Source of the DNA: a virus
Length of the DNA stretch: 64,000 nt
Reading direction: 5' to 3' (one strand)
Virus record (IMG/VR): IMGVR_UViG_3300050501_000377
Positions 1-64,000 of the stretch are shown here, piece after piece. A program made the translations under genes and the position numbers. Under the pieces are notes generated by a model. The model saw only the letters and a list, made by a program, of their open reading frames with translations, searched no databases and had not been told where the DNA came from. Each line of letters opens with the position of its first letter. Position 1 is the stretch's first letter.

Positions 1-486
1 GCGGAGGGCGTAGTACTGATCGGTACCGTCAGTCGTGGTGTTACTGATCCAGGCCTTGGTGACTGCGGAGAGCGTCGCGCTGTTGAAGCGGATCTGGTTG
101 CCGAGCGGCGGCTCCGACGGGGTGGCGTTGTAGTTGTAGATCACGAAGCTGCCGAAGAGCGGCGAGACGTTGGTGACGGGGCTGAGGCCGCCGTGCGCCA
201 GCATCCCGCTGATCGCCCCGGTGGTGTAGCTCTTGACCCGCAAGGCGATCGCCTGCGCGGTCTTGGTCTCGTAGCGCCAGGTCCCGGGGGTGGTGAGCTG
301 CGAGAGCACGGTGTAGTTCACCCCGTCGGTCGTCACCAGGACCTCGACGGTCCAGGTGCCGGTGCCGCTGAGGCCGATCGCCGCGGTGTTGCCGGGGGTC
401 GAGAGCACGTACGCCCGCGGCGTCGGTCCCGTGTCGAGATCGAACGACATCCCGCTCGGGACCGACCGGTACTTCTCCAGCTGCAT
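1..486 (-). CDS. virion structural protein, N-terminal 162 aa only (gene runs off the left edge)
   Basis: ATG at 486-484, 3 nt after the TAG (490-492) of the upstream gene. The frame has no stop down to position 1, so it is absent from the closed-ORF track. GC-rich third positions; translation MQLEKYRSVPSGMSFDLDTGPTPRAYVLSTPGNTAAIGLSGTGTWTVEVL...; lies downstream of the capsid genes. Confidence 0.55.
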   Translation of the reverse strand, partial: MQLEKYRSVPSGMSFDLDTGPTPRAYVLSTPGNTAAIGLSGTGTWTVEVLVTTDGVNYTVLSQLTTPGTWRYETKTAQAIALRVKSYTTGAISGMLAHGGLSPVTNVSPLFGSFVIYNYNATPSEPPLGNQIRFNSATLSAVTKAWISNTTTDGTDQYYALR

Positions 487-489
487 GAG

Positions 490-813
490 CTACTTCCCGA
501 TCGCCTCGAAGCGCGTCGAGTAGGTCGAGAGATTGGCGCCCGCCGCGATCTCGGTGCCGTTGGTGGCATCGAGCCAGCGGATGACGCCGTTGCCGGTGGT
601 GCCGGTCGGGATGAAGACCAGGGCACGGTAGAGCGTGCCGTTGGTCGCCGCCCCGAGCTGCAGCAGCTCGATGCGCGCCATGCCGAGTTCGGCGGCGGTA
701 ATCGTGTCCCCGCCGGTGGCGTAGCTGGCGGGGCCGGTGTAGCCGCCGATCTTGCGGATGCGCGCGTTGCTGCTGTCGTGATAGGCGCCGATGGTCTTGT
801 CGATGGTTGCCAT
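490..813 (-). CDS. small capsid-block protein, 107 aa (function unknown, possibly head accessory)
   Basis: Closed ORF MATIDKTIGAYHDSS...FEAIGK with GC-rich third positions, 13 nt downstream of the preceding gene in the capsid block. Role inferred from position only. Confidence 0.55.
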   Translation of the reverse strand: MATIDKTIGAYHDSSNARIRKIGGYTGPASYATGGDTITAAELGMARIELLQLGAATNGTLYRALVFIPTGTTGNGVIRWLDATNGTEIAAGANLSTYSTRFEAIGK

Positions 814-825
814 CTGGCTGCCTCC

Positions 826-1389
826 TTAGGTCGTCTCCGGGACGTCGAGGTCGACCAGGACCCGCGCCTCGGAAGCGAGCTTGGTGAGCGGGGTCGAAAC
901 GCGCCCGAACGCGATGGTGGTCGGCGCCGTGCCGGTCGCCAGGCGGTTCGCTTTGCCGACCGTGGCGCTGCCGATGACCTGATCGGATACCGCGGCGGCG
1001 GTGGAGTCGGCGTCGACGAACTTCACGTAGCACGGGCCGGTGACCTGCACACAGGTGTAGTTGCCCTTGGTGACGTTGTTGTTGAAGACGCCCGCCACCG
1101 CGTTCAGGTTGGTGTTGACGGTGGTGACGAGATAGGTCGACTTGTCCGCCCAGTAGGCGGTGGCGCCCGGGAAGGGCGCGACCGACATGGTGGAGTCGGT
1201 CTTCACCAGCTGATAGCGCTTGCTCCGGGGCGCGGGCGTGGTCAGCGTGCCCTGCGCGCGGCTGACCCCGGTCATGATCGTGAAGCGGCTGCCAAGCAGG
1301 CCGCCCTGCATCAAGGTCGGCGTATCCTCCGTCTCGGGGTTCCCGCTCTGGAGGTAGACCGCGTTCTGTTCCCATCCACTCGGACTCAT
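826..1389 (-). CDS. capsid-associated structural protein, 187 aa (decoration-like)
   Basis: Starts 26 nt downstream of the capsid gene. The C-terminal half (GNYTCVQVTGPCYVKFVD...VIGSATVGK...IAFGRV) has the Gly/Val-rich strand pattern of small phage head-decoration proteins. Assignment rests on position and pattern. Confidence 0.5.
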   Translation of the reverse strand: MSPSGWEQNAVYLQSGNPETEDTPTLMQGGLLGSRFTIMTGVSRAQGTLTTPAPRSKRYQLVKTDSTMSVAPFPGATAYWADKSTYLVTTVNTNLNAVAGVFNNNVTKGNYTCVQVTGPCYVKFVDADSTAAAVSDQVIGSATVGKANRLATGTAPTTIAFGRVSTPLTKLASEARVLVDLDVPETT

Positions 1390-1414
1390 GTGAATGCTCC
1401 TTCTGCTGTGGCGG

Positions 1415-2467
1415 CTAGCTGCCGATGCCCGAGAGCACCCGCGACAGACGCAGGGCTTTCACGGTGAGGTTGCCGGCGAAGAGGATCTGGCCCGCGACCT
1501 GGTTGTCCTGGCGCGCACCCTTGAACCCGGTGAAGCCGAAGGCGAACTTGCGCGACTGCGCGATGTAGAGGCGGATGTAGGCGTCGTCGCCCTGCGGCCC
1601 GAAGTTCAGCCACCAGAAGGTCTCGTAGGGCGCGTAGTAGTTGCCCAGGTCTTCGTCGTTGACGCCGTCGGCGCCGGGGCAGTACTGCGACATCGTGATC
1701 GTGGCTTTGTCGAACTTCATCCCCGGCCAGTTGATCTCCGGCTGGGTGGTGTCGATGATCTGGTGCGGCAGGAAGTTCTCGGCGATGAAGCCCATGCAGC
1801 GGTTGGTGGTGATGCCGATCGAGGGGGCTTCGTTGCCGATGATGCAGCTGAAGTAGCTGTGGCGCAGCACCCGGTAGGAGATCGGCGCGCCGGCCAGGTT
1901 GGCCGAGATGAGACCCGTGGGCGGGGTCAGCGCGGGGACGACGTCGGCGCGGGTCTGGCCGCCGTAGGACGGGAAGACGTTGCCGGTCCAGGAGGCCGTC
2001 GAGCCGTCGTTGAACGCTTCTTCGAGGCCGTTGATCTCGGCCGAGCGGTCGTCACCGGTGATCGCCTGGCCGTGGTGGAAGGCGGCAATTTCGAGGATCG
2101 CCGACATGGTGAGCGAGGCCTGCGCCATGTCGGTGCGGAGGACGGAGAAGGCGGCGCGCGGGCCGGCGAGTTCGACTTCGAGGTCTTCGAGGAACTCGGT
2201 GACGCCGACCTGGTAGTAGCGCGGGCCGAAGAGCAGGCCGGTGCGGGTCTGGCGCTTGGTGATGTCGAAGGTCGTGCCCTTGCGATAGGCGCCGCCCCTC
2301 ATCGGCTTGTACATGAAGTTCTCCTGGATTTGTGGACCGATCCACTTCCGGGAGAAGCGCGCTTTCGCCATCGCGATGAAGGGGCCGGCCTTGAAGTAGC
2401 CGTCCACCACACCGGGTTCGATCTCTTTGGTGACGACGGTGTTGACGTCGTCGAGCTGAATTGCCAC
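1415..2467 (-). CDS. major capsid protein (HK97-fold type, inferred)
   Basis: 350-aa ORF with a GTG start preceded by GGAGG, immediately after the scaffold-like gene and downstream of portal. Size, order and composition are typical of podovirus capsid proteins. Confidence 0.7.
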   Translation of the reverse strand: MAIQLDDVNTVVTKEIEPGVVDGYFKAGPFIAMAKARFSRKWIGPQIQENFMYKPMRGGAYRKGTTFDITKRQTRTGLLFGPRYYQVGVTEFLEDLEVELAGPRAAFSVLRTDMAQASLTMSAILEIAAFHHGQAITGDDRSAEINGLEEAFNDGSTASWTGNVFPSYGGQTRADVVPALTPPTGLISANLAGAPISYRVLRHSYFSCIIGNEAPSIGITTNRCMGFIAENFLPHQIIDTTQPEINWPGMKFDKATITMSQYCPGADGVNDEDLGNYYAPYETFWWLNFGPQGDDAYIRLYIAQSRKFAFGFTGFKGARQDNQVAGQILFAGNLTVKALRLSRVLSGIGS

Positions 2468-2484
2468 GGAAGCCTCCTAAGCGT

Positions 2485-3333
2485 TTAGCCGCCGCGCGCC
2501 GACTGCAGCCGCTCGTACTCGGCGACCGCGGTGTCGAGGGTGTGCGCGCCGGGACCGTCTTTACTGGCGAGGACATCGAGCGGTGAGGACTCGTTGCGGA
2601 GCGGGAACGGATGCGACGCGTTGGCTTTCTGCCGTTCCTGCAGCCGCTTCTCGACCTCGTCGTTGAAGCGCTTCTCTTCGGTTTCCTTCTGCTTGGCCTG
2701 GAGGCGCTCGCCGTACTTCTCCTGGTAGGCGTCCTGGAGCGAGTAGACCCGCCCCGGCTGCCCGACGATCGGCTTGCCGAGTTTCGGGTTCTGCACCAGC
2801 TCCATCGCGTCGAGCGGCTCGCCGAACATATGCAGGTGATGCAGGCCTTGCTGGGCGATGAAGGCGGACACGGCGATGTAGTCGCGGCCGGCTTCGTTGA
2901 TCGCTTGCTCCGCGACTTCGCGCATCTGCTGCGGCGTGTAGGCGGGCGATTGCAAGGCGTGCTGCTGTTGCTGCTGCTGCTGCTGCTGGAGATAGGCCAG
3001 CTGTTCGGGGGTGTACTGCTGCTGCAGTTGTGGATTGTGCTGCAGCTGCGGGTTGCCGCCGCCGGCCGCGACCGCGCGTTCCAGGGCGGTCTGGTTGTCG
3101 GCGTACCAGCTATTGAGCCGCGTGTAGTACTCGTTCAAGGCGCCTTCCTTCTCACGCAGTTGATCCATCGATCGGCTGTAGTCGCTGCGGGCCAGCGCGC
3201 CGTCGCCCAGCAGGGTCACGGCGTCCTTCGCCTCCGCGGCTTTGAAGATGGCTTCGGCGGCCTCACGCTGCTTTTCCGGCAGCTTGGCGAGCACGCCGTC
3301 CAGAAATGACTGTCCCGACTCGAAGGCTCCCAT
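2485..3333 (-). CDS. scaffolding protein (inferred)
   Basis: 282-aa acidic, helix-prone ORF with a poly-Gln run (QQQQQQQQH), placed between the portal block and the capsid gene. GAAGGAG RBS upstream of the ATG. Confidence 0.6.
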   Translation of the reverse strand: MGAFESGQSFLDGVLAKLPEKQREAAEAIFKAAEAKDAVTLLGDGALARSDYSRSMDQLREKEGALNEYYTRLNSWYADNQTALERAVAAGGGNPQLQHNPQLQQQYTPEQLAYLQQQQQQQQQHALQSPAYTPQQMREVAEQAINEAGRDYIAVSAFIAQQGLHHLHMFGEPLDAMELVQNPKLGKPIVGQPGRVYSLQDAYQEKYGERLQAKQKETEEKRFNDEVEKRLQERQKANASHPFPLRNESSPLDVLASKDGPGAHTLDTAVAEYERLQSARGG

Positions 3334-3452
3334 TGCGTCGACTCCTTCACGCAGCGCAGGCGAGAGCGGCGACCGTCCTTCGCGCGTGCGGGCGCGGGCG
3401 AGACGGGCGGATGCTCCTCTGGTGCGCGGGTTAACGGGTTGCGAGCGGTGTC

Positions 3453-3498
3453 GGAGGAGGAGGAGGAGTAGGAGTAGGAGGCGTCGGCGGAGGAGGAG
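3453..3498. repeat. 46-bp polypurine/polypyrimidine tract, (GGA)n-like
   Basis: ggaggaggaggaggagtaggagtaggaggcgtcggcggaggaggag on the plus strand. It lies in the 170-nt spacer upstream of the scaffold gene and reads as CU-rich CCUCC repeats in the minus-strand transcript. Confidence 0.8.
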
Positions 3499-3504
3499 TT
3501 GTCG

Positions 3505-3921
3505 CTAGACGCTACCGGGACCGCTGATGCCGCGGTCCATGCCGCCCATCGGCGGCGCGGGGCCGGCGGCAGTCGGGGAGACCGGGCCGCCGCCTGCGCC
3601 GACGACGTCGGCGAGATACTGCTGGATCATGTCTTTGATGAGCGCGAGCTGCGGCGCCTTGTCGGGCGTCACCTGCGCCGCCGAGTCGAGCATGTCGCCG
3701 ACCGAGGTCATCGCTTGCGTCAGGCCGGTGAGGACCTCGGGCGGCATCCCCTGCGCGGGGATCTGGCCCGGGAGCTGGCCGGCGAGGCCGGACATCGAGA
3801 ACGGGGCGTTCGGGTCGACGCCGCCCATCGGTGTGGGCGACGGCGGCGGGCCGTCGAGCGCGCTGGCGCCGGGGGTGGGGCCGATGCCGGGGAAGCCGCT
3901 GCCGCCCATCGGGGGGAACAT
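3505..3921 (-). CDS. Pro/Gly/Met-rich low-complexity protein, 138 aa
   Basis: ATG directly follows the stop of the upstream ORF. Very GC-rich third positions. Repeated PMGG motifs flank a helical core (LTQAMTSVGDMLDSAAQ...IKDMIQQYLADV). Confidence 0.55.
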   Translation of the reverse strand: MFPPMGGSGFPGIGPTPGASALDGPPPSPTPMGGVDPNAPFSMSGLAGQLPGQIPAQGMPPEVLTGLTQAMTSVGDMLDSAAQVTPDKAPQLALIKDMIQQYLADVVGAGGGPVSPTAAGPAPPMGGMDRGISGPGSV

Positions 3922-4167
3922 CTATCGCCCCCTTCCGAAGCTGCGACCGCTTCGCATGGATTTCTGGGCCGGTGCAGATTTGCCGAACGGCTTGCCCTTC
4001 TTGCTTTTCACAAACGACGGCTTCTCGGACATCGCCGCGTCGGCGCCGCTGGCGGAGGCGCCCTTTTTCGCGAACGGCGGTGCGAGGTTCCCTTTCGGCA
4101 TGGAGGACTCCCTGCGGGACTGCACCCGCGCCATCATCTGGTCGAAGGTCTCGCCGCTGTTGCTCAT
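3922..4167 (-). CDS. small basic protein, 81 aa
   Basis: MSNSGETFDQMMARVQSRRE...KSMRSGRSFGRGR is the only coding-looking part of the long 3922..5442 track ORF. Its ATG overlaps the upstream stop (ATGA). Confidence 0.5.
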   Translation of the reverse strand: MSNSGETFDQMMARVQSRRESSMPKGNLAPPFAKKGASASGADAAMSEKPSFVKSKKGKPFGKSAPAQKSMRSGRSFGRGR

Positions 4168-4337
4168 CGCGGTTTGCTCAGCGAGCGGCCGGCCGAGGGG
4201 CGCTTGGTGCCGTGCCACTTCGCCGACCCCGGCTTGCCTTTGTTGATCGAGGCGTAGAACACCCGCTCGCCCTTTTCGGCGCCGTACTGCGATTGCATCG
4301 AGCCGAGGACTTTGCTGCCGGAGCGGGTGAGCGGCAT
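4164..4337 (-). CDS. small conserved-looking phage protein, 57 aa (below the ORF-track size cutoff)
   Basis: My translation of the minus strand gives MPLTRSGSKVLGSMQSQYGAEKGERVFYASINKGKPGSAKWHGTKRPSAGRSLSKPR. GC-rich third positions, and the stop overlaps the next ATG (ATGA). Confidence 0.45.
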   Translation of the reverse strand: MPLTRSGSKVLGSMQSQYGAEKGERVFYASINKGKPGSAKWHGTKRPSAGRSLSKPR

Positions 4338-4394
4338 CTGAGGAGCTAGCGTCAGGGGAGATTTCGCGTTTGTCTAGACCCCCCGAGCTGCTGG

Positions 4395-6539
4395 CTACTT
4401 GTCGCTCTCCGTGATGGTCGACCGCCCGTCGGACTTCTCTTCCTGCTGCGGCGGCGCCTGGCCGCTGGCTTTCCGCCCCGCCGGGTTGACCGTCTGGCCG
4501 ATGCCGATCAGCTGCTGCGCCTGCAGCCGTTCGGTGACGGTGACCGGGACGCGGATCTCCATCAGCTGGCCCGACATCTGGTCGAGCGAGAAGGTGCGGT
4601 TGGTCACCGGGTCGGTGTACTGGGGGAGCGGCATCGCGCCCATCGCCATCATCTGCATCGCGCCTTCGAGCTGAGTGGCCTGGCCGAGCATGTTCGGGAG
4701 GACGTCGGGCGGCGGCGGGGCGAGCGGCGGCAGCGGGATCGCGGGCGGCGCGCCGACGTTGGGCGTTTCCAGCGTTTCGTGCAGCGACCAGAAGTCGTAG
4801 TAGCCCATGCGCGCCAGCTGCACGCGCATCATCTTGCGCTCCTGCGCGTCCATGGCGAGGACCGAGTTCGGCGCGACGACGAAGATGAACTGCTTGTGGA
4901 AGTACTGCGCGCGTTGATCGCGGCTGGTGGTGTTGGCGTCGAGTTCGGGCGTGTAGCCGGCCTGGCCCGGGAGGAGCGCCGGGACGAACATCTCGGGATC
5001 GAAGTCGAACTCGTTGAGCATGTTCCCGCCGGTGCCGAGGACCTGCACCCGCTTGTTCTGGCTGAGGAACTGGAAGTAGTTGACCTTGATCATTTCGCTG
5101 AAGTCGCGCAGGAAGAGTTCCACCTGGCGCGCTTCCTGGCGGATCTCGGGGGTCAGCGCTTCGTAGTACTTCTGGATCGTGTCGGCCGAGGGCATCTGGC
5201 GCAGCTGGAGGAGGGCGGAGAGATTGGCCGTGCCACTGAGGTCGGCGAATTTCTGGGTGAGCTTCTCCCACAGCTCGATGCCCATGGCGATGACTTGCGG
5301 GTTGGGGCCGTCTTCCTTCTTCCACGGGTCGCCGAACCCCGGCATCACCTTGACGCGCTTGCCCGGGCGGCGCGGGTCCATCAGCTTCATCGTCGCTTCG
5401 CTGACGGCGGTGCGGTTGTAGGTGATGTCGGGGTTCATCCACTGGCGCATCCCGAGGCGCACGTCATGCACGGTGTCGTTGATCGCGTCCTGCAGCGGCA
5501 GCAGATCGTTGAACAGCGGAATGCCGAGGAACTGCCAGGGGACGCTCCAGAGCTTGAGGCGGCAGAACGGAAACATGCCGTGCCAGTAGGTGTTCGGGCC
5601 GTCGTAGATCAGCGCGTCTTCGGTGGCGACGAGCAGGCGCTTGCGCGGGTAGAGCGGCTCTTTCGGCTGGACGACATAGGCCCAGTTGGTGCCGGGTTCG
5701 CCCATGACGATCGGCTGGTTGGTGAGGTTGCGCGTGCGGTCGGTGAAGTAGGCGCGGTAGACGACGATCGATCCGGCGCGGGCCTTGCGGGTGGTGGCGG
5801 CGGTGCCAGGCCAGGCGATCGAGTCGAGCGGGTCGGCGGGCGAGATCAGGCGCGACATGCCGGTGCGGAAGCGGCCCATCACCTGGCCGAGGAGGGTATC
5901 GGCCGAGGCGCGGAAGAGATGCTGCTTGGTTGGATACATCCCCTTGAGGACGTTGACGGTGTGCTCCTCGCGGAAGCAGACGCCTTCCCAGAGCTGGTTC
6001 GATCGACCGAAGGACGGGCGCAGCGGGAGGGTATCGCGCGGGTCGCGGGCGGTCAGTTGATGCGCGCCGCCGTAGGGCGCGTGCGGATCCCAGTCGACGA
6101 CGAGATCACCGGTGCCGCCGGCCAGGGAGTACTTGACGCAGTCGCCGAGGTCGAGGTCCATCATTGTGGTGACCCACTCCGCCATCAGGTACTGGTTGAG
6201 GAGGTTCGCCTGGACCTGGTACTCGGGGTTGGATTTCCACCCGGCGACCGGCTTGAGGTCGGTGATCGCAGAGACGTGCGCCTGCATCGCCTTGCGGGTC
6301 TCGTTGATCGTGACCTGCGGCAGGTATTTGAGGCGGCACTGCTCGGCGGAGAGCTGGTTGCCGACGATGTAGTCCTGGGCACGGCCGATGAGATCGTAGG
6401 ACGGGTCCTGGCGGTTGATCGCGTCGCCCTCCTGGACCCACTCGCGCAGCCAGCCGAGCACGCGCGGGTCGCCGCGGGTGAGCGAGTCGACCGAGGTCGG
6501 CGGCAGGTCGAGCACACCCGAGGGCGAGAAGTCGGCCAT
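4395..6539 (-). CDS. portal protein
   Basis: 714-aa ORF between the terminase and scaffold/capsid genes. Size and gene order are canonical for a portal, and the composition is non-repetitive and globular. Confidence 0.8.
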   Translation of the reverse strand: MADFSPSGVLDLPPTSVDSLTRGDPRVLGWLREWVQEGDAINRQDPSYDLIGRAQDYIVGNQLSAEQCRLKYLPQVTINETRKAMQAHVSAITDLKPVAGWKSNPEYQVQANLLNQYLMAEWVTTMMDLDLGDCVKYSLAGGTGDLVVDWDPHAPYGGAHQLTARDPRDTLPLRPSFGRSNQLWEGVCFREEHTVNVLKGMYPTKQHLFRASADTLLGQVMGRFRTGMSRLISPADPLDSIAWPGTAATTRKARAGSIVVYRAYFTDRTRNLTNQPIVMGEPGTNWAYVVQPKEPLYPRKRLLVATEDALIYDGPNTYWHGMFPFCRLKLWSVPWQFLGIPLFNDLLPLQDAINDTVHDVRLGMRQWMNPDITYNRTAVSEATMKLMDPRRPGKRVKVMPGFGDPWKKEDGPNPQVIAMGIELWEKLTQKFADLSGTANLSALLQLRQMPSADTIQKYYEALTPEIRQEARQVELFLRDFSEMIKVNYFQFLSQNKRVQVLGTGGNMLNEFDFDPEMFVPALLPGQAGYTPELDANTTSRDQRAQYFHKQFIFVVAPNSVLAMDAQERKMMRVQLARMGYYDFWSLHETLETPNVGAPPAIPLPPLAPPPPDVLPNMLGQATQLEGAMQMMAMGAMPLPQYTDPVTNRTFSLDQMSGQLMEIRVPVTVTERLQAQQLIGIGQTVNPAGRKASGQAPPQQEEKSDGRSTITESDK

Positions 6540-6544
6540 GGCGA

Positions 6545-7033
6545 TCAGTCCTTCAGGTGTGAGGTGGCGAGCGGCGTGTCGTCAGAGACGCCCGGGCCGT
6601 AGGCGAGATCGGGGTCCTCAGCAGACTTGCGGATCGAGGCGCCGAATTTTTTGACGTAGGCGGGGTCGGGCTGCTCGCCGCCGGTCCACCCGGGCGCGAG
6701 CGAGTGGGTGTGGACGTTCGATCGATCTTGCGAGTAGCGGCGCCAGACGATCGGCTGCCCCTCGCCGTTGCGCGCGTCGGCTTCCGATTGCCGCTCGATC
6801 GCGCGCAGCTTGTGGAGCGAGTCGACGCGGACGGGATGGTTCTGCCCGTCGTAGGCGTCGAAGGCCTCGAAGCCAGGACCGCTGCCGGCGTCCATGCGCC
6901 CCACTTGCGGGATCCAGGAGGTGGGTCTGCCGCAGTGCTCGGGCGCGCCGGAGCGGGCGCCGAGTTCGATCGGGACGTTGATGTCGGTGAGGACCTGGCC
7001 GCAGACCTGACACCAGAAGTCGTGGAGTGCCAT
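6545..7033 (-). CDS. hypothetical protein with N-terminal zinc-ribbon-like motif, 162 aa
   Basis: MALHDFWCQVCGQVL...PEHCGRP gives CxxC plus a distal Cys. It lies 5 nt upstream of portal, and its start overlaps the upstream stop by 1 nt. Confidence 0.6.
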   Translation of the reverse strand: MALHDFWCQVCGQVLTDINVPIELGARSGAPEHCGRPTSWIPQVGRMDAGSGPGFEAFDAYDGQNHPVRVDSLHKLRAIERQSEADARNGEGQPIVWRRYSQDRSNVHTHSLAPGWTGGEQPDPAYVKKFGASIRKSAEDPDLAYGPGVSDDTPLATSHLKD

Positions 7034-7230
7034 CAGCGTGACCCCACGTATTCACCCGTCAGGATAGCGTCATCGACTTCGACCTGATCGACCTCTTTAC
7101 CCGTCGCCTCGCCTCTCGCGTCGTAGACGTGGTAGGTCGGCCGACGCCCCGGAACCGTTCGCGGCTCCAGCCGACTCACCAGGTCCAGGTTGATCCATGC
7201 GTCGTCCACCGACCGAATGAAGCACGCCAT
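7033..7230 (-). CDS. hypothetical protein, 65 aa
   Basis: Internal ATG at 7230 of track ORF 7033..7356, preceded by GGAGGTG. Translation MACFIRSVDDAWINLDLVSRLEPR.... The longer N-terminal extension lacks an RBS. Confidence 0.5.
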   Translation of the reverse strand: MACFIRSVDDAWINLDLVSRLEPRTVPGRRPTYHVYDARGEATGKEVDQVEVDDAILTGEYVGSR

Positions 7231-7333
7231 CAGCTCACCTCCAGCCGCGAGTGGCCGAGGGCCAGGATTGGCCCCCGTCTCCCCCACCCGGAACGCGTCA
7301 GGATTGACGCGTCCCTCCCCGCTCGCCAGTTCC

Positions 7334-7564
7334 TCATGGCACACACATCCCGTCATCGACCAGCAGGACAGTGACCGGCTGCCGCCCGCAGCGGAAGGCG
7401 ATGAAGCAGGCGAGCGAGCGCGTGTCCTGCAGAATCTGAATGCGACAGAGCTTCGACTGCTGCTCGAAGACGGCGACGAAGCGCGGGCGCCCCGGCGCGA
7501 CGCTCGCGCAGGCGGCGATCGAGACGACGAACGCGACCAGGGGCAGCAGCAGTCCGCGGCACAT
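7334..7564 (-). CDS. putative lipoprotein, 76 aa
   Basis: MCRGLLLPLVAFVVSIAAC: hydrophobic signal ending in a lipobox (I-A-A-C). GC-rich third positions and a GGGAGG RBS overlapping the upstream stop. Extracted from track ORF 7334..7750. Confidence 0.55.
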   Translation of the reverse strand: MCRGLLLPLVAFVVSIAACASVAPGRPRFVAVFEQQSKLCRIQILQDTRSLACFIAFRCGRQPVTVLLVDDGMCVP

Positions 7565-7572
7565 CAGCCTCC

Positions 7573-7884
7573 CTAGCCCCCCTTGTAGAACAGCTCTTCT
7601 TCGATGCGAGCGACGACGGCTTTCATCTCCGCTTCGAGCGAGCGCCCGCGCTTCTGTGCGCGGTGCTGCAGTTCGGCGAGCTGCCCGGGCGAGAACGGGA
7701 TGCGGATGTCGCCGACCTTCATCGCGGCGAGCTTCTCGACGGCGCGGCACAGCGCCTCGGGCGAGCGCGTCGAGCCGAAGCCGGTCGTCTCTTCGAGGCG
7801 GTTGCAGTCGAGCGGCCCGAGCTGCAGCCCGGGCACAGAGACTGGCGTGGCGGCGGTCTGCAGCTGGTCGAGCAGCGTTCGCAT
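7573..7884 (-). CDS. hypothetical protein (about 103 aa; start uncertain)
   Basis: The C-terminal part of track ORF 7573..8082 looks coding (MRTLLDQLQ...IPFSPGQLAELQHRAQKRGRSLEAEMKAVVARIEEELFYKGG). Upstream in-frame starts would overlap terL by more than 100 nt. Confidence 0.45.
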   Translation of the reverse strand: MRTLLDQLQTAATPVSVPGLQLGPLDCNRLEETTGFGSTRSPEALCRAVEKLAAMKVGDIRIPFSPGQLAELQHRAQKRGRSLEAEMKAVVARIEEELFYKGG

Positions 7885-7916
7885 CTGGGAGATCACGTTC
7901 CGCACGACGCCGATGC

Positions 7917-7964
7917 GCTCAGGCGTGGGAGCGATCGTCGGCTCAGGCGCGGGAGCGATCGTCG
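7917..7964. repeat. 24-bp tandem direct repeat x2 spanning the terL stop codon
   Basis: gctcaggcgtgggagcgatcgtcg followed by gctcaggcgcgggagcgatcgtcg (23/24 identical). Confidence 0.85.
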
Positions 7965-10264
7965 AAGTAGAGACCGCCGCTGCCGGTGCCGCCGCTGCCG
8001 GTGCTTCCGTCGCTTCCGGTATCGAGGCTGGAATAATCATCGGCGTGGACACTTTCATAATCCATCTCCAGGTCGTCGGCATCCGCCGCGGTGGCCGGCG
8101 AGTTGCGGTAGTCGGGCACTTCGGTCGCCTGGTCGCGGTGCAGCTGGTCGAGCGCCGCCTTGCGCCGACGCCGTTCGGCCACCGGTTCGATCTCGCCGCC
8201 GGCCATCCGCCAGGCGACGTAGAAGCCGATCGCCGAGGCCATCACGCAGTCGTCGTGCTGGCCGCGCGCCGCTTCGGCTTCCCCGATTGTCGATTCGGTA
8301 ATGAAGTGGCGCAACTCCCCCCTGGTGAGCGGCGAGTTGAGGACCAGGTCGGGGAGGCGCGTGATCGGGTCGAAGGTGGTGATGGCGCCGTAGTAGCTGG
8401 CGAGGAGCAGCGGACGCGTGCGCGGTGAGGTCACCCAGCCGATGCGGGTCGAGTAGCGGCGCTCGGCCGACGCCGCATCCGCGTACTCCCAGACGTAGAA
8501 GTGGCAGTAGCCCAGGTGCAGCTGCAGGGTGTCCTGGGTGGCGAGGCCGTGGTTGTTGGTCTCGATCGCCGCCATCGCTTCCACTTGATCGGCGTCGGCG
8601 TAATAGCGGCCGATGGCGTCGCAGACAAAGGCGAGCTGTTTGGGGTCGAGGCGGTTGCTGACGTACTGGGCGACCTGCTCGGCCGGTTCTTCGATCGTCG
8701 GCTGGCGGATGATGTCGACGACCGAGTAGTCGAGGCCGAGGCCGTCAGAGACGTCGACCGACATGATGTAGCGGCGCGGGCCGCGCACCCGCGGGTACTC
8801 CCAGATGGCGAGGACCGAGCCGCGCAGGTTGGGCATCGCGGCGAGCTGAGAACGGGTCAGGCGGCGGAAGCCGTAGCCGGGAGGGACCGGGTCGACTTCG
8901 TGGGTGATCTTGGTCGAGCGCGCGGCGGGGTCGTGCGGCGCGAGCGGCGGGACCACACGCTTGGCGTCGAGGTCGGCGGTCTCGTCGGCGACGGTGCGGA
9001 GGCGCGCGATCTCCATCGCCGGTTCGACCGACCAGACGTCCTTGAGCGGGCGGAGCGAGCCGGCGCGGTCGATCGCTTCGAGCTGTTCGAGGGTGAAGAC
9101 CGAGCGGCCGGCGTACTGGAAGCACTCCTGGTCGTCGGCCGGATACTCCTTCAGGAATTTATACAGCTGTCCCTTGGTCTCGTAGAAGCGGCGCGTCTTC
9201 TCGTACCAGTACATCTGCTCGCGCGAGAGGCGGACGGTGCGCCCGCTGAACCACTTCGGCGAGTCCTTCTCGCATTTCATCGCGTGGGCGATGGTGGTCG
9301 AGGAGGGCGTCCAGTCGAGCGGCGCGGGGAGCGAGTACTTCTTCGGCTCCGCCGACCAGGGGATGAAGACATTCTTGAAGCGGCCTTCGTCCTGGCCGCT
9401 GGCGAGCCAATGCTTGTGCCACCAGTCGCCGGCAAACTCCGCTGTCGCCTCGTAGAGGACCAGCGTGTCGGGCGAGTAGGGGATGGCGGGGAGCAGAGCG
9501 GTGTCGAGCTGCTCGGGGTTCTCCCAGGTGGGGAGTTCGCTGATGTGGACGACCGAGTAGGTCTGGCCGCGGCCGATCGCGCCCTTCGATCCTTCGGCGC
9601 CGGTGGTCGACTGGAGCGCGCCGCGGGTGGATTTGCCCCAGGCGGTTTTCAGGTAGCACTGGTTGGCGAGCGAGAGTTCGCGGTTCTTGTTGAAGTAGAC
9701 GCGATCCGGCTTGAGGAACCAGGGCAGCTGGTCGTAGATGCGGACGACCATGCGAAAGAGGTAGCCGGCTTGTTCCTCGACGTCGGCGCCGCTGAGGGCG
9801 CGGGTGTGCGTGCGAGTGACGAGGCGATGCGCGACGAGGGCTTCGCTGAGCGTTGAGACCCCGAGCTGGCGCGCCTTGAGGATGTTGAGGAGCAGACCGT
9901 CGGGCGAGCCGATTCGGACGTTGTGCCGTTCGATCTGGGCGAGCTGGTCGAGGACCATGCGCTGTGACTCCCAGAGCGGCGAGAGGCGGCGCAGGCCGTG
10001 GCCCTCTTCGTCGATCCAGACGAAGCGCTCGGCGAAGTAGGGGAAGTCGTAGATGCTGCGGAGGCGCGAGGAGGCGATGAAGCGCTGCTCGTCTTCGCTG
10101 AGCGGCCGGGTGACGGTGTTGGTGTCGTCGACCGCCTGCATCACCGAGGCAGTCAGGGCGGCGGAGTCGTCGATGGAGTAGCGCGGGATGGCGCCCTGGA
10201 AGGTCGAGCGGAACTGGCGCGCGGTCTCGGCTTCGTCCTCGGCGATGAGATCGGGGTGATACAC
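7943..10264 (-). CDS. terL: terminase large subunit
   Basis: Walker A-like KARQLGVST and Walker B-like VVHISE, with a long conserved-looking body. The upper part of the track ORF (to 10780) is an Arg/Pro-rich shadow frame overlapping terS. The first plausible start is GTG at 10264 (start uncertain). Confidence 0.85.
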   Translation of the reverse strand: MYHPDLIAEDEAETARQFRSTFQGAIPRYSIDDSAALTASVMQAVDDTNTVTRPLSEDEQRFIASSRLRSIYDFPYFAERFVWIDEEGHGLRRLSPLWESQRMVLDQLAQIERHNVRIGSPDGLLLNILKARQLGVSTLSEALVAHRLVTRTHTRALSGADVEEQAGYLFRMVVRIYDQLPWFLKPDRVYFNKNRELSLANQCYLKTAWGKSTRGALQSTTGAEGSKGAIGRGQTYSVVHISELPTWENPEQLDTALLPAIPYSPDTLVLYEATAEFAGDWWHKHWLASGQDEGRFKNVFIPWSAEPKKYSLPAPLDWTPSSTTIAHAMKCEKDSPKWFSGRTVRLSREQMYWYEKTRRFYETKGQLYKFLKEYPADDQECFQYAGRSVFTLEQLEAIDRAGSLRPLKDVWSVEPAMEIARLRTVADETADLDAKRVVPPLAPHDPAARSTKITHEVDPVPPGYGFRRLTRSQLAAMPNLRGSVLAIWEYPRVRGPRRYIMSVDVSDGLGLDYSVVDIIRQPTIEEPAEQVAQYVSNRLDPKQLAFVCDAIGRYYADADQVEAMAAIETNNHGLATQDTLQLHLGYCHFYVWEYADAASAERRYSTRIGWVTSPRTRPLLLASYYGAITTFDPITRLPDLVLNSPLTRGELRHFITESTIGEAEAARGQHDDCVMASAIGFYVAWRMAGGEIEPVAERRRRKAALDQLHRDQATEVPDYRNSPATAADADDLEMDYESVHADDYSSLDTGSDGSTGSGGTGSGGLYFDDRSRA

Positions 10265-10280
10265 GGGGCTAGTACTTCTT

Positions 10281-10355
10281 AGGGACTGTGCAGTCCCACA
10301 GTCCGGCGGACTGTCGAACTGCCGGAACGTCGCACTGTGGGACCGCTGGACTGAT
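10281..10355. promoter_or_regulatory. cluster of nested inverted repeats (GGACTGTG / CACAGTCC family) in the terS-terL spacer
   Basis: GGACTGTG 10283-10290 pairs with CACAGTCC 10297-10304. ACAGTCC 10298-10304 pairs with GGACTGT 10308-10314. GTCCCACAGT 10293-10302 pairs with ACTGTGGGAC 10334-10343. Confidence 0.6.
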
Positions 10356-10371
10356 GTCGGGCATCGCCTGC

Positions 10372-11292
10372 TCAGTGCAGCGAGGTCTTCGGGTCGTCCG
10401 GCTCGTCGTCCTCGTCGCTCTGCGCGTCCGCGTCGGGGTCGTCCTGGCGCGGGGTGGGGGCACCCGCGGGTGGCTCCTGTCGCGGCGACTCTGTCGGCTC
10501 GGCGGGCGGATCCTGGATCTGCTCGCGCGGCTCGATCGGCTCGCGCGGCGCCTGCGACCGACGGCGGGCGGGGCTGAAGAGCAGCTCGCCGACCGCCTGC
10601 TGCAGCTGTTCGAGCGCGCCGCTGCCCTGGGCGACCAGAGCGGCGCCGCCGGAGGTCATCACGCCCTGGTTCTGCTGCACGATGAGGCCTGCTTTCTTTT
10701 CCGTGAGGTGGCCGAGTTCGAGTGCCAGCTTCTGCCGATCGAGGTCCGGTTCGGTGAGGGTGACGCCGGTGCCGTGGCACTGGCGGCAGGTGGGTCGTTC
10801 CTCGCCGACGCAGTCGCAGGCGACCTCCTGCGGCGCGGCGCGGACCATCACGTCCTCGACGATGGGCGGAAGACGGCGGGCGATGATGTGCGTCGCCTCG
10901 ATGTGCGCCTTGGCGATGAGGGCTTTGCGGTAGGCGGTGAAGAGGTCGGCGACCGAGATGCCGTGCATCGTACAGAGCTTGCGGAGGCTCCAGCGCGCGT
11001 AGCGGTGGTCGAGCAGGTGGTCGACGATCTGCTGGACCTCGGGCGCGTCGGCGGCGACCGAGAGGACGTCGGTGAGGCTCTGCCGGCCGCCGACCGCGCG
11101 CGAGAAGGTCTCGACCGCGTGGTCGTTCAGCTGGACCTCGTCGTCGGCGAGGCGCCCGCCCATGCGGAGGCGCGCCGCGGCCGGGATGAGCGCGGAGGTC
11201 TGCGCCTTGGGGCGGCCGACCGGCTTTTTCTTGTTGGCGCTTCGGGCACCCGCGGGTCGCGGCGCGGTGCCGCTATAGCTGCGAATCGGCAT
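10372..11292 (-). CDS. putative terminase small subunit / DNA-recognition protein
   Basis: Directly upstream of terL. Basic N-terminus (KKKPVGRPK), HTH-like SLRKLCTMHGISVADLF, zinc-knuckle-like CDCVGEERPTCRQCHGTG and an acidic C-tail. Assignment is mainly positional. Confidence 0.5.
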   Translation of the reverse strand: MPIRSYSGTAPRPAGARSANKKKPVGRPKAQTSALIPAAARLRMGGRLADDEVQLNDHAVETFSRAVGGRQSLTDVLSVAADAPEVQQIVDHLLDHRYARWSLRKLCTMHGISVADLFTAYRKALIAKAHIEATHIIARRLPPIVEDVMVRAAPQEVACDCVGEERPTCRQCHGTGVTLTEPDLDRQKLALELGHLTEKKAGLIVQQNQGVMTSGGAALVAQGSGALEQLQQAVGELLFSPARRRSQAPREPIEPREQIQDPPAEPTESPRQEPPAGAPTPRQDDPDADAQSDEDDEPDDPKTSLH

Positions 11293-11315
11293 CGGGAGCT
11301 GGACCTCTCTAGACC

Positions 11316-11495
11316 TTAGACCTCGTAGCGGGTGATGACGCGGTTGCCCAGCAGCTGGTGGGCGACCAGGCCTGGCACCTGGCGCGGCTCGACGTGGCGG
11401 CGCGGAATGAGCGTCGGCGGCTGCTCGCGCAGGAAGCGCTCGACCTCGTGGGGGTCGCGTGGCGGGGTGGGGGGCACCACGGTGGTCGCTTTCAT
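11316..11495 (-). CDS. hypothetical protein, 59 aa (below ORF-track cutoff)
   Basis: My translation gives MKATTVVPPTPPRDPHEVERFLREQPPTLIPRRHVEPRQVPGLVAHQLLGNRVITRYEV. The ATG overlaps the upstream stop (ATGA). Confidence 0.4.
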   Translation of the reverse strand: MKATTVVPPTPPRDPHEVERFLREQPPTLIPRRHVEPRQVPGLVAHQLLGNRVITRYEV

Positions 11496-11857
11496 CGGCG
11501 GGCCTCCATCAAGCGCGTGAGTTCCAGCTCGCGCTCGGCGAGCCGCTTCTGCAGGTCGGTGGTTTTCTCGTCGGCCAGGTAGGTGAGGATCTCTTCGTCA
11601 TCGGGCGAGTGCCCGGTGGCGGTAGTGATCTTGGCGACGAAGTCGAGCGCGAGACCCGCTTCGATCGGGTCGAGGAAGCTGACGGCGGTGTCGGCGTTGA
11701 GGGTCTTGCGGTCAGGCGGGACGAGGGCGGGTGGCGCGAAGTGGTCGGCCAGGCGGGCGAGCACGTCGGTCTGGCGGTCGAGTGCCGCGGCGACCCGGCT
11801 GAGGTCGCGGGCGACCCGCCGCAGGTAGATCGCTGCCGCCATGCGCTTGAACATCAA
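11492..11857 (-). CDS. hypothetical protein, 121 aa (first gene of the leftward late/packaging block)
   Basis: Closed ORF with GC-rich third positions and a helical C-terminus (KRLAERELELTRLMEARR). Divergent from the plus-strand early block. Confidence 0.5.
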   Translation of the reverse strand: MMFKRMAAAIYLRRVARDLSRVAAALDRQTDVLARLADHFAPPALVPPDRKTLNADTAVSFLDPIEAGLALDFVAKITTATGHSPDDEEILTYLADEKTTDLQKRLAERELELTRLMEARR

Positions 11858-11924
11858 GGTGTAGGTCAGTAAGCACCGGGGAGGGGGTCTTGTCTAGTCC
11901 CCCTGGCAGCGGCACAGTGCAGAC

Positions 11925-12320
11925 ATGCTGACAACCGGGATGACGACCAGGACCGCGCCGCTCTCGGATGACATCCTGGAGGTGGTGGTCGAACAGGACG
12001 GCACGGTCGTGGGGCGCTGCCACCTGTTCACCGCGGTCCACTGGGACGAGTGGTGGATCGACGAGGCGCACCGCGGCAAGGGCGTGGTGCTGAAGCACCT
12101 GGTCGAGCGCAGCCTGGAGGTCCTGAACGAGGCAGGGCTTGACACCGTGTATTGCGGCGTCGAGGATGCGAGACCAGATGTGGCCGAGCTGCTGGCGCAC
12201 TTCGGGTTCACGCCCGCGCCGGGGCGGCTGTTCCTGCTGAAGTTACGACGGGACGCAAGTGAAGCAAGCGAAGGAGTGACCGATGGGCGCGATGGCACCG
12301 ATGAACACGCTGGCGGGTAG
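11925..12320 (+). CDS. small GNAT-family N-acetyltransferase-like protein
   Basis: HRGKGVVLKHLVERSLEVLNEAG matches the (R/Q)xxGxG acetyl-CoA binding motif A context. Compact, about 105 aa core. The tail overlaps the next gene by 38 nt. Confidence 0.55.
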   Translation: MLTTGMTTRTAPLSDDILEVVVEQDGTVVGRCHLFTAVHWDEWWIDEAHRGKGVVLKHLVERSLEVLNEAGLDTVYCGVEDARPDVAELLAHFGFTPAPGRLFLLKLRRDASEASEGVTDGRDGTDEHAGG

Positions 12321-12957
12321 CATGACCGGCGGGATGGCGGGCGGCAAGAAGCAGGGCCAGCCGATGCTCGGCCAGAACGTCGGCACGCTGGGGCTGCTGG
12401 GGCAGATGGGGCAGCAGGGGATGGGCGGCATGCCACCGGCGCAGGGGGAGGTCAACGGCGGCAAGGCCTTCACCGACGGACCCGGCAACCTGCGGGGCCA
12501 GGGCCAACCCGCGGGTCAGGCGTTGCCCGGGGCGCTCGGGACGTTCAAGGCGACGCTGGGCCAGCAAAAAGGCGGCAGCTTCATGAGCCGGATCAAGAAA
12601 AGCCTGCCGTCGCTGCGCGGCCTTCCCGGCATGGGCGGCCCAAACCAGACCCAGAGTAGCGTCCCCTGGGGACTGAACGCGAAAAACGCCATGGGCATGG
12701 GCGGCGGCATCGGCGGCGGCATCGGGGCCGGCGGTGGCCTGGCCGGCATGATGGGCGGCGTCGGCCAGCTGATGAACAACCCGCAGGCCGGCGGCATGGG
12801 CGGCAACCCGCTGCTCGGCAACGCGGGCGGGGGCGGCAGCCCGTACAAACCGCAGTTCCCCGGCGGGATGATGCCGCAGTTCCAGCAGGGCCAGATGGCT
12901 CAGCAGCAGCAGGCGCAGCAGAACCAGCCGCCAGGCGAGCCGAAGCGCGACGAATAG
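12283..12957 (+). CDS. Gly/Met/Gln-rich low-complexity protein, 224 aa
   Basis: GAAGGAG RBS 6 nt upstream of the ATG. GC-rich third positions throughout, and composition dominated by G, M, Q, N, P (GGIGGGIGAGGGLAGMMGG...QFQQGQMAQQQQAQQNQPP). Confidence 0.6.
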   Translation: MGAMAPMNTLAGSMTGGMAGGKKQGQPMLGQNVGTLGLLGQMGQQGMGGMPPAQGEVNGGKAFTDGPGNLRGQGQPAGQALPGALGTFKATLGQQKGGSFMSRIKKSLPSLRGLPGMGGPNQTQSSVPWGLNAKNAMGMGGGIGGGIGAGGGLAGMMGGVGQLMNNPQAGGMGGNPLLGNAGGGGSPYKPQFPGGMMPQFQQGQMAQQQQAQQNQPPGEPKRDE

Positions 12958-12981
12958 CCGCACCCGCCCAACCCACCGCAA

Positions 12982-13015
12982 GGGACCGAGCTGAGCCGTT
13001 CGGTCCCGTTTCCTT
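12982..13015 (+). terminator. intrinsic terminator candidate after the G/M/Q-rich gene
   Basis: GGGACCGA 12982-12989 pairs with TCGGTCCC 13000-13007 (8-bp stem, 10-nt loop), followed by gtttccttc. Confidence 0.55.
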
Positions 13016-13020
13016 CAGAT

Positions 13021-13089
13021 CCTCAGCTTTCCTCAGCTTTCCGCAGATTTTTTCAAAATTTAGTTGAAAAATCGCTGAAAAATCGCTGA
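13021..13089. repeat. AT-rich tandem direct repeats
   Basis: cctcagcttt x2 plus a degenerate third copy ccgcagattt (13021-13050). gaaaaatcgct x2 (13066-13087). This is the lowest-GC stretch of the early region. Confidence 0.8.
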
Positions 13090-13145
13090 TACCGGGTGCA
13101 GGCGCTCGCGCCTCTCCCCCCTACGGCCTCGCGGACAATGCGCCC

Positions 13146-13262
13146 GCCGCCAGCTGCTGGCAGGCTGGCCGCCAGCTGGCGGCGTCGAGGCGCCCGCCAG
13201 CCGCCCGCGTCGAGGCGCCCGCCAGCTGCCGGGGCCGGCGGCCGGCTGCCCCGCCAGCTGCC
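13146..13262. repeat. GC-rich repeat field with CAGCTG cores
   Basis: CGCCAGCTG occurs 4 times, the palindrome gccagctggc lies at 13171-13180, and the 19-bp direct repeat gcgtcgaggcgcccgccag occurs at 13182-13200 and 13207-13225. Confidence 0.8.
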
Positions 13263-13533
13263 GAGGCCGGCGAAGCGGGCCGGCGGGCCGTTTCGCCTGA
13301 CCTTCGTCGCGGAGCGCGCCGCTAACCTACTGAGCCGGTGCGACTTACAGCCCACGCGTCTGAGAAGCTGGGTTATGTTAACCAGGTGGGCGGGGCTGAG
13401 CCGGCGGCCGGCGGCTGCTGGCCGGCTGGAAAGTGTATGGTTTGGCAGACTAAAGTGCAGGTATTCCAGACAATCTGGCAGGCGGCTCGCTGGCAGCTGC
13501 GGCCGTTTGCTGGCAATCTGGCCGGTTGCCAGA

Positions 13534-13549
13534 TGGCACGATGCCTGCA
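13534..13549 (+). promoter_or_regulatory. sigma54-type -24/-12 promoter candidate
   Basis: TGGCACGatgcCTGCA has GG and GC separated by exactly 10 nt, one mismatch to TGGCACG-N4-TTGCW. It lies about 90 nt upstream of the 13637 ATG and is preceded by the inverted repeat CTGGCAA/TTGCCAG (13510-13516 / 13526-13532). Confidence 0.3.
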
Positions 13550-13636
13550 GCTGAGCCGTTTGGACCTCGTCCCGAGGCAACCAACCGACAACCGCGGCCG
13601 GCCTGAGCAGTCGGCCCTTTCGCAGGAGTTACCGAC

Positions 13637-14677
13637 ATGGCACACAATCTCGCGACCCTCAACAACACCGTCGCTATGGCCTACATCGACGGGCCGGCGT
13701 GGCACAACCTCGGCAACAACGTGCTGAAGCTGATGCGGGAGGCCACGCCCGCCACCTACGTGGACGTGGCGCTCGACGCGGCCCAGATGCGGTATCAGGT
13801 GGGCAGCGTCCCGATGCACCTCCCCGACGGCACCGAGGTGCGCGGCCACAAGATCAGCGTCCGCTTCGCGGCGGATGGCACCGTCGCGGCTGTCTTCGGC
13901 CCCGTCGGCGACGGCTACACCCACACCCAGAACGAGGAAAACGTCTCGATCCTGCGGGTGCTGGCGGAGGAGTTCGGCTGCGTCCCGGCTGTGGCCGGCG
14001 TGCTGGGGCAGGGCGAACGCTGCTGGATGCTCATGCGGCTCGCGGACGCGACGATCACGCCGGTGGCGGGCGACGACGTGCGCGGGTACTTCCTGCTGCA
14101 CTGGGGCCACGACGGCAACATGTCGGTGCAGGGGCTGGGCACGTCGGTGCGCGTCGTCTGCCAGAACACCCTGAACATGGCGACCAACGGCCGCAAGGCG
14201 TGGATCAGCATTCGCCACACCGCGAGCGCGTCGGCGCGGCTCGACGAGGCCGCCGGCATTGTCCGCAAGCTGATGGAGGCGCTGAAGACGACCGGCGACA
14301 CCTTCGCCGGCATGGCCGCCAAGCGGCTCAGCGCCCAGCAGATCGTCGCCTACATCGACAGCGTCATCCCGAACACTGACGCGAAGGCCGCGACCGTGGC
14401 CCCGGTGATTCAGGCGCGGCGTGAGACCGTGGCGCGGTTGGTTCACGCCGGCCGGGGCGCGGCCATGGCGAACCAGCTGGTCGACACCCGCGACGGCAGC
14501 GCCAGCCTCTGGGCCACGGTGAACGCCGTGAGCGAGTACTTCGACCACGTTCGGCCGGCTGAGGCGAAGAGCGACGCCGGCCGCCAGAACGCGTTCGAGT
14601 CCGCCCTGTTCGGCGGCAATGCCGAGGTGAAGGCCGCAGCCTTCGCTGAGGCGCGGCAGCTGCTGGGCGCGGTCTAG
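13637..14677 (+). CDS. DUF932-family (phage/plasmid-like) protein
   Basis: 346 aa with N-terminal GPAWHNLGN and central SVRVVCQNTL (the VCxNT signature I associate with DUF932). AGGAG RBS 8 nt upstream. Confidence 0.7.
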   Translation: MAHNLATLNNTVAMAYIDGPAWHNLGNNVLKLMREATPATYVDVALDAAQMRYQVGSVPMHLPDGTEVRGHKISVRFAADGTVAAVFGPVGDGYTHTQNEENVSILRVLAEEFGCVPAVAGVLGQGERCWMLMRLADATITPVAGDDVRGYFLLHWGHDGNMSVQGLGTSVRVVCQNTLNMATNGRKAWISIRHTASASARLDEAAGIVRKLMEALKTTGDTFAGMAAKRLSAQQIVAYIDSVIPNTDAKAATVAPVIQARRETVARLVHAGRGAAMANQLVDTRDGSASLWATVNAVSEYFDHVRPAEAKSDAGRQNAFESALFGGNAEVKAAAFAEARQLLGAV

Positions 14678-14696
14678 GCGCCCTGGCGGCCCCTCT

Positions 14697-14725
14697 GGGG
14701 CTGCTGGCATGACGCCGGCAGCCCC
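14697..14725 (+). terminator. GC hairpin (terminator-like, no U tract)
   Basis: GGGGCTGC 14697-14704 pairs with GCAGCCCC 14718-14725. Confidence 0.3.
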
Positions 14726-14760
14726 GCCCTTCAACGACGACGACGCAGGAGACAACGACC

Positions 14761-15411
14761 ATGGCAACGACGACGACGACGACCGCCCCCGCCTTTCGGA
14801 CCATTACCGCCCGCTTCGCCGGCACCTGCAAGCGCTGCAAGGGGCCGATCACCGTCGGCCAGTCGATCCGGTTTGGCGGCCCCGGCCGGACCTATCACCT
14901 AGCCGACGCCTGCAGCTACGTCCCGCCTGCGTCGACGCTGTCGACGTCGGCGCCGGCTGACTACGTGGCGGCGCCGGCAGCTGCCCCGGTGGCGCCCGTG
15001 GCGGCTGTCCCGGTCGCGGTCGCGGTCGCGCCGGCAGCTGCAGCGGTCGACGACAAGGCGCTGATGTCAGCGGCCATGGCCGGGAGCATCGCGCAGACCT
15101 TCGCCGGCCTGATGGCGCGGCCGGTCGTGCTGGCCGACCTCGAACCGCGCCAGCAGCCGCCGGCAGCGGTCGAGGCGCCGGCTGTCGCGGTCGACGTCGA
15201 GGCGCCGGCTGTCGTCGAGGCGCCGGCCCGCGTGCCCGACTGGCAGGTTCCCGGCTGGAACGACTGGCAGGGGCTGCCAGCGGTGATCCGCCAGACGGAG
15301 GCCGCAGCTGCCAAGGCCCAGACCGCCCCGGCGGCGCGTCAGGCGGCCCTGAGAGCGACGATCAGCCGCACGCCGGCAGTCCAGCCCTTCGACGACGACG
15401 ACCTGCTGTAG
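14761..15411 (+). CDS. Ala/Pro/Val-rich protein with N-terminal zinc-ribbon-like motif and acidic C-terminal tip, 216 aa
   Basis: MATTTTTTAPAF..., CKRCKGPI...HLADAC, and the protein ends QPFDDDDLL. GC-rich third positions. Confidence 0.55.
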   Translation: MATTTTTTAPAFRTITARFAGTCKRCKGPITVGQSIRFGGPGRTYHLADACSYVPPASTLSTSAPADYVAAPAAAPVAPVAAVPVAVAVAPAAAAVDDKALMSAAMAGSIAQTFAGLMARPVVLADLEPRQQPPAAVEAPAVAVDVEAPAVVEAPARVPDWQVPGWNDWQGLPAVIRQTEAAAAKAQTAPAARQAALRATISRTPAVQPFDDDDLL

Positions 15412-15418
15412 GGGACGG

Positions 15419-15444
15419 CAGGCCAGCCGGCCGGGGCTGGCCTG
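15419..15444 (+). terminator. GC hairpin (terminator-like, no U tract)
   Basis: CAGGCCAGCC pairs with GGCTGGCCTG (10-bp stem, 6-nt loop), 8 nt after the stop codon. Confidence 0.4.
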
Positions 15445-15502
15445 TAACCCACCGGGGCGCGTATCCGAAGGGGCGCCTGCAGGGGAGGGGGAGGGGTGAG
15501 CG

Positions 15503-15703
15503 ATGAAGCACAGCTACTCGGCAACGTGCGAGTGCAAGCGCTGCCGGCGCGAACACGGGCGACGCCTGCAGCAGGCGAAGGCGAACCACGCGCAGGCCTG
15601 GACGGCGGGCCGCTGGCCAGCGCGCCACGAGGCGGGCATGGAGCGCTGGGCGCGGCGGTACGACGCCCTGAACGGCGCGCCGGAGGGCGACGACGACCGG
15701 TAA
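15503..15703 (+). CDS. hypothetical protein, 66 aa (Cys-rich N-terminus)
   Basis: MKHSYSATCECKRCRREHG...; closed ORF in the early block with a GGGGAGGGG purine tract upstream. Confidence 0.45.
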   Translation: MKHSYSATCECKRCRREHGRRLQQAKANHAQAWTAGRWPARHEAGMERWARRYDALNGAPEGDDDR

Positions 15704-15712
15704 CGCGGGAGC

Positions 15713-15775
15713 GCCGGCAGCTGCCGGCAGCAGCTGCTGGCGGGCTGGGCGGGCCGACCGCCGGCAGCTGCAGGG
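15713..15775. repeat. CAGCTG-centred GC palindromes
   Basis: Perfect 16-bp palindrome gccggcagctgccggc (15713-15728), 10-bp palindrome agcagctgct (15729-15738), and ccgccggcagctgcagg (15759-15775). Confidence 0.85.
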
Positions 15776-15791
15776 GAGCGGAGCAACGACC

Positions 15792-16040
15792 ATGACGACG
15801 ACGACACACGACAGCCTCGGCCGGCGCGTGACGATCACCACACTGCCGTGCGAGGCCGGCACTCGGTTGATCCTGACCATCTACCCGGCGAAGGCGTACG
15901 CCGGCCGCCTGGAGAAGGCTTCCGCACACCTGCGTCTGGAGTTGTCCCCGGCTCAGTGCCGTGCGCTGGTGGCTGGCCTGAGCGAGTACCTGGACGGCAG
16001 GCCGGCGGCAGGCGACGCGGATGCGGGCGTACCAATGTAG
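15792..16040 (+). CDS. hypothetical protein, 82 aa
   Basis: MTTTTHDSLGRRVTITTLPCE...; start context GGAGCGGAGCAACGACC-ATG. Confidence 0.5.
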   Translation: MTTTTHDSLGRRVTITTLPCEAGTRLILTIYPAKAYAGRLEKASAHLRLELSPAQCRALVAGLSEYLDGRPAAGDADAGVPM

Positions 16041-16068
16041 CCGGCCGGCGGCGAGCCTCGGCAGCGAT

Positions 16069-16106
16069 GGAACCAAAGCATATGCTTCGACGTCTAATGC
16101 ATATGC
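16069..16106 (+). promoter_or_regulatory. AGCATATGCTTC motif plus TAATGC -10-like element (promoter/operator candidate)
   Basis: ggaaccaaAGCATATGCTTCgacgtcTAATGCatatgc has the same AGCATATGCTTC-N6-TAATG spacing as the site at 46305-46328. It lies 30-70 nt upstream of the 16138 ATG. Confidence 0.45.
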
Positions 16107-16137
16107 AAGCCAACAACGACAACGAAGGGAGCGAGCG

Positions 16138-16803
16138 ATGACCAAGAGCAAGCGAACGAGCGGCGACGCGAAGCAAGACCTGTATCTCTACGTCTGGGAG
16201 GAGCGCGATCGCGACGGCTACAACGGCGAGTACTTCCACCTGCGCGGGCGCTTCGTGACGCAGAAGTACGAGCACAGCCAGTGGACGCCGCAGGGCGTCG
16301 ACGACGACTACAGCGACGGGCTGCTGTGGTCGGGGCTGCGTGCCAGCTGCCAGGGGGATGCGCGCAGCCGGCAGCGGGCGGACGAGAACGCGGGCGAGAG
16401 CGGCCCCGTGTATGGCTTCGGCACCGAGTATCACGACGTCTTCCGGCTGGACCTGCGCCGCGTGCGGCGGATGCAGAAGACCCTTGAGAAGGTCGAGAAG
16501 GGGCTGGAGAAGCTGCGCGAGGCGCGGGGCTACGTGCGGAGCTTCGGCGAGTACTGCGGGAGGTTGGCGGAGGTGATGGGCTGCAAGGGCGTCGTCATTG
16601 CGCGGGGCCAGCGGCAGCAGGTCACGAGCGGGCTGGGCTGGGACTGGATGAGCATCGGCGACGGCGTCAACCGGATCAACCAGCTGATTCACGTCTGGGT
16701 CGAGGAGGGCAAGCCGGCGCAGGAAGCGCTGCCGGCAGCCTCCATGCGCGAGGGCGAGGAGCGGCTGCAGCTGCCGGCAGGGAGCGAGGAGGAGGCATCG
16801 TGA
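16138..16803 (+). CDS. hypothetical protein, 221 aa
   Basis: Internal ATG of track ORF 16021..16803, preceded by GAAGGGAG. Translation MTKSKRTSGDAKQDLYLYVWEERDRDGYNGEYFHLRG.... Confidence 0.55.
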   Translation: MTKSKRTSGDAKQDLYLYVWEERDRDGYNGEYFHLRGRFVTQKYEHSQWTPQGVDDDYSDGLLWSGLRASCQGDARSRQRADENAGESGPVYGFGTEYHDVFRLDLRRVRRMQKTLEKVEKGLEKLREARGYVRSFGEYCGRLAEVMGCKGVVIARGQRQQVTSGLGWDWMSIGDGVNRINQLIHVWVEEGKPAQEALPAASMREGEERLQLPAGSEEEAS

Positions 16804-17081
16804 GCGCCACCGTACTGACCTTCAGCGCGCTGCTCAAGGGCGAGCGCTTCCGCGTCGTCGCCGCTGGCGGCGCGCCGGCTGGGCCGGTCTTCACCAAGGT
16901 GGCGAAGAACACCTGCCGCGACGTCGAGGGGCAGTGGCTGACCATCTCGCCGCACGTCCCGGTCGAACCAGTGGAGATCTGCGGCGACACCTTGCAGCTG
17001 GAGAGCGGCGGGAACGTGATGTGCCGCGAGGAGCACGGCCACAGCGGCGCGCATCGGGACGGCCGGCGGATGTGGAACTAG
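16800..17081 (+). CDS. hypothetical protein, 93 aa
   Basis: The GTG start overlaps the upstream stop (GTGA). Confidence 0.45.
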   Translation: MSATVLTFSALLKGERFRVVAAGGAPAGPVFTKVAKNTCRDVEGQWLTISPHVPVEPVEICGDTLQLESGGNVMCREEHGHSGAHRDGRRMWN

Positions 17082-17130
17082 CATATGCTTCGCGGCCGGC
17101 AGCTGCTGAGGGAGCGGCTGCCGGCAGCTG
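17074..17130 (+). promoter_or_regulatory. AGCATATGCTTC motif followed by two GCCGGCAGCTG repeats
   Basis: ggaactAGCATATGCTTCg (17074-17092) overlaps the stop codon of the upstream gene. ggccggcagctgc and gctgccggcagctg follow (17094-17130). Confidence 0.45.
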
Positions 17131-17160
17131 GGCGCAGAGAGCAGGAGAGGAGCAGGAGCA

Positions 17161-17328
17161 ATGAGCATGAACTGGAAGGGGCTGTTGACGACCGTGGCCG
17201 GCAAGCCGCGCGTCAGTGAGCAGCAGACCCGCACGCGCCGCCGGCTGCACCGCGCCAAGGTGCGCTATCGAGCGCAGCTGGCGCAGCTGCTACGCGGCAG
17301 CAGCAGCTGCTACAATAACAATCTGTGA
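17161..17328 (+). CDS. hypothetical basic protein, 55 aa (below ORF-track cutoff)
   Basis: My translation gives MSMNWKGLLTTVAGKPRVSEQQTRTRRRLHRAKVRYRAQLAQLLRGSSSCYNNNL. GGAGAGGAGCAGGAGCA lies upstream. Confidence 0.4.
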   Translation: MSMNWKGLLTTVAGKPRVSEQQTRTRRRLHRAKVRYRAQLAQLLRGSSSCYNNNL

Positions 17329-17364
17329 TAGAGGCCTGGAAGCCTGGAGGAGCGAGCGCACGCC

Positions 17365-17565
17365 ATGAACGAGCACGACATCCGCATCGAGATTCACCGC
17401 ATCCTCGACAGCCACGCCGAGGTGTTGCAGGAGATACGCGCCGCCCACGGGGCGATGCAGCTCGCCTTCAACCATCATGACGCGGCGCTGGTCAGCGCCA
17501 TCGAGGCGAACCGCTCGGCGCTGCAGCTGCTGAACCGGCTGATGAACGAGGGGCTGCAGCCATGA
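17365..17565 (+). CDS. hypothetical protein, 66 aa
   Basis: Closed helical ORF with GGAGGAGCG upstream. Confidence 0.5.
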   Translation: MNEHDIRIEIHRILDSHAEVLQEIRAAHGAMQLAFNHHDAALVSAIEANRSALQLLNRLMNEGLQP

Positions 17566-17753
17566 CGGTCAAGGATCTGTACGCGCAGCTGGTGTCGCTC
17601 ATCGAGGAGGGCAAGGGCGAGCGCATCGTCCGCATGGGTGCCCCGACTACCAGTGACTACGCTGAAGTGACCGGCCTGTGGATACCCGACGACGAACCCG
17701 TGGTCGACCTGGAGAGCGCCGAGTGGTCCCGGTCGGCGAAGGAGGAGTTGTGA
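17562..17753 (+). CDS. hypothetical protein, 63 aa
   Basis: The ATG overlaps the upstream stop (ATGA). Acidic protein. Confidence 0.5.
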   Translation: MTVKDLYAQLVSLIEEGKGERIVRMGAPTTSDYAEVTGLWIPDDEPVVDLESAEWSRSAKEEL

Positions 17754-17983
17754 CCGCCTGTCCCGTCTTCCGCCCTGACCACAACGGCGAGTGCCTGGCC
17801 TGCGACGAATGGATGGACGCGCACACCCCCGAGGCGATCGCGGCGGGCGAGCAGCTGGCGGCGCAGCTGGCGCAGCAGCCGGCACTGTCGGATGACGAGC
17901 GCCGCCGGCTGGTCGAGTACTTTCGGATACTGGCCGAGTGGGCGGCAGCGGTGCGCCAGCTGCCGGCGAAGGAGCAGCCATGA
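17750..17983 (+). CDS. hypothetical protein, 77 aa
   Basis: The GTG at 17750 overlaps the upstream stop (GTGA) and is preceded by GGAGGAG. Translation VTACPVFRPDHNGECLACDEW.... Confidence 0.45.
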   Translation: MTACPVFRPDHNGECLACDEWMDAHTPEAIAAGEQLAAQLAQQPALSDDERRRLVEYFRILAEWAAAVRQLPAKEQP

Positions 17984-18189
17984 TCATCCTGATTCTCGTC
18001 ACCATCGCCGGCCTGCTGCTCGTCGGCGGCGTCCGCGAGTACATCGACAGCCGCGACCGGCTGATCGATCCCTCGCCGCTCACGCCGTCCCAGATCCGGC
18101 GCGGCAACCGCTACGACTACGGCGTGCTGCTCGTGGCCGGCGTCGTCTTCGTCGTCCTCCTGGCGCTCGACGTGCTGCTGGGCTTCTGA
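17980..18189 (+). CDS. small membrane protein, 69 aa, two hydrophobic helices
   Basis: The ATG at 17980 overlaps the upstream stop (ATGA). MIILILVTIAGLLLVGGV...YGVLLVAGVVFVVLLALDVLLGF. Confidence 0.6.
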   Translation: MIILILVTIAGLLLVGGVREYIDSRDRLIDPSPLTPSQIRRGNRYDYGVLLVAGVVFVVLLALDVLLGF

Positions 18190-18208
18190 GCCGCTGGACC
18201 GCAGGACC

Positions 18209-18297
18209 GTACCAGCAGTACCAGCAGCGGGCGCTAGTACCCCGTACCAGCAGCGGGCACCTGTACCCCGTACCAGCAGTACCAGCAGTACCTGCGG
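18209..18297. repeat. iteron-like array of GTACCAGCAG
   Basis: Copies lie at 18209, 18218, 18244, 18270 and 18279, with a degenerate copy at 18288. They are interleaved with GTACCCCG x2 and CAGCGGGC x2. Confidence 0.85.
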
Positions 18298-18349
18298 CCG
18301 ACCGCTCCGCAAGTTGTAATCTTGCCAGCCTAGGGAGGTTGACAGAACC

Positions 18350-18862
18350 ATGCCGCATGTCCCGTCGATGCCGCCGAACAACCGCTTCTTCGCTCGTCTC
18401 GACCGCTTTGAGTGCGAGTGTCCCAGCTGCGGGGAGCTGCTCTTCACCATGCACGACGCGCGGCGCCATCCTGGCTGGCGCCACACCAACCATCGGCGCC
18501 GTGCGCTGGCGGCAGAGAAGCCGCGCTCGCCGAGCATCCGCGACATGGTCTTCAATCCGGTCACCCAGCGGCTGCGCTGCCCGTTCTGCCGCTCGACCTA
18601 CGCGGTGGGCATCGTCGCCTACCCGATTCACCCAGGCGGGTACCTGCGGGAGGAGCCGTCCGATACCCGCCCGACCAAGCGCCAGCGGATGGAGATGCGG
18701 CGCGCTGCCGGCGGCTTCTTCATCGACAAGGACAACCGGAGCAGCGACGAGGTCAACCTGGCGATCGACGGTGACTGCAGCTGCCCTGAGAAGGGCTGGG
18801 TACCCAGCTGCCGGGTGCATGGGTATGGCGGCCCGCTGGAGCACACCACGGGGCTGCCGTAG
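18350..18862 (+). CDS. Cys-rich (multi zinc-finger-like) protein, 170 aa
   Basis: CECPSCGE...H..RRH, CPFCRS, CSCPEKGWVPSCRVH; GGGAGG upstream. Confidence 0.55.
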   Translation: MPHVPSMPPNNRFFARLDRFECECPSCGELLFTMHDARRHPGWRHTNHRRRALAAEKPRSPSIRDMVFNPVTQRLRCPFCRSTYAVGIVAYPIHPGGYLREEPSDTRPTKRQRMEMRRAAGGFFIDKDNRSSDEVNLAIDGDCSCPEKGWVPSCRVHGYGGPLEHTTGLP

Positions 18863-18940
18863 CAGCTGCCGTAGGAGCCGATGCCATATAGGTGGTTTTT
18901 GTGAGATTTAGAGGCTAAGTCCAATGCAGTGTACGACTTA

Positions 18941-18977
18941 CAGAATCTCGACCCCCTGAGACGATATTGAGATTCTG
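18941..18977. repeat. 9-bp perfect inverted repeat in a low-GC convergent spacer
   Basis: CAGAATCTC (18941-18949) and GAGATTCTG (18969-18977). The same spacer holds three TGAGATT copies and the palindrome TGTACTGTACA. Confidence 0.7.
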
Positions 18978-19128
18978 GGGAAAGTATCAAAAACTGCTGC
19001 TGAGCTGAGATTTTTCTATCTTGTACTGTACATAGGGGTTAGGGGGGAAAGTCTCACAGATCACCCCCCCAGCGGTCTTCGCGTACTCGCTCGCAGCCTC
19101 GGGTACCAGTGGAGCCGCACCAGCCGTA

Positions 19129-20094
19129 CTAGTGGAGGGTCTTCAGCCGGTAGATGCCGTGCTTCGACTTCTCGATGCGCTCGCGCTCACGCAGGGTTTC
19201 GAGCACGCGAGCGACCGTGGCGCGCGACAGCGGGATGGCTTCGGCCAGCTCGACGAGCGCGGCGAAGGTGATGGTCGTCCCGTCGTCGGGGAACAGCGCC
19301 AGCAGCCGCGTGCAGTTGCCCTCGTCAGCCCCCGAGTAGGGGACGAACAGCCCCTGCTCGTCCCGCTCCAGGAAGAAGAACTCCGGCGGGGCGAGGTGCG
19401 AGTGCCAGACGAAGGTGTAGTAGGTCTTGTTGGTTTCTTCCGGCGCCGCCAGATACATCTGGGTATCACTGAAGCCGAAGATCGCCGTGGAGCCGAGGAT
19501 CTGGTCCTGCAGCCGGACGTAGCGGTCCTTCTTGTCCGCCTTCAGCTTGCTGGAGTGCGCGGTCGCGATCATGTGGTACTTGCTGGTGTTGAGCATGGCG
19601 CGGATCTCATGGCAGGCCACCGCGCAGCTGTCGTAGTCGAGCAGGTTCCCACCCAGGAAGAGACTGATGGGGTCGACCAGGATCAGGCTCTCGGCCGGCA
19701 GCTGCAGCTTGTGGATGAACTCGGCCAGCCGCTGCGCCCGCTCGAATTTGCGGCGCAGGCTCTTGGGGTCGAAGTTCCGATCGTCGGCCATCGAGTAGTA
19801 GCGGACGTCAGCGAAGCCGACGCGCTTGAACCACTCGCCGGTGCCGCGCGCCCAGCTGCGGTCAGCGTTGATGACGCCGATCGCCGGCAGCTGACAGGGC
19901 TGGTGCCCGAAGATCGCCCGATGGTCGCGGAAGTTGCGCGCCAGGCCAGCCAGCAGCGCTGTCTTGCCGACATTGGGCGCGCCCGCCAGCAGTGAGATGC
20001 CGTAGGCGGGGATGATCAGCGGGATCGGGTCGTTGGCGTACTCGCTGGCAGGTTCGCAGGCAGGTTGACTTCGCCTCCCACTTGTGGCAGACAT
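19129..20094 (-). CDS. RecA-fold P-loop ATPase of the RepA/AAA_25 type with C-terminal winged-helix domain
   Basis: Walker A GAPNVGKT, Walker B-like SLILVDPISLF and sensor-like MIATAHSSK. The C-terminus (ITFAALVELAEAIPLSRATVARVLETLRERERIEKSKHGIYRL) looks like a wHTH. GAAGGAG RBS. Opposite orientation to all neighbours. Confidence 0.7.
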   Translation of the reverse strand: MSATSGRRSQPACEPASEYANDPIPLIIPAYGISLLAGAPNVGKTALLAGLARNFRDHRAIFGHQPCQLPAIGVINADRSWARGTGEWFKRVGFADVRYYSMADDRNFDPKSLRRKFERAQRLAEFIHKLQLPAESLILVDPISLFLGGNLLDYDSCAVACHEIRAMLNTSKYHMIATAHSSKLKADKKDRYVRLQDQILGSTAIFGFSDTQMYLAAPEETNKTYYTFVWHSHLAPPEFFFLERDEQGLFVPYSGADEGNCTRLLALFPDDGTTITFAALVELAEAIPLSRATVARVLETLRERERIEKSKHGIYRLKTLH

Positions 20095-20221
20095 ACTAAG
20101 GCTCCTTCTGCACCTCCTTGGTGCTTGAGGGTTGGCCGTCGTCGTCAGCGTCGTGGTTGTCGGCGTTGTCGGCGTGGGAGTCGTCGTTGTTGAAACGGCG
20201 GCTTTTGCTCGCTCCGCTCTT

Positions 20222-20248
20222 GGGGCTTCCCCTGCTCAGGGAAGCCCC
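20222..20248. promoter_or_regulatory. perfect 10-bp-stem hairpin in the divergent control region
   Basis: GGGGCTTCCC (20222-20231) pairs with GGGAAGCCCC (20239-20248), 7-nt loop. Confidence 0.6.
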
Positions 20249-20418
20249 GCTCCTTCCTCCGCCAGGCTAGTCAGAACCAGTCGGAAGCGCCCGTTCTATC
20301 GCATCACGCGCGCGTAAAGCAAGCCTCCCTGCAGCCTCTCTCGCGCCTCCCTGCATCTAGTACGGCAGAGCGCGGCAGCCCCTACCAGGAGTGGGTGTGC
20401 AACCTGCCCGCTCGAGGG

Positions 20419-20447
20419 TTGACAGCTTGCCAGACTTCGGCTACGGT
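20419..20447 (+). promoter_or_regulatory. sigma70-like promoter candidate
   Basis: TTGACA (20419-20424), 17-nt spacer, TACGGT (20442-20447), then AGGAGCGGAGG and the ATG at 20465. The -35 sits in the recurrent GGTTGACA context. Confidence 0.45.
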
Positions 20448-20464
20448 AGGAGCGGAGGCACGCG

Positions 20465-20773
20465 ATGCAGAGTGAGTTCATCAGAGATCTGGCCGACGAA
20501 GACGGCCCGATTGCGGCGGCGGCGAAGGAGCGGTCGGGCAAGCCCATCCGGCTGCGGATACAGCCCATGGTGCTGAGGGAGGTCAAGGGCAAGGGGGCGC
20601 AGTACCACGCCTGGAAGGACGTGCGCTGGACGATCGAGTGCGACTCGCCCGAGGAAGCCTACGCGGTGCGCGATGCGCTGCTGGTGTTCTTCCCGGCGCT
20701 CAGTCGAGTGGGGGTCAAGGGGATCACCCGGCTGCTCAAGGACGCCCAGCCCAGCCAGGAGGACGCAGCATGA
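20465..20773 (+). CDS. hypothetical protein, 102 aa
   Basis: Closed ORF with a good RBS. Confidence 0.5.
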   Translation: MQSEFIRDLADEDGPIAAAAKERSGKPIRLRIQPMVLREVKGKGAQYHAWKDVRWTIECDSPEEAYAVRDALLVFFPALSRVGVKGITRLLKDAQPSQEDAA

Positions 20774-21258
20774 ACCTCGCCGCGAACATCCTCGGCACCT
20801 CAGCAGTCGATCGCTTGCGCGAGAGCGCAGCGGGAGCGGTGCTGCAGATTGGCAGCGACAAGCTCACGCGCGCCGACCTGGCGGGCGTCGAGTGCTACAA
20901 CTTCCACGCCGCGCGGCTGCTGAGCCATGTCCTGCGCGAGCTGGACGTGCGGAACCTGCGCGACGTCTACGAGAAGATCCCGCCCTCGGCGCTGGCGCTG
21001 CCCAACCTGGGCGTGATCAGCCTGGCGGTCCTGGGTGCGGCGTTCGAGGCGAAGGGGATCGGCGGCCAGGCGCCGCTGGAGAGCTACGTACGGAGGCACC
21101 TGGTGAACGGCAACAAGGTCGTCACGTTCGACACGCTGAAGAAGCGCGAGCACGCCGAGGTGGCGAACGAGCGCAAGGCACGCAAGCGGCGCAAGGCGAG
21201 CCGACGCGATCGGGCGCAGCAGCTGCGGGTCGATCGATTCACGGAACGAGCAGGCTAA
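20770..21258 (+). CDS. hypothetical protein with basic C-terminal tail, 162 aa
   Basis: The internal ATG at 20770 overlaps the upstream stop (ATGA). HhH-like LPNLGVISLAVLGAAFEAKGIGG, and a tail of KARKRRKASRRDRAQQ. Confidence 0.5.
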   Translation: MNLAANILGTSAVDRLRESAAGAVLQIGSDKLTRADLAGVECYNFHAARLLSHVLRELDVRNLRDVYEKIPPSALALPNLGVISLAVLGAAFEAKGIGGQAPLESYVRRHLVNGNKVVTFDTLKKREHAEVANERKARKRRKASRRDRAQQLRVDRFTERAG

Positions 21259-21270
21259 AAAGGAGCAACG

Positions 21271-21690
21271 ATGACGACGACGACTGAGCGACTGCTGCAG
21301 CTGGCCGACGAGTACCAGAAGAAGGCGGATGGCCTCCGCCTAGCCGCCGCGGAACTGAACGGGCACCGGATTGAGAAGAAGCACGAGCACCTGCCGGCGC
21401 AGCTGGTACAGGCGATCAAGATTCGCAAGGGGCACGGCAAGCGTGGTGCTCGCATCGCGGTGACGAAGCTGAAGACCGGCGAGTTCGCGCGGGCGGCGGT
21501 CGAGATCCTGAATCAGGCCAAGACCCCACTCGTGACCGACGAGTTCCGCCGCCGGCTGGAAGCGCAGCTCGGCGTCAAGGTCGGCGCGGCCGGCTTCGGT
21601 TCGCTGACGCGCTACGGCTACGCCAGGATCACCAAGGACGGCTACGTGGGCACCGGCAAGCCGTTCGTACGACCGGTGCCCCCGGAGTAA
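21271..21690 (+). CDS. hypothetical protein, 139 aa
   Basis: MTTTTERLLQLADEY...; AAAAGGAGCAACG-ATG context. Confidence 0.5.
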   Translation: MTTTTERLLQLADEYQKKADGLRLAAAELNGHRIEKKHEHLPAQLVQAIKIRKGHGKRGARIAVTKLKTGEFARAAVEILNQAKTPLVTDEFRRRLEAQLGVKVGAAGFGSLTRYGYARITKDGYVGTGKPFVRPVPPE

Positions 21691-21735
21691 TCCAGCTCGC
21701 GAGCGCGCTGCCCCGACCGGGCGGCTGTGGTGGGT

Positions 21736-21969
21736 TCAACCGTAGCCGCCCTCGCTAGCCGCGAGCAGGCACGCCACCAGGGCGCGCAGCAGCCGCTGCA
21801 GCAGCATTCTATGCGTTTCGACGTAGCTGTGGACTTTGTCCAGCGCGGCCTGTTGCGCGTTTGGCTCGTGGCTTAGGTCGGCGAGCTGCTGGTGCAGGAT
21901 CCTGATAGCCGCCATCCCGTGGTTGATCTGGCGATACCGATGCCGCGACTTCGGCGTGGCGCTCACCAT
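21736..21969 (-). CDS. hypothetical protein, 77 aa, or the shifted C-terminus of the repressor gene
   Basis: From 21969 downward only this frame has GC-rich third positions (MVSATPKSRHRYRQINHGMAAIRILHQQLADL...). The repressor frame becomes GC3-poor in the same stretch. Confidence 0.4.
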   Translation of the reverse strand: MVSATPKSRHRYRQINHGMAAIRILHQQLADLSHEPNAQQAALDKVHSYVETHRMLLQRLLRALVACLLAASEGGYG

Positions 21970-22540
21970 GCTCGTCGCCGGCAAGTTCGCGAGAGTGGAG
22001 AGCTTCGAGGATGAAACCGGCGATGGACTCGAAGAGTCGGAGGCGCTTGGCTTGGCTGCGCTTGCGCCACTCGGTGTTGACGAGCGCTTCGATGTTCTGC
22101 CGGAGGAGGAGGAGGGCGTTGACGTCGTGGTCGTCGTTGCTGTTGACGCGGCTGTAGGAGATGAACGAGCCGGGAGCAGCTGGTCGCGAAAGTGTACGAC
22201 GATCGTCATTGGGTTCTCCTTCGGAGGTGCCAGGAGTGGTAGGAAGTGCGGGGGAGTCTATAACAGACTGTGATTCTGCGTACCTGTTTATTTTCACAGT
22301 TTGTGATGGATACAATTGCAACACTTCAGCTTCCCGAATCAACTGACTGAGCGACCGATTGAAGTAGGCGGCGATCTCCTGCCAGACGTCGAGGTCCTTG
22401 CTGTGGCGATTGCCGGTGAGCAGCTGGCTGACCGAGGACTGCGAGCGCCCCAACTCCTCGGCGAACGCATTCTGTGATAGCCCGTAGTCGAAGATCAGCT
22501 GCCGAACGTGCTCCCGCATAGCCGTGGAGAAGGCAGTCAT
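21809..22540 (-). CDS. XRE/cI-type HTH transcriptional repressor (3' end uncertain)
   Basis: HTH LSQNAFAEELGRSQSSVSQLLTGNR near the N-terminus (start ATG 22540). Divergent from a cro-like gene. The coding signal in this frame fades after about 21970, although the stop is at 21809. Confidence 0.65.
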   Translation of the reverse strand: MTAFSTAMREHVRQLIFDYGLSQNAFAEELGRSQSSVSQLLTGNRHSKDLDVWQEIAAYFNRSLSQLIREAEVLQLYPSQTVKINRYAESQSVIDSPALPTTPGTSEGEPNDDRRTLSRPAAPGSFISYSRVNSNDDHDVNALLLLRQNIEALVNTEWRKRSQAKRLRLFESIAGFILEALHSRELAGDEHGERHAEVAASVSPDQPRDGGYQDPAPAARRPKPRAKRATGRAGQSPQLRRNA

Positions 22541-22610
22541 TGTTATCTCCCGCTTCAATCCAGCGTGGGGGGAGCGTGGTCTGGTCGTGCAGGCCGGTGT
22601 GGGCTGCGCG

Positions 22611-22650
22611 GGCCGCTTCCGGCCGTTTACGGCCGCTTCTGGCCTGTTAG
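22611..22650. repeat. four tandem 10-bp repeats GGCCGYTTMY
   Basis: ggccgcttcc ggccgtttac ggccgcttct ggcctgttag, phased at about one helical turn, in the repressor leader. Confidence 0.75.
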
Positions 22651-22672
22651 CTTTCGTCACGTCCCGACACCG

Positions 22673-22689
22673 TATCACAACTTGTGATA
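22673..22689. promoter_or_regulatory. 17-bp operator-like palindrome TATCACAAcTTGTGATA
   Basis: Perfect 8-bp arms around one central base. The TATCAC half-site resembles lambdoid operators. It lies between the divergent repressor and cro-like genes. Confidence 0.55.
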
Positions 22690-22723
22690 GCGCTGCAATG
22701 GGTTTGTCAACAGTTTATCAACA

Positions 22724-22789
22724 GGGTTGACAAATGACCGCCTGCCGATAATCCCGCCTCGAACGGGGTTGACAAATGACCGCCTGCCG
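22724..22789 (+). promoter_or_regulatory. tandemly duplicated (42-bp period) GGTTGACA promoter-like element
   Basis: gggttgacaaatgaccgcctgccg occurs at 22724-22747 and 22766-22789, each followed by cccgcctcga. -10-like GATAAT/TAATCC (first copy) and TGTAAC (second copy) lie 14-16 nt after TTGACA. Confidence 0.5.
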
Positions 22790-22881
22790 TGTAACCCCGC
22801 CTCGATAACACCTCTATAACGCTTCGTTATGGCCCTGTTTGCAACCCGTTTGCGATTCGTGATAGGGTTCGCCCTTCCGCT

Positions 22882-23097
22882 ATGGGAAAGGCCCGCCGCA
22901 CCTACCGCACGCTGAACGAATATCTGAGCGCCACCGCGACCAGCCAGGTCGCGTTCGCCCGTGCCCTCGACGTCCAACAGTCCGCCGTCAGCCAGTGGGT
23001 CACCGGCCTGCGCGTGCCGCGCCCCGAGCTGGCGCTGAAGATTCACAAGAAGACCGGCATTGCGCTGGAGGGGTTACTCAACAAGAAGAAGAAGTAG
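22882..23097 (+). CDS. Cro/YdaS-like HTH DNA-binding protein, 71 aa
   Basis: SQVAFARALDVQQSAVSQWVTGLRVP is an HTH. Small, basic C-tail, divergent from the repressor. Confidence 0.65.
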   Translation: MGKARRTYRTLNEYLSATATSQVAFARALDVQQSAVSQWVTGLRVPRPELALKIHKKTGIALEGLLNKKKK

Positions 23098-23140
23098 TCG
23101 AGCGAGAGCCGAGAGCCGAGCGAGAGGAGCGAGCACCGCG

Positions 23141-24556
23141 ATGACGACACCACCGACCACCCCGACAGCGCCGTTGAATCTCTGGCTGACTGACCGGAGT
23201 CGCTGGAAGGCGGCGGTGACCTGCTGGCGCAAGCGTTACCTGGGGTATCACTTCGGTCCCACCGGCTACGGCATCACCACCCGACGCGACTCGCTGCCGC
23301 TGGTCACCGGCATCGTCGTCCACCACATCCTCGAAGCGTTCGCACGGCTGCTGGCGAAGTTCGACCGGCTGCCCGATCTCGTCGAGACCCGCGACATCAT
23401 CAACGACGCGGTCGCGGGCTACATCACGCGGGTGGAAGCGCGCGGCTACACCAGCATCCTCGGCAGCGCGCAGACCGAAGAGACGATCAAAGAGCAGTCG
23501 ACCCTGGCCGCAGGGCTGGCCTGGGCGCTGCGCCTGAAGTTCCTCCCCTGGTTACTACAAACCTACAAGGTGGTCACGGTGGAGCAGGAGCGGCTGCACT
23601 TCCTCGACTGCAGCTGCGGCGCGCCGCCCCTCGACCAGGACGAACACATCCGCCGCGGCTGCAGCGGCAAGGCGCTGATGATCCGCACCGACTTACTGGC
23701 GCAGCGCCGGAGCGGGCAGAGCCTCGCCTACTTCGAGGCGAAGACGACGGGGTGGGAGTCTGCGGCTTGGAGCGAGAAGTGGGAGACCGACCCGCAGCTG
23801 GCGATCGGCACGCTCGACGCGCAGCAGCTGTGGGGCGCCGAGGTGACCGAGACCTTCATCATCGGCTTGAGCAAGGGGACGCGGCAGAAGGATCGCTATG
23901 AAGACGACCCGATGAAGCGGCAGCTGTCGCCGCTCTGCTACGGCTTTGTGCGACCAAGTAACCCGCCGATTCAACACGAGGACTGGCTCCCGAGCTACGA
24001 GTGGATCGATGCCGAGGGGCAGACCAAGCGCAAGAGCAAGGCGCATCGCCGCAAGGGCGTCTGGCATCTGCCGGAGAGTGACTGGCCGACCTGGCGCGCC
24101 TATGCCACCGCCAACCCGGAGATGAGTCCCGCCGAGTTCTGGGTCAGGATGCTGCCGCCCAGCGTCCTCGACAAGGTGTGCTTCATCCTCGGGCCGATGA
24201 ACAGGCAGGACCATCAGCTGGAGTCGCTGATGCGCGGCTTCGCCGGGGACGAGGCGCGCTGGCAGCAGGCGCTCTGGGAATTGTACGAGCTGCAGGCGGC
24301 GGGACACGCCTGGGCGAGCGACACCTTCCAGCACGCGCTCGACCGCATCATCCCCTGCAGCTGGAACTGCCGGCCGTTCGGGCGCGAACACGAGTGCGAG
24401 TTCGTCCCGATCTGCCACCGCCACAGCGGCTGGGAAGATCCGCTCGGCACGGGCCGGTATCAGCCGCGGTTACCTCACCACCAACCAGAGTTAGACCAGG
24501 CGGTCGCACGCGGGCTGCTGCCGGCGGAAGCCGAAGCGGTCGACGAGGAGGAGTGA
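23141..24556 (+). CDS. PD-(D/E)XK exonuclease, Cas4/RecB-like, with Cys cluster
   Basis: Starts MTTPPTTPTAPLNLW. Nuclease core motif D...AYFEAKT. C-terminal CSWNCRPFGREHECEFVPIC plus an N-terminal Cys suggests a 4-Cys (Fe-S type) cluster. Confidence 0.65.
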   Translation: MTTPPTTPTAPLNLWLTDRSRWKAAVTCWRKRYLGYHFGPTGYGITTRRDSLPLVTGIVVHHILEAFARLLAKFDRLPDLVETRDIINDAVAGYITRVEARGYTSILGSAQTEETIKEQSTLAAGLAWALRLKFLPWLLQTYKVVTVEQERLHFLDCSCGAPPLDQDEHIRRGCSGKALMIRTDLLAQRRSGQSLAYFEAKTTGWESAAWSEKWETDPQLAIGTLDAQQLWGAEVTETFIIGLSKGTRQKDRYEDDPMKRQLSPLCYGFVRPSNPPIQHEDWLPSYEWIDAEGQTKRKSKAHRRKGVWHLPESDWPTWRAYATANPEMSPAEFWVRMLPPSVLDKVCFILGPMNRQDHQLESLMRGFAGDEARWQQALWELYELQAAGHAWASDTFQHALDRIIPCSWNCRPFGREHECEFVPICHRHSGWEDPLGTGRYQPRLPHHQPELDQAVARGLLPAEAEAVDEEE

Positions 24557-25074
24557 TGCCAGTCGGAGGGAGCCGGTTCTATGGCGGCGCGGGCCTGGGC
24601 CAGGAAGGGATCTGGGGCTGCCCGAGCTGCGGCGAAGACAACACCGGGCCGATCAGTCAGGGCTGCGTGCATTGCGGCGCCGGCAGACCCGGGCACAAGG
24701 CGGCACCGCCCCCACCACCGCCGGCACCGCCCGAGGTGCCTGAGGCGCCCGAGCCGCAGGTGGTGCAGGGCGACGTCGCCGACTACTGGGCGAGCCGGCA
24801 CGCCGACGTCTCGATCGCGGAAGCCTACCGCGCCGGCTACCTCGATGGCGTGCAGGCGGCGAGAGCGGCGGCCCGCCAGGCGCCGTCCGAGGTGCGCTAC
24901 ATCCCCGACCAGAAGATCAACCGCACCATCATCGCGGCGCTGACGCTGTTCAAAGAGCAGGTGCTCGTCCACGAACCCGACGAGATCGACAACGGCGAGT
25001 GGTTGAGTGTCGCGGAAGTCGATCTGCTGCTGCGCCGCCTGCAGCTGGAAGTTCAGGAGCCGGCTCATGTCTAA
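24556..25074 (+). CDS. zinc-ribbon protein, 172 aa
   Basis: The ATG overlaps the upstream TGA. CPSCGEDNTGPISQGCVHCG followed by a poly-Pro linker. Confidence 0.5.
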   Translation: MPVGGSRFYGGAGLGQEGIWGCPSCGEDNTGPISQGCVHCGAGRPGHKAAPPPPPPAPPEVPEAPEPQVVQGDVADYWASRHADVSIAEAYRAGYLDGVQAARAAARQAPSEVRYIPDQKINRTIIAALTLFKEQVLVHEPDEIDNGEWLSVAEVDLLLRRLQLEVQEPAHV

Positions 25075-26515
25075 CGCCGCCCGTCGCATCTTCACCGCCA
25101 CGCTGATCCTCGGCGTCCCCGGCGCCGGCAAGACGTCACTGCTCGCGCCGTTCGCCGAGTATCTCTGGGAGACCTTCCACAAGATCCTGCTGCTCTACTC
25201 CTGGGACGGCGGCGCCATCCCGACCAACCTGCAGAAGCTGATGCAGCAGGGGCTGATTCGCTTCTGGCGCGCGAGGACGCGCAGCGGCGAAGGCCTCGGG
25301 ATTGAAACGCTGATGCTGGCGACCAAGGGCTACTGGCCGGCGAAGATCAACCGCGAGACCGGCGAGACCACACCGGCCGTGCGGCTGGTGCCGCCGGTCA
25401 CCACGCGCTACACGGTCAGCTGTCGCAAGACCGGCGAGGTGCTGGCGCAGCTGCCGACACAGAGCCTGCTCACCCCGACCTACTGTACGCCCTGCAAGAC
25501 GCTGCATCCGGTCAGTGAGCTGAACGTGATGGAAGACGTCCACCGGACGAGAGGCTTCGAGCTGGTGGGCGGCGTCGCCTTCGACGGCCTGACCTCGATG
25601 GGCAGCGTCGTGCTCGATCACATGGACGAGGCGCGCGGCGCGGGGCAGATCGGCGGCGAGAAGAGCGCGTTCGGCGGCACGGTGCGGAGCGGCTCGGTCA
25701 CCTTCGGCGGCAGCAACCGCGCGGACATCGGCTTCGGCCAGACCCGCGCCCGTCAGTGTGTCCACAACAGCCTGAGCATTCCGTACCTGGTCGAGGGACC
25801 GATCTTCACCGCGCTCAGCATGGAAGCGACCGACGAAGGCGGGCTGCCGATTGTCGGCGCCAAGCTGCCAGGCCGCGCCGCGACCGATGAGGCCAGCGCG
25901 TGGTTCGGCAACGTCTATGAGATGGGGAAAGAGATCGACGACGCGGGCGGCGAGCACTTCACGCTGTTCTTGCGTCCGTTCACCGACCCGCAGAACCGTC
26001 GCCACCTGCTGAAGACCAGCGCCAGCCCCACCGGGTTACCAGATAAGCTCGTCGACCCGATCGGCCAGCCGTGGGCGCAGGCGAACCTCGGTCTGGTGTT
26101 CCGCATGTTGGACGCCGACCTGCAGCAGGCGATGACCGAGCAGATCGCGGGCGCACCGGGACTCGCCGGGACGCCGAGCGACTACGGCGAGGCCTTCGCG
26201 CAGCTGCCGGCGGCGAGCGCGCCCGCCTCGACGAGCGAGACCCTGACGCCCCTCCAGGTGCCAGTGCCAGTGCCAGTGCCAGCCGCTGCAGTGCCAGTGG
26301 CACCAGCTGCGCCCGTCGCCGTGACGGTCACCGCACGCAAGCGCAAGGTCGAGCCGCTGCCGGCCGGCAACGGGGGCGCGCCACTCTCGACGACGACACC
26401 GACGACGACTACACCGACGACGACGACGACGCCGACGACGACGACACCCGTTGTCGCTGGGCCGCCCCCGCCACCCGGGATGAAACCCCCGGCGAAGGCG
26501 CCCGGTACCCCGTAA
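25067..26515 (+). CDS. P-loop ATPase, AAA_24/Sak4-like, with Thr/Pro-rich C-terminal tail
   Basis: Walker A GVPGAGKT, Walker B-like VAFDGLTS. The tail reads TTTPTTTTPTTTTTPTTTTPVVAGPPPPPG. Internal ATG of track ORF 25007..26515. Confidence 0.6.
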   Translation: MSNAARRIFTATLILGVPGAGKTSLLAPFAEYLWETFHKILLLYSWDGGAIPTNLQKLMQQGLIRFWRARTRSGEGLGIETLMLATKGYWPAKINRETGETTPAVRLVPPVTTRYTVSCRKTGEVLAQLPTQSLLTPTYCTPCKTLHPVSELNVMEDVHRTRGFELVGGVAFDGLTSMGSVVLDHMDEARGAGQIGGEKSAFGGTVRSGSVTFGGSNRADIGFGQTRARQCVHNSLSIPYLVEGPIFTALSMEATDEGGLPIVGAKLPGRAATDEASAWFGNVYEMGKEIDDAGGEHFTLFLRPFTDPQNRRHLLKTSASPTGLPDKLVDPIGQPWAQANLGLVFRMLDADLQQAMTEQIAGAPGLAGTPSDYGEAFAQLPAASAPASTSETLTPLQVPVPVPVPAAAVPVAPAAPVAVTVTARKRKVEPLPAGNGGAPLSTTTPTTTTPTTTTTPTTTTPVVAGPPPPPGMKPPAKAPGTP

Positions 26516-26542
26516 CTCGTCATCCGTCAGAGGTGCATCGTC

Positions 26543-27214
26543 ATGGGAAAGTCACTCGCAGAACTCGCGGGCCAGCTGAAAGACGAAGTCCTGCCGACTG
26601 CCGGCCAGGACCTCGACGACCTCCCGATCTTCGGCAGCTTCGCGCCGCCGCCGCCACCCGGGGCGTATCGCTTCAAGCTCCCCGCTGGCCTGCAGACCGC
26701 GCCGATCTGGGATCTGTTCGACGCCGCCGACAAGAACCCGTCGCAGCGCGTGCGGCTGGCGTTCGACCGCGACCATCCGCTGCTGATCGTGCAGTCGCCC
26801 CAGGGCAAGAGCAACGGCGAGCCGTTCGAGACGCGCCTCACCAACAACGAGCGCGCTCGCGGCAAGGACAAGTCCGTCGTCGCCAGTGACCTCGACTACC
26901 TGCTGCGCGCCACCGGCGAGAAGGCCAAGCCGAAGAGCAACCGGGAGTACATGGCGGCGGTGCAGAAGCAGGCGGGCAAGGAGTTCAGCGCCGACCTGAG
27001 ATACAGCTGGCGCTGCAGCAAGGATCGGGATATTCGCGCCCGGGACAACGCCGGCCAGGTGCAGGTGGTCGAGGGGAAGAAGGGCTGCGGCGAAAGCTAC
27101 TACCAGGAGGATGTGCCGAAGGGCGCGAACGGCGAGGTGCCGTACGAGATCACCTGTGGCAACTGCGGCGCGCTGCTGCGGGCGTTCGCCAACGTCGACA
27201 ACATCAGGAGTTAG
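26543..27214 (+). CDS. hypothetical protein with C-terminal zinc ribbon, 223 aa (possible ssDNA-binding/annealing partner; unproven)
   Basis: GCGESYY...CGNCG. It sits between the ATPase and the sugar genes. AGAGGTG RBS. Confidence 0.45.
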   Translation: MGKSLAELAGQLKDEVLPTAGQDLDDLPIFGSFAPPPPPGAYRFKLPAGLQTAPIWDLFDAADKNPSQRVRLAFDRDHPLLIVQSPQGKSNGEPFETRLTNNERARGKDKSVVASDLDYLLRATGEKAKPKSNREYMAAVQKQAGKEFSADLRYSWRCSKDRDIRARDNAGQVQVVEGKKGCGESYYQEDVPKGANGEVPYEITCGNCGALLRAFANVDNIRS

Positions 27215-27216
27215 CG

Positions 27217-27408
27217 ATGTCGAAACCGAAGGACCCGGTCATCGCGGTGATCAACTACTTCGAGCACGCCGAACTGGCGCTCGCCCAGCAGACGCTGGCG
27301 ATCGCGTCGGCCATTGTGAAGAACCGGCAGCCGCGCGCGACGACGACGAAGAAGTCGACGAGGAAGCCGGCCGCTGCGACCGCTGAACCCGCACCGCTCA
27401 CCAACTGA
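27217..27408 (+). CDS. hypothetical protein, 63 aa
   Basis: Starts 2 nt after the upstream stop. Basic, Thr-rich tail TTTKKSTRK. Confidence 0.45.
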   Translation: MSKPKDPVIAVINYFEHAELALAQQTLAIASAIVKNRQPRATTTKKSTRKPAAATAEPAPLTN

Positions 27409-27409
27409 C

Positions 27410-28567
27410 ATGGAGCGCATCCCCTGCCTGCTGGTCGGCGACGGCCCGCAGGAACCCACCGGATTGGGACGGATCGCCCGGGACCTCGGCGTGCTCATCG
27501 GGGCGCGCAACCTCCCGCTCGATCTCGTCTCGGTCGGCGGGGCCGTGCCGCCCTGCTGGACGGCGTGGCCGCACGTCCCGATGGGCGTCGCCGAGCGGGG
27601 CGACGACTGGGGCGCGAAGTTCGTCGCCGCGATCTGGAAGGACCGCTTCGGCGAGCAGCCAGGCGTGCTGTTCCTGGTCTGGGATCCGGCGCGCCTCTAT
27701 GCATATTGCGACATCGACGTGCCGGCGAAGAAGTGGTGCTACACCGCGGTCGATTCGCACAACCGCCTGGGCGGATTGTCCGGCCCGCCCGCTGTCCCGC
27801 TGCAGACGTTCGACCGCGTGCTCGCCTATACCCGCTGGGGCGCACAGATCATCAAGTCCGTGCGCGGCGAGGACGTGAGCTACCTGCCGCACGGCCTCTG
27901 GCCGGCGGACTACAGCGAGGCGAGCGACACCGAGCGGGAGTGGGTGACGTCGCGCCTCGGGCCATACATCAATCGGGACGACACGCTCATCGGCTGCGTC
28001 GCCACCAACCAGCCGCGGAAGGATCTCGCGCTCTTCTTCGAGACGCTCGCCGTGCTGGCCGCGCGCGGGCGGAAGGTCTACGGCTGGCTGCACACCGACC
28101 TGCTGGTCAATGCCTGGAGCATCACCCAGCTGGTCGAGGACTGCGGCCTGCAGAAGCGCGTCACCGTGACGCTCGGCACGATGAACGACCGGCAGCTGGC
28201 CTGCTTCTACCAGCGCTGCGACCTGACGATCGCCCCGGGGTTGGGCGAAGGCTTCGGCTATCCGATCGTCGAGTCGCTCGCGGCCGGCGTGCCGGTCATC
28301 CATGGTGACTTCGGCGGCGGCAGTGAGCTGGTGCCGAAGGTCGAGTGGCGCGTGCCGATGCGCGAGTACCGCACCGAGAGCGTCTATGCGCTGCGCCGGC
28401 CGGTCTTCCGCATCGAGGATGTGGCGAACGCCGCCGAGCGGGCGCTCACCTGGCGAGACGAGGTCGGCCGGGAGACCGCCGCCGCGTATTGCCGCGGCAG
28501 CGTCGCGCACCTCGATTGGGAGGCGCTCGGCGACCGCTGGGTGAGCTGGATACGGAGCGGGCTATGA
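27410..28567 (+). CDS. glycosyltransferase, GT-B fold (GT4-like)
   Basis: C-terminal signature APGLGEGFGYPIVESLAAGVPVIHGDFGGGSELV is the classical E-x7-E region of GT4/GT1 enzymes. 385 aa. Confidence 0.8.
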   Translation: MERIPCLLVGDGPQEPTGLGRIARDLGVLIGARNLPLDLVSVGGAVPPCWTAWPHVPMGVAERGDDWGAKFVAAIWKDRFGEQPGVLFLVWDPARLYAYCDIDVPAKKWCYTAVDSHNRLGGLSGPPAVPLQTFDRVLAYTRWGAQIIKSVRGEDVSYLPHGLWPADYSEASDTEREWVTSRLGPYINRDDTLIGCVATNQPRKDLALFFETLAVLAARGRKVYGWLHTDLLVNAWSITQLVEDCGLQKRVTVTLGTMNDRQLACFYQRCDLTIAPGLGEGFGYPIVESLAAGVPVIHGDFGGGSELVPKVEWRVPMREYRTESVYALRRPVFRIEDVANAAERALTWRDEVGRETAAAYCRGSVAHLDWEALGDRWVSWIRSGL

Positions 28568-28773
28568 AGAAGCGCACACCGGAGATCGAGACGCTGCAGG
28601 TGCCGCACGAGTACATGGCGTTCGCCGATGCCCGCATCGCCGCGATCGTCCGGCGCGCGTGCCACGACGCGAACATCGTCGAGAGCGCCACGCGCAGCTG
28701 CTATCTGCAGGGCGTCTGGGACGGCGTGCAACTCGCCCTTGCCCGACCTGACGTGCTGGAGGCACTGCGGTGA
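28564..28773 (+). CDS. hypothetical protein, 69 aa
   Basis: The ATG overlaps the upstream stop (ATGA). Internal start of track ORF 28345..28773. Confidence 0.45.
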   Translation: MKKRTPEIETLQVPHEYMAFADARIAAIVRRACHDANIVESATRSCYLQGVWDGVQLALARPDVLEALR

Positions 28774-29030
28774 AAGCGCTGGTGCGCGCCCGCGCCATCA
28801 CCGTGACGCCGCCCGTGGGGCAGGGCAAGCCGTTCCTCGTCGCCGAGCTGCATATCAGCTGCGACATCTGCGGCGAGCACACCGTCACCTTTGCCGGCCA
28901 CCACCTGCGGCCGATCGTCGCGCTGTTCCAGGAGTTCATCGAGGCCTGCCCCGAGCTGACCGCCGAGGGCGACGTCGAAGTCGTCGGCAGACGGGAGTAC
29001 GACTTCCCGTTCGACCCGGAGAACAACTGA
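28770..29030 (+). CDS. hypothetical protein, 86 aa
   Basis: The GTG overlaps the upstream stop (GTGA). Confidence 0.45.
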   Translation: MKALVRARAITVTPPVGQGKPFLVAELHISCDICGEHTVTFAGHHLRPIVALFQEFIEACPELTAEGDVEVVGRREYDFPFDPENN

Positions 29031-29815
29031 TGCTGGGCATTGTCACCGCGACGACCAATCGCCGACGCGCCGACCCGTGCTTCCAGTCGTGGCTGCAGCA
29101 CGCCGTGACCGACCTGCCGATCCTGGTGGTGGAGAACGGCAGCAGCGACGAGCAGCCGTACCTCGGGACCGTGCCGGCGTTCCGGCGGGGCATCGACGAG
29201 ATGCTCGTGCTGTGGCCCGACGTCGACATCATCGCCTGCCTGCATGACGACGTGCTGATCCTCGAACGGGGCTGGGACGACGTCGTCGAGACCTGCTTCC
29301 GCCGCCATCCAGACGTGGGGCTGGTCGGCTTCGGCGGCGCGATCGGCCTGGGCAGCGACGAGCTGTATCAGGAACCGTATGACCCGATGCAGCTGGCGCG
29401 GATCGGCTTCCGCAGCAATCTGGTCGACGCCGAAGCGCACGGCGCGCGGAGCCTGCTGCCGGAGGAAGTCGTCTGTCTCGACGGCTTCAGTCAGATCGGG
29501 CGGCGGGCGTTCTGGCAGGGGCGGAGTCCGAGTGGCGCGACGCACATGCCGCCGTGGGACTACCTGCAGGTGAACGGCTTTGTCCACCACTTCTACGACG
29601 GGGCGCTCGGCTGTCTCGCGCGCCGGCTGCAGTGGCAGGTCTTCTACGTCCCGGTGCAGTGCCGGCACCTGGGGGGACAGACCGCTGTCGGCGACCCTGG
29701 GTATCAACGCTGGGCGGCAACACAGATTAACGGAGGCGACCGTGGGTTCTGGGAACAAGCACATCGAAAAGGCTATGACCTCTTCAGAGACGTCCTCCCG
29801 CTCCGAGTTGCCTGA
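29030..29815 (+). CDS. glycosyltransferase-like, GT-A fold (GT2-like)
   Basis: MLGIVTATTNRR...LPILVVENGSSD...IIACLHDDVLILERGW shows the N-terminal Rossmann-like start and an HDD (DxD-type) motif. The ATG overlaps the upstream TGA by 1 nt. Confidence 0.55.
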   Translation: MLGIVTATTNRRRADPCFQSWLQHAVTDLPILVVENGSSDEQPYLGTVPAFRRGIDEMLVLWPDVDIIACLHDDVLILERGWDDVVETCFRRHPDVGLVGFGGAIGLGSDELYQEPYDPMQLARIGFRSNLVDAEAHGARSLLPEEVVCLDGFSQIGRRAFWQGRSPSGATHMPPWDYLQVNGFVHHFYDGALGCLARRLQWQVFYVPVQCRHLGGQTAVGDPGYQRWAATQINGGDRGFWEQAHRKGYDLFRDVLPLRVA

Positions 29816-30038
29816 GGCGCGCGGTCGCGTGCAGCGCCTCTACCCCGAGCGCGGCTTCGGCTTCATCCGCTGCACCGAGGGCGTGGGGGAAGTCGGCAAG
29901 GACTACTTCTTTCACATGAGTGGTCTCGACGACCGGCGGATCGAGGAGCTGGAGGAAGGCGCGATGGTGGTGTTCGAGCCGCGCGTGGTCGCCAAGGGGC
30001 TGCGAGCGGAACACATTCGGAGTGAGAGCGGGTTGTGA
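29775..30038 (+). CDS. cold-shock domain protein (CspA family)
   Basis: ERGFGFIRC...KDYFFHMSGL match the RNP1/RNP2-type motifs of cold-shock proteins. Start uncertain: ATG 29775 overlaps the GT gene by 41 nt, and TTG 29808 or GTG 29829 are alternatives. Confidence 0.7.
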   Translation: MTSSETSSRSELPEARGRVQRLYPERGFGFIRCTEGVGEVGKDYFFHMSGLDDRRIEELEEGAMVVFEPRVVAKGLRAEHIRSESGL

Positions 30039-32542
30039 TGGCGGTCACCCGACAAGTGACGCCGCCCGACCCGGATCTCGCCTTTGCGGCGCCGGTCGCA
30101 CCCGTGGTGCAGCCCCGGCGACGGGCGCCGATCGAACGGGCGCCGATCGAGATGGAGCCGGCGCCCGCCCCGGTCGTGACGCCAGCAGCGCGCGTCGAGG
30201 CACCGTCAATCCTGCCGGACCTCGGCCCACCCCGCGCGGCTGATGGGACGCTGTGGGCAGCGCCGGCTCCAACCTTCACCTATCTGGCGGGGCCGGCGGG
30301 GAGCGGCAAGACCTTCGCGACCCGGGAGTGGGCGGAGAAGGAGCCGGGGCTGGTGCTGTGCGCGACGACCGGGATTGCGGCGATCAATCTCGGCGGCGAA
30401 ACGATCAACAGCGTGCTCGGCTACTTCGACACCGCCAGCCTGCAGGAGGCCTACATCACCGGCTTCCTCACCGCCAAGCTCGGGAAACTGTGGAAGTCGG
30501 GCGTGCGCCGGCTGGTGCTGGATGAAGTGAGCATGTTGGCGGGCGACCAGCTCACCTTCCTGGTGCGGGCGATCGACGAAGTGAACGGGCGCGGGTATGT
30601 CCTCGGCAAGAGCACGCCGGACGACGACGACCCGCCGCAGATGGGGCTGACGCTGGTGGGCGACTTCGCGCAGCTGAGTCCGGTGAAGGCGAGCTATGCG
30701 TTCGAGTCGCCCGAGTGGGAGCGCTTCGCGCCGAACGTCATCACCCTGGACCGCATCTACCGCCAGGACGACCAGGACTTCATCGCCGTGCTGCGGGCGG
30801 CGCGCCATGGCCGCGGGCGGGTGGTGGCGGAGTACTTCGCCAGCCGGAACGCCATCAACCACGAGACCGACGATCACTACGACGGCCCGACCATCGTCGC
30901 GAAGAACGAGTCGGTCGACCGCTTCAACTACCTGCGGATGTCACAGCTGCAGGGCAAAGAGCTGAAGTTCACCAGTCACCGCTGGGGGAAGCTCAGAAGC
31001 GAGTGGGGCCAGCTGGAGAAGCCGGAGGCGCAGTGGGGCATCCCGAAGGTGCTGCCGCTGAAGATCGGCGCGCTGGTGATGATCCTCGCCAACCGCCGGA
31101 CCGAGCTGCTGCCGCGGCGGCTGCTGTATGTCAACGGCGACCTCGGGACGATCGTCGACGCCACCGAGGCGACCTGCTGGGTCGAGCTGCAGCGCACCGG
31201 CGAGGTGGTGGAAGTCGAGCCGGTCACCCGGGATGTGAAGGTGCCGTGTGACTCGGCGCGGAGGAAAGAGCTGCGCGAGAAAGGGCCGGAGGGCGCGACA
31301 CGGATCGACGGCAAGTGGGAAGTGGTCGGGAGCATTACCTACCTGCCGCTCAGAGTTGCATATGCATCGACGGTGCATAAGTGCGTCGCGCCGGACACGC
31401 GCGTGTTAGTCGCCGGCCGCGGCGCTGTGCGCGTGTGTGATCTACGCGTCGGCGAGTGGATCGATACGGGCGGCGGCCTCGCACGCCTCAAGGCGGTGGC
31501 GCAGACCGAGTGTCGTCTGCATCGACTGACCACCGCGCGCGGCTACACACTGCTCTGCTCGCCCGACCATCGGTGGAAGACGCCGCATGGCTTCCGCCAG
31601 ACGTGCAAGCTCGTCCCCGATCACCCGATCTGCCTAACGACAACCGCGACGATCACCGGCACACAGGAGATCGACAGCGACCTCGCGTGGTGGATCGGTG
31701 CCTCGCTCGGCAACGCCGCCTGGGCTGACCAGCGCGAAGGCCAGATCCACTTCACCAGCGAGGTCGCGCACCTGCGCGAGCGCTGGATGGCGATCGCGCA
31801 GCGACTCGGTGGGCGGCCGAACACACGCCGCGACGAGCGCGGCTGTCATCTCACCAGCCTGCCACTGCGGCTCCGGCTCGCAGCGTGGGGCTGCGACTAC
31901 GTCACCGCGGTGGACAAGCGCGTCCCTGAGGCGATTTGGACGTCGGGGCCGTCGGCTTGGGCGGCGTGCCTACAGGGCCTGTTCGACACCGATGGCTCGA
32001 TGATCGATCGCCGGCTGGTCTACGCGACGCGGTCGGAAGGACTCGCCTGCGACGTGCAGCAGCTGTTGTTGTATCTCGGCATCGCCAGCACGCGCGGCAC
32101 CTACGCGGGACCGACGGGGCCGTACCAGCACGTCTGGATCAATGCGGAGCAACGCGACCGCTACGAAGCGCTGGTCGGCTTCTCCCACCCCGAGAAACAG
32201 CGCGCACTAGGCGAGTGGCATCCGAACCGCGTGATCAAGCACTTCGACGGGACGGACACTGTCAAGACGATCGAGTGCCTGAAGGTGATCGTGCCGATGT
32301 TCGACATCGAGCTGGAAACGATCCACGAGCTAGGCTTCGGGCCGTTCGTCGGCAGCAACTCGCAGGGACTGAGTCTCGATCGGGTCCAGGTCAACATCCG
32401 CGACCCGTTCTTCAAGTCGCCAGGGATGCTCTATGTCGCGTTGAGCCGAGCGAGAAGTGCCGCCGGGTTGCGATTGGTCGGCAGCCCGCAGGCGCTGGTG
32501 GAGCGGTGCGTGACGGACCCGCGGCTGCGGGCGTGGTTGTGA
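30038..32542 (+). CDS. SF1B DNA helicase (Pif1/RecD/Dda-like) interrupted by an intein
   Basis: Walker A GPAGSGKTF, Walker B LVLDEVSML, GDFAQLSPV. The motif STVHK|SQGLS is split by a 326-aa insertion, and LYVALSRAR follows. ATG 30038 overlaps the upstream TGA; GTG 30035 is an alternative. Confidence 0.85.
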   Translation: MAVTRQVTPPDPDLAFAAPVAPVVQPRRRAPIERAPIEMEPAPAPVVTPAARVEAPSILPDLGPPRAADGTLWAAPAPTFTYLAGPAGSGKTFATREWAEKEPGLVLCATTGIAAINLGGETINSVLGYFDTASLQEAYITGFLTAKLGKLWKSGVRRLVLDEVSMLAGDQLTFLVRAIDEVNGRGYVLGKSTPDDDDPPQMGLTLVGDFAQLSPVKASYAFESPEWERFAPNVITLDRIYRQDDQDFIAVLRAARHGRGRVVAEYFASRNAINHETDDHYDGPTIVAKNESVDRFNYLRMSQLQGKELKFTSHRWGKLRSEWGQLEKPEAQWGIPKVLPLKIGALVMILANRRTELLPRRLLYVNGDLGTIVDATEATCWVELQRTGEVVEVEPVTRDVKVPCDSARRKELREKGPEGATRIDGKWEVVGSITYLPLRVAYASTVHKCVAPDTRVLVAGRGAVRVCDLRVGEWIDTGGGLARLKAVAQTECRLHRLTTARGYTLLCSPDHRWKTPHGFRQTCKLVPDHPICLTTTATITGTQEIDSDLAWWIGASLGNAAWADQREGQIHFTSEVAHLRERWMAIAQRLGGRPNTRRDERGCHLTSLPLRLRLAAWGCDYVTAVDKRVPEAIWTSGPSAWAACLQGLFDTDGSMIDRRLVYATRSEGLACDVQQLLLYLGIASTRGTYAGPTGPYQHVWINAEQRDRYEALVGFSHPEKQRALGEWHPNRVIKHFDGTDTVKTIECLKVIVPMFDIELETIHELGFGPFVGSNSQGLSLDRVQVNIRDPFFKSPGMLYVALSRARSAAGLRLVGSPQALVERCVTDPRLRAWL
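31382..32359 (+). mobile_element. intein (326 aa) with LAGLIDADG homing-endonuclease domain
   Basis: Begins CVAPDTRVLV right after helicase TVHK, has block B-like LLCSPDHRW, and ends FVGSN followed by +1 Ser. LAGLIDADG-type motifs are LAWWIGASLGN (degenerate) and LQGLFDTDGS. In frame with both exteins. Confidence 0.8.
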
Positions 32543-32555
32543 AAAGGGGGGAGTG

Positions 32556-34139
32556 ATGGCGGGTGAACGACGGCGAATGTATGACCTCATCGACCACATC
32601 GTGGCCGATGCCGAGCAGCTGCGGAGCGAAGTCGACCAGGCCTTCCCGGCGCCGATCGACGTGCCGACGGTGAAGGTGCCGGTCGGCGAGAGCGTGCAGA
32701 CGGCGTATGACGCGCTGGAGCCGACCGGCGGCATCATCCAGCTGGAGGTCGGGACGCATCTCGGCGAGTTGCGGATCCGCGAGCGCCCACCGGACGCGCC
32801 GTGGGTGACGATCACCAGTGATAGCAGCGAGTACCCGCCGGTCGGGTCGATGATCACACCGGAGTACCTGCCGGCGCTGGGCGTGCTGCAGGGAGTGACC
32901 AAAACCACCTCTCCCATCCGCATCCAGAACAAAGCGCACCACGTCGCCTTTGTGAATATCGGCATCGGGCCGCCACTGACCAAGAGCTACTCGCACGTCG
33001 AGATGGGCGGCGACAAGCGCAACATGCTCACGCCGGAAGACCGCCCCGACGGGTTCCTCTTTGACCGCTGCTACATCTTCGGTGACCCGGTCCTCGGCGG
33101 GCATCGCGGCATCACCCTGAATGCGTCGAACGTCACGGTGAGCAGCTGCTACATCAAGGACATCTTCGAGCCGGGGCGGGATAGCCAGGCGGTCAGCGCC
33201 TGGAACGGCGGCCAGTATCTCAAGATCGAGAACTGCTTCTTAGAGGGCGGGGCCGAGAACGTCATGTTCGGCGGCAGCGACTGCGCCTCGCCGGAGATGG
33301 CGTGCTCCGACATTCTCATCAGCCGCTGCCACCTGAGTAAGAACTACGCCTGGATGTCCCTCGCCAGTCAGCCGAGTATCAAGTGCTTGTTCGAGATCAA
33401 GTCGGTCAAACGGTTGCGGATGGAGCACTGCTTGTTGGAGTGCAACTGGAAGCGAGACTGGTCGACCGGGGTGGGCGTGATGCTCAAGGCCTGTAATCAA
33501 GAGGGCGGCGAGCCGACAGCGACGTGCGAGGACGTCGTCCTGGAGAACCTGGTCATTAGAAATGTGGGGAGTGTGTTCGGCATTATCGGGAAGAACGACA
33601 GCGGCCAGACGAGTGACTGGATGCGGCGCGTCGCGATTCGCAACGTGCTCGCCTACGACATCAACCAGACACCGTATCTCGGCACCGGCCGCGGGATGCC
33701 GGTCGCCAACGGCGTCGATGACGGCATCGTCATCGACCATGTGACCTATCACAGCAACAGTCACTCGTGGATGAACTTCTACACCGATAGCGGCATTACC
33801 GCGTCGCCCGGGCCGCTGGCGTTCCAGAACTCGATGGTCTGCGAGGGCAGCTACGGCTATCTCTCCGCCACCAACGGCATCGGCTTCGCGGCGCTCAAGA
33901 AGGACTGGCCGCACGCGCAGACGGTCGTGACCGGCAACTGCTTCAAGGCGGGGAGTCGATCGCAGGGGACGCTGCCGCCCGACAACATCCGGCTGTCGGC
34001 GGCCGACTGGGAGGCGAGCCTCGGGCCGGACCACATGGTGCTGCCAGGCTCGCCGGCAAACGCCGTCAACACGACCGATGGCACGCCGCCGGGGGCGAGC
34101 TTCACACCGCCCGCGCGCGTCGGCACCTATAGCCGGTAA
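32556..34139 (+). CDS. right-handed parallel beta-helix repeat protein (polysaccharide lyase/hydrolase/epimerase-like)
   Basis: Successive coils: GITLNASNVTVSSCYIKD, LKIENCFLEGGAENVMFGG, ILISRCHLSKN, LRMEHCLLECNW, VVLENLVIRNVG, VAIRNVLAYDI, IVIDHVTYHSNS. GTG 32553 is an alternative start. Confidence 0.65.
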   Translation: MAGERRRMYDLIDHIVADAEQLRSEVDQAFPAPIDVPTVKVPVGESVQTAYDALEPTGGIIQLEVGTHLGELRIRERPPDAPWVTITSDSSEYPPVGSMITPEYLPALGVLQGVTKTTSPIRIQNKAHHVAFVNIGIGPPLTKSYSHVEMGGDKRNMLTPEDRPDGFLFDRCYIFGDPVLGGHRGITLNASNVTVSSCYIKDIFEPGRDSQAVSAWNGGQYLKIENCFLEGGAENVMFGGSDCASPEMACSDILISRCHLSKNYAWMSLASQPSIKCLFEIKSVKRLRMEHCLLECNWKRDWSTGVGVMLKACNQEGGEPTATCEDVVLENLVIRNVGSVFGIIGKNDSGQTSDWMRRVAIRNVLAYDINQTPYLGTGRGMPVANGVDDGIVIDHVTYHSNSHSWMNFYTDSGITASPGPLAFQNSMVCEGSYGYLSATNGIGFAALKKDWPHAQTVVTGNCFKAGSRSQGTLPPDNIRLSAADWEASLGPDHMVLPGSPANAVNTTDGTPPGASFTPPARVGTYSR

Positions 34140-34157
34140 CAGGAACAGGAGGCGGCA

Positions 34158-34859
34158 GTGCAGAACTACACGCAGGTCTACGCCGACACGCTCGCCGAGT
34201 TCGAGTCGCCACTGGTGCCGGCGGCGCAGGGCGATGAGGGCAAGGGGCAACTCAACGCGCGGGCGGTCTACAAGATTCACCAGAGCAACCCGAACGTCGG
34301 CCATATCGGCAAGAGCGGTGGGCAGACGCAGTATCACGGCTTGTCGGTCGATGCCTGCCTCGACAAGAGCGATGGCACCGGCGCCGACTACCTCACCGAC
34401 GTCGATGCCGGGAACGGGATGCGCGAGATCCGGCTCGCCTACACGCCGTATGCGCCGCCGCCGCCGGGGACACCGCTGCCGCCGGACAACTGGGTGCAGC
34501 CGACCGAGGAGCAGCTGACCTACGGCGGCCCGCTGGTGCTGAAAGCGGACGCGCCCCAACCGGGACCGGAGCCAGAACCCGAGCCGCAACCGCCCGTCGA
34601 CAACGAGCAGCTCAATCGCATCGAAGCCAAGATCGACGCGCTGCAGATGCAGATGATCGACCTGCATCAGCAGTCGATGGCGACCGACAACGCGAACACG
34701 GAAAAAATCCAACAGCAAATTCATCAGGTGGTCGAAGACGCGGAAGAGAGCCTGAAGAAGATCGCGCCGGTGCTGATCGGGATGCTCCGCGCTGCTGACG
34801 ACGATGGCAGCGGGATGGGACCGATCGACCAGTGGCTGGCGGGCTTGGGGAAGAAGTAG
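34158..34859 (+). CDS. hypothetical protein with Pro-rich linker and coiled-coil C-terminus, 233 aa
   Basis: GTG start preceded by AGGAGG. PEPEPEPQPP linker, then NRIEAKIDALQMQMIDLHQQ. Confidence 0.5.
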   Translation: MQNYTQVYADTLAEFESPLVPAAQGDEGKGQLNARAVYKIHQSNPNVGHIGKSGGQTQYHGLSVDACLDKSDGTGADYLTDVDAGNGMREIRLAYTPYAPPPPGTPLPPDNWVQPTEEQLTYGGPLVLKADAPQPGPEPEPEPQPPVDNEQLNRIEAKIDALQMQMIDLHQQSMATDNANTEKIQQQIHQVVEDAEESLKKIAPVLIGMLRAADDDGSGMGPIDQWLAGLGKK

Positions 34860-34876
34860 GCGGCCGGCGAGCGGTG

Positions 34877-35404
34877 ATGAAGCTCCTGCTCTACCTCTAC
34901 GCGGGCGCGACCTGTTGGCTCACCGCAGCGGAGTGCGAGGCGGTCATCGCGGAAGCCAAGGCGCGCCTGCAGGCGAGCAAGGACCGCCTCGGACGCTACC
35001 AGAACTGGTCGGCTGACAAACTCGATGCGCTGGCCCATGAATGCAACAGCGTCGGCGCGGAGCTGGCGTTCGCCAATCTCGCCCGGGGCGTGTGGGCGTA
35101 TGCGCTCGACGGGCACTCGGTGGAAGGCCGGCCCGACGTCTACCTGCAGGACGGCCGCAGTGTCGATGTCAAGCAGACGCCCCAGGAGAACGGCAGGCTC
35201 CTCCGCTGGGTGGAAGCGTCAGGGCGGGCCGACCTCTATGCGCTGATGACGGGTGTGATGCCGATCTACACCTTTCGTGGATGGGTCACCGCCGACGAAC
35301 TGGTCAAGCCCTGGAACGTGAGCCATGCCTACGGGCGGGCACCCGCCTATGCGCTCGGGCGGCTGGCGTACCACCCGTGTCTGGAGCTGGAGGTGTCCGC
35401 ATGA
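34877..35404 (+). CDS. hypothetical protein, possible PD-(D/E)XK nuclease fold, 175 aa
   Basis: GAELAFA...RPDVYLQDGRSVDVKQT fits an E...PD...(D/E)xK arrangement. Tentative. Confidence 0.4.
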   Translation: MKLLLYLYAGATCWLTAAECEAVIAEAKARLQASKDRLGRYQNWSADKLDALAHECNSVGAELAFANLARGVWAYALDGHSVEGRPDVYLQDGRSVDVKQTPQENGRLLRWVEASGRADLYALMTGVMPIYTFRGWVTADELVKPWNVSHAYGRAPAYALGRLAYHPCLELEVSA

Positions 35405-36216
35405 AGATCCTCTGCACGCACCCCGGGCGATACGGCGATCTGTTGTGGGCGCTGCCGACGGTGCGCGCCCTCAGCCACAACGCCAACGTGCCGGTCGATC
35501 TCCTCCTCGGGCCGACCTATGCCGACCCGAGCTTCTGCAGTCTGCTCAGCCGGCAGATCTATATCGGCCAGGTGCTGGTCGCCCACGATTGGGAGATTCA
35601 CGAGACCGCGCCGATCACGCCGCGCGAGCCGCCCACCCTCCCGAGCGGCTACGACATCGTCCTCCACCTCGCGTATGACGGCTGGCCGAAGCTCTCCCTG
35701 CCTTATGAGACCTACCGGATCGCTGAGGACCAGCTGCCGCTGACGATGCCGCTCGCACTCGACCCGTGGCTGGCGCCGCCCTTCCAGATGCCGACCAGCC
35801 GGATCGTGGTCGGCTTCAGCGATGAGCACTTCGAGCTGAAGTACGGGCTGTACTGGCTGCTGCGGCAGCACTTCGTCCAGGAGGACTCGCCGCCAGCCAG
35901 TGACGTGCTGAATGTCAGTGGCGGCCCGCGCTGGAAGCCGTACGGCTACACCTGCGATTGGGAGTCGGCCGCGGGCTGGATCGCCACGGCGAGTGTGTTC
36001 GTCGGCTGCTGCTCGGCGCTGCATGTACTCGCGTGCGCGCTCGGCACGCCGGTGGTGATGATCGAGCCGAACACGATGCGGCACCACGATGTGTTCTACC
36101 CCTACGGCAAAGCGAGCGACCAGGTCTGGCTGGTGCTGGGTCTCGACGGGCAGCCGACGTTTGATAGCCGGCACCTCGTCGATGTGGTGCGTGAGCGCCT
36201 GGCGGTGCTGGCGTGA
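35401..36216 (+). CDS. glycosyltransferase family 9-like (heptosyltransferase-like)
   Basis: N-terminal MKILCTHPGRYGDLLWALPTVRAL and C-terminal VGCCSALHVLACALGTPVVMI resemble the two conserved GT9 regions. The ATG overlaps the upstream stop (ATGA). Confidence 0.6.
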   Translation: MKILCTHPGRYGDLLWALPTVRALSHNANVPVDLLLGPTYADPSFCSLLSRQIYIGQVLVAHDWEIHETAPITPREPPTLPSGYDIVLHLAYDGWPKLSLPYETYRIAEDQLPLTMPLALDPWLAPPFQMPTSRIVVGFSDEHFELKYGLYWLLRQHFVQEDSPPASDVLNVSGGPRWKPYGYTCDWESAAGWIATASVFVGCCSALHVLACALGTPVVMIEPNTMRHHDVFYPYGKASDQVWLVLGLDGQPTFDSRHLVDVVRERLAVLA

Positions 36217-36590
36217 GTCGGCTGGTGAACTTCGGGCTGGGGGAAGTCTGCGACCGGCTGACCATCCTGGCGCTGAAGATCCTGCATGGCGAGGTCAAGG
36301 GGATCGACGTGACGCACTTCCAGCGCGAGCGCGCCGCCTTGCTGCCGAAGCTGCTGGCGGCGAGCGCCGGCCGCTGGACCGAGCACTACAGCGACCTGGC
36401 GGCGGTGAACTCGGCGCTGTGGCAGGCCGAGGATCGGCTGCGTGGGTATAAGCAGGAGGGGACGAAGGTGAGCCACCGCGAGGAGATCATCGAGTGCGCC
36501 TTCCGCATCCAGGAGTGGAACGACCGGCGGGCGGCGCTGATTCAGTCGATCAACGCGCTGGTCGGCGACGCGGTGCAGGAGAAGGTATGA
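36213..36590 (+). CDS. hypothetical protein, 125 aa (reminiscent of DUF4254-type proteins found beside heptosyltransferases)
   Basis: VNSALWQAEDRLR motif in an all-helical protein. The GTG overlaps the upstream stop (GTGA). The family assignment is from memory only. Confidence 0.45.
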   Translation: MSRLVNFGLGEVCDRLTILALKILHGEVKGIDVTHFQRERAALLPKLLAASAGRWTEHYSDLAAVNSALWQAEDRLRGYKQEGTKVSHREEIIECAFRIQEWNDRRAALIQSINALVGDAVQEKV

Positions 36591-36703
36591 GCGAGCGGCA
36601 GGAGATCGCGCTCGGTATGCGCCCCCGCAGCCTCAGCGGCTGGTGGTTCTGGCTGCGCTACTGGTCGCCCGTCGCGGCGTGGTGGCGGAGGAGAGGGCTA
36701 TGA
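36587..36703 (+). CDS. Trp-rich micro-ORF, 38 aa
   Basis: MSERQEIALGMRPRSLSGWWFWLRYWSPVAAWWRRRGL, with ATGA overlaps at both ends bridging two longer genes. Confidence 0.3.
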   Translation: MSERQEIALGMRPRSLSGWWFWLRYWSPVAAWWRRRGL

Positions 36704-37650
36704 GAGTCCTACTGGTCACGACCTGGGGCACGGCCTGCGGCATCGCTGAGCACTCGGCGATGCTGACCGACGCGGTCGAGCAGGCCGATCCGTCGATCGA
36801 CATGCTGCCCGACGTGGCAGCCCTCGACCCGGCGCACGTCGACGTGACCGAGGTCGAGGTCGTGCATCTCAACTATCACGCCGCCCTGCACTCGCGCTGG
36901 TGGCCGGAACACATCGCGCAGCTGCGGCGGCGCGTCCCGGTCGTCGTCACCTATCACGACAGCGGCGTCCCGAACTCCGATCAGTGCAAGGCAATCGTCG
37001 ACGCGGCCGACGCCGCGGTCGTGCATGAGCCGTTCGACGATCTGCCCGCCGAGAAGACCCGCTACTGGCGGATGGGCGTCCCCGAGTGGACCCGCCCGCC
37101 GCAGTCACTCCGGGACGACAAGCCGCTGCTCGGCACGATCGGCTTCCCGAACGCCTGGAAGAACTACGACGCGCTCTGCGACATCACCAAGGCGGCTGGC
37201 TGGGACCTGCTGCTGCTGGCGCCGGGGGCGACCGTCGAACAGGTCGCGGAGTGGCAGCGGCGTCAGCCGGAGGTCATCGTCCACCCTGAGTTCGTCGAGC
37301 GTGCGAAAGCGATCAGTTTGCTCGCCGGCTGCGACGCGACGGCGTTCCTTTACACCTGCGCGTTTGCCGGACAGAGTGGCGCGCTGCTCCTGGGGATTGC
37401 GGCGCGCAAGCCGGTCTTGGCGCTGTCGTCGTGCCGGCAGTTCCGCGCCCTCTATGAAGACACGCTCGGGCATCGGGCGATTCGCTGGTATGAGAACTTC
37501 GACCAGATCACGTTCGGGCTGGAGCTGCTGGCCAGCATCCCCTCGACACAGAAACGGGATACGCACCGCATCCGGCAGCTGGCGAAGAAGGAGAGCTGGC
37601 AGCGGCTGGGAGCGAAGTACGCGCAGCTCTATCGGGAGGTAGCCCAGTGA
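36700..37650 (+). CDS. glycosyltransferase-like, GT-B fold
   Basis: MRVLLVTTWGTACGIAEHSAMLTDAV is a typical GT-B N-terminus. The C-terminal region is FLYTCAFAGQSGALLLGIAARKPVLAL. GGAGGAGAGGG RBS. Confidence 0.6.
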   Translation: MRVLLVTTWGTACGIAEHSAMLTDAVEQADPSIDMLPDVAALDPAHVDVTEVEVVHLNYHAALHSRWWPEHIAQLRRRVPVVVTYHDSGVPNSDQCKAIVDAADAAVVHEPFDDLPAEKTRYWRMGVPEWTRPPQSLRDDKPLLGTIGFPNAWKNYDALCDITKAAGWDLLLLAPGATVEQVAEWQRRQPEVIVHPEFVERAKAISLLAGCDATAFLYTCAFAGQSGALLLGIAARKPVLALSSCRQFRALYEDTLGHRAIRWYENFDQITFGLELLASIPSTQKRDTHRIRQLAKKESWQRLGAKYAQLYREVAQ

Positions 37651-38285
37651 GCCTGACTTGCCTGTCACGCACGCTCGACCCGAAGGACTACGACCACCTG
37701 GAGCACGAGCTGCAGACGGTCGACGCGCATCCGAACGCGCTGCCGCACACGCACCGCCGGTGGGAGTATGCGCTGGCGCTGCAGGCACTGGGCCGCTGGC
37801 GCGAGCGAGGCGGGCCGTGGGAGGGGCCGGTCTACGACATCGGCGGCGCCGGCAGTGCCTTCCATTACATGCTGCGCGACTGGACTGGGAAAGAAGTGAT
37901 CGTCGTCGACCCGGCGCTGGTCGATGGCTATCCGCTGGAGGAGTGGGTGAGCGAAGGGGGCGCCGCGCTCAGTAAGGCGGTGACCTGTCTCTCCGTCATC
38001 GAGCATGTCAAGGAGCTGGACCGCTTCCTCTATCACCTGAGTTGCCTGGTGGCGCCGGGTGGCCTGCTGGTCCTGACGATGGACTACTGGAACCGCTGCG
38101 GGCCGGACACGACCGGGAACAAGGAACTGCGCGAGCGGCTGTTCTGCCAGAAGACCTACGCGCAGCTGCGCCAGACGCTCGCGGCCCTGCACCTCACCGC
38201 CTTTGGCGGGGTGGATCCGACCTTTCATGGGCTGCACGTCTGGGACTACACCTTCGCCAGTCTGGTGGTGGAGAAGCGGCTGTGA
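37647..38285 (+). CDS. class I SAM-dependent methyltransferase
   Basis: Motif I VYDIGGAGS, post-I VIVVDP, and LSVIEHVKELDRFLYHLSCLVAPGGLLVLTM. The GTG overlaps the upstream stop. Confidence 0.7.
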   Translation: MSLTCLSRTLDPKDYDHLEHELQTVDAHPNALPHTHRRWEYALALQALGRWRERGGPWEGPVYDIGGAGSAFHYMLRDWTGKEVIVVDPALVDGYPLEEWVSEGGAALSKAVTCLSVIEHVKELDRFLYHLSCLVAPGGLLVLTMDYWNRCGPDTTGNKELRERLFCQKTYAQLRQTLAALHLTAFGGVDPTFHGLHVWDYTFASLVVEKRL

Positions 38286-38836
38286 GTGTGGTGACCGCGC
38301 TGTCGCGGACCTGTAATCTCCGGGACTTCCCCGGCTGCATCACGGTCGCCGACTGGCAGCAGAGCCTGGCGGAGGAGGCCTGGGCGCTGTGGGAGAGCGA
38401 GTATCACATTCGCACGCGCGCCTCGTCGCTGGTGGTGAACTACAGCGACATCGGCTTCATCGCCCCGGGGCCGGCGGCGGTCTACGAGTATTACGAGCAG
38501 CCGACCAACGGCATCCACCGCGGGCTGCCGGCGATCTGGGGACTGTGCGTGCTCGATCGGACGGAAGCGCCGGTCAAGTTCCTGTCGCGCGCCGCGCTCG
38601 TCCTGCGGCAGCACGGGCTGCTGTTCCTGACCTTTGCCTTCTGGGATGCCGAGGGAGAAGACACCGCGGCGGGGCATCAGCATCGGATGCGGATCTACGA
38701 CGAGCGCAACTGGCGCAAGCTGATCGTCGACGCCAAGCGCGCCGGCTTCCAGACCTTCGGCGGTGTCGACTGGACCTATCACGGCAACCTGCTCGACGAC
38801 CATTCACTGGCGAGCCTGGTGCTGACAAGGAGATAG
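38282..38836 (+). CDS. methyltransferase-fold paralog lacking an obvious glycine-rich SAM loop
   Basis: LCVLDRTEAPVKFLSRAALVLRQHGLLFLTFAF and the C-terminus GGVDWTYHGNLLDDHSLASLVLTRR parallel the preceding gene (GGVDPTFHGLHVWDYTFASLVVEKRL). The GTG overlaps the upstream stop. Confidence 0.5.
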   Translation: MSVVTALSRTCNLRDFPGCITVADWQQSLAEEAWALWESEYHIRTRASSLVVNYSDIGFIAPGPAAVYEYYEQPTNGIHRGLPAIWGLCVLDRTEAPVKFLSRAALVLRQHGLLFLTFAFWDAEGEDTAAGHQHRMRIYDERNWRKLIVDAKRAGFQTFGGVDWTYHGNLLDDHSLASLVLTRR

Positions 38837-40084
38837 ATGATGCAGTGCAGGAGCTGCCGCGGGAGCCTCGATTCGTTTCTCGACCTGGGAAGCATCCAGC
38901 TGTCGGGGTATCTCGAACCGGAGGAGGACCGCCGGCCGCGGGTGCCGCTGGTGCTCGCCGCGTGTGTCGAGTGCGGGCTGGTGCAGCTGCAGGACACCAC
39001 GCCGCGCGAGCTGCTGTTCGAGCGCTACTGGTATCAGTCGGGGATCAACGAGGTGATGAAGGCGGAGCTGCACGATGTCGTCGATGCCGCACGCCGACGG
39101 GTGCCGGCGACCGAGGAGTATGTCGTCTTCGACCTGGGCGCGAACGACGGCACGCTGCTGGCGCGCTACGCCGACGAGCGGCTGGCCCTGCCGAAGCCGC
39201 TGCGGGTGGCGTTCGAGCCGGCCAAGAACCTGCAGGCGCGTCTGCAGCCGCACGCCGACATGGTCATCGCCAGCTACTTCCCCGACCAGTACTCGGTGGT
39301 GCGGCAGTTCGAGCACAAGGTCAACGTGATCACCTCGATCGCGATGTTCTACGCGGTGAATGATCTGGCGACCTTCCTCACCGCCGTGCAGGCGCTGCTG
39401 CACCCGAACGGCGTCTGGATCGTCCAGATGCAGGATCTTGCCGGAATGCTCCGCGCCCGCGCCTTCGACAACGTCTGTCACGAGCACCTGGCGTATTACT
39501 CGCTGCACACCTTCAAGCACCTGGTCGAACGCTTCGGGCTGGTGGTGACGGATGTCGAGTTGCGCCAGATCAACGGGGGCAGCTACCGGATCTACGTCCA
39601 GCACCCGGGCCATCCGGTCAGCCCGCACGTCGCCCAGACCCTGGCGGAGGAGGCCTGGTGCCAGGAGTGGTCGACGCTGGAGCGCTTCGCCTGGAATGTC
39701 CGGCAGGTGCGGCAGCAGATCCGCGCGACGCTCGATGTGCGCCGCGGCCTCGGCCAGACGATCGACCTCTACGGCGCGAGCACCAAGGCGAACACGCTCT
39801 TGCAGGTCTGTGAACTGAACCGCAACTGGCTGCGGCAGGCGTGGGAGCGCAGCCCCGAGAAGATCGGGCGGCGCACCGTCGCCACCAACATCCCGATCGT
39901 CAGCGAGGAGACGGGGCGGATGGACCCGCCCGATGCGCTGCTGGTCGGCATCTGGCAGTTCCGCGACGCGGTGATTGCGCGCGAGGCCAAGTTCCTGCAC
40001 CAGGAGCGCGGCACGCTGATCTTCCCGCTGCCGAGCGTCGACATCGTCACCGCCAGGAGCACCATCCATGCAGCTCACGCTTGA
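38837..40084 (+). CDS. NDP-hexose C-methyltransferase-type enzyme (zinc ribbon + SAM MTase + C-terminal C-MT domain)
   Basis: N-terminal CRSCRG...CVECGLVQL zinc ribbon, VVFDLGANDGTLL SAM loop, CHEHLAYYSL, and a C-terminal LYGASTKANTLLQ Rossmann-like domain. I recall this architecture from TylCIII-type sugar C-methyltransferases. Confidence 0.75.
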   Translation: MMQCRSCRGSLDSFLDLGSIQLSGYLEPEEDRRPRVPLVLAACVECGLVQLQDTTPRELLFERYWYQSGINEVMKAELHDVVDAARRRVPATEEYVVFDLGANDGTLLARYADERLALPKPLRVAFEPAKNLQARLQPHADMVIASYFPDQYSVVRQFEHKVNVITSIAMFYAVNDLATFLTAVQALLHPNGVWIVQMQDLAGMLRARAFDNVCHEHLAYYSLHTFKHLVERFGLVVTDVELRQINGGSYRIYVQHPGHPVSPHVAQTLAEEAWCQEWSTLERFAWNVRQVRQQIRATLDVRRGLGQTIDLYGASTKANTLLQVCELNRNWLRQAWERSPEKIGRRTVATNIPIVSEETGRMDPPDALLVGIWQFRDAVIAREAKFLHQERGTLIFPLPSVDIVTARSTIHAAHA

Positions 40085-40175
40085 GATCGGGGGGAATTTG
40101 CTGGCGGCGCTGGTGGTCGGGGTGCTGGCGGTGCTGGTGATTCAGTGGTGGCGGTTTCGTAGCGGGAGGCGGTAG
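40068..40175 (+). CDS. small hydrophobic peptide, 35 aa
   Basis: MQLTLEIGGNLLAALVVGVLAVLVIQWWRFRSGRR with AGGAGC 8 nt upstream. It overlaps the C-MT gene end by 17 nt. Confidence 0.35.
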   Translation: MQLTLEIGGNLLAALVVGVLAVLVIQWWRFRSGRR

Positions 40176-40393
40176 TGAGAAGCAGTGATATGATGCATAT
40201 GCTACCTGCTGCGGCTGACCCGACTAAGATGCTCACGCTCGAACAGGTTGCCGAGCAGCTGCAGATCGAGCCGCGTGCGGTACGCAAGCTGTGCGCCCGC
40301 GGTGATCTGGAGTACGTGAAGATTGGGCCGAAGACGCTGCGCTTCAAACCCGAGTGGATCGACGCACTCATCAAACGAAAGCAGGGACGGTAG
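40175..40393 (+). CDS. xis: excisionase / MerR-type HTH DNA-binding protein
   Basis: LTLEQVAEQLQIEPRAVRKLCARGDLEYVKIGPKTLRFKPEWIDALI is the excisionase-family HTH-plus-wing pattern. It lies immediately upstream of the integrase. GTG start after GGGAGG; internal Met starts are possible. Confidence 0.65.
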   Translation: MRSSDMMHMLPAAADPTKMLTLEQVAEQLQIEPRAVRKLCARGDLEYVKIGPKTLRFKPEWIDALIKRKQGR

Positions 40394-41599
40394 ATGGCGA
40401 AGTGGAAGGATGGCGTCGCGATGCGGGGCAAGACCTGGTGGATCCGCGCACAGCACGAGGGCGATCGAACCTCAGGTTTCGGCTCGGTGAAGAAGTTCGC
40501 GTTCCTGCTCGAACCGCACCAGCCGATCCCGACGACGAAGACCGATACGATGATGCTGAAGCGCCGCGTCGAGGACTGGTTGGTACGGGGGAAGCCGATG
40601 CCGACACCGAAGGTAGAAGCGCCAGCGCCGGTCGTCGAGCTGCACGGCTACGACTTGATCAACCGCTGGATCGCGACCAAGACGCGCAAGCAATCAGCAG
40701 CCGACTTGTCAAAGGAGCGCGCCGCGCAGCAGGCGTTCGGCGCGCTGCCGTTGTCGAAGTGGGAGAACGCCGAGACCTTCCGCGACTACGTCACGCGGAT
40801 GACCGACGCCGGCTTCCAGATCGCCACGCCGAACCGCGTCCTCGCCGCCGTCGTCCGTCCGGCGCTGCTGTGGGGGTTGAACCAGCGTCCCGCTCTCGTC
40901 ACCTTCAATCCGTTCGGTCGCTACCAGTTCAAGATCGACATCAAGGCCGAGAACAGACGCACCGAGCGCTGCGACCCGAACAGCGAGGCGTGGCTGTTGG
41001 AGATGTGCTACGGGCCGCTCGCCACCGCGAAGCACCGGAAGGCAGGGCCGGCGCTCGCCGACTACATCATCCTTGGGATCGACTTCGGGGCGCGGGCGGG
41101 CGAGCTACTCAACCTGAAGAACCAGGACGTCGACTGGCACGCCTGCACCGTCACCCTCCGACGCACCAAGCGCGGCGAGTTCCGCGTGGTGCCGTTCAAT
41201 CCAGTCGGGCGCGTGGCGGAGATCCTCAAACGCCGCCGGTTCGCTGGCGCTGCGGCCTACGTGGTCACGCTGCGGAAGGTCTTCAAGCTCTGGGTCCAGG
41301 CGGTCTGCCTCGTCCACGGTATCCCGTGCGAGTACCTCGGGCGCGGCAAGTACTTCACCGCGGAGACTCGCGAGGCGTACAAGGCCGCGAACCTGCGCCC
41401 GCACGACTTCCGGCACGAGGCGGCGACGTGGTGGGGACTGTGCGGCGTGTCGGACGCGACCGCGAAGTTCCTGCAGGGGCACACCTCGCAGGCCGATACG
41501 CACGGGCGCTACAAGCACGAGGAGCTGCGGCTGGCGACGCAGGAGCTGCGGGAGAAGGTCTGGTCGCGTGAGAACGAGCGGGCGCAGAAGACGGCGTGA
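40394..41599 (+). CDS. int: tyrosine integrase
   Basis: The C-terminal catalytic region has HDFRHEAATWW (HxxR) and GHTSQADTHGRYKH (catalytic Tyr). 401 aa, adjacent to a tRNA. Confidence 0.85.
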   Translation: MAKWKDGVAMRGKTWWIRAQHEGDRTSGFGSVKKFAFLLEPHQPIPTTKTDTMMLKRRVEDWLVRGKPMPTPKVEAPAPVVELHGYDLINRWIATKTRKQSAADLSKERAAQQAFGALPLSKWENAETFRDYVTRMTDAGFQIATPNRVLAAVVRPALLWGLNQRPALVTFNPFGRYQFKIDIKAENRRTERCDPNSEAWLLEMCYGPLATAKHRKAGPALADYIILGIDFGARAGELLNLKNQDVDWHACTVTLRRTKRGEFRVVPFNPVGRVAEILKRRRFAGAAAYVVTLRKVFKLWVQAVCLVHGIPCEYLGRGKYFTAETREAYKAANLRPHDFRHEAATWWGLCGVSDATAKFLQGHTSQADTHGRYKHEELRLATQELREKVWSRENERAQKTA

Positions 41600-41675
41600 T
41601 GGTGGCGAGGGCCAGAATCGAACTGGCGACACCTGCATTTTCAGTGCAGTGCTCTACCGACTGAGCTACCTCGCC
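41600..41675 (-). tRNA. tRNA-Phe(GAA): tRNA-Phe (anticodon GAA), full length with encoded CCA
   Basis: The reverse complement GGCGAGGTAGCTCAGTCGGTAGAGCACTGCACTGAAAATGCAGGTGTCGCCAGTTCGATTCTGGCCCTCGCCACCA folds by hand into a cloverleaf. Acceptor GGCGAGG/CCTCGCC, D stem GCTC/GAGC, anticodon stem CTGCA/TGCAG with loop CTGAAAA, T stem GCCAG/CTGGC with TTCGATT. Confidence 0.85.
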
Positions 41676-41685
41676 AAACCGGTCT

Positions 41686-41711
41686 CCAAGTGGATCAAAA
41701 GTGGATCAAAA
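41686..41711. repeat. 26-bp arm-type repeat, copy 1 (internally tandem GTGGATCAAAA x2)
   Basis: ccaagtggatcaaaagtggatcaaaa is identical to 41877-41902. Confidence 0.85.
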
Positions 41712-41876
41712 GTAGGCCGATGACCGAAATCCTTAGCAATTTCGCACGAGAACAGGGATTTTCAGTCCCAATTTTCCGCCCGAAAAGCCCCGAGAAGCGA
41801 CCCGCTTCCACCCGCACCCTCGATTTTCCTAACAAATTACGACCTGACCGTACCCGACCGTACCCCACGTTTCTCA

Positions 41877-41902
41877 CCAAGTGGATCAAAAGTGGATCAA
41901 AA
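41877..41902. repeat. 26-bp arm-type repeat, copy 2
   Basis: Exact direct repeat of 41686-41711. The 165-bp lower-GC DNA between the copies also holds gaccgtaccc x2 and three gattttc motifs. Confidence 0.85.
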
Positions 41903-41972
41903 AACGGTACATGAAACGACCGATTTTCGTCCGTTCGGAGGATTGACACGGCCTGCTGACCCGTGGGCGGTG

Positions 41973-42758
41973 ATGCCGGTGCTGGCCCATCCGCCCTACA
42001 CCGAAGCAGCGATCGCCGACGTCCTCGCGCAGACCCTGCCCTGCCGCCTGCTGGTGGTCAACCAGGGCGTCGACACCGACTTCAGAAGGCGCCTGGAGCG
42101 CATCAGTGAGGAGCACCCGCGCGTGCTCGTGTGGAGCCACCAGCCGCCGCTGCCGAGTTTGGCGTGGACGTGGAACCGGGCGCTCGACTTCTGCTGGGCC
42201 GCGGGCGCGCACCAGGCGCTGGTGGTGAACAACGACGTGCGGCTGGCGCCCAACACACTGTCGCTGCTCCTCGACGAGCTGCAGATCGCCAACGCGCTGT
42301 TTGTCACCGCCGTCGGTGTGAGCAAGCAGCAGTTCGCGCCGGGACAGCTCGCGCTCACCGAGGGGGGCAACGGCAAGGGCGGCCCCGACTTCAGCTGCTT
42401 CCTCGTCAGCCAGGCGTGCCACCAGCGCTTCCGCTTCGACGTGAACTTCGTGCCGGCGCACTGCGAGGACCTCGACTACCACCGCCGGCTGATGCTCGCC
42501 GGGGAGGGACGACGGATCTACAGCATCAACGTGCCGTTCCTGCACTACGGCGCGACCACGTTGAAGAGTGTCGACGCGGCGACGCGCGAGCGGATCGAGC
42601 GGCAGACCGCGGCGTATGCGCGGACCTATTACGCGCGCAAGTGGGGCGGGCCGGTGAACGCGGAGCGCTACCGCGTGATGTTCGACGGCGAGCCGGTCGA
42701 GGGCGTGACGACGCCCGAGCTGCAGGAGGCGACATGGGCAAGCGACCAGACGAGTTGA
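41973..42758 (+). CDS. glycosyltransferase family 2-like (GT-A)
   Basis: VMPVLAHPPYTEAAIADVLAQTLPCRLLVVNQGVD...WTWNRALDFCWAAGAHQALVVNNDVRL is the typical GT2 N-terminal half. The upstream part of the track ORF runs through the repeat and is rejected. Start is ATG 41973 or GTG 41970. Confidence 0.65.
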   Translation: MPVLAHPPYTEAAIADVLAQTLPCRLLVVNQGVDTDFRRRLERISEEHPRVLVWSHQPPLPSLAWTWNRALDFCWAAGAHQALVVNNDVRLAPNTLSLLLDELQIANALFVTAVGVSKQQFAPGQLALTEGGNGKGGPDFSCFLVSQACHQRFRFDVNFVPAHCEDLDYHRRLMLAGEGRRIYSINVPFLHYGATTLKSVDAATRERIERQTAAYARTYYARKWGGPVNAERYRVMFDGEPVEGVTTPELQEATWASDQTS

Positions 42759-43030
42759 ACGTCAGCGACGCGCCGCTTGATGCAGCGCCGCGCGACGCAC
42801 CGGACCCGCGCGACCCGCGCGCGACCGAGTGGTATCGCTTCACACAGGACATCGAGGACCTGCTCAACACCGGGCGCTACAACTGGGCCGAGCCGACGCT
42901 GCGGGATATTGCGTTGACGGTCGAGCGGACCCAGCGCGTGACCGAGGGGCAGAAGAAGGCGATCGCGAATATCGAAGCGGCGCGGCAGAAGGGGAGGCGG
43001 CGGTATGAAGGGTACTGGAGACGCCTGTGA
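42734..43030 (+). CDS. hypothetical protein, 98 aa
   Basis: Internal ATG of track ORF 42131..43030, preceded by CAGGAGG. Translation MGKRPDELNVSDAPLD...TEWYRFTQDIEDLLNTGRYNW.... Confidence 0.5.
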   Translation: MGKRPDELNVSDAPLDAAPRDAPDPRDPRATEWYRFTQDIEDLLNTGRYNWAEPTLRDIALTVERTQRVTEGQKKAIANIEAARQKGRRRYEGYWRRL

Positions 43031-43214
43031 TGCCGCGGGCAAGCTGGCGCGCATGACCTGCGGCGTGTGCCAAGGCACGACGTGGCGCCGCCACGGCGCG
43101 CTCTACGACACGATCGCTCGCGTCGTCACCGAGTTTGCCGAGTGCCAGGGCTGCGGGGCGAGCTACCTGTACCAGCGCAAGCCGACCAAGGAGGAAGCGC
43201 GTGGCGCAGCTTAG
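43005..43214 (+). CDS. small zinc-finger protein, 69 aa
   Basis: CGVCQGTTW...CQGCG; GGGGAGGCGG upstream. Confidence 0.45.
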   Translation: MKGTGDACDAAGKLARMTCGVCQGTTWRRHGALYDTIARVVTEFAECQGCGASYLYQRKPTKEEARGAA

Positions 43215-46209
43215 TCATCCGCCTGGGTGTCGCGGCTGCGTGCTCGACGAGCGCGGCGAAGGCTTCGCGCCCGCGGATGGTCCGCCCGAGAGCTGGCTGC
43301 TGCTGGTCGGCGAGTCGCTCGGCAAGGTCGAGGCGCTCACCGGCCGGCCGTTCATGGGCGACGCGGGCGGGATGCTGACGCGGCTGCTGAATCTGCTCGG
43401 CTGGAGACGCGACGCGATCCGCATCCACAACACGATCAGCTGCCACCCGCCTAACGACTGGTTCGACGAACGCGCGCCCTGGTACTACTCGGCGATGGGG
43501 CACTGCCCGTACCTGAAAGACACGCTCGATGAAGGCCACCAGGTCGTGGTGCCGATGGGGATGGCGGCGCTCAGGCGGGTGCTGCACCTCGAACACAAGA
43601 AGAAGGTGCGCGTCCAGGACTTCCACGGCAGCGTCGTGCGCGACCCGACCGATCGCTTCTGGGTGGTGCCGACCTTCCACCCGAGCTACCTGCAGCGCGG
43701 CGCGACGAATCTGATCGGCACGGTGCTGTGGGACCTGCAGCGGGCCGAGCAGGCGAGAGACCACGGGCGGCCGACGGACGACTACTCGCTGGTCGTCGAC
43801 CCGCCGGTCGAGTGGTTCCGCGCCTGGGTCGATCAGGTGATCGCTGCGAGATGTCAGGACCCGGGCGCCTACCCGATCTCCAGTGACGTCGAGACACCGG
43901 ACAAGGCCGGCGGCCAGGACGAGGGCGAGATCGGCGCCGACGACGTCAGCTTCCAGCTGCTGCGGCACAACGTGAGTTGTCACCCCGATGAGGGCGTGAC
44001 GGTGCCGCACGCCGGCCCGTATCTCGATGAGCTGAAGAGACTGTACGCGTCGCCCGGGCAGATCTGGATGTGGAACCGCGAGTACGACTTCGTGCGGCAG
44101 GTGCGCGCCGAGCTAATGAGAGAGATCGACTCGACGCGGGTGGTGGATTTGATGTGGCTGTGGCACTTCCTGCAGAGCGACCTGCCGCGAGGGTTAGGGT
44201 TCGTCGCGCCGTTCTACAGCGGGTATGGTCCCTGGAAGCACCTCGCCGCGGAAGAGCCAGCCAAATACGGGGCGATCGACGGACTGCAGACGCACCGGGT
44301 CGGGTTCGGGATCCTGACCGACCTGCAGCAGCAGGGGATGTATCAGGTGGCGATGCGGCATACGCACCGGCTGCTGACCGAGGTCCTGCGGCCGGCGCAG
44401 CTGGTGGGCGTCAAGGTCGACCGGGCGGGACTGCTGGTGTTCAAGCAGGAGCTGGTCGACAAGGCGCGCGAGAAGCTGGAGACGCTCCAGGGATGCGTTC
44501 CCGAGGCGCTCGCCCCCCTGACCCCCAAGGAGGGGCTACGCCGCCCGCCAGCGGCCGATCTCCTGCATGTGAAGGCGAGTGCCTTCACCCGGAAAGGGAC
44601 GCTCAGAAAGGGCAAGCCGTCGAGTGAGATCAAACAGGAGCTGTATGCCAAAGCCAGGATTGTCGAGAAGCTCGTCCTCCGGGAGATCCTCGTCTGCCGC
44701 AGTTGTGGCGGTCGTGAAGTGGCTCGACGACATCGCTGCCTCGCTCCAGCAGACGCGGCTGGAGGTGGAGGCGTTGATCTTGTCGTTGCGACTGTCAGCC
44801 GCTGGTTCTGGCAGGAACCCTTCAACCCCGACAGCGTCCCCCAGGTCCTCGCCTACATCAAGCACCGCAAGCACCACCCCGGCCGAGCGAAAAAGAGCCA
44901 GAGCGAAGAAAGCACCAACCGCGAAACCCTAGAGCGGCTGGCGCGCACGACCCGGGATCCGTTCTACAGCGCGCTGCTCGATTACCGCGCGATCGGCAAG
45001 GTCAAAGGGACCTATGTCGAGGGGACGGAGAGAAGACTGGACGCGGAGGATCGGCTGCACCCGACGCCGACCTTCAAGCCGTCAACCATGCGGCTGAGTT
45101 ATACGAACCCGAACATCACCAATGTGGTCGCCGACAAGGACAGCCAGCGCAACCTCGCCGCCGGGTTCAGGAAATGCATCGTCGCTGAGGCTGGCTGCCG
45201 GCTGCTCGAAGTCGACTTCGCCGCGATTGAGGCAGTCGAGACGGGCTGGTGTGCGCGTGATGCGGAGTACTACCGCCTCGCCAAGCTCGGTGTCCACGCC
45301 GCCCTGGTGACGCATGTCCTCGGGCAGCCCTACGACCCGAGCCAGAGTGACGTGGCGCTCGCCACGCTGTTCAAGCGGGTGAAGCACGACCACCACGAGA
45401 TCTACGAGCCGGCGAAGCGCTACATCCACGGGCGCAGCTACGGCCTGACGGTACCGGGGATGACGCTGCAGTTCCCGCACCTGTTTCCGACCCATGCGGT
45501 GGGCGAGAAGTATGCGCGCATCTTCGAGCGGATGGCTCCCGGCGTCGCGGACTGGCAGCGGCAGACGCAGCTGCGCGCCAGCCGGCAGCATTATCTCGGT
45601 GGCGCTGGCGACCATCCCTTCGCCTATAAGCACTGGTTCTGGTCCGTCTACAGCTACAAGCGTCTGACCCAGACGCAGTACTACCGCCTGGTCGCGAAGT
45701 ACGAGCGCCAGGGGCAGCCGCCGCCGTGCGTCGAGATCAACGGGCAGCATTTCAAAGTCAGTCTAGGCGAAGACGGCAAGCGCGTCCTGGCCTTCTACCC
45801 GCAAAGCATTGCAACCGGCGTGCTCAAGGAGGCGATGATCCGGTTGCTGGCGGAGCCGGAGAGTCCGAGCTACATCGGCGATGCGTATTACGGGAAGACG
45901 CCGCTGCGCGCCCCGATTCACGACTCGCTGCTGCTGGAGATCCCGGATCGGCAGTGGGACCGGGTGTTCGAGACGGTCTGTATGGAGATGCAACGGCCGG
46001 TGATTGAACAGCCGCTGCCCGAGACCTGGTACCGGGAGGCGGGCGACTGCGTCGCGATCGGCGTGGCGGCGAAGGCGGGGCAGAACTGGGCGGAGATGGA
46101 AGAGGTCGCGGTGCCGGGGTACAGCAGCGACTGGCACGCCGAGCCGATCGCGGAGCCGATCGAGACCGAGGACGAGGACGACTGGGCCGACCTCGGGCGC
46201 GCCGTGTGA
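43201..46209 (+). CDS. family A DNA polymerase with 3'-5' exonuclease and an N-terminal uracil-DNA-glycosylase-like (family 4 type) domain
   Basis: UDG-like LLLVGESLGKVEALTGRPFMGDAGGML and TFHPSYLQRG. Exo motif ISSDVETPD. Pol motifs LLEVDFAAIEAV (A), KRYIHGRSYGL (B) and PIHDSLLLEI (C). GTG 43201 is preceded by AAGGAGGA. Confidence 0.9.
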   Translation: MAQLSHPPGCRGCVLDERGEGFAPADGPPESWLLLVGESLGKVEALTGRPFMGDAGGMLTRLLNLLGWRRDAIRIHNTISCHPPNDWFDERAPWYYSAMGHCPYLKDTLDEGHQVVVPMGMAALRRVLHLEHKKKVRVQDFHGSVVRDPTDRFWVVPTFHPSYLQRGATNLIGTVLWDLQRAEQARDHGRPTDDYSLVVDPPVEWFRAWVDQVIAARCQDPGAYPISSDVETPDKAGGQDEGEIGADDVSFQLLRHNVSCHPDEGVTVPHAGPYLDELKRLYASPGQIWMWNREYDFVRQVRAELMREIDSTRVVDLMWLWHFLQSDLPRGLGFVAPFYSGYGPWKHLAAEEPAKYGAIDGLQTHRVGFGILTDLQQQGMYQVAMRHTHRLLTEVLRPAQLVGVKVDRAGLLVFKQELVDKAREKLETLQGCVPEALAPLTPKEGLRRPPAADLLHVKASAFTRKGTLRKGKPSSEIKQELYAKARIVEKLVLREILVCRSCGGREVARRHRCLAPADAAGGGGVDLVVATVSRWFWQEPFNPDSVPQVLAYIKHRKHHPGRAKKSQSEESTNRETLERLARTTRDPFYSALLDYRAIGKVKGTYVEGTERRLDAEDRLHPTPTFKPSTMRLSYTNPNITNVVADKDSQRNLAAGFRKCIVAEAGCRLLEVDFAAIEAVETGWCARDAEYYRLAKLGVHAALVTHVLGQPYDPSQSDVALATLFKRVKHDHHEIYEPAKRYIHGRSYGLTVPGMTLQFPHLFPTHAVGEKYARIFERMAPGVADWQRQTQLRASRQHYLGGAGDHPFAYKHWFWSVYSYKRLTQTQYYRLVAKYERQGQPPPCVEINGQHFKVSLGEDGKRVLAFYPQSIATGVLKEAMIRLLAEPESPSYIGDAYYGKTPLRAPIHDSLLLEIPDRQWDRVFETVCMEMQRPVIEQPLPETWYREAGDCVAIGVAAKAGQNWAEMEEVAVPGYSSDWHAEPIAEPIETEDEDDWADLGRAV

Positions 46210-46273
46210 GTCAAGCGGCCTGCACGCATCTGCACGAATTGTCCACGCCAGACTGTGCAATCCCGAGAACGGA

Positions 46274-46328
46274 AACTCGAGTTTGCTCGAGCGCAAACTT
46301 GACAAGCATATGCTTCATCGAGTAATGT
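46274..46328 (+). promoter_or_regulatory. promoter with operator-like palindromes
   Basis: TTGACA (46299-46304), 18-nt spacer containing AGCATATGCT, then TAATGT (46323-46328). Upstream overlapping palindromes are AAACTCGAGTTT (46274-46285) and GTTTGC-N6-GCAAAC. Confidence 0.5.
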
Positions 46329-46370
46329 ATATGTATCGTGAGCATGAGGCTTGCGATGGAGGAGTGAGCG

Positions 46371-46751
46371 ATGAAGCGAGACCGAGACGACGAACCGACC
46401 GTGACCCTGGCCCGCGACGAGTTCAGCGAAGCCTGGCGGAAGACCGGCCATCACCCGGCCGCGGTCACCAAGCAGTCGACGATCGACGTCAGTGACTTCT
46501 ACGGCAACACCGTGACCTGGGTGGTCCGCACGGTGCGGGTCGAGGGCAACGACACGGTGTTCCTGCAGCGCCAGGACGGCGCGGGTGGCGGACGCTGGGT
46601 GCTGCCGCCGCAGGTGACGGCGGTCCTGGCGCGGCATCGGGACGGCGCGGCGACGGTGAACCGGAAGCGTGCGGCGCAGACCAACGCGGCGAACCGGAAG
46701 GCGCAGGGGATCAAGCCGGCGTTCTTAAAGAAGGCGGGGGCGACAAGCTGA
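46371..46751 (+). CDS. hypothetical protein, 126 aa
   Basis: GGAGGAGTGAGCG-ATG context, basic C-tail. Confidence 0.5.
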   Translation: MKRDRDDEPTVTLARDEFSEAWRKTGHHPAAVTKQSTIDVSDFYGNTVTWVVRTVRVEGNDTVFLQRQDGAGGGRWVLPPQVTAVLARHRDGAATVNRKRAAQTNAANRKAQGIKPAFLKKAGATS

Positions 46752-46951
46752 TGGCGACCAAGCAACCCTACTCGACGAAGTACACGGCGCGGGCGAACCC
46801 GCGCCGCTACCTGCTGAGCGGCATCCCGCCGATGCTGTGGGAGCGAGCCAGGAAGAAGGCCCGCGCCGAGCACGTCGCGATGCGGCAGGTCATCCTGTCG
46901 CTCATCGAGGAGTGGCTAGCGCGGCCGACCGACTCGTTCGGCCAGGGCTAG
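46751..46951 (+). CDS. ribbon-helix-helix (CopG/Arc-like) DNA-binding protein, 66 aa
   Basis: RRYLLSGIPPMLWERARKKARAEHVAMRQVILSLIEEWL fits a beta-strand plus two helices. The ATG overlaps the upstream TGA. Confidence 0.5.
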   Translation: MATKQPYSTKYTARANPRRYLLSGIPPMLWERARKKARAEHVAMRQVILSLIEEWLARPTDSFGQG

Positions 46952-46957
46952 CGCGGA

Positions 46958-47146
46958 CTAGCGCGGCAGGACGTTCGGCAAGTCCACGAACCGCGTGAGG
47001 AGATACAGGATGATCACAATCAGGGCCAGGATCTGCAGCGCCACCGCCCACCCGGGCGGCATCGGCACCCTGCTGGTGATCAGCCAGACGAGAAAGCCGA
47101 TCAGGGCGATGACCAGGACGAGGACGATGAGATCCATGACGCACAC
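46958..47146 (-). CDS. small membrane protein, two TM helices (holin-like size)
   Basis: MDLIVLVLVIALIGFLVWLITSR...WAVALQILALIVIILYLLTRF. GTG 47146 or ATG 47137 start. Confidence 0.6.
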   Translation of the reverse strand: MCVMDLIVLVLVIALIGFLVWLITSRVPMPPGWAVALQILALIVIILYLLTRFVDLPNVLPR

Positions 47147-47150
47147 TCCT

Positions 47151-47336
47151 TCAGTGGTTACCGAGTGCTTCCTGTATGACGGCGACCTGCGAGGTCAGAT
47201 CATCGACCTCGACCCGCAGCGGCGCGACCGCCTCGGCGATGAGGCCTTCGATCTGCGACAGCCAGCGCGCCTGGCGCTCGGCGAGCAGTTCCTTGACGGC
47301 TTGGACCTGCGCGGGCGTGAGCGGCGTGTCGGACAT
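47151..47336 (-). CDS. hypothetical helical protein, 61 aa
   Basis: Internal ATG at 47336 of track ORF 47151..47462. GC-rich third positions; MSDTPLTPAQVQAVKELLAERQARW.... Confidence 0.45.
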   Translation of the reverse strand: MSDTPLTPAQVQAVKELLAERQARWLSQIEGLIAEAVAPLRVEVDDLTSQVAVIQEALGNH

Positions 47337-47361
47337 CAGCGTTTCCTTTGAAGGAGCGGAC

Positions 47362-47607
47362 ATGAGTGAGATGAGCGACGACCACGACGACGACAACCAG
47401 GACGACCACGACGTGAAGGACGCGCGCGAGCAGCTCGACGACTGGCTGGAGCAGTGGAGCATCGCCTATGACAACGCCAGCCGCCGCCGGAGCGAGATCG
47501 TCTGGCGGATGGAGCAGGACCCGGCGACGCGGGAGAAGCTCGGGGTGTTGTTCGACGAGCTGAACATGGCGATTGCCCTCATCCTCGAAGGCCAGCCGCT
47601 CGACTAG
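47362..47607 (+). CDS. acidic hypothetical protein, 81 aa
   Basis: Internal ATG of track ORF 47176..47607, preceded by GAAGGAG. MSEMSDDHDDDNQDDHDVKD.... Confidence 0.45.
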   Translation: MSEMSDDHDDDNQDDHDVKDAREQLDDWLEQWSIAYDNASRRRSEIVWRMEQDPATREKLGVLFDELNMAIALILEGQPLD

Positions 47608-47622
47608 CGCGACTAGCGGCGA

Positions 47623-49101
47623 CTAGCGGGAGTAGGTCCGCTTCGGCGGCGGTGTCGCCACCCACTTCTTGTTCTGGGTGTAGGCCCGCTTCAGCCGCTG
47701 CGGATCGACCATCGCTTCCATGTCGAGCAGATCGTAGGTGCGGAGGAAGTCCTTCGGCCCGCCCTGATACTTCATCTGCTTCAACCCTTCCTCGCGCGGC
47801 CCGCCGCGGATGCCCTCCCAGATGTCGCCGAAGAGCGGGTGGAACTGCCGCTTCGGGTCGAGGCTCTGCATCCCGGGGATCATCGCGTCCTGCAGCCGCT
47901 GGTACATCAGCTCCTCGCCCGCTGGGCCGGCGAGTTCCTTCGCAGTCAGGCCTTCGGTTCGCATGAAGTACTTCCGCAAGGCGGGGAAGGCGTCGACGAG
48001 CTTGTCGGACTCCGCACCGGCGCCGTGCAGGATGTGCGTGTCGATCGGCATGACGTTATTGACGCCGCGGGCGAACGCCCCGAAGCGCCCGGTCTTCGGA
48101 CTCTCGTTCGGCAGGCCGTTGATCAGCTGATTGATGGCGTTGACCTTCGCCTGCGCGGCCGAGAGGAGATCGCCGTGGAGGTAGGTCTGCTTGTAGGGGT
48201 TGCCCTTCTTGTTGATCGCGCCGTAGTGCTTGAGGAGGAGATCCTCGCCAGGCCGGTCCAGCGCGTGCGCGAGGACGCCCACCGCCTCGCGCATGTTCTT
48301 GTTGACGGGCGTGGTCGGCGAGGTGGCGCCGATGATGTCGGCGAAGAAGCGGGCGGCGTGCCTGTCGCCGCCGAAGGCCTGCAGCATCTCCGGGTCGTGG
48401 ATGACGCTCGACCAGTCGGCCTTCGGGTCCATCGGCAGGCCGTACTTGTAGCCGTGGCCGAAGCGCTCGATGACATCGGGGTGGAGCGCGTGCGAGTGCT
48501 CGCCGATCTGGTAGATGGTCTTGGCGAGTTCGCCGCGCGCCGGGATGCCGCCGATCGCCCGGGGGACGTAGGGCGTGCCCGCGAGCATCGGCGCGAGCGA
48601 GGGATCGACGTTGAGCGCCGCGCCACCGGGGGTGGTGCCGGCGGTGAGCTGGTCGATCATCGCGTTGGGCAGCGCGCGGTGCGGCGCGACCATCGCGTCG
48701 ATGACCGGCTTGCCCGTGCGCGGCAGCTGCCGCTCGACGCTCTGGTGCATCACGTCGCCGACCGCTTTGACTTCCGGGTCCAGCTCGAAGAGCGAGGCGG
48801 CGTAGGCCTTGGCGGTGTCGACACCGCGGCGGATCGGCGAGGGGACCAGATCGGCGCGGCGCTGTTTGCCGGCGGCCAGGTCGGCGCGCGACGCTTCGAG
48901 CGCGCGTTCGAGCGGGCGCTCGGGGCTGCGCGGCGCGGTCAGCGACGCGGGCAGCTGGTCATGCACCCAGCGCAGGGCATCGAGCGGCATCCGCCACGAC
49001 GGGCCGACCATCTCGTCGAGCACGCTGGTCAGGAGTTCGCGCGACGGGCGTGGCTGCGGGGACGGCTGCGACGGCTGCGAGGACGGCTGCACGTCAGGCA
49101 T
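47623..49101 (-). CDS. hypothetical protein, 492 aa (last gene of the leftward virion block)
   Basis: Closed, globular-looking ORF starting 4 nt after the stop of the SLT-domain gene. No motif I can assign with confidence. Confidence 0.55.
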   Translation of the reverse strand: MPDVQPSSQPSQPSPQPRPSRELLTSVLDEMVGPSWRMPLDALRWVHDQLPASLTAPRSPERPLERALEASRADLAAGKQRRADLVPSPIRRGVDTAKAYAASLFELDPEVKAVGDVMHQSVERQLPRTGKPVIDAMVAPHRALPNAMIDQLTAGTTPGGAALNVDPSLAPMLAGTPYVPRAIGGIPARGELAKTIYQIGEHSHALHPDVIERFGHGYKYGLPMDPKADWSSVIHDPEMLQAFGGDRHAARFFADIIGATSPTTPVNKNMREAVGVLAHALDRPGEDLLLKHYGAINKKGNPYKQTYLHGDLLSAAQAKVNAINQLINGLPNESPKTGRFGAFARGVNNVMPIDTHILHGAGAESDKLVDAFPALRKYFMRTEGLTAKELAGPAGEELMYQRLQDAMIPGMQSLDPKRQFHPLFGDIWEGIRGGPREEGLKQMKYQGGPKDFLRTYDLLDMEAMVDPQRLKRAYTQNKKWVATPPPKRTYSR

Positions 49102-49104
49102 CGC

Positions 49105-52077
49105 TCACCTCGGTGGCGGCGGCGGCCCGCCGCCCACCTGCGACTTGATGGTCAGGAAGAGGTCGGAGCTGCCGCCCTGCGGTCCCAGCTTCTTCCCGCG
49201 ATCGACCTCCTCGGTCCCGATCCAGCGCTTCACCGCCCGGTAGGCGACGGAGCTATTCGGGTCGGCGAGCCAGGTCACCAGCGCACGGTTGACGCGCGGG
49301 TCGGCCGCCGCCGCCTTGAGCAGGTCGCCCGAGGTCGGTCCCATCATCATGCGAATCAGCCCGACCGAGCCGCGGTAACTGAAGGGGCGGGCGCCGGCAT
49401 GGATCAAGTCGAGGACCTGCTGCGCTTTCTGGCGCGAGCCGTCAATCGCCACGGCTTCGCCGTCGGTGATCGTTCTGGCCGCCCGCTCCTTGATCGCGTT
49501 CTGCGCCAGCTCGTTCTGGGCCTTGTAGCGAATCTGGCGCACGTCGGCACTGCGCCCGCGCGCCTGACTCTCGCCCGCTCGCTTGGCGGCACGCACGCCC
49601 TGCTCGCCGGTGCCGGCGGCGGCGCGCGTCGCCTGGGTCGCCCCCTCGCGGGTCTTGGCGATCCGCTCCTCGCCCAGCTGACGAGCGGCCTCGACGCCGC
49701 GCCGGCCGGCGGTCTCGGCGCGGGCGACGCCCTCGGCGGCTTCGGCGCCGCCCCGCTCCCAGGCGGCGGACCAGTCGTCGAGCGTGCGGAGGACCTGGGC
49801 GCGGGTCGAGCCGAGCAGGTTGCGCGCGAACTCCGGGTTGTCGTGCAGGACGCGCATCCGCTGCGCCAGGGTGTCCAGGCCGCCCTGCAGGATGTTGCGA
49901 TACAGCCACGCCTGACGCACCGAGTCGGCAGCCTCGGGGCCGTGGCGGGTCAGCGCGTCCATCATCAGGCGGGTCTGCGTCGGGTCGTTGGGCGAGATCA
50001 TCTGGACGATGCGCTCGGGCGCGCCAACCGCGTGCTTCGCCACCTGCTCGCCGTAGCCCTTGGCGGTCGTTTCGAGGACGTCCTCGTAGGCGCGCGTCGC
50101 CGCGTTGTAGGGTTCGTGGACTGACAGCATCCGGCGGATCTCGCCGTAGAGATGCTTGCGGGCGCCCTCGAAGAGGTTGCTCAGCGGGTTGTCGAAGTCG
50201 AGCGTCGCCCCGAGCTGCGCCTTCCACTGGTGCAGCGTGTAGAAGTCGATCGGCCCCTCGTGATTGAGGATGCGCGCGATCGTCTGCATCACCGGGTGCT
50301 GCGCGATCGCGGCGCGCTCAGCGTCGCTGATCTCGATCTGCAGCTGCGGGTCGATCGCGGCGGCGGGTGGCGCGGGCGGTGGCGTCGCCGCGGGACGCAT
50401 GATGGGTTGACCGGTCGACGGGTCGATGATGCCGGTCGAGACCGGCGGTGGCGCCGCAGCGGGCGGTGCGGGCGGCGGCGCCGCGACACGCGGGAAGGCG
50501 CGCTCAGGCGGCAGGATCTCCTCAGCCACCATGCGGCGGGCTTCCGCCTGCAGCGGCGCCGGGTCGAGCGCGGGGCCGGTGCGCGCCGCGCCCGAGACCG
50601 CTTCGCCGAGGCGATTGGCTTCCGCAGCGAGCGGGTCCTGGTAGACGTCAGCGACCTGGCGGCCAACGGCACTCTCTGACGGCGGCGTGCCGATCGTGGA
50701 CTGGTACTGGTTGGCGAGGTCGCGCTGCGCCTGCTCGCCCGCCTCGGTCGTGGTGGCGACCTCACCACGCGCCAGTTCCTCACCCGTGGCGACGTTGCGC
50801 CGGGTGGTGGTCTCGGCGCGGCCGAGGGCCGCAGCGGCTTCGTCGCGCGCGGCCTGGACGGCGGCGGTCTTGGCGTCCTGGGCGACGCGAACGGAGGCCT
50901 GGCTGGTCGCGCGCTGGCTGGCGCCGATGTTCTGCAGCGAGAAGAGCAGGTCGCGCGCGGACTGCTTGATCGTGTCGCGGGCGGTGGCGAGACCGCTGAG
51001 GAGGAGGTCGCGTTCGGCGCCGAGGTGCTCGACGACTTCGCGCATCACCTTCGGGCCGGCGAGCGCACGGTCGATGAAGCGGAACGGGGCGAGGGTGGCG
51101 TGGCCGAGGAGATCGGCCGCGGCTTGCGTCCCACCGGCCTCGGCGATGGCCGGGATGTTCGGCGCGCGGCGCTGGCCGGTGACGCCTTCGTAGAGCTGCT
51201 CGCCGGTCTCTTCGAGGGCGCCCGCGCCGCCAGCGACCAGCGCACCGATGCCAGCGGTGGTGAGCGCACCGGCGGTGGCCGGGACGACGAACGGCAGCGC
51301 GGCGATCCCCGCGCTGGTGGCGGCGATGTTCTGACGGCCCTGGCGCTCGCGCGGGTCGAAGGCGTGGCCGATGGCGCGGCCGGCCTGCTGCGCCTGGCCG
51401 ACGACGGGCGAGCCACTGGCAGAGAGCCAGGGCGGCGCAGGGGGCGAGGTGCCGGACGCCTGCGCCCCGCGCAGCTGCTTCGCCTTGTCCATCTCCGCCT
51501 GGATGTCGGCGGGGATCCGCTCGGTCGTGTTGGTGAGCCACTCCCACCAGCTCGGGCGGCGGTTCTGGGGCAGGCCGAGCGTCGGTTCGGTCGACGACGG
51601 CGCGGCGGCGGCTGGTGGAGCGGCAGCGGCTGGTGCGGTGCCGCCGCCGCCGGCCTCGCTCGTCTGACGCTGCACATCCGCGAGCACCCTCTGCACGAAC
51701 GGGTCGGTCAGCGTCGGGTCCGCACCGGGGCTGGCGTTGTAGAGGCGCAGCGCCTTGACCACGTCGTTCCCGCTGCGGTCGAGCAGCTCGCGGAACTCCT
51801 CCAGCCCGCCACGGATGTTGTCGTGCGGGTCGTTGGGATTGACCTTGCGCCGCGCCATCGTCTCCGGCATCAGCTGCATGATGCCGCGCGCTCCCTTCGG
51901 CGAGAGCGCGTTGGGGTCGAAGTCGTTCAGCTTCGGGTTCCACGACTCCGTGCGGGCGATCGCTTTGGCGATCCGCGGATCGATCTGGTACTTCTTCGCC
52001 ATCCCGTCGATCACATCAGCGAAGGTCGCTGGTGTGGCGGGAGCGGTACCGGCGCCAGTCGGGAGCTGCGGAGGCAT
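49105..52077 (-). CDS. internal virion / ejection protein with N-terminal lytic transglycosylase (SLT) domain
   Basis: IAKAIARTESWNP...ARGIMQLMPETM shows the catalytic Glu-Ser and GxMQ motifs of SLT domains. The 990-aa Ala-rich helical remainder resembles T7 gp16-type proteins. Confidence 0.8.
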   Translation of the reverse strand: MPPQLPTGAGTAPATPATFADVIDGMAKKYQIDPRIAKAIARTESWNPKLNDFDPNALSPKGARGIMQLMPETMARRKVNPNDPHDNIRGGLEEFRELLDRSGNDVVKALRLYNASPGADPTLTDPFVQRVLADVQRQTSEAGGGGTAPAAAAPPAAAAPSSTEPTLGLPQNRRPSWWEWLTNTTERIPADIQAEMDKAKQLRGAQASGTSPPAPPWLSASGSPVVGQAQQAGRAIGHAFDPRERQGRQNIAATSAGIAALPFVVPATAGALTTAGIGALVAGGAGALEETGEQLYEGVTGQRRAPNIPAIAEAGGTQAAADLLGHATLAPFRFIDRALAGPKVMREVVEHLGAERDLLLSGLATARDTIKQSARDLLFSLQNIGASQRATSQASVRVAQDAKTAAVQAARDEAAAALGRAETTTRRNVATGEELARGEVATTTEAGEQAQRDLANQYQSTIGTPPSESAVGRQVADVYQDPLAAEANRLGEAVSGAARTGPALDPAPLQAEARRMVAEEILPPERAFPRVAAPPPAPPAAAPPPVSTGIIDPSTGQPIMRPAATPPPAPPAAAIDPQLQIEISDAERAAIAQHPVMQTIARILNHEGPIDFYTLHQWKAQLGATLDFDNPLSNLFEGARKHLYGEIRRMLSVHEPYNAATRAYEDVLETTAKGYGEQVAKHAVGAPERIVQMISPNDPTQTRLMMDALTRHGPEAADSVRQAWLYRNILQGGLDTLAQRMRVLHDNPEFARNLLGSTRAQVLRTLDDWSAAWERGGAEAAEGVARAETAGRRGVEAARQLGEERIAKTREGATQATRAAAGTGEQGVRAAKRAGESQARGRSADVRQIRYKAQNELAQNAIKERAARTITDGEAVAIDGSRQKAQQVLDLIHAGARPFSYRGSVGLIRMMMGPTSGDLLKAAAADPRVNRALVTWLADPNSSVAYRAVKRWIGTEEVDRGKKLGPQGGSSDLFLTIKSQVGGGPPPPPR

Positions 52078-53969
52078 CAGCGGTAGGGCTGCCCTTTGTA
52101 GTGCAGCACGCCGTTGACCATCGTCCAGTCAGAGGGGGCAGGCGCGGGAGCGGGGAGCGCAGCGCTGGGAGCGGCAGTGGCGGCGGCGGGTGGCGGCGGG
52201 CCACCAGCAGCGGCGGGAGCGGCACCGGCGGCGGGCGGCACCACCGGCGTGGCCGGCAGCGTCTGGAGGACCTCGCGCAGGTACTGTTTGGTCACCGCGA
52301 GACGCGCCCGCGCGCTCTCCTGCGTGTCCCCGACGAATGGGTCGAGGATGTTGCCCCGGATCTGCGCCAGGGTGTCCATCGCGCGCTGCGCGTCCAGGTC
52401 GGTCTGCGTGCCGACGTTCTCCTGCACCACGCGCGAGAGCGAGGCGAGGATCTGGTTGATGGCGGAGTCGAGGATCGCATACTGCGCGCGATACTCGGGG
52501 ATACGGCGCGCGACGCCGATCGCAGCGCCTGGGGCCAGACCGCCGAGCGAGTTGGTGCGTGGCAGGACGTCGAGCGCCTTGTCGATCTCTTCGAGCCAGG
52601 TAGCCATCTGGCCGACGAGCATCCGCCGGTCGGCTTGCTTGGCCGTGGGGACGATCTGCCCCCCAACCTGCGCGCTGGTGGTGCCGACCGGGACGTGCGC
52701 GGCCTGCGCCGAGGGGATGTCGAGCGGGCGGTTGTACCGCGCCAGCCCCGCGCCGGTGCCGGAGGCGAGCGACGCCTCTTGCTGCTTCTGGTTGGCGACG
52801 GCATTCACCTGGGCCGCGACCGCCGGGTCGTTCATGTACTCGATGCGCGAGAAGCCGAGTTCAGCGAGCGCTCGGGTGACGTACTGGCCGCCGCTCATCG
52901 CCGAGTAGGGCATCGCCCGGGTGACCGTATAGGGGATCGGGTTGCGCCGCCCGTCGAGGTACTGGCCGTTGCGAATGTCCTGGAAGCCCAGCTCGCGATG
53001 CGGGATGCCCTGCTCGTCGGTCCACTCCAGCTCCATCGACCGGTATTGCCCCCCGGTGAGCGCCCGCTGGTGGAACGAGACCACGTCCTGGGCCGCCTGC
53101 TCGGTAGCTTGTTCGGGCGACAGGCCGGTCTGGAGGTAGATGTCGCGCAGCGCCTCGAAGTCGCCGGTCAGCTGCGCGCGACGCGCCGCGATCTGCAGGT
53201 CGGTCTGCGACGGGTAGACGTTGGGCCGCTGCCACTGCTGGGTGCGTTCCATCCCGGCGACGGCCTGGCCGGGGACGTCGCGCGTCGGCATCGACGCAGA
53301 CGGGTAGCCGGCTGGCGCCCCGATCGCGGCAGCGCTCGCGGGCGGCTGGGGCGGCGCGCCGAGGGCGGGCGGAGCGGGCGGCGGCTTGGGTTCGTTTTGC
53401 GCCGTCTGCGCTTCGAGCAGCTGCTGGTGCGTCGCGACTGGGGCGCTTCCCGGGGGTGTCGGCGGCGGTGTGGTCATCGGCGCGGCGCCGGCCTCGGTCG
53501 GGCTGGTCGCCGGGAGTGCCGCGGCGCCGGGAGCGGGTGGGGCGGGCGGCGGCGCGGGCGGTGGCGTCGGCGGCGGGTGCATCGACGAGTAGTTGCCCGG
53601 GACGCTACTGAGCGGGAACGGGCTGATGCCTCCCGACTGCCGGGACGGCAGCCCCGCGAAGGGCTTCTCCTCGCCCTCGGTCAGCTGCGGCGTGTTCATG
53701 TACTCCAGCAGCTTCGGGTAGATGGGGTTCGACTGCATCTCGCCCATCCAGCCGCTGATGCCCTTGGAGCGCTTCTGCGGCTGGCTGCCGAGGATGAGGC
53801 CGGTCGCCGCCATCGAGGCGACTTCCTTGTTGGGGGAGTTCAGCAGGTCGCGGAAGACCTGGTTCTCGCGCTGCGCGGCTTCGCGCGCGGCCTGGAACTT
53901 CTCGTCTTCGATCTTGCGGCTACGGTCGGCGTAGCCGGTGATCATCCCGGTCAGCCAGTCCATCCCCAT
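52077..53969 (-). CDS. internal virion protein (inferred), 630 aa
   Basis: The stop overlaps the start of the SLT gene. Pro/Ala-rich central linker. Position equivalent to podovirus core proteins. Confidence 0.55.
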   Translation of the reverse strand: MGMDWLTGMITGYADRSRKIEDEKFQAAREAAQRENQVFRDLLNSPNKEVASMAATGLILGSQPQKRSKGISGWMGEMQSNPIYPKLLEYMNTPQLTEGEEKPFAGLPSRQSGGISPFPLSSVPGNYSSMHPPPTPPPAPPPAPPAPGAAALPATSPTEAGAAPMTTPPPTPPGSAPVATHQQLLEAQTAQNEPKPPPAPPALGAPPQPPASAAAIGAPAGYPSASMPTRDVPGQAVAGMERTQQWQRPNVYPSQTDLQIAARRAQLTGDFEALRDIYLQTGLSPEQATEQAAQDVVSFHQRALTGGQYRSMELEWTDEQGIPHRELGFQDIRNGQYLDGRRNPIPYTVTRAMPYSAMSGGQYVTRALAELGFSRIEYMNDPAVAAQVNAVANQKQQEASLASGTGAGLARYNRPLDIPSAQAAHVPVGTTSAQVGGQIVPTAKQADRRMLVGQMATWLEEIDKALDVLPRTNSLGGLAPGAAIGVARRIPEYRAQYAILDSAINQILASLSRVVQENVGTQTDLDAQRAMDTLAQIRGNILDPFVGDTQESARARLAVTKQYLREVLQTLPATPVVPPAAGAAPAAAGGPPPPAAATAAPSAALPAPAPAPSDWTMVNGVLHYKGQPYR

Positions 53970-53981
53970 CGGGTGTCTCCG

Positions 53982-55415
53982 TTAGCCCCAGGCGCCGCTG
54001 TTCCAACCGGGCGGGAAGTTGGTCGGGTTCTGCGGCAGCATCCCGGGCTGCACCTGGCCGAGGTTCGGGATCTGCGGCAGCGCAACGGGCGCCCCGCGCG
54101 CGGCGGGCGCACCCGGCGTGCGAGTCGTCTGTGTGGTCCCGGCTGGCGGCGTCTTGGCCGACCCTGCTTTCTTCTTGCCGGCGGGGATCGCTTCGCCGAT
54201 GTCGCGCACCAGGCCGCCCCACGCCGCACCGGCTTCCTGGCCGCGCTTGGCCGCCTGCGTGCGGTTGGCGAGGCCGCCGGTCAGCAGGTTGCCGTAGATG
54301 TTGCCGGAGTTACTGAGCATCGGGTTGACCTGTTGCAGCAGGTCGGTGCCCAGACCGGCGAGCGCCCCGGCAGCAGCCGGCTGCACGCCGGTGGTGAGCG
54401 CGGCGATCTTGCTCGCCTGGTCGCGGGCGAGGTCACCACTGGCGACATCACGCGCGGCGCCGCGCACGCCCTGCTGATTGAGATTGCGCTGCGCGCCGCG
54501 GTAGGCACCGGTGACCTGCGCCATCGCGGGCGCGACCGCCTGGGTCATCGCGGCGCGGTTGCCGTGCAGCAGCGTCTGGTAGTAGCTGGCGGGCTGGCTG
54601 ATGTAGGGCCGCGACTCCTTGAAGAGCGAGCGCCCGCCCTGCCCGAGCGTGCCGGCGGCGCCTTGAGCACCGGAAAGCGCGAGCTGTTCTTCGGGTGAGC
54701 GCTTCTCCGCGGACTTCTGCGCCTTGTTCGACATGATGCCGCCGACGACAGCGCCGCCGACCTGGCCGGCGAGTGGACCCCACTTGCCCCAGCCGCTCGG
54801 CTCGTCGTCGCCACCGCCACCGGAGTTCTGCGGCAGCAGACTGCTGTAGGGACTCACCATCTTGTTGCCTCCGCCTCCGCCTGTGCCTAGCGAGTTCTGG
54901 TAGACGTTCCCGTTCCCGCCGCCGCCGCCGCGCGAGGCGAGATTCAGCCCGGTATTGAGCGCGGTCTGCGGCGCGTTCTGGACGACGTTCTTCCCGGCCG
55001 ACTGCAGCGAGGTCTTGAAGCCGCCGCCGGAGAGTGCGCTGCCCAGACCGCCCGCGATCGCCTGACCGGTCGGGCCGCCGAGATACTTGCCGCCGGCCTT
55101 GCTGCCGACGTCGATAGCGGCCTGGGTGCCGAGCTTCTTGGCCCCCTGCACCAGCCCCTGCTTGAGGCCGGCTTTCGCCGCGCCCCCGGCTGCAGCGCCG
55201 CCGGCCCCGCCACCCGGGATGGCGCCGAGGGCGCCGCCCAGGGCTGCACCCTTCCAGCCACCGCCGCCCAGCGCGCCCGAGGCGGCTCCGGCGCCCGCGC
55301 CGATCGCGAGGAGGCTGGCCCCGCCGGTGAACGGGGCCGCAACGATCGGCGCCGCGCGCAGCGCCCACTTGCCGACGTTCTTCCAGTTCTTCCCCGAGAT
55401 GCCCAGGAAGCCCAT
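53982..55415 (-). CDS. Gly-rich internal virion protein (inferred), 477 aa
   Basis: Long Gly/Ala tracts, hydrophobic segments near the N-terminus, and a Gln/Asn-rich C-half. GC-rich third positions in this frame only. Confidence 0.55.
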   Translation of the reverse strand: MGFLGISGKNWKNVGKWALRAAPIVAAPFTGGASLLAIGAGAGAASGALGGGGWKGAALGGALGAIPGGGAGGAAAGGAAKAGLKQGLVQGAKKLGTQAAIDVGSKAGGKYLGGPTGQAIAGGLGSALSGGGFKTSLQSAGKNVVQNAPQTALNTGLNLASRGGGGGNGNVYQNSLGTGGGGGNKMVSPYSSLLPQNSGGGGDDEPSGWGKWGPLAGQVGGAVVGGIMSNKAQKSAEKRSPEEQLALSGAQGAAGTLGQGGRSLFKESRPYISQPASYYQTLLHGNRAAMTQAVAPAMAQVTGAYRGAQRNLNQQGVRGAARDVASGDLARDQASKIAALTTGVQPAAAGALAGLGTDLLQQVNPMLSNSGNIYGNLLTGGLANRTQAAKRGQEAGAAWGGLVRDIGEAIPAGKKKAGSAKTPPAGTTQTTRTPGAPAARGAPVALPQIPNLGQVQPGMLPQNPTNFPPGWNSGAWG

Positions 55416-55460
55416 GCGCTGTTCATCCTCCGAGACAACCGACCGCTCGGCAAGACCCCC

Positions 55461-56156
55461 CTAGTCCGCCGTGCCCGCGTCCGCCACCATGTTCGGCCCG
55501 CCGATCTCGATCATGTGCATCGTGATCGGGTCGGCGAACGGGTTGATGCCGAAGATGTCGTAGCAGCGCGTAATGCCGTCGACAATCACGGTGAGCTTGT
55601 CGTTGGAGAGCAGGCCCGACGGGTTGCGCTGCCGGCCGGCGGTGAAGCCCGCTTGCTGCAGGTGCCAGATGCAGCGCAGGAGCAGCTCCTCGCACTCGGC
55701 GAGGCGGGTGGCGTCGTCGACCGCGGCGTCGAGCAGACCCGGGAACTCGTTGCCAGTGCCACAGATGATGACGCCGGCTTCGCGCGCGGTCAGGCCGGGT
55801 GCCGCCGCGTGCCCGTCGACTCCGGCATCGGCGCAGCCCGCCGCGCCTTCGCCGCCGTCGCCGCCGCCCGGGAGGACCGACCCGGCCAGCGCGTCTTCGG
55901 TCTCGGTCGCTGTGCGCTGCGCGATGGCGAGCGCTTCATCGGCCTTGTGGTCGACGCGGGTGAGCTGCGCCTCGGTCGTGTTGGCGGCGTCGGTGAGGTC
56001 CTCGACGGTTGATTCGGCCGCCTGCAGGCGCGCTTCGAGATCGAAGATGCGGTCCCAGAGCAGGCGGAGCGATTGCTGCGCGGTCCAGTCCTTGACCTCG
56101 CTGACGTGCGGATACTGCCGCTTGAGCGCAGGCGGGGTCGTCCGCTCGACCGCCAT
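55461..56156 (-). CDS. hypothetical virion-block protein, 231 aa
   Basis: N-terminal coiled coil (LEARLQAAESTVEDLTDAANTTEAQL) and a globular C-half. Confidence 0.5.
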   Translation of the reverse strand: MAVERTTPPALKRQYPHVSEVKDWTAQQSLRLLWDRIFDLEARLQAAESTVEDLTDAANTTEAQLTRVDHKADEALAIAQRTATETEDALAGSVLPGGGDGGEGAAGCADAGVDGHAAAPGLTAREAGVIICGTGNEFPGLLDAAVDDATRLAECEELLLRCIWHLQQAGFTAGRQRNPSGLLSNDKLTVIVDGITRCYDIFGINPFADPITMHMIEIGGPNMVADAGTAD

Positions 56157-56344
56157 CAGTCCTCACGAGGACGAACGCTGGCGTAGGTCTTCGCCAGGCG
56201 CAGATCGCGGCGCGCGAGCTGGACGGCGTCACCGGCCAGCAGCAGGCGTTCAGAGTTGTAGAGCAACTGCGCGCGGCGGATGCGCCCGAGCAGCCGGTCG
56301 GCTTCCCGCTCCAGACGGACGATACGGGCTGCGATCTTCATCAC
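56156..56344 (-). CDS. hypothetical protein, 62 aa
   Basis: Helical and basic. Start and stop abut the flanking genes. Confidence 0.4.
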   Translation of the reverse strand: MMKIAARIVRLEREADRLLGRIRRAQLLYNSERLLLAGDAVQLARRDLRLAKTYASVRPRED

Positions 56345-59300
56345 TCACCCTGCCTGTCCTGGCGCCACGGCACCTCCCGAGGACTGCGCCGCGAGGATCG
56401 CGTGCGTCATCGGGCGCGCCGGGTCCTGATCGTCGTTGCCGAACGGCTGCACGGTCACCGCGTCGTAGGATCCCCACGGCTGGATGACAACCGTCGTCTC
56501 GTCCCGATACAGCCAGAACGGTTCCGCGGAGGTGAGGACGTACTTGATCAGGACACCCTTGCCCGCGTGGAAGCCGTTGAGGAAGCGGCGCTGCTTCTGA
56601 CCGGCAGTTGAAGGGATGGTGTAGGTGCGGGTGGTCGTGCCGCCGACCTGGTTGTGCTGCATGGTGGTGGTCAGGGTGACGTCGGCGGTCGACTTGAGCG
56701 TGATGTGCGCGTAGAGCGGGTAGAACCAGCCGGGGAGGGTGTGATTGGTCTCCTGCGTTTCCCAGCGATCGAAGCAGAACGGCTCCTCGTCGAAGATCGG
56801 TTCGGCCGTGTAGAGCCGGCCCGGGTTGGCGTCGACCGGGAACATCCGCCAGACGCGGCCGAGCGCTTGTGCGGCGAGCGCGATCTGGACGACGCGCCGG
56901 CCATCGGCGTTGACGGTCAGGGTCTCGACCACGGTGCCGTCGACTTCGACCTGGACCGACTTGTCGACGCCGTAGGTGTCGCACTCGAAGATGATCGCCT
57001 TCAGCCACTTGTCGGCGCGGGTGCCGAGGATCGAGAAGTTCTGGTTCCAGTTGGTCTGCTCGGACGGTTCGTCCTGCAGGTGCCAGCGGTGTGTGTAGAG
57101 CAGGCCCGGGTACTCGTCGATGGCGACGAAGCGGAAGACGTGGCCGCGCCCCCACGGGAGAGTGAGGTGGACGACACGCCGCCCGTTGGCGACCACCCGC
57201 CAGAACGGCTCGGTCGTCGCCGGGTTGACGAGGCGCACCTCGTCGACGTAGACCTCGACGATCTTCTCCTGGCCGACCGTATCGCAGTAGAGATCGAGGC
57301 CGGTGTAGTACTGGTCCCAACTGTTCTCGAAGTGGATGTCCCAGTCGGCGATGCGCGGCGGCTCCTGGACGTAGATCCAGTCGGCGCGGTAGAGGATCCA
57401 GGTCGCGCAGCCGGTGTCGTCGGGGCGGAGGCGGACCATGTTGGCGGGCACCGCCGCCCAGGAGAACTTGAACTTGTGGCGGTTGGTGGAAGTCACGAAG
57501 AAGCTGGCGACGATCGTGCGCTCGCCGTTGAAGTCGCGCTCGACGTGGAACTGCTTGGCGACGCCGCCGGTGTCGACGTCGAGCGTCACGCCGGTCAGCC
57601 AGGTCTCGTCAGGCGAGTTGAGATCGTCCCAGTTGGTGACGCGGGTCGAGGTGATGTCGGGCTGCAGCGTGATTGCGTAGCCGATCTGATAGAGCGTGGT
57701 CCCGGGGCCGGCCCAGCGCAGCTCGGTGGCGATCGAGTGCGCCTTCTGTGGGTTGTCGCCGAAGGCGTTGACCAGGAAGCGCTGCCGGTTGGTGGCGGTG
57801 CTGAAGAGCGTCTCGGTGGTGTTGGCGTGCGTCTCCTCGTTGAGGAAGACCTGCAGCTCCAGATCGGCGGTCTGGATGTCGGCGTCGAGGAAGATGTCGC
57901 CGAAGAGTTTCTCCTCGCGCCGGCCGCCGGAGGCCGAGCCGGTGCGGATGGTGCAGGCGATCGCCGTGCCGTCGTCACTGGTGCCTGAGTGGCTGTAGCT
58001 GGCGCCGGTGGCGTTGCCGCCGATGAGGAGGATGTCTTCGTCCTCGCCCTGGACGACGGCGGGCGACTTGCCGAAGGAGTAATGCCGCCAGAACTTCTGC
58101 AGGATCGAATAGACCATGACCTGGCGTGCGCCGCCGGTGTCCTGGTACTGGAAGTAGAGGCAGTTCTCCCAGCAGGTGAGGCGCAGCGCGGTCACGGCGG
58201 TCTTGTCGATCGGGGCGTAGCCGTTGACGGTGGTGCCGTAGAAGAGCGGGTTGATGTCCTGGGAGATCCAGTCCTCGGGACCGCCCTGGGTGACGAAGAC
58301 GCCGTCCTCGGCGACGAAGAAGACCAGCCCGCCCGGGCCGACGGTGAAGGCCCAGCGCCCGAGCAGGCCGCGCGTGCAGAGCGAGGGCGCGGCGGTGACG
58401 CCCCCGAGCTGGCCGGAGAGATTCGGGTAGAGCAGGTAGAGGCGTTGACGGCTGAAGACGAAGGCCTGGTGACCGGCGATGCCGCCGTTCATCAGCTCCT
58501 CGCCGGGAGCCGAGACTTCGACGTTGCCGGACGACGACCAGTGATCGGGCTGGCCCGGGACCGAGAAGTAGCAGTGGCCCGGGCGGTAGGGGTCGCCGCA
58601 GCCGAAGAGCATCCCTTCGAGCGGTCCCCAGAGTGCGGGCAGCGGTTGCGCCAGGACGGTTGTGCCGGCGTCGTTGACGGTCGGCACCGGTTGAAAGTTG
58701 TCGGTAGGAAGGATGCCGGCGGCGACGATCTCGATGTCGGCGAGCTGGTCGGTGTAGACGCCGCCGTCAGCGCTGTTCTCGCCGAGGTAGTACCAGTCGT
58801 CGAAGAGCGAGCCGCCGCGGCGGTAGACCCGCTGGCGGATGGCCGCGTCGCCGTAGGCGGGCGGATCGATCGTGACCTGGCGGCGCAGCGGGTCGATGAA
58901 GTCGGCCGCGGCTTGTTCGACCGAGCCGTTCGATTCGGCGCCGGTGCGCGGGTCGTAGTTGGTGACGCGATAGTCGTATTGCTGCAGGCCGGGTTCACAG
59001 GTGTCGGGACCGAAGCCGCCGGTGATGTAGAAGTCGTCGAGGCCGACGCCGATGGCGCGCTCGGTGTCGGTGATGCGCGTGCGGACGTAGAGGATGACGC
59101 CGGTGACGGTCGACCAGTCGCGCCCGGGCGTCGAGCCGATGCGCTGGAAATCCATGCGGCGCAGCGGTGAGCCGAGCTGGCCATAGCCGAACCACTGATG
59201 GCCGCCCAGCCCGAGCTGGAAGCTGCGCGCCCGCTCGGGGTCGGACTGCGCGCGGCGGTCCTCCCAGCTGTCACGGCGGTCGTCGAAGCCGCGCTCCGCG

Positions 59301-60346
59301 CTGTCTTTGTCGCGCAACGCGTAGATGCGAGCGCGCTCGGCGGCGGTGATCTGCGATTCAGTCGCCTGGACGAACTGGACGTAGTCGTTCTCGCGGAACG
59401 CCTTGACGTAGGCGTCGCTGTTGGCGTTGGTGCCGGTGGTGTCGGTGCCCGGGAGGATGGCCGCGTCGAAGGGGTCCGAGACGACGATGTAGAGGCGGAT
59501 CTCTTCGAGCAGGTGCGGGTGCGAGGTCATCATCCAGGCGTGAACGATGTCGTCTTCAGAGGCGGGAGTGGTGCCGGCGCCGCCGACCTCGTTCAGGCTG
59601 GTGAGGTCGCGGGTCAGCGGCACGCCCCACCAGGAGTCGTAGGGCGAGTCGACGAGCAGGCCGGGAGCGGTCACCCCGTAGACGCCGAAGCCGGAGATCG
59701 GGCCGGCGGTCGCGACCATCGCTTCGGGCGGGTCGGACGCGTGGTCGTTCTCGTCCGTGCCGGCGGTGCCGACCCAGTTGGCCGGCTCGGAGGAGTCGGA
59801 GGCGTCGCACATCGCGATCGCTTTCGAGTACTCGGTGCCGAGCGCGACGACCGGGGCGGTGGATGGGACCGGCAGGCCGATCGGGAGGACCAGGCCGTCG
59901 GCGCGCACCTTCGACATCTTGGTGCGGTCGCCGACAAACATCCACGGGTCGCCGGAGAGGGGCGGGCGGTGCGGCGCCAGGGTGAGCGGGTCGCCCGAGT
60001 AGCCGCTGTCGATCGACGTGGTCGCGCCGGAACTGCCGCGGTGTAGGGTCGTGCCGACGCCCCAGAGGCGGGTGAAGGTGCCGGCCTGGGGGTCGCGCAG
60101 CTTGCGGATCGAGTGGCAGGTGGAGGCGGCCGGGTGGGTGGCGAGGACGGTCTGGCCCGGGCGCGCGGTCGCCTCGCCCTCGTTCTCGTGCCAGATGTTG
60201 GTCAGGCGCGACCAGCCCTCCATCGCATCGAGCGAGTCCTTGAGGTTGAGGCCGTTACTGCCGTAGCGGACGATCTGGGTCTCGAACGGCGCCTCGAAGG
60301 CGGCGCTGGTGACGTTGTTCGAGCGGCGGGAGATCTGTTCAGCCAT
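56345..60346 (-). CDS. very large virion protein, 1333 aa (tail/nozzle or host-interaction protein, inferred)
   Basis: Uninterrupted ORF with a beta-rich, Trp/Tyr-rich composition inside the structural block. All overlapping track ORFs are Arg/Gly shadow frames. Confidence 0.65.
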   Translation of the reverse strand: MAEQISRRSNNVTSAAFEAPFETQIVRYGSNGLNLKDSLDAMEGWSRLTNIWHENEGEATARPGQTVLATHPAASTCHSIRKLRDPQAGTFTRLWGVGTTLHRGSSGATTSIDSGYSGDPLTLAPHRPPLSGDPWMFVGDRTKMSKVRADGLVLPIGLPVPSTAPVVALGTEYSKAIAMCDASDSSEPANWVGTAGTDENDHASDPPEAMVATAGPISGFGVYGVTAPGLLVDSPYDSWWGVPLTRDLTSLNEVGGAGTTPASEDDIVHAWMMTSHPHLLEEIRLYIVVSDPFDAAILPGTDTTGTNANSDAYVKAFRENDYVQFVQATESQITAAERARIYALRDKDSAERGFDDRRDSWEDRRAQSDPERARSFQLGLGGHQWFGYGQLGSPLRRMDFQRIGSTPGRDWSTVTGVILYVRTRITDTERAIGVGLDDFYITGGFGPDTCEPGLQQYDYRVTNYDPRTGAESNGSVEQAAADFIDPLRRQVTIDPPAYGDAAIRQRVYRRGGSLFDDWYYLGENSADGGVYTDQLADIEIVAAGILPTDNFQPVPTVNDAGTTVLAQPLPALWGPLEGMLFGCGDPYRPGHCYFSVPGQPDHWSSSGNVEVSAPGEELMNGGIAGHQAFVFSRQRLYLLYPNLSGQLGGVTAAPSLCTRGLLGRWAFTVGPGGLVFFVAEDGVFVTQGGPEDWISQDINPLFYGTTVNGYAPIDKTAVTALRLTCWENCLYFQYQDTGGARQVMVYSILQKFWRHYSFGKSPAVVQGEDEDILLIGGNATGASYSHSGTSDDGTAIACTIRTGSASGGRREEKLFGDIFLDADIQTADLELQVFLNEETHANTTETLFSTATNRQRFLVNAFGDNPQKAHSIATELRWAGPGTTLYQIGYAITLQPDITSTRVTNWDDLNSPDETWLTGVTLDVDTGGVAKQFHVERDFNGERTIVASFFVTSTNRHKFKFSWAAVPANMVRLRPDDTGCATWILYRADWIYVQEPPRIADWDIHFENSWDQYYTGLDLYCDTVGQEKIVEVYVDEVRLVNPATTEPFWRVVANGRRVVHLTLPWGRGHVFRFVAIDEYPGLLYTHRWHLQDEPSEQTNWNQNFSILGTRADKWLKAIIFECDTYGVDKSVQVEVDGTVVETLTVNADGRRVVQIALAAQALGRVWRMFPVDANPGRLYTAEPIFDEEPFCFDRWETQETNHTLPGWFYPLYAHITLKSTADVTLTTTMQHNQVGGTTTRTYTIPSTAGQKQRRFLNGFHAGKGVLIKYVLTSAEPFWLYRDETTVVIQPWGSYDAVTVQPFGNDDQDPARPMTHAILAAQSSGGAVAPGQAG

Positions 60347-60349
60347 GGG

Positions 60350-60988
60350 TTAGCTCCAGCCGCCGAGGATGATCGCCGCCGCCGTGTGTGACAGCTCGTA
60401 GCGGCGGTCGCAGTAGTTGGCGCGCTCCGGGTCGAGGAGGCGCCCGACTTTGCGGAGCAAAGAACCGAGCGCGGCGTACTTGAGCGCCGAGGCGAACTCG
60501 TCGGCCAGCGGGAGATCGGCGCCGGGAGCGACGGCGGTGATGAGCGGCGGCACGCTGATGTAGAGCAGTTCGAGCGTGCCGTCGGCCGCGGGCGTCGGGA
60601 TGAGGCGGAGCGTGAGCGTCGCCGAGTCGAGGTCGGCGTAGCCGAGCGGCAGGCCGGGGGCGGTCTCCCAGCCGGGGAGGGCGAGGTCGCCCTCGAAGCT
60701 GTCGACCGGGCCGAGCGGCGTGCGAACGCTGGTCAGGGTGTCGCGCCAGACCAGGTGCGCGCTGGCGAGCCAGTCGGTCGGCAGATCGATCGAGAGAGCG
60801 CCGGAGAGGACGGGCAGCTCGACGCTGGTGACGCTGAGATGAGTGTCGCGCGCCAGCGCACGCACACCCGCGTTGACCGCGTCGAGGACTTCGTCACGCT
60901 CCCAGATCAGCGACGGCCAGGTGTCGCCGCCGTCGTCGGGTTCGATCAGCACCAGCTGGAGTTCGGAGAGGAGGTCGCGATCGAGCAT
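60350..60988 (-). CDS. virion structural protein, 212 aa (adaptor-like, tentative)
   Basis: Immediately upstream of the 1333-aa gene. Similar size and layout to the next gene upstream. Confidence 0.5.
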   Translation of the reverse strand: MLDRDLLSELQLVLIEPDDGGDTWPSLIWERDEVLDAVNAGVRALARDTHLSVTSVELPVLSGALSIDLPTDWLASAHLVWRDTLTSVRTPLGPVDSFEGDLALPGWETAPGLPLGYADLDSATLTLRLIPTPAADGTLELLYISVPPLITAVAPGADLPLADEFASALKYAALGSLLRKVGRLLDPERANYCDRRYELSHTAAAIILGGWS

Positions 60989-60994
60989 GGCGAG

Positions 60995-61729
60995 CTACTC
61001 CACCTCCGACTGCGCGGTCGCGCGGTCGTGCCGGGAGAACTCGGTCGCCACGCCCTGGGTCTGGTTCGGCGTGCCGGTCGACGGTTGGAGATCACGACGG
61101 CGGTCGAGGCCGGCGAAGCGACGGTAGGCCTGGTTGGTCTTGAGCAGCGCGTTCTCGTCGGCGGCGGCCTGGAGGAAGGTCTCGAAGTAGACGCGGGTGG
61201 CGCGCCAGCGGCTGCCGGCTTCCTTGAAGGCGGCAACGTGCAGCGCCATGTCCGCGATGATGTCGACGATCTCCTCCCCGAGATCGACCGTGTCAGTGGG
61301 AGCGATGAGGACGGGGGTGCTGAGGACGCCATCGACGAGGAGCGAGTGGCCGGCGGTGGCGTAGGTCGGCCAGATGGCGATGCGGGTCAGCGAGACCGGC
61401 GCCCAGAGGGTCGGGATGGTCGCGGTGTCGAGCCGCCACGGCGGGTTGCCGAGGTCAAGTTCGAGGAGCGAGGACGGGATGAGCGGGATGCCAGCGGTGG
61501 TGGTGACGCGCATCGCGTAGGTCATCACACCCGGGAGCGCGACCTCGGGATCGTTGGCGGTGACGGCGATGGTTTCGCGCGTGCGCCAGCGGCCGGTCAG
61601 GAGGTTCCACTCGCGGAGGGACTCGTTGAGGGCGAGGCGCGCTTCTTCAGCCGTCCAGAAAACGACCGAGTCCCAGCGCTGCGCCATCAGGGTTTGGAGG
61701 TCGGCGAGGGTGGTCTGGCTGTAGGCCAT
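60995..61729 (-). CDS. virion structural protein, 244 aa (adaptor-like, tentative)
   Basis: Closed ORF in the structural block; possible paralog of 60350..60988. Confidence 0.5.
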   Translation of the reverse strand: MAYSQTTLADLQTLMAQRWDSVVFWTAEEARLALNESLREWNLLTGRWRTRETIAVTANDPEVALPGVMTYAMRVTTTAGIPLIPSSLLELDLGNPPWRLDTATIPTLWAPVSLTRIAIWPTYATAGHSLLVDGVLSTPVLIAPTDTVDLGEEIVDIIADMALHVAAFKEAGSRWRATRVYFETFLQAAADENALLKTNQAYRRFAGLDRRRDLQPSTGTPNQTQGVATEFSRHDRATAQSEVE

Positions 61730-61744
61730 GCCGTGACACCAGCA

Positions 61745-63586
61745 TCAGGGGAGGAGGCCGGCGGAGCAAGACCCCCCGGGCGGCACGACGTCGATCGGGA
61801 AGTCGGCCGGGATGCAGGGCGGCAGGATCACCCAGAGTTCGACGACGAGTTGCGTGGCGCGGATGGGCGCCGGGTCGTGCCGCCAGAGTTCGACGGCGGC
61901 GTGCGTGAGGCGGGTCGCGGCGTTGATCCGGCGCCAGGTTTCCAGTGCGAGCTGGCTGGCGCGCAGGGCGGCAGCGCGCTGGGCGAAGACTTCGAGCGCG
62001 AGTTGCGTGGCAGCGGCGCCCGCCGGGATCTGCAGGAAGACGTCGAGCGAGAGGGTGGTGGCTCGCAGCGGGATCGGGTCGGAGCGGCGGAGGAGTTCGG
62101 CGAGCGCTTGCGAGACGCGCGTCTCGGGGGGTGGCGGCGCGGAGGCGCCGAGCAGCTCGGCGACCAGTTGCGTGACGCGCCCCTCAGCGAAGGCGGCGGC
62201 GGAGGTGCCGAGGAGTTCGGCGACCTGCTGGGAGACGCGGGCGGCGGGCGCGGTCGGCTGGCTGAGGGTTTCAGCGACCTGCTGGGAGACGCGGGCGGCG
62301 GTCGAACTGGCGACTACTCCCGCTCTGAAGGCGACGAGTGCCCCCGACCACGTCCCGCCCGTGCCCAACGTCCAGGTGGCGCTGGTCGTCGCGCCGCTGG
62401 CGGTGGTCAGGACACGGCTATCGGCTTCACCCCCGACGTAGGCGGTGGTCAGTTCCTCGAACTCTTCTGTCCATGCCGGGGTGACCGTCTCAACCGTGAT
62501 CGCTGATTGCAGACTTGCGAGACCGAGGAGCGCCGCGACGAAGACGTTATTGGCCGTCAGCGCCGCCGTCGGACCCACGGTGACCGTTGACCCGGCGATT
62601 GCGCCCGTCGTGCCTGCGGTGCTGAACTGATCGACGCTGAGGCCCGTCCCGACGCCGCTGACTTCGATCGCGATCGCGACGGACCAGTTCGTGGTACTCA
62701 GCGTGACCGTGATCGTGAACGAGGCGCCGGTGGCGGTGATCGCGGAGCAGTACCAGATCTCACTCGTCGGCGTCCCGAGCTTCTGCGCGGCCCTGGTGTA
62801 GGTGTTGCCGTAGTTGTCGGTGACCGTGGAGACGGTGACGTTCCAGATGTTGACGGGGACGACGATGCCGTTGCCGATGGTGGGCGGGGTCGCGAAGGTA
62901 ACACTGTTCGTGAGTGACGTCGCACTCGTGCCTTTGGGAGTCGCCTGGACACGCGCGAGGGCGGCGGCGGCCTTGAAGGCGCCCACCAGGATGACCGTCT
63001 GGAACGACCCGCCAGAGGTCGAGTAGGTGCCACTCATCGTGGCCGAGACGATCTTCTCCTGCACCTGCAGGTAGGGGAGATCGCCGCCGAGATCACTGAA
63101 CCCCGCCGGGTAGGTCGGGGTGACCCCGAACCGCGCGACGAGGATGTGGACCTCGTCGGCGGTGGTGGTGGTCAGCGTGCTGCTGGTGATGCCGCTGGCC
63201 GGAGCTTGGTTGGCCTTCGCGCTAGTGTCGAGCGGCGCGGTCGCATCGAGGCCGCTGTACTGCGTCGCGACCACGCCGCGATAGGTCACATTGCCGGTAA
63301 AGGTGACGGTGACCTGGTTGGTGGCGTGGCCCGTGACGTTCTTGGCGTACCACAACTCGACCCGGAAGTCGGTCGATTGGTAGGCGTGATCGACTTTGGT
63401 GTAGGTGTTCCCGGCGGTGTCGGTGACACCGGTCACCGTGGCACTGCCCGCCGCGACGTCTTGCGCCCCGATGGCGACGATGAGCGTGTTCCCGGCGGTC
63501 AGGCTCGTCGCTGCCGTCGTCTGCGTCGCGGTCGGGGTGGTGCCCCATGCGCGGACGATGCCGACGTTGACGCGCGCGATGGCCAT
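61745..63586 (-). CDS. fibre/receptor-binding-like protein with duplicated N-terminal modules and nine C-terminal short repeats
   Basis: Two similar modules (TDTAGNTYTK...ELWYAKNVTG...VTVTFTG versus TDNYGNTYTR...EIWYCSAITA...ITVTLST). Then nine copies of R(V/A)(S/T)Qxx(A/V)E(L/V)(L/W/F). Confidence 0.6.
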   Translation of the reverse strand: MAIARVNVGIVRAWGTTPTATQTTAATSLTAGNTLIVAIGAQDVAAGSATVTGVTDTAGNTYTKVDHAYQSTDFRVELWYAKNVTGHATNQVTVTFTGNVTYRGVVATQYSGLDATAPLDTSAKANQAPASGITSSTLTTTTADEVHILVARFGVTPTYPAGFSDLGGDLPYLQVQEKIVSATMSGTYSTSGGSFQTVILVGAFKAAAALARVQATPKGTSATSLTNSVTFATPPTIGNGIVVPVNIWNVTVSTVTDNYGNTYTRAAQKLGTPTSEIWYCSAITATGASFTITVTLSTTNWSVAIAIEVSGVGTGLSVDQFSTAGTTGAIAGSTVTVGPTAALTANNVFVAALLGLASLQSAITVETVTPAWTEEFEELTTAYVGGEADSRVLTTASGATTSATWTLGTGGTWSGALVAFRAGVVASSTAARVSQQVAETLSQPTAPAARVSQQVAELLGTSAAAFAEGRVTQLVAELLGASAPPPPETRVSQALAELLRRSDPIPLRATTLSLDVFLQIPAGAAATQLALEVFAQRAAALRASQLALETWRRINAATRLTHAAVELWRHDPAPIRATQLVVELWVILPPCIPADFPIDVVPPGGSCSAGLLP

Positions 63587-63600
63587 CTACATGGCCTCGC

Positions 63601-64000
63601 TCAGCTGACGCGCTTGTAGCCGAACTCGGCGGCGTTGAAGTCGCTCTCGGTCCACTGCGCGGCGGTGCCGGGGTTGGTCTGGTTGATGACGAGACCGTAG
63701 GCGTAGCTGGTGCTCGGCGAGATCGCGCTGCCGGCGTAGTCGGTGCTGCTGTGGCGGACAACCGGCGCGACGGTGCAGGTGCCCGCGTCCATCTTCTTCA
63801 GCGACAGGCAGTGCTGGACGCCGAAGATCGCGGCACCCGAGACGGGCGCGTCCTGCACGACGAAGGTGTCGACGGCGTTGATGGTCGAGGTCGAGTTGTA
63901 GGTGGTGTCGTCGTCAGGCGCGGCGTCGTCGACGTTCTGCCAGTTCGATCCGGTGGAGGGCGTCCACCCGGTGGTCGCGCCCGCGGCGGTCGGGTTGCGG
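63601..64000 (-). CDS. structural protein, C-terminal 133 aa only (gene runs off the right edge)
   Basis: The frame of track ORF 63601..63858 stays open to position 64000 (...GWTPSTGSNWQNVDDAAPDDDTTYNSTSTINAVDTFVVQDAPVSG...). Beta-rich composition. Confidence 0.5.
   Translation of the reverse strand, partial: RNPTAAGATTGWTPSTGSNWQNVDDAAPDDDTTYNSTSTINAVDTFVVQDAPVSGAAIFGVQHCLSLKKMDAGTCTVAPVVRHSSTDYAGSAISPSTSYAYGLVINQTNPGTAAQWTESDFNAAEFGYKRVS

What the first reader, a model, noticed from the sequence alone, without database searches (positions are those of the whole stretch)
34877..40175. Eight-gene translationally coupled chain: nuclease-like, GT9-like, DUF4254-like, micro-ORF, GT-B, MTase, MTase paralog, C-methyltransferase
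Seen: every junction is an overlap or abutment. ATGA occurs at 35401-35404, 36587-36590 and 36700-36703. GTGA occurs at 36213-36216, 37647-37650 and 38282-38285. TAG is directly followed by ATG at 38834-38839, and a 35-aa hydrophobic ORF overlaps the last gene. Inference: such tight coupling implies fixed stoichiometry, consistent with a multi-enzyme complex rather than a collection of unrelated morons. A heptosyltransferase-like enzyme next to a helical NxxLWxxED protein mirrors an arrangement I recall from bacterial LPS-core loci. Finding it inside a phage replication-region operon is unusual.
Basis: partly seen in the sequence, partly recalled or inferred. Interest (0 to 1): 0.7.

Follow-up and report, generated by a model that had tools for sequence, protein, structure and literature searches.

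The report
Phage-encoded sugar-building gene island
An uncultivated ~72 kb soil phage carries a conserved set of about five sugar-transferring and three methyl-transferring enzymes between its helicase and DNA polymerase genes, apparently to build a methylated glycan on an unknown target; one enzyme pair in it (a heptosyltransferase-like protein and a small helical protein of unknown function) also occurs fused into one protein in bacteria.

Summary
The tight packing is close to this genome's norm, though. 23 of 39 other same-strand junctions also overlap or abut, and the same chain runs on through the excisionase and integrase. In related phages the same genes are separated by inserted genes. 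The inference "coupling means fixed-stoichiometry complex" is therefore not supported for the chain as a whole.

Most family calls hold:
- g2 is a GT-B enzyme whose closest structures are GT9 heptosyltransferases (WaaC, TibC).
- g3 is a four-helix protein of the DUF4254/DUF6165 group.
- g6 is a SAM methyltransferase, and g7 is a paralog that has lost the SAM motif.
- g8 is a full-length TylC3/TcaB9-type NDP-sugar 3-C-methyltransferase.
- "Nuclease-like" g1 has no support, and g5 is only weakly GT-B-like.
- Micro-ORF g4 is a relic of the ancestral g5 start.

The real unit is larger. It has five glycosyltransferases plus the methyltransferases and is syntenic in about 12 uncultivated ~70 kb phage contigs. 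GT9 and DUF6165 are adjacent or fused in Alphaproteobacteria, so g2 and g3 probably work together. The acceptor is undetermined: protein (virion) is favoured, and host envelope or DNA remain possible.

The parts
27410..28567 (+). GT1up: GT4/Glycos_transf_1 glycosyltransferase. Conserved upstream member of the island.
   Evidence: Pfam PF00534/PF13692. PHROG 2170 glycosyltransferase, E 6.5e-27. Present in 9 of the related loci that reach this far.
29030..29815 (+). o29030: GT-A-fold glycosyltransferase-like protein with an invariant H-D-D motif.
   Evidence: Pfam Glyco_tranf_2_5 in 11 of 12 family members, best E 1.3e-7. Syntenic in 11 loci.
30035..32542 (+). PIF1/AAA_30-type helicase with a LAGLIDADG intein. 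Context gene, not part of the sugar enzymes.
   Evidence: Precomputed Pfam hits.
34877..35404 (+). g1: 175-aa protein of unknown function. Lineage-specific and probably not part of the island.
   Evidence: No Pfam, NCBIfam or PDB hit; weak hit to PHROG 18407 (unknown function). Its only homolog is in L007 (36% identity), where the putative PD/D-x-K residues are not conserved.
35401..36216 (+). g2: compact (271 aa) GT-B glycosyltransferase, GT9-like (heptosyltransferase-like).
   Evidence: AF2 pLDDT 95.6. Foldseek hits WaaC 3e-8, TibC 1e-7, WaaF and a Veillonella GT9. NCBIfam TibC/Aah E 1.6e-4. Invariant G12-D13 and S205..H208..G215-P217. No Pfam PF01075 hit. Present in 13 of 13 loci.
36213..36590 (+). 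g3: four-helix-bundle protein of the DUF4254/DUF6165 group. Probable partner of g2.
   Evidence: Pfam DUF4254 at 32.5 bits (cut-off 27), covering aa 62-122 only. AF2 pLDDT 89, four helices. No PDB fold match. hhalign 97% to cyanophage S-SRM01 gp348 (a DUF6165 protein) and 95% to the C-terminal domain of the Mesorhizobium TPR-GT9-DUF6165 fusion. Present in 12 of 13 loci.
36587..36703 (+). g4: 38-codon micro-ORF. Relic or relay ORF created by an insertion of about 93 nt behind the ancestral g5 start codon.
   Evidence: In the closest relative, L024, g5 starts at the same ATGA with MSESSERLRVLLVTT; the window keeps the ATG and MSE, then diverges out of frame. Absent in L024, L013, L014 and L011. 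GC at codon position 2 is 0.67, atypical for genes here. A 64-aa ORF occupies this slot in another relative.
36700..37650 (+). g5: conserved 316-aa protein, probably a divergent GT-B glycosyltransferase (weak evidence).
   Evidence: Glyco_transf_4 in 5 of 10 and Glyco_trans_1_4 in 2 of 10 family members, all below threshold. No PDB profile hit. No profile similarity to GT1up or g2. Present in 11 of 11 loci.
37647..38285 (+). g6: class I SAM-dependent methyltransferase of the small-molecule/sugar type.
   Evidence: Methyltransf_23 E 1.9e-5 (24.9 bits, cut-off 27). Motif I YD(V/I)GGAGS, the acidic D-P after beta-2 and LSV(L/I)EHV are conserved across 8 orthologs.
38282..38836 (+). g7: paralog of g6 that has lost the SAM-binding glycine motif. 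Likely a non-catalytic partner or a remnant.
   Evidence: 26-31% identity to g6, E about 1e-11. Motif I is replaced by VVNYSDIGF / CINWGGCAF and the acidic residue is lost. Found only in the window, L005, L013, L015, L024 and L007.
38837..40084 (+). g8: NDP-4-keto-hexose 3-C-methyltransferase of the TylC3/TcaB9/KijD1 type.
   Evidence: Pfam Methyltransf_13 + Methyltransf_23 + Methyltransf_14, all above threshold. Full-length match to 4rv9 (1.5e-43) and TcaB9 (1.7e-41). CxxC..CxxC, the LGANDG SAM loop and the H-E-H catalytic motif are conserved. Present in 9 of 9 loci that reach it.
40068..40175 (+). g9: 35-aa hydrophobic ORF. It travels with the xis-int module rather than with the sugar genes.
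   Evidence: Codon-position GC is gene-like at 0.67/0.42/0.86. A 34-aa ORF sits at the same position in a relative that also has xis and int. Absent from relatives that lack this integrase.
40175..41599 (+). Excisionase-like HTH_17 protein (40175 or 40229 to 40393) and tyrosine integrase (40394-41599). This module is inserted between g8 and p261.
   Evidence: Pfam and PHROG hits. The g8-p261 gap is only 0.16-1 kb in L005, L011, L014, L015, L017 and L020. A different integrase sits there in L013, and one sits between hel and g2 in L005.
41600..41675 (-). tRNA-Phe(GAA) abutting the integrase stop codon. Probable attP region.
   Evidence: ARAGORN. No tRNA in 9 related loci. No exact match of its 3' half in GTDB genomes.
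41973..42758 (+). p261: GT-A (GT2-like) glycosyltransferase. Conserved downstream member of the island.
   Evidence: Glycos_transf_2 in 3 of 10 members (best 7.8e-6) and Glyco_tranf_2_3 (3.2e-5). PHROG 29879 'galactosyl transferase' 1e-9. Present in 10 loci.
43135..46209 (+). DNA polymerase A with an N-terminal UDG-like domain. Context gene that bounds the island.
   Evidence: Pfam PF03167 + PF00476. At most 26% identity to any phage in INPHARED.

Best explanation
The eight-gene chain is the central part of a larger, ancient phage glycan-synthesis island. The island lies in the replication arm of an uncultivated, temperate ~72 kb phage.

**Conserved core**
- Five glycosyltransferases: a GT4 (27410), a GT-A (29030), GT9-like g2, probable GT-B g5, and a GT2-like protein (41973).
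- The four-helix DUF4254/DUF6165-type protein g3.
- A SAM O-methyltransferase-type enzyme, g6, sometimes with its degenerate paralog g7.
- The NDP-sugar 3-C-methyltransferase g8.

**Proposed working (inferred)**
- g8 methylates C3 of a host-made NDP-4-keto-6-deoxyhexose to give a branched sugar donor.
- g2, acting with g3 as a separate subunit that is a fused domain in some bacteria, transfers a heptose-type sugar from an ADP-linked donor.
- The other transferases extend the glycan.
- g6, or the FkbM methyltransferases that relatives carry, O-methylates it.

All of these are soluble, acidic, cytoplasmic proteins.

**Acceptor**
The acceptor is not shown. I rate it as follows:

| Acceptor | Probability |
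|---|---|
| Protein, i.e. the phage's own virion proteins | about 0.4 |
| Host envelope glycoconjugate | about 0.25 |
| Phage DNA | about 0.2 |
| Other | about 0.15 |

**The overlaps**
The start/stop overlaps reflect a compact polycistronic phage operon, not a stoichiometric complex of all eight products. Only g2 and g3, and possibly g6 and g7, are likely physical partners.
For: **Shown**
- Enzyme identities.
- The order GT4, GT-A, (CSD), (helicase), g2, g3, g5, g6, (g7), g8, GT2-like, PolA is conserved in about 12 contigs of 52-73 kb at 35-60% amino-acid identity.
- Family sizes: at least 349 g2 homologs and 438 g3 homologs, all on phage-sized contigs.
- No g2 relative in 185,579 GTDB species genomes, so this is not recent host cargo.
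- Relatives add further sugar-tailoring genes inside the island: FkbM methyltransferases and an NAD epimerase/dehydratase next to g8.

**The g2-g3 partnership**
- g3 is homologous to DUF6165 proteins (hhalign 97% and 95%).
- Those proteins lie directly after GT9-domain genes in Sulfitobacter (beside rfaD, rfaE2 and a HAD-family hydrolase that I read as GmhB-like) and in Paroceanicella.
- They are fused as TPR-GT9-DUF6165 in Azospirillum lipoferum and Mesorhizobium.
- g2 and g3 overlap or abut in 7 of 12 phage lineages.

**Leaning towards a protein acceptor**
- g2's only sequence-level hits are to the protein O-heptosyltransferases TibC/Aah.
- The bacterial GT9-DUF6165 proteins carry TPR domains, as does the flagellin glycosyltransferase FlmG (PMC7591256).
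- The g3 fold recurs inside a multidomain Mimivirus protein.
- Phage-encoded virion glycosylation is established in mycobacteriophages (PMC12363180, citing Freeman et al. 2023).
- There are no membrane proteins, flippase or polymerase in the island, and all the enzymes have pI 5.3-6.4.
Against: - No acceptor has been identified, and no glycosylation-site motif has been shown in the structural proteins.
- The island lies in the early/replication arm rather than among the late genes, which fits DNA modification better.
- Integrases are repeatedly embedded in or next to the island (window, L013, L005), as in serotype-converting phages.
- g2 has no Pfam GT9 hit and is about 50-80 aa shorter than WaaC/WaaF. 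Its donor is unknown.
- g5's assignment as a glycosyltransferase is weak.
- The island encodes no 4,6-dehydratase or 4-ketoreductase in the window lineage, so g8 depends on host enzymes (inference).
- g3 is missing next to g2 in L017, and in L007 it sits next to g6 without g2.
Confidence: 0.55

Rival explanations
1. Lysogenic conversion or superinfection exclusion. The island remodels a host cell-envelope glycan (LPS core or O-polysaccharide, or another lipid-linked glycan) by adding heptose and methylated or branched sugars at the cytoplasmic face. This changes the phage receptor or the serotype.
For: - The enzyme families are those of LPS and O-antigen loci: GT9, GT4, GT2, FkbM/RfbT-type methyltransferases and a TylC3-type C-methyltransferase.
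- The phage is temperate, and xis-int-tRNA lies inside the island, as in gtr/oac phages. Other integrases lie in or beside the island in L013 and L005.
- One bacterial DUF6165 locus sits next to Wzm/Wzt-like ABC transporter genes, and another next to ADP-heptose synthesis genes.
- The tailoring enzymes vary between relatives in a serotype-like way.
Against: - The core is present in every relative at deep divergence and is interleaved with the helicase and polymerase. It is not a variable moron.
- The integrase module is an insertion into the island, not the reverse.
- There is no membrane component: no GtrA/B, Wzx/Wzy, Wzm/Wzt or acyltransferase.
- There are no close bacterial homologs of g2.
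- No promoter- or terminator-like signals set the island apart.
Confidence: 0.25
2. DNA hypermodification. The transferases glycosylate a hydroxymethylated pyrimidine in the phage genome, and the methyltransferases tailor the sugars, to evade restriction and CRISPR.
For: - The position between helicase and PolA matches where DNA-modifying clusters usually lie.
- Phage GT-A and GT-B enzymes related to LPS and teichoic-acid enzymes have been shown to put hexose, HexNAc and heptose glycans on 5hmC. They often lie next to polymerases, helicases, methyltransferases and epimerases (bioRxiv 10.1101/2023.12.21.572611).
- The island is a conserved core of the lineage.
Against: - No thymidylate-synthase-like hydroxymethylase, TET/JBP dioxygenase or C5 DNA methyltransferase is detectable by Pfam in any gene of the 71.7 kb genome or in relatives.
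- All the transferases are acidic, pI 5.3-6.2.
- Five transferases plus an NDP-sugar C-methyltransferase exceed any known DNA glycan.
- g6 has small-molecule-type rather than DNA-methyltransferase motifs.
Confidence: 0.2
3. The eight overlapping genes encode subunits of one multi-enzyme complex, and translational coupling fixes its stoichiometry.
For: - Ten consecutive junctions have a gap of 3 nt or less, against 59% elsewhere in the genome.
- The closest relatives (L024 and the P0127 contig) are equally compact.
- GT9 and DUF6165 are fused in bacteria, so at least one pair is likely physical.
Against: - The same coupling links g9, xis and int.
- g1 and g4 are not conserved, and g4 is a relic.
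- g7 is absent from about half of the lineages.
- Inserts of 0.3-3 kb separate g2/g3, g3/g5, g5/g6 and g6/g8 in relatives.
- Even newly inserted genes are overlap-coupled. That shows compaction, not co-assembly.
Confidence: 0.08

Closest known systems
GT9 heptosyltransferases: LPS-core WaaC/WaaF and the protein O-heptosyltransferases TibC/Aah
   Same: g2 has the GT-B fold, and its top structural neighbours are exclusively GT9. It has an N-terminal G-D in the loop after beta-1. It has the C-terminal S-x-L-H-x-L-A-x-A-x-G-x-P-V-V nucleotide-sugar motif, which aligns to TibC.
   Different: There is no Pfam PF01075 hit. g2 is only 271 aa and acidic. It has no detectable bacterial orthologs. It is encoded by a phage next to replication genes. 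Donor and acceptor are unknown.
Alphaproteobacterial TPR-GT9-DUF6165 proteins and GT9 + DUF6165 gene pairs (uncharacterised); TPR-GT-B flagellin glycosyltransferase FlmG as the nearest studied architecture
   Same: The order is the same: a GT9-type domain followed by a DUF6165/DUF4254-type four-helix domain. The two are either fused or overlap by 4 nt. These proteins sit in loci with other glycosyltransferases, FkbM or class I methyltransferases and ADP-heptose genes.
   Different: The phage pair lacks the TPR substrate-binding domain. g3 scores as DUF4254 rather than DUF6165 in Pfam. None of these proteins has been studied: no papers mention DUF6165 and only two mention DUF4254 in passing.
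TylC3 / TcaB9 / KijD1 NDP-hexose 3-C-methyltransferases
   Same: g8 has the same three-domain architecture, a full-length alignment (E 1e-43), the Zn Cys4 site, the SAM loop and the catalytic Glu-His.
   Different: Identity is only about 30%. g8 lies in a phage without the accompanying dehydratase, reductase or aminotransferase genes of antibiotic sugar pathways. A relative, L020, has an SDR next to it.
Phage and virus virion-glycosylation systems (mycobacteriophages Che8/Corndog/Myrna; chlorovirus PBCV-1 A064R; Mimivirus fibril glycans)
   Same: These are virus-encoded sets of several soluble glycosyltransferases, with methyltransferases in the eukaryotic viruses, that act in the cytoplasm (PMC12363180; the rest is my own knowledge).
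   Different: There is no sequence relationship to those enzymes (no INPHARED hits). Glycosylated virion proteins have not been demonstrated here. The GT9/DUF4254 pair and the C-methyltransferase are not part of those systems.
Phage DNA sugar-hypermodification gene clusters (Pyle et al., bioRxiv 2023)
   Same: GT-A and GT-B enzymes derived from envelope-glycan enzymes sit in the replication region, with methyltransferases and epimerases nearby. Heptose is among the sugars used.
   Different: The defining precursor enzymes (a ThyS homolog, or C5-MT plus 5mYOX) are absent.
Serotype-converting modules of temperate phages (P22/SfV gtrABC, Sf6 oac)
   Same: A glycan-modifying cluster lies next to xis-int-attP (tRNA) in the window lineage.
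   Different: There are no membrane-bound Gtr or acyltransferase proteins. The island is core and ancient, and the integrase is the inserted element.

Membership tests
Glycosyltransferase family 9 (g2) | GT-B two-Rossmann-domain fold with GT9 enzymes as nearest structures | tested here: met
   AF2 pLDDT 95.6, pTM 0.93. The Foldseek top 30 are all WaaC, TibC, WaaF or the Veillonella GT9, with E from 3e-8 to 4e-6.
Glycosyltransferase family 9 (g2) | Match to Pfam PF01075 (Glyco_transf_9) at the gathering score | tested here: not met
   No Pfam hit at E of 0.1 or below. There are only sub-threshold NCBIfam hits to TibC/Aah (20.8 bits) and RfaQ.
Glycosyltransferase family 9 (g2) | Conserved catalytic Asp after beta-1 and the C-terminal nucleotide-sugar-binding motif | tested here: met
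   G12-D13 and S205, L207, H208, G215 and P217 are invariant or near-invariant in 40 homologs. The motif aligns to TibC residues 265-318. Equivalence to WaaC Asp13 rests on my own knowledge.
Glycosyltransferase family 9 (g2) | Uses ADP-heptose as donor | not testable with these tools
   Needs an enzyme assay.
DUF4254 (PF14063) / DUF6165 (PF19662) (g3) | Pfam match at the gathering score | tested here: met
   DUF4254 scores 32.5 bits against a cut-off of 27, but covers only aa 62-122, matching profile positions 7-61 of 144. DUF6165 scores 15.6 bits, below its cut-off of 27, but spans aa 10-115.
DUF4254 (PF14063) / DUF6165 (PF19662) (g3) | Full-length homology to bona fide members | tested here: met
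   hhalign 97.2% (E 2.8e-11) to S-SRM01 gp348, a DUF6165 protein at 39.6 bits. hhalign 95.3% (E 2e-8) to the DUF6165 domain of the Mesorhizobium fusion protein.
NDP-hexose 3-C-methyltransferase, TylC3/TcaB9 type (g8) | Zn-ribbon + class I MTase + C-terminal Methyltransf_14 domain architecture | tested here: met
   PF08421 47.5 bits, PF13489 45.3 bits and PF08484 110.5 bits, all above their cut-offs.
NDP-hexose 3-C-methyltransferase, TylC3/TcaB9 type (g8) | Four Zn-binding Cys, the SAM glycine loop, and the catalytic Glu-His (TcaB9 E224/H225) | tested here: met
   The alignment to 4rv9 and TcaB9 shows C4, C7, C43 and C46, LGANDG, and FDNVCHEHLAYY matching FDTIYHEHLSY. Residue roles come from my own knowledge of the TcaB9 work.
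NDP-hexose 3-C-methyltransferase, TylC3/TcaB9 type (g8) | Acts on an NDP-4-keto sugar | not testable with these tools
   Needs an enzyme assay. An SDR epimerase/dehydratase lies next to the ortholog in L020.
Class I SAM methyltransferase (g6, g7) | Motif I (GxGxG-type) followed by an acidic residue at the end of beta-2 | tested here: met
   g6 has YDIGGAGS and VVDP, conserved in 8 orthologs. The Pfam score of 24.9 bits is just under the cut-off of 27.
Class I SAM methyltransferase (g6, g7) | The same motifs in the paralog g7 | tested here: not met
   In g7 orthologs motif I reads VVNYSDIGF, CINWGGCAF, VVNWSGCPF or CFNWGAAAF, with no acidic residue after beta-2.
GT-B / GT4 glycosyltransferase (g5) | Significant match to GT4/GT1 profiles or structures | tested here: inconclusive
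   Sub-threshold Glyco_transf_4 (best E 0.008, 5 of 10 members) and Glyco_trans_1_4 (2 of 10). No PDB profile hit. hhalign to GT1up and to g2 gives below 1% probability. A GT-B-like C-terminal motif is visible by eye only.
Phage DNA sugar-hypermodification cluster | Enzyme that makes the 5-hydroxymethyl-pyrimidine acceptor (ThyS homolog, or C5-MT + TET/JBP) | tested here: not met
   None appears among the Pfam hits for all called genes of the 71.7 kb contig, nor in a direct scan of unknowns at E of 1 or below. Very divergent versions cannot be excluded.
Serotype-converting (gtr/oac-type) module | Membrane-embedded transferase/flippase components; accessory, variable presence | tested here: not met
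   No such proteins are present. The core is conserved in all relatives. Adjacency to int-attP holds only in some lineages.
Translationally coupled multi-subunit complex | Gene junctions and gene set conserved among relatives | tested here: not met
   Insertions are found at four of the junctions, and g1, g4 and g7 are dispensable.
Virion glycosylation system | Glycan attached to capsid or tail proteins | not testable with these tools
   Needs virions. The only observation is two S/T-rich small proteins next to the putative capsid gene.

The most novel reading that the evidence does not exclude
g2 and g3 are the two halves of a previously unrecognised kind of GT9-type glycosyltransferase, in which a DUF4254/DUF6165 four-helix bundle is an obligate partner domain. 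In some Alphaproteobacteria the two are fused; in this phage, and in a cyanophage where the partner gene is a GT2-methyltransferase fusion, they are split. This phage lineage uses the pair to start a heptose-containing, C- and O-methylated glycan on its own virion proteins. That would make it a bacteriophage with a multi-sugar virion glycan, comparable to those of giant viruses, outside the Actinobacteria phages.
Probability: 0.25. Interest if true: 0.75.

Novelty: new variant of a known kind. Interest (0 to 1): 0.55.

Why it matters
Phage-encoded glycosylation is known in three forms: on virions (mycobacteriophages), on DNA (T4-like phages and metagenomic clusters) and on host O-antigen (gtr/oac).

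This island is larger than those phage systems. It has five transferases, a branched-sugar C-methyltransferase and O-methyltransferase cassettes that vary between relatives. It is a core feature of a widespread, completely uncultivated lineage of ~70 kb soil phages.

It also gives the first functional context for two domains of unknown function, DUF4254 and DUF6165. These have at least 3,000 sequence clusters and essentially no literature. They are partners of GT9-type glycosyltransferases, fused to them in some bacteria. That is a directly testable hypothesis for a large protein family.

If the acceptor is the virion or the DNA, the variable methyltransferase cassettes would point to an arms race over a phage-made glycan.

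Tried and rejected
**Cultured relatives**
- blastn and megablast of the cluster and the upstream 15 kb against 50,697 phage records found nothing.
- tblastn of g2 against the same records found nothing.
- PolA has at most 26% identity to any of them. So there is no cultured relative and no host.

**Host identification**
- An exact search for the 3' half of the tRNA-Phe in GTDB genomes gave no match.
- A g2 profile scan of GTDB genomes gave no relatives.

**Function of g3**
- Foldseek against PDB gave only generic helical bundles with E above 0.6.
- BFVD gave one borderline hit, a domain of a 723-aa Mimivirus protein.
- The exhaustive HMM search listed only stand-alone proteins of about 130 aa among its top 150, so it gave no fusion information.
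- The fusions were found instead through annotated plasmids.

**PDB profile searches**
- Profile searches of PDB gave nothing for g5, p261 or o29030 and only a sub-threshold TibC hit (E about 0.5) for g2.

**g1 as a PD-(D/E)xK nuclease**
- Rejected. No tool gave a hit, and the candidate residues are not conserved in the L007 homolog.

**All-alpha NTP pyrophosphatase (MazG-like) idea for g3**
- Considered because of the conserved acidic pairs, and dropped because Foldseek found no MazG-type match.

**Search for ThyS, TET or C5-MT**
- Negative.

**Other**
- The promoter and terminator scan of 27-46.5 kb found nothing above shuffled expectation.
- Freeman et al. 2023 could not be read.

Full report
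**1. The observation**

- ATGA at 35401, 36587 and 36700.
- GTGA at 36213, 37647 and 38282.
- TAG followed directly by ATG at 38834-38839.
- A 35-codon hydrophobic ORF (40068-40175) that overlaps the last 17 nt of the C-methyltransferase gene.

The same ORFs, with the same starts, were called on four independent metagenome contigs that carry an identical copy of the region (L001-L004).

I used those gene calls for the whole genome. The ten junctions from g1 to the integrase all have a gap of 3 nt or less. Among the other 39 same-strand junctions, 23 (59%) do too, and 18 are true overlaps (Fisher p about 0.02). The packing is therefore somewhat tighter than average but close to this genome's norm.

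The run continues through the excisionase-like gene and the integrase (TAGTGA at 40173, TAGATG at 40391). These have nothing to do with sugar chemistry.

**2. What the window is**

The window is almost a whole phage genome.
- It is circularly permuted relative to a 71.7 kb ENA contig (offsets).
- Two minus-strand arms (1-11.3 kb and 47.6-64 kb) encode large proteins without Pfam hits. One is a 990-aa protein with a lytic transglycosylase domain typical of internal virion proteins.
- A plus-strand arm (11.9-47.6 kb) holds a cro/cI-like HTH gene, an AAA_25 ATPase, a PIF1-type helicase with a LAGLIDADG intein, and a PolA with an N-terminal UDG domain.
- There is no relative among 50,697 deposited phage genomes. 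g2 has no relative in 185,579 GTDB species genomes. The host is unknown.
- A tRNA-Phe gene abuts the integrase stop codon.

**3. The individual genes**

*g2 (35401-36216)* has no Pfam hit.
- Its AlphaFold model, built from 40 homologs, is very confident (pLDDT 95.6).
- The top 30 Foldseek hits in PDB are all GT9 enzymes: WaaC (3e-8), TibC (1e-7), WaaF and a Veillonella GT9.
- The only sequence-level hits are sub-threshold matches to the protein O-heptosyltransferases TibC/Aah.
- G12-D13 and the C-terminal S-x-L-H..G-x-P-V-V motif are invariant in the family.

*g3 (36213-36590)* passes the DUF4254 threshold.
- The match covers only its C-terminal half.
- The model is a four-helix bundle (pLDDT 89) with no meaningful PDB neighbour.

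*g5 (36700-37650)* gives only sub-threshold GT4/GT1 hits. It shows no profile similarity to the other transferases. "GT-B" remains a plausible guess.

*g6 (37647-38285)* has intact class I SAM motifs.

*g7 (38282-38836)* is its paralog (26-31% identity). It has lost the glycine-rich SAM loop and the acidic residue in all four orthologs, so it is probably non-catalytic.

*g8 (38837-40084)* is a full-length homolog of the NDP-hexose 3-C-methyltransferases TylC3-type 4rv9 and TcaB9 (E 1e-43 and 1e-41). The Zn Cys4 site, the SAM loop and the catalytic H-E-H motif are conserved.

*g1 (34877-35404)* has no hit in Pfam, NCBIfam or PDB. The residues that look like PD..D-x-K are not conserved in its one homolog. 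The "nuclease-like" label is unsupported.

**4. The micro-ORFs**

*g4.* In the closest relative (L024; g3 is 86% identical), g5 starts at the ATGA that ends g3 and reads MSESSERLRVLLVTT. In the window the same ATG and MSE are followed by about 93 extra nucleotides, out of frame. This ends in a new ATGA that restarts g5 at MRVLLVTT. g4 is therefore a relic of the ancestral g5 start.
- At most it serves as a translational relay.
- It is absent from L024, L013, L014 and L011.
- Its codon-position-2 GC (0.67) is unlike real genes here, which are about 0.40-0.45.

*g9.* It has gene-like composition, and a positional counterpart exists in a relative that also has xis and int. It belongs with the recombination module.

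**5. The real unit is larger and conserved**

Twelve related contigs of 52-73 kb, from IMG/VR, NCBI and Logan assemblies, carry the same order at 35-60% protein identity:

GT4 (27410-28567), GT-A (29030-29815), cold-shock protein, helicase, g2, g3, g5, g6, (g7), g8, GT2-like (41973-42758), PolA.

- The two GT-A assignments rest on Pfam hits in most family members and on a PHROG hit.
- g2 is present in 13 of 13 loci, g3 in 12 of 13 and g5 in 11 of 11.
- g1, p528, p233, g4, g9, xis, int and the tRNA are not conserved.
- The integrase module is an insertion between g8 and the GT2-like gene. A different integrase sits in that gap in L013, and another lies between the helicase and g2 in L005.

The junctions are not conserved.
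- FkbM-family methyltransferases lie between g2 and g3 (L018, L019) and between g5 and g6 (L018).
- An NAD-dependent epimerase/dehydratase lies just before g8 in L020.
- Other ORFs of 0.3-3 kb lie elsewhere.
- Even these newcomers are overlap-coupled in the compact relatives.

So the overlaps record genome compaction in a long operon, not co-assembly of the products. No promoter- or terminator-like sites interrupt the stretch.

**6. The GT9 and helical-protein pair**

- The g3 family is homologous over its full length to gp348 of Synechococcus phage S-SRM01 (hhalign 97%). gp348 is a bona fide DUF6165 protein. It lies, with a 4-nt overlap, after a GT2-methyltransferase fusion and before an NDP-sugar dehydratase/epimerase.
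- DUF6165 proteins on alphaproteobacterial plasmids always follow a transferase or methyltransferase gene in glycan loci:
  - In Sulfitobacter the upstream protein has GT1 and GT9 domains. The next genes are rfaD, a HAD-family hydrolase that I read as GmhB-like, and rfaE2, which points to ADP-heptose synthesis.
  - In Paroceanicella the upstream protein is a TPR-GT9 protein, overlapping by 4 nt.
  - In Azospirillum lipoferum and Mesorhizobium, TPR, GT9 and DUF6165 are fused in one polypeptide.
- The g3 profile matches the C-terminal domain of the Mesorhizobium fusion at 95%.

Such fusions are classical evidence that the separate proteins act together. g2 and g3 overlap or abut in 7 of 12 phage lineages. 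There are no papers on DUF6165 and only two that mention DUF4254 in passing. The g3 profile finds 3,042 sequence clusters at E of 0.001 or below.

**7. What the island does**

*Shown:* it encodes five (four well-supported) glycosyltransferases, an NDP-sugar C3-methyltransferase, and one or more O-methyltransferase-type enzymes. All are soluble and acidic.

*Inferred:* it assembles a methylated, branched-sugar glycan, possibly containing heptose, in the cytoplasm from host nucleotide-sugar precursors.

The acceptor is not determined. The three candidates compare as follows.

*Protein, i.e. virion proteins (about 0.4)*
- The island is an ancient core of the lineage rather than variable cargo.
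- It has no membrane components.
- g2's sequence affinities are to protein heptosyltransferases.
- The bacterial GT9-DUF6165 proteins carry TPR domains like the flagellin glycosyltransferase FlmG (PMC7591256).
- Phage-encoded virion glycosylation has precedent (PMC12363180).

*Host envelope remodelling (about 0.25)*
- The enzyme families and the recurrent association with integrases favour it.
- The conserved, interleaved position and the lack of membrane components argue against it.

*DNA glycosylation (about 0.2)*
- The position among replication genes favours it, as does the demonstration that LPS-like phage transferases put hexose, HexNAc and heptose on 5hmC (bioRxiv 10.1101/2023.12.21.572611).
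- No enzyme able to make a hydroxymethyl-pyrimidine is detectable anywhere in the genome.

**8. Verdict**

- The family guesses are mostly right.
- The "fixed-stoichiometry complex" inference is not supported, except plausibly for g2-g3 and perhaps g6-g7.
- The eight-gene boundary is wrong on both sides.

The feature is a new variant of a known kind, a phage glycosylation island. It has an unusually rich enzyme set, sits in a lineage with no cultured member, and gives a new, testable lead on the function of DUF4254 and DUF6165.

Noticed in passing
window 41676-41972 (repeats at 41689-41711 and 41880-41902): The only sizeable non-coding stretch in the arm lies next to the tRNA-Phe. It carries two identical 23-nt elements, each a tandem 11-mer (AGTGGATCAAA x2), 191 bp apart. 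None is expected by chance. They flank a lower-GC spacer. They could be integrase arm-type sites of attP or operator sites for the downstream operon.
   Followed up: partly
window 41600-41675 (-): A full-length tRNA-Phe(GAA) with CCA is encoded immediately after the integrase stop codon. Nine related phage loci have no tRNA here. The 3' half has no exact match in 185,579 GTDB species genomes, so it gives no host clue.
   Followed up: partly
window 30035-32542 (+): The PIF1/AAA_30-type helicase carries a LAGLIDADG homing-endonuclease (intein-type) insertion. Relatives align only to the flanking parts (about 45-58% coverage), so the insertion is variable.
   Followed up: no
window 32553-34859 (+): There is a lineage-specific insertion between the helicase and g1. 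It consists of a 528-aa protein with a weak right-handed beta-helix hit (pectate-lyase/tailspike-like) and a 233-aa protein with a PEPEPEPQ linker and a coiled-coil tail. A depolymerase-like gene in the early arm next to a glycan island is odd.
   Followed up: partly
window 43135-46209 (+): The DNA polymerase A is fused to an N-terminal family-4-type UDG domain. The UDG part has its best phage hits in Bacillus phage SP-15, a phage known (from my own knowledge) for hypermodified DNA. Identity is only 29%.
   Followed up: no
window 490-813 and 826-1389 (-), next to 1415-2467: Two small proteins rich in Ser and Thr (19% and 22%) sit beside the 350-aa putative major capsid gene. They are candidate decoration proteins or glycosylation targets.
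   Followed up: no
window 22001-23100: GC drops to 0.59 (the genome is about 0.67) around a divergent pair: a 77-aa minus-strand gene and a 71-aa HTH_3 (cro/cI-like) plus-strand gene. This is probably the lysis-lysogeny switch.
   Followed up: no
relative contig carrying P0127 (ERZ27275469, gene at 2703-2915 of that record): A close relative encodes a 70-aa protein with an Acb2/Tad1-hairpin Pfam hit (anti-CBASS/anti-Thoeris sponge) just upstream of the GT4 gene. The region ahead of the island may therefore hold anti-defence genes.
   Followed up: no
L005 5355-5651 and 5789-6172: In this relative the first 22 codons of g3 are duplicated at the start of a 98-aa ORF, about 430 bp upstream of the intact g3. 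This is the footprint of an insertion at the g2-g3 junction, the same junction that holds FkbM genes in L018 and L019.
   Followed up: no
L030 (Azospirillum lipoferum 4B plasmid AZO_p6, NC_016588 274741-289115): The TPR-GT9-DUF6165 fusion gene lies between a giant calcium-binding (RTX-like) protein gene and a 1001-aa TPR-methyltransferase gene. The giant secreted protein could be the glycosylation substrate, as with TibC-TibA.
   Followed up: no
whole window: The structural arms have no Pfam hits for terminase, portal or capsid. The only PHROG hit among the five structural proteins scanned is the transglycosylase domain of the 990-aa protein at 49105-52077. The phage lineage is very distant from described phages, yet it is common in soil metagenomes (hundreds of homologs on contigs of 65-73 kb).
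   Followed up: partly
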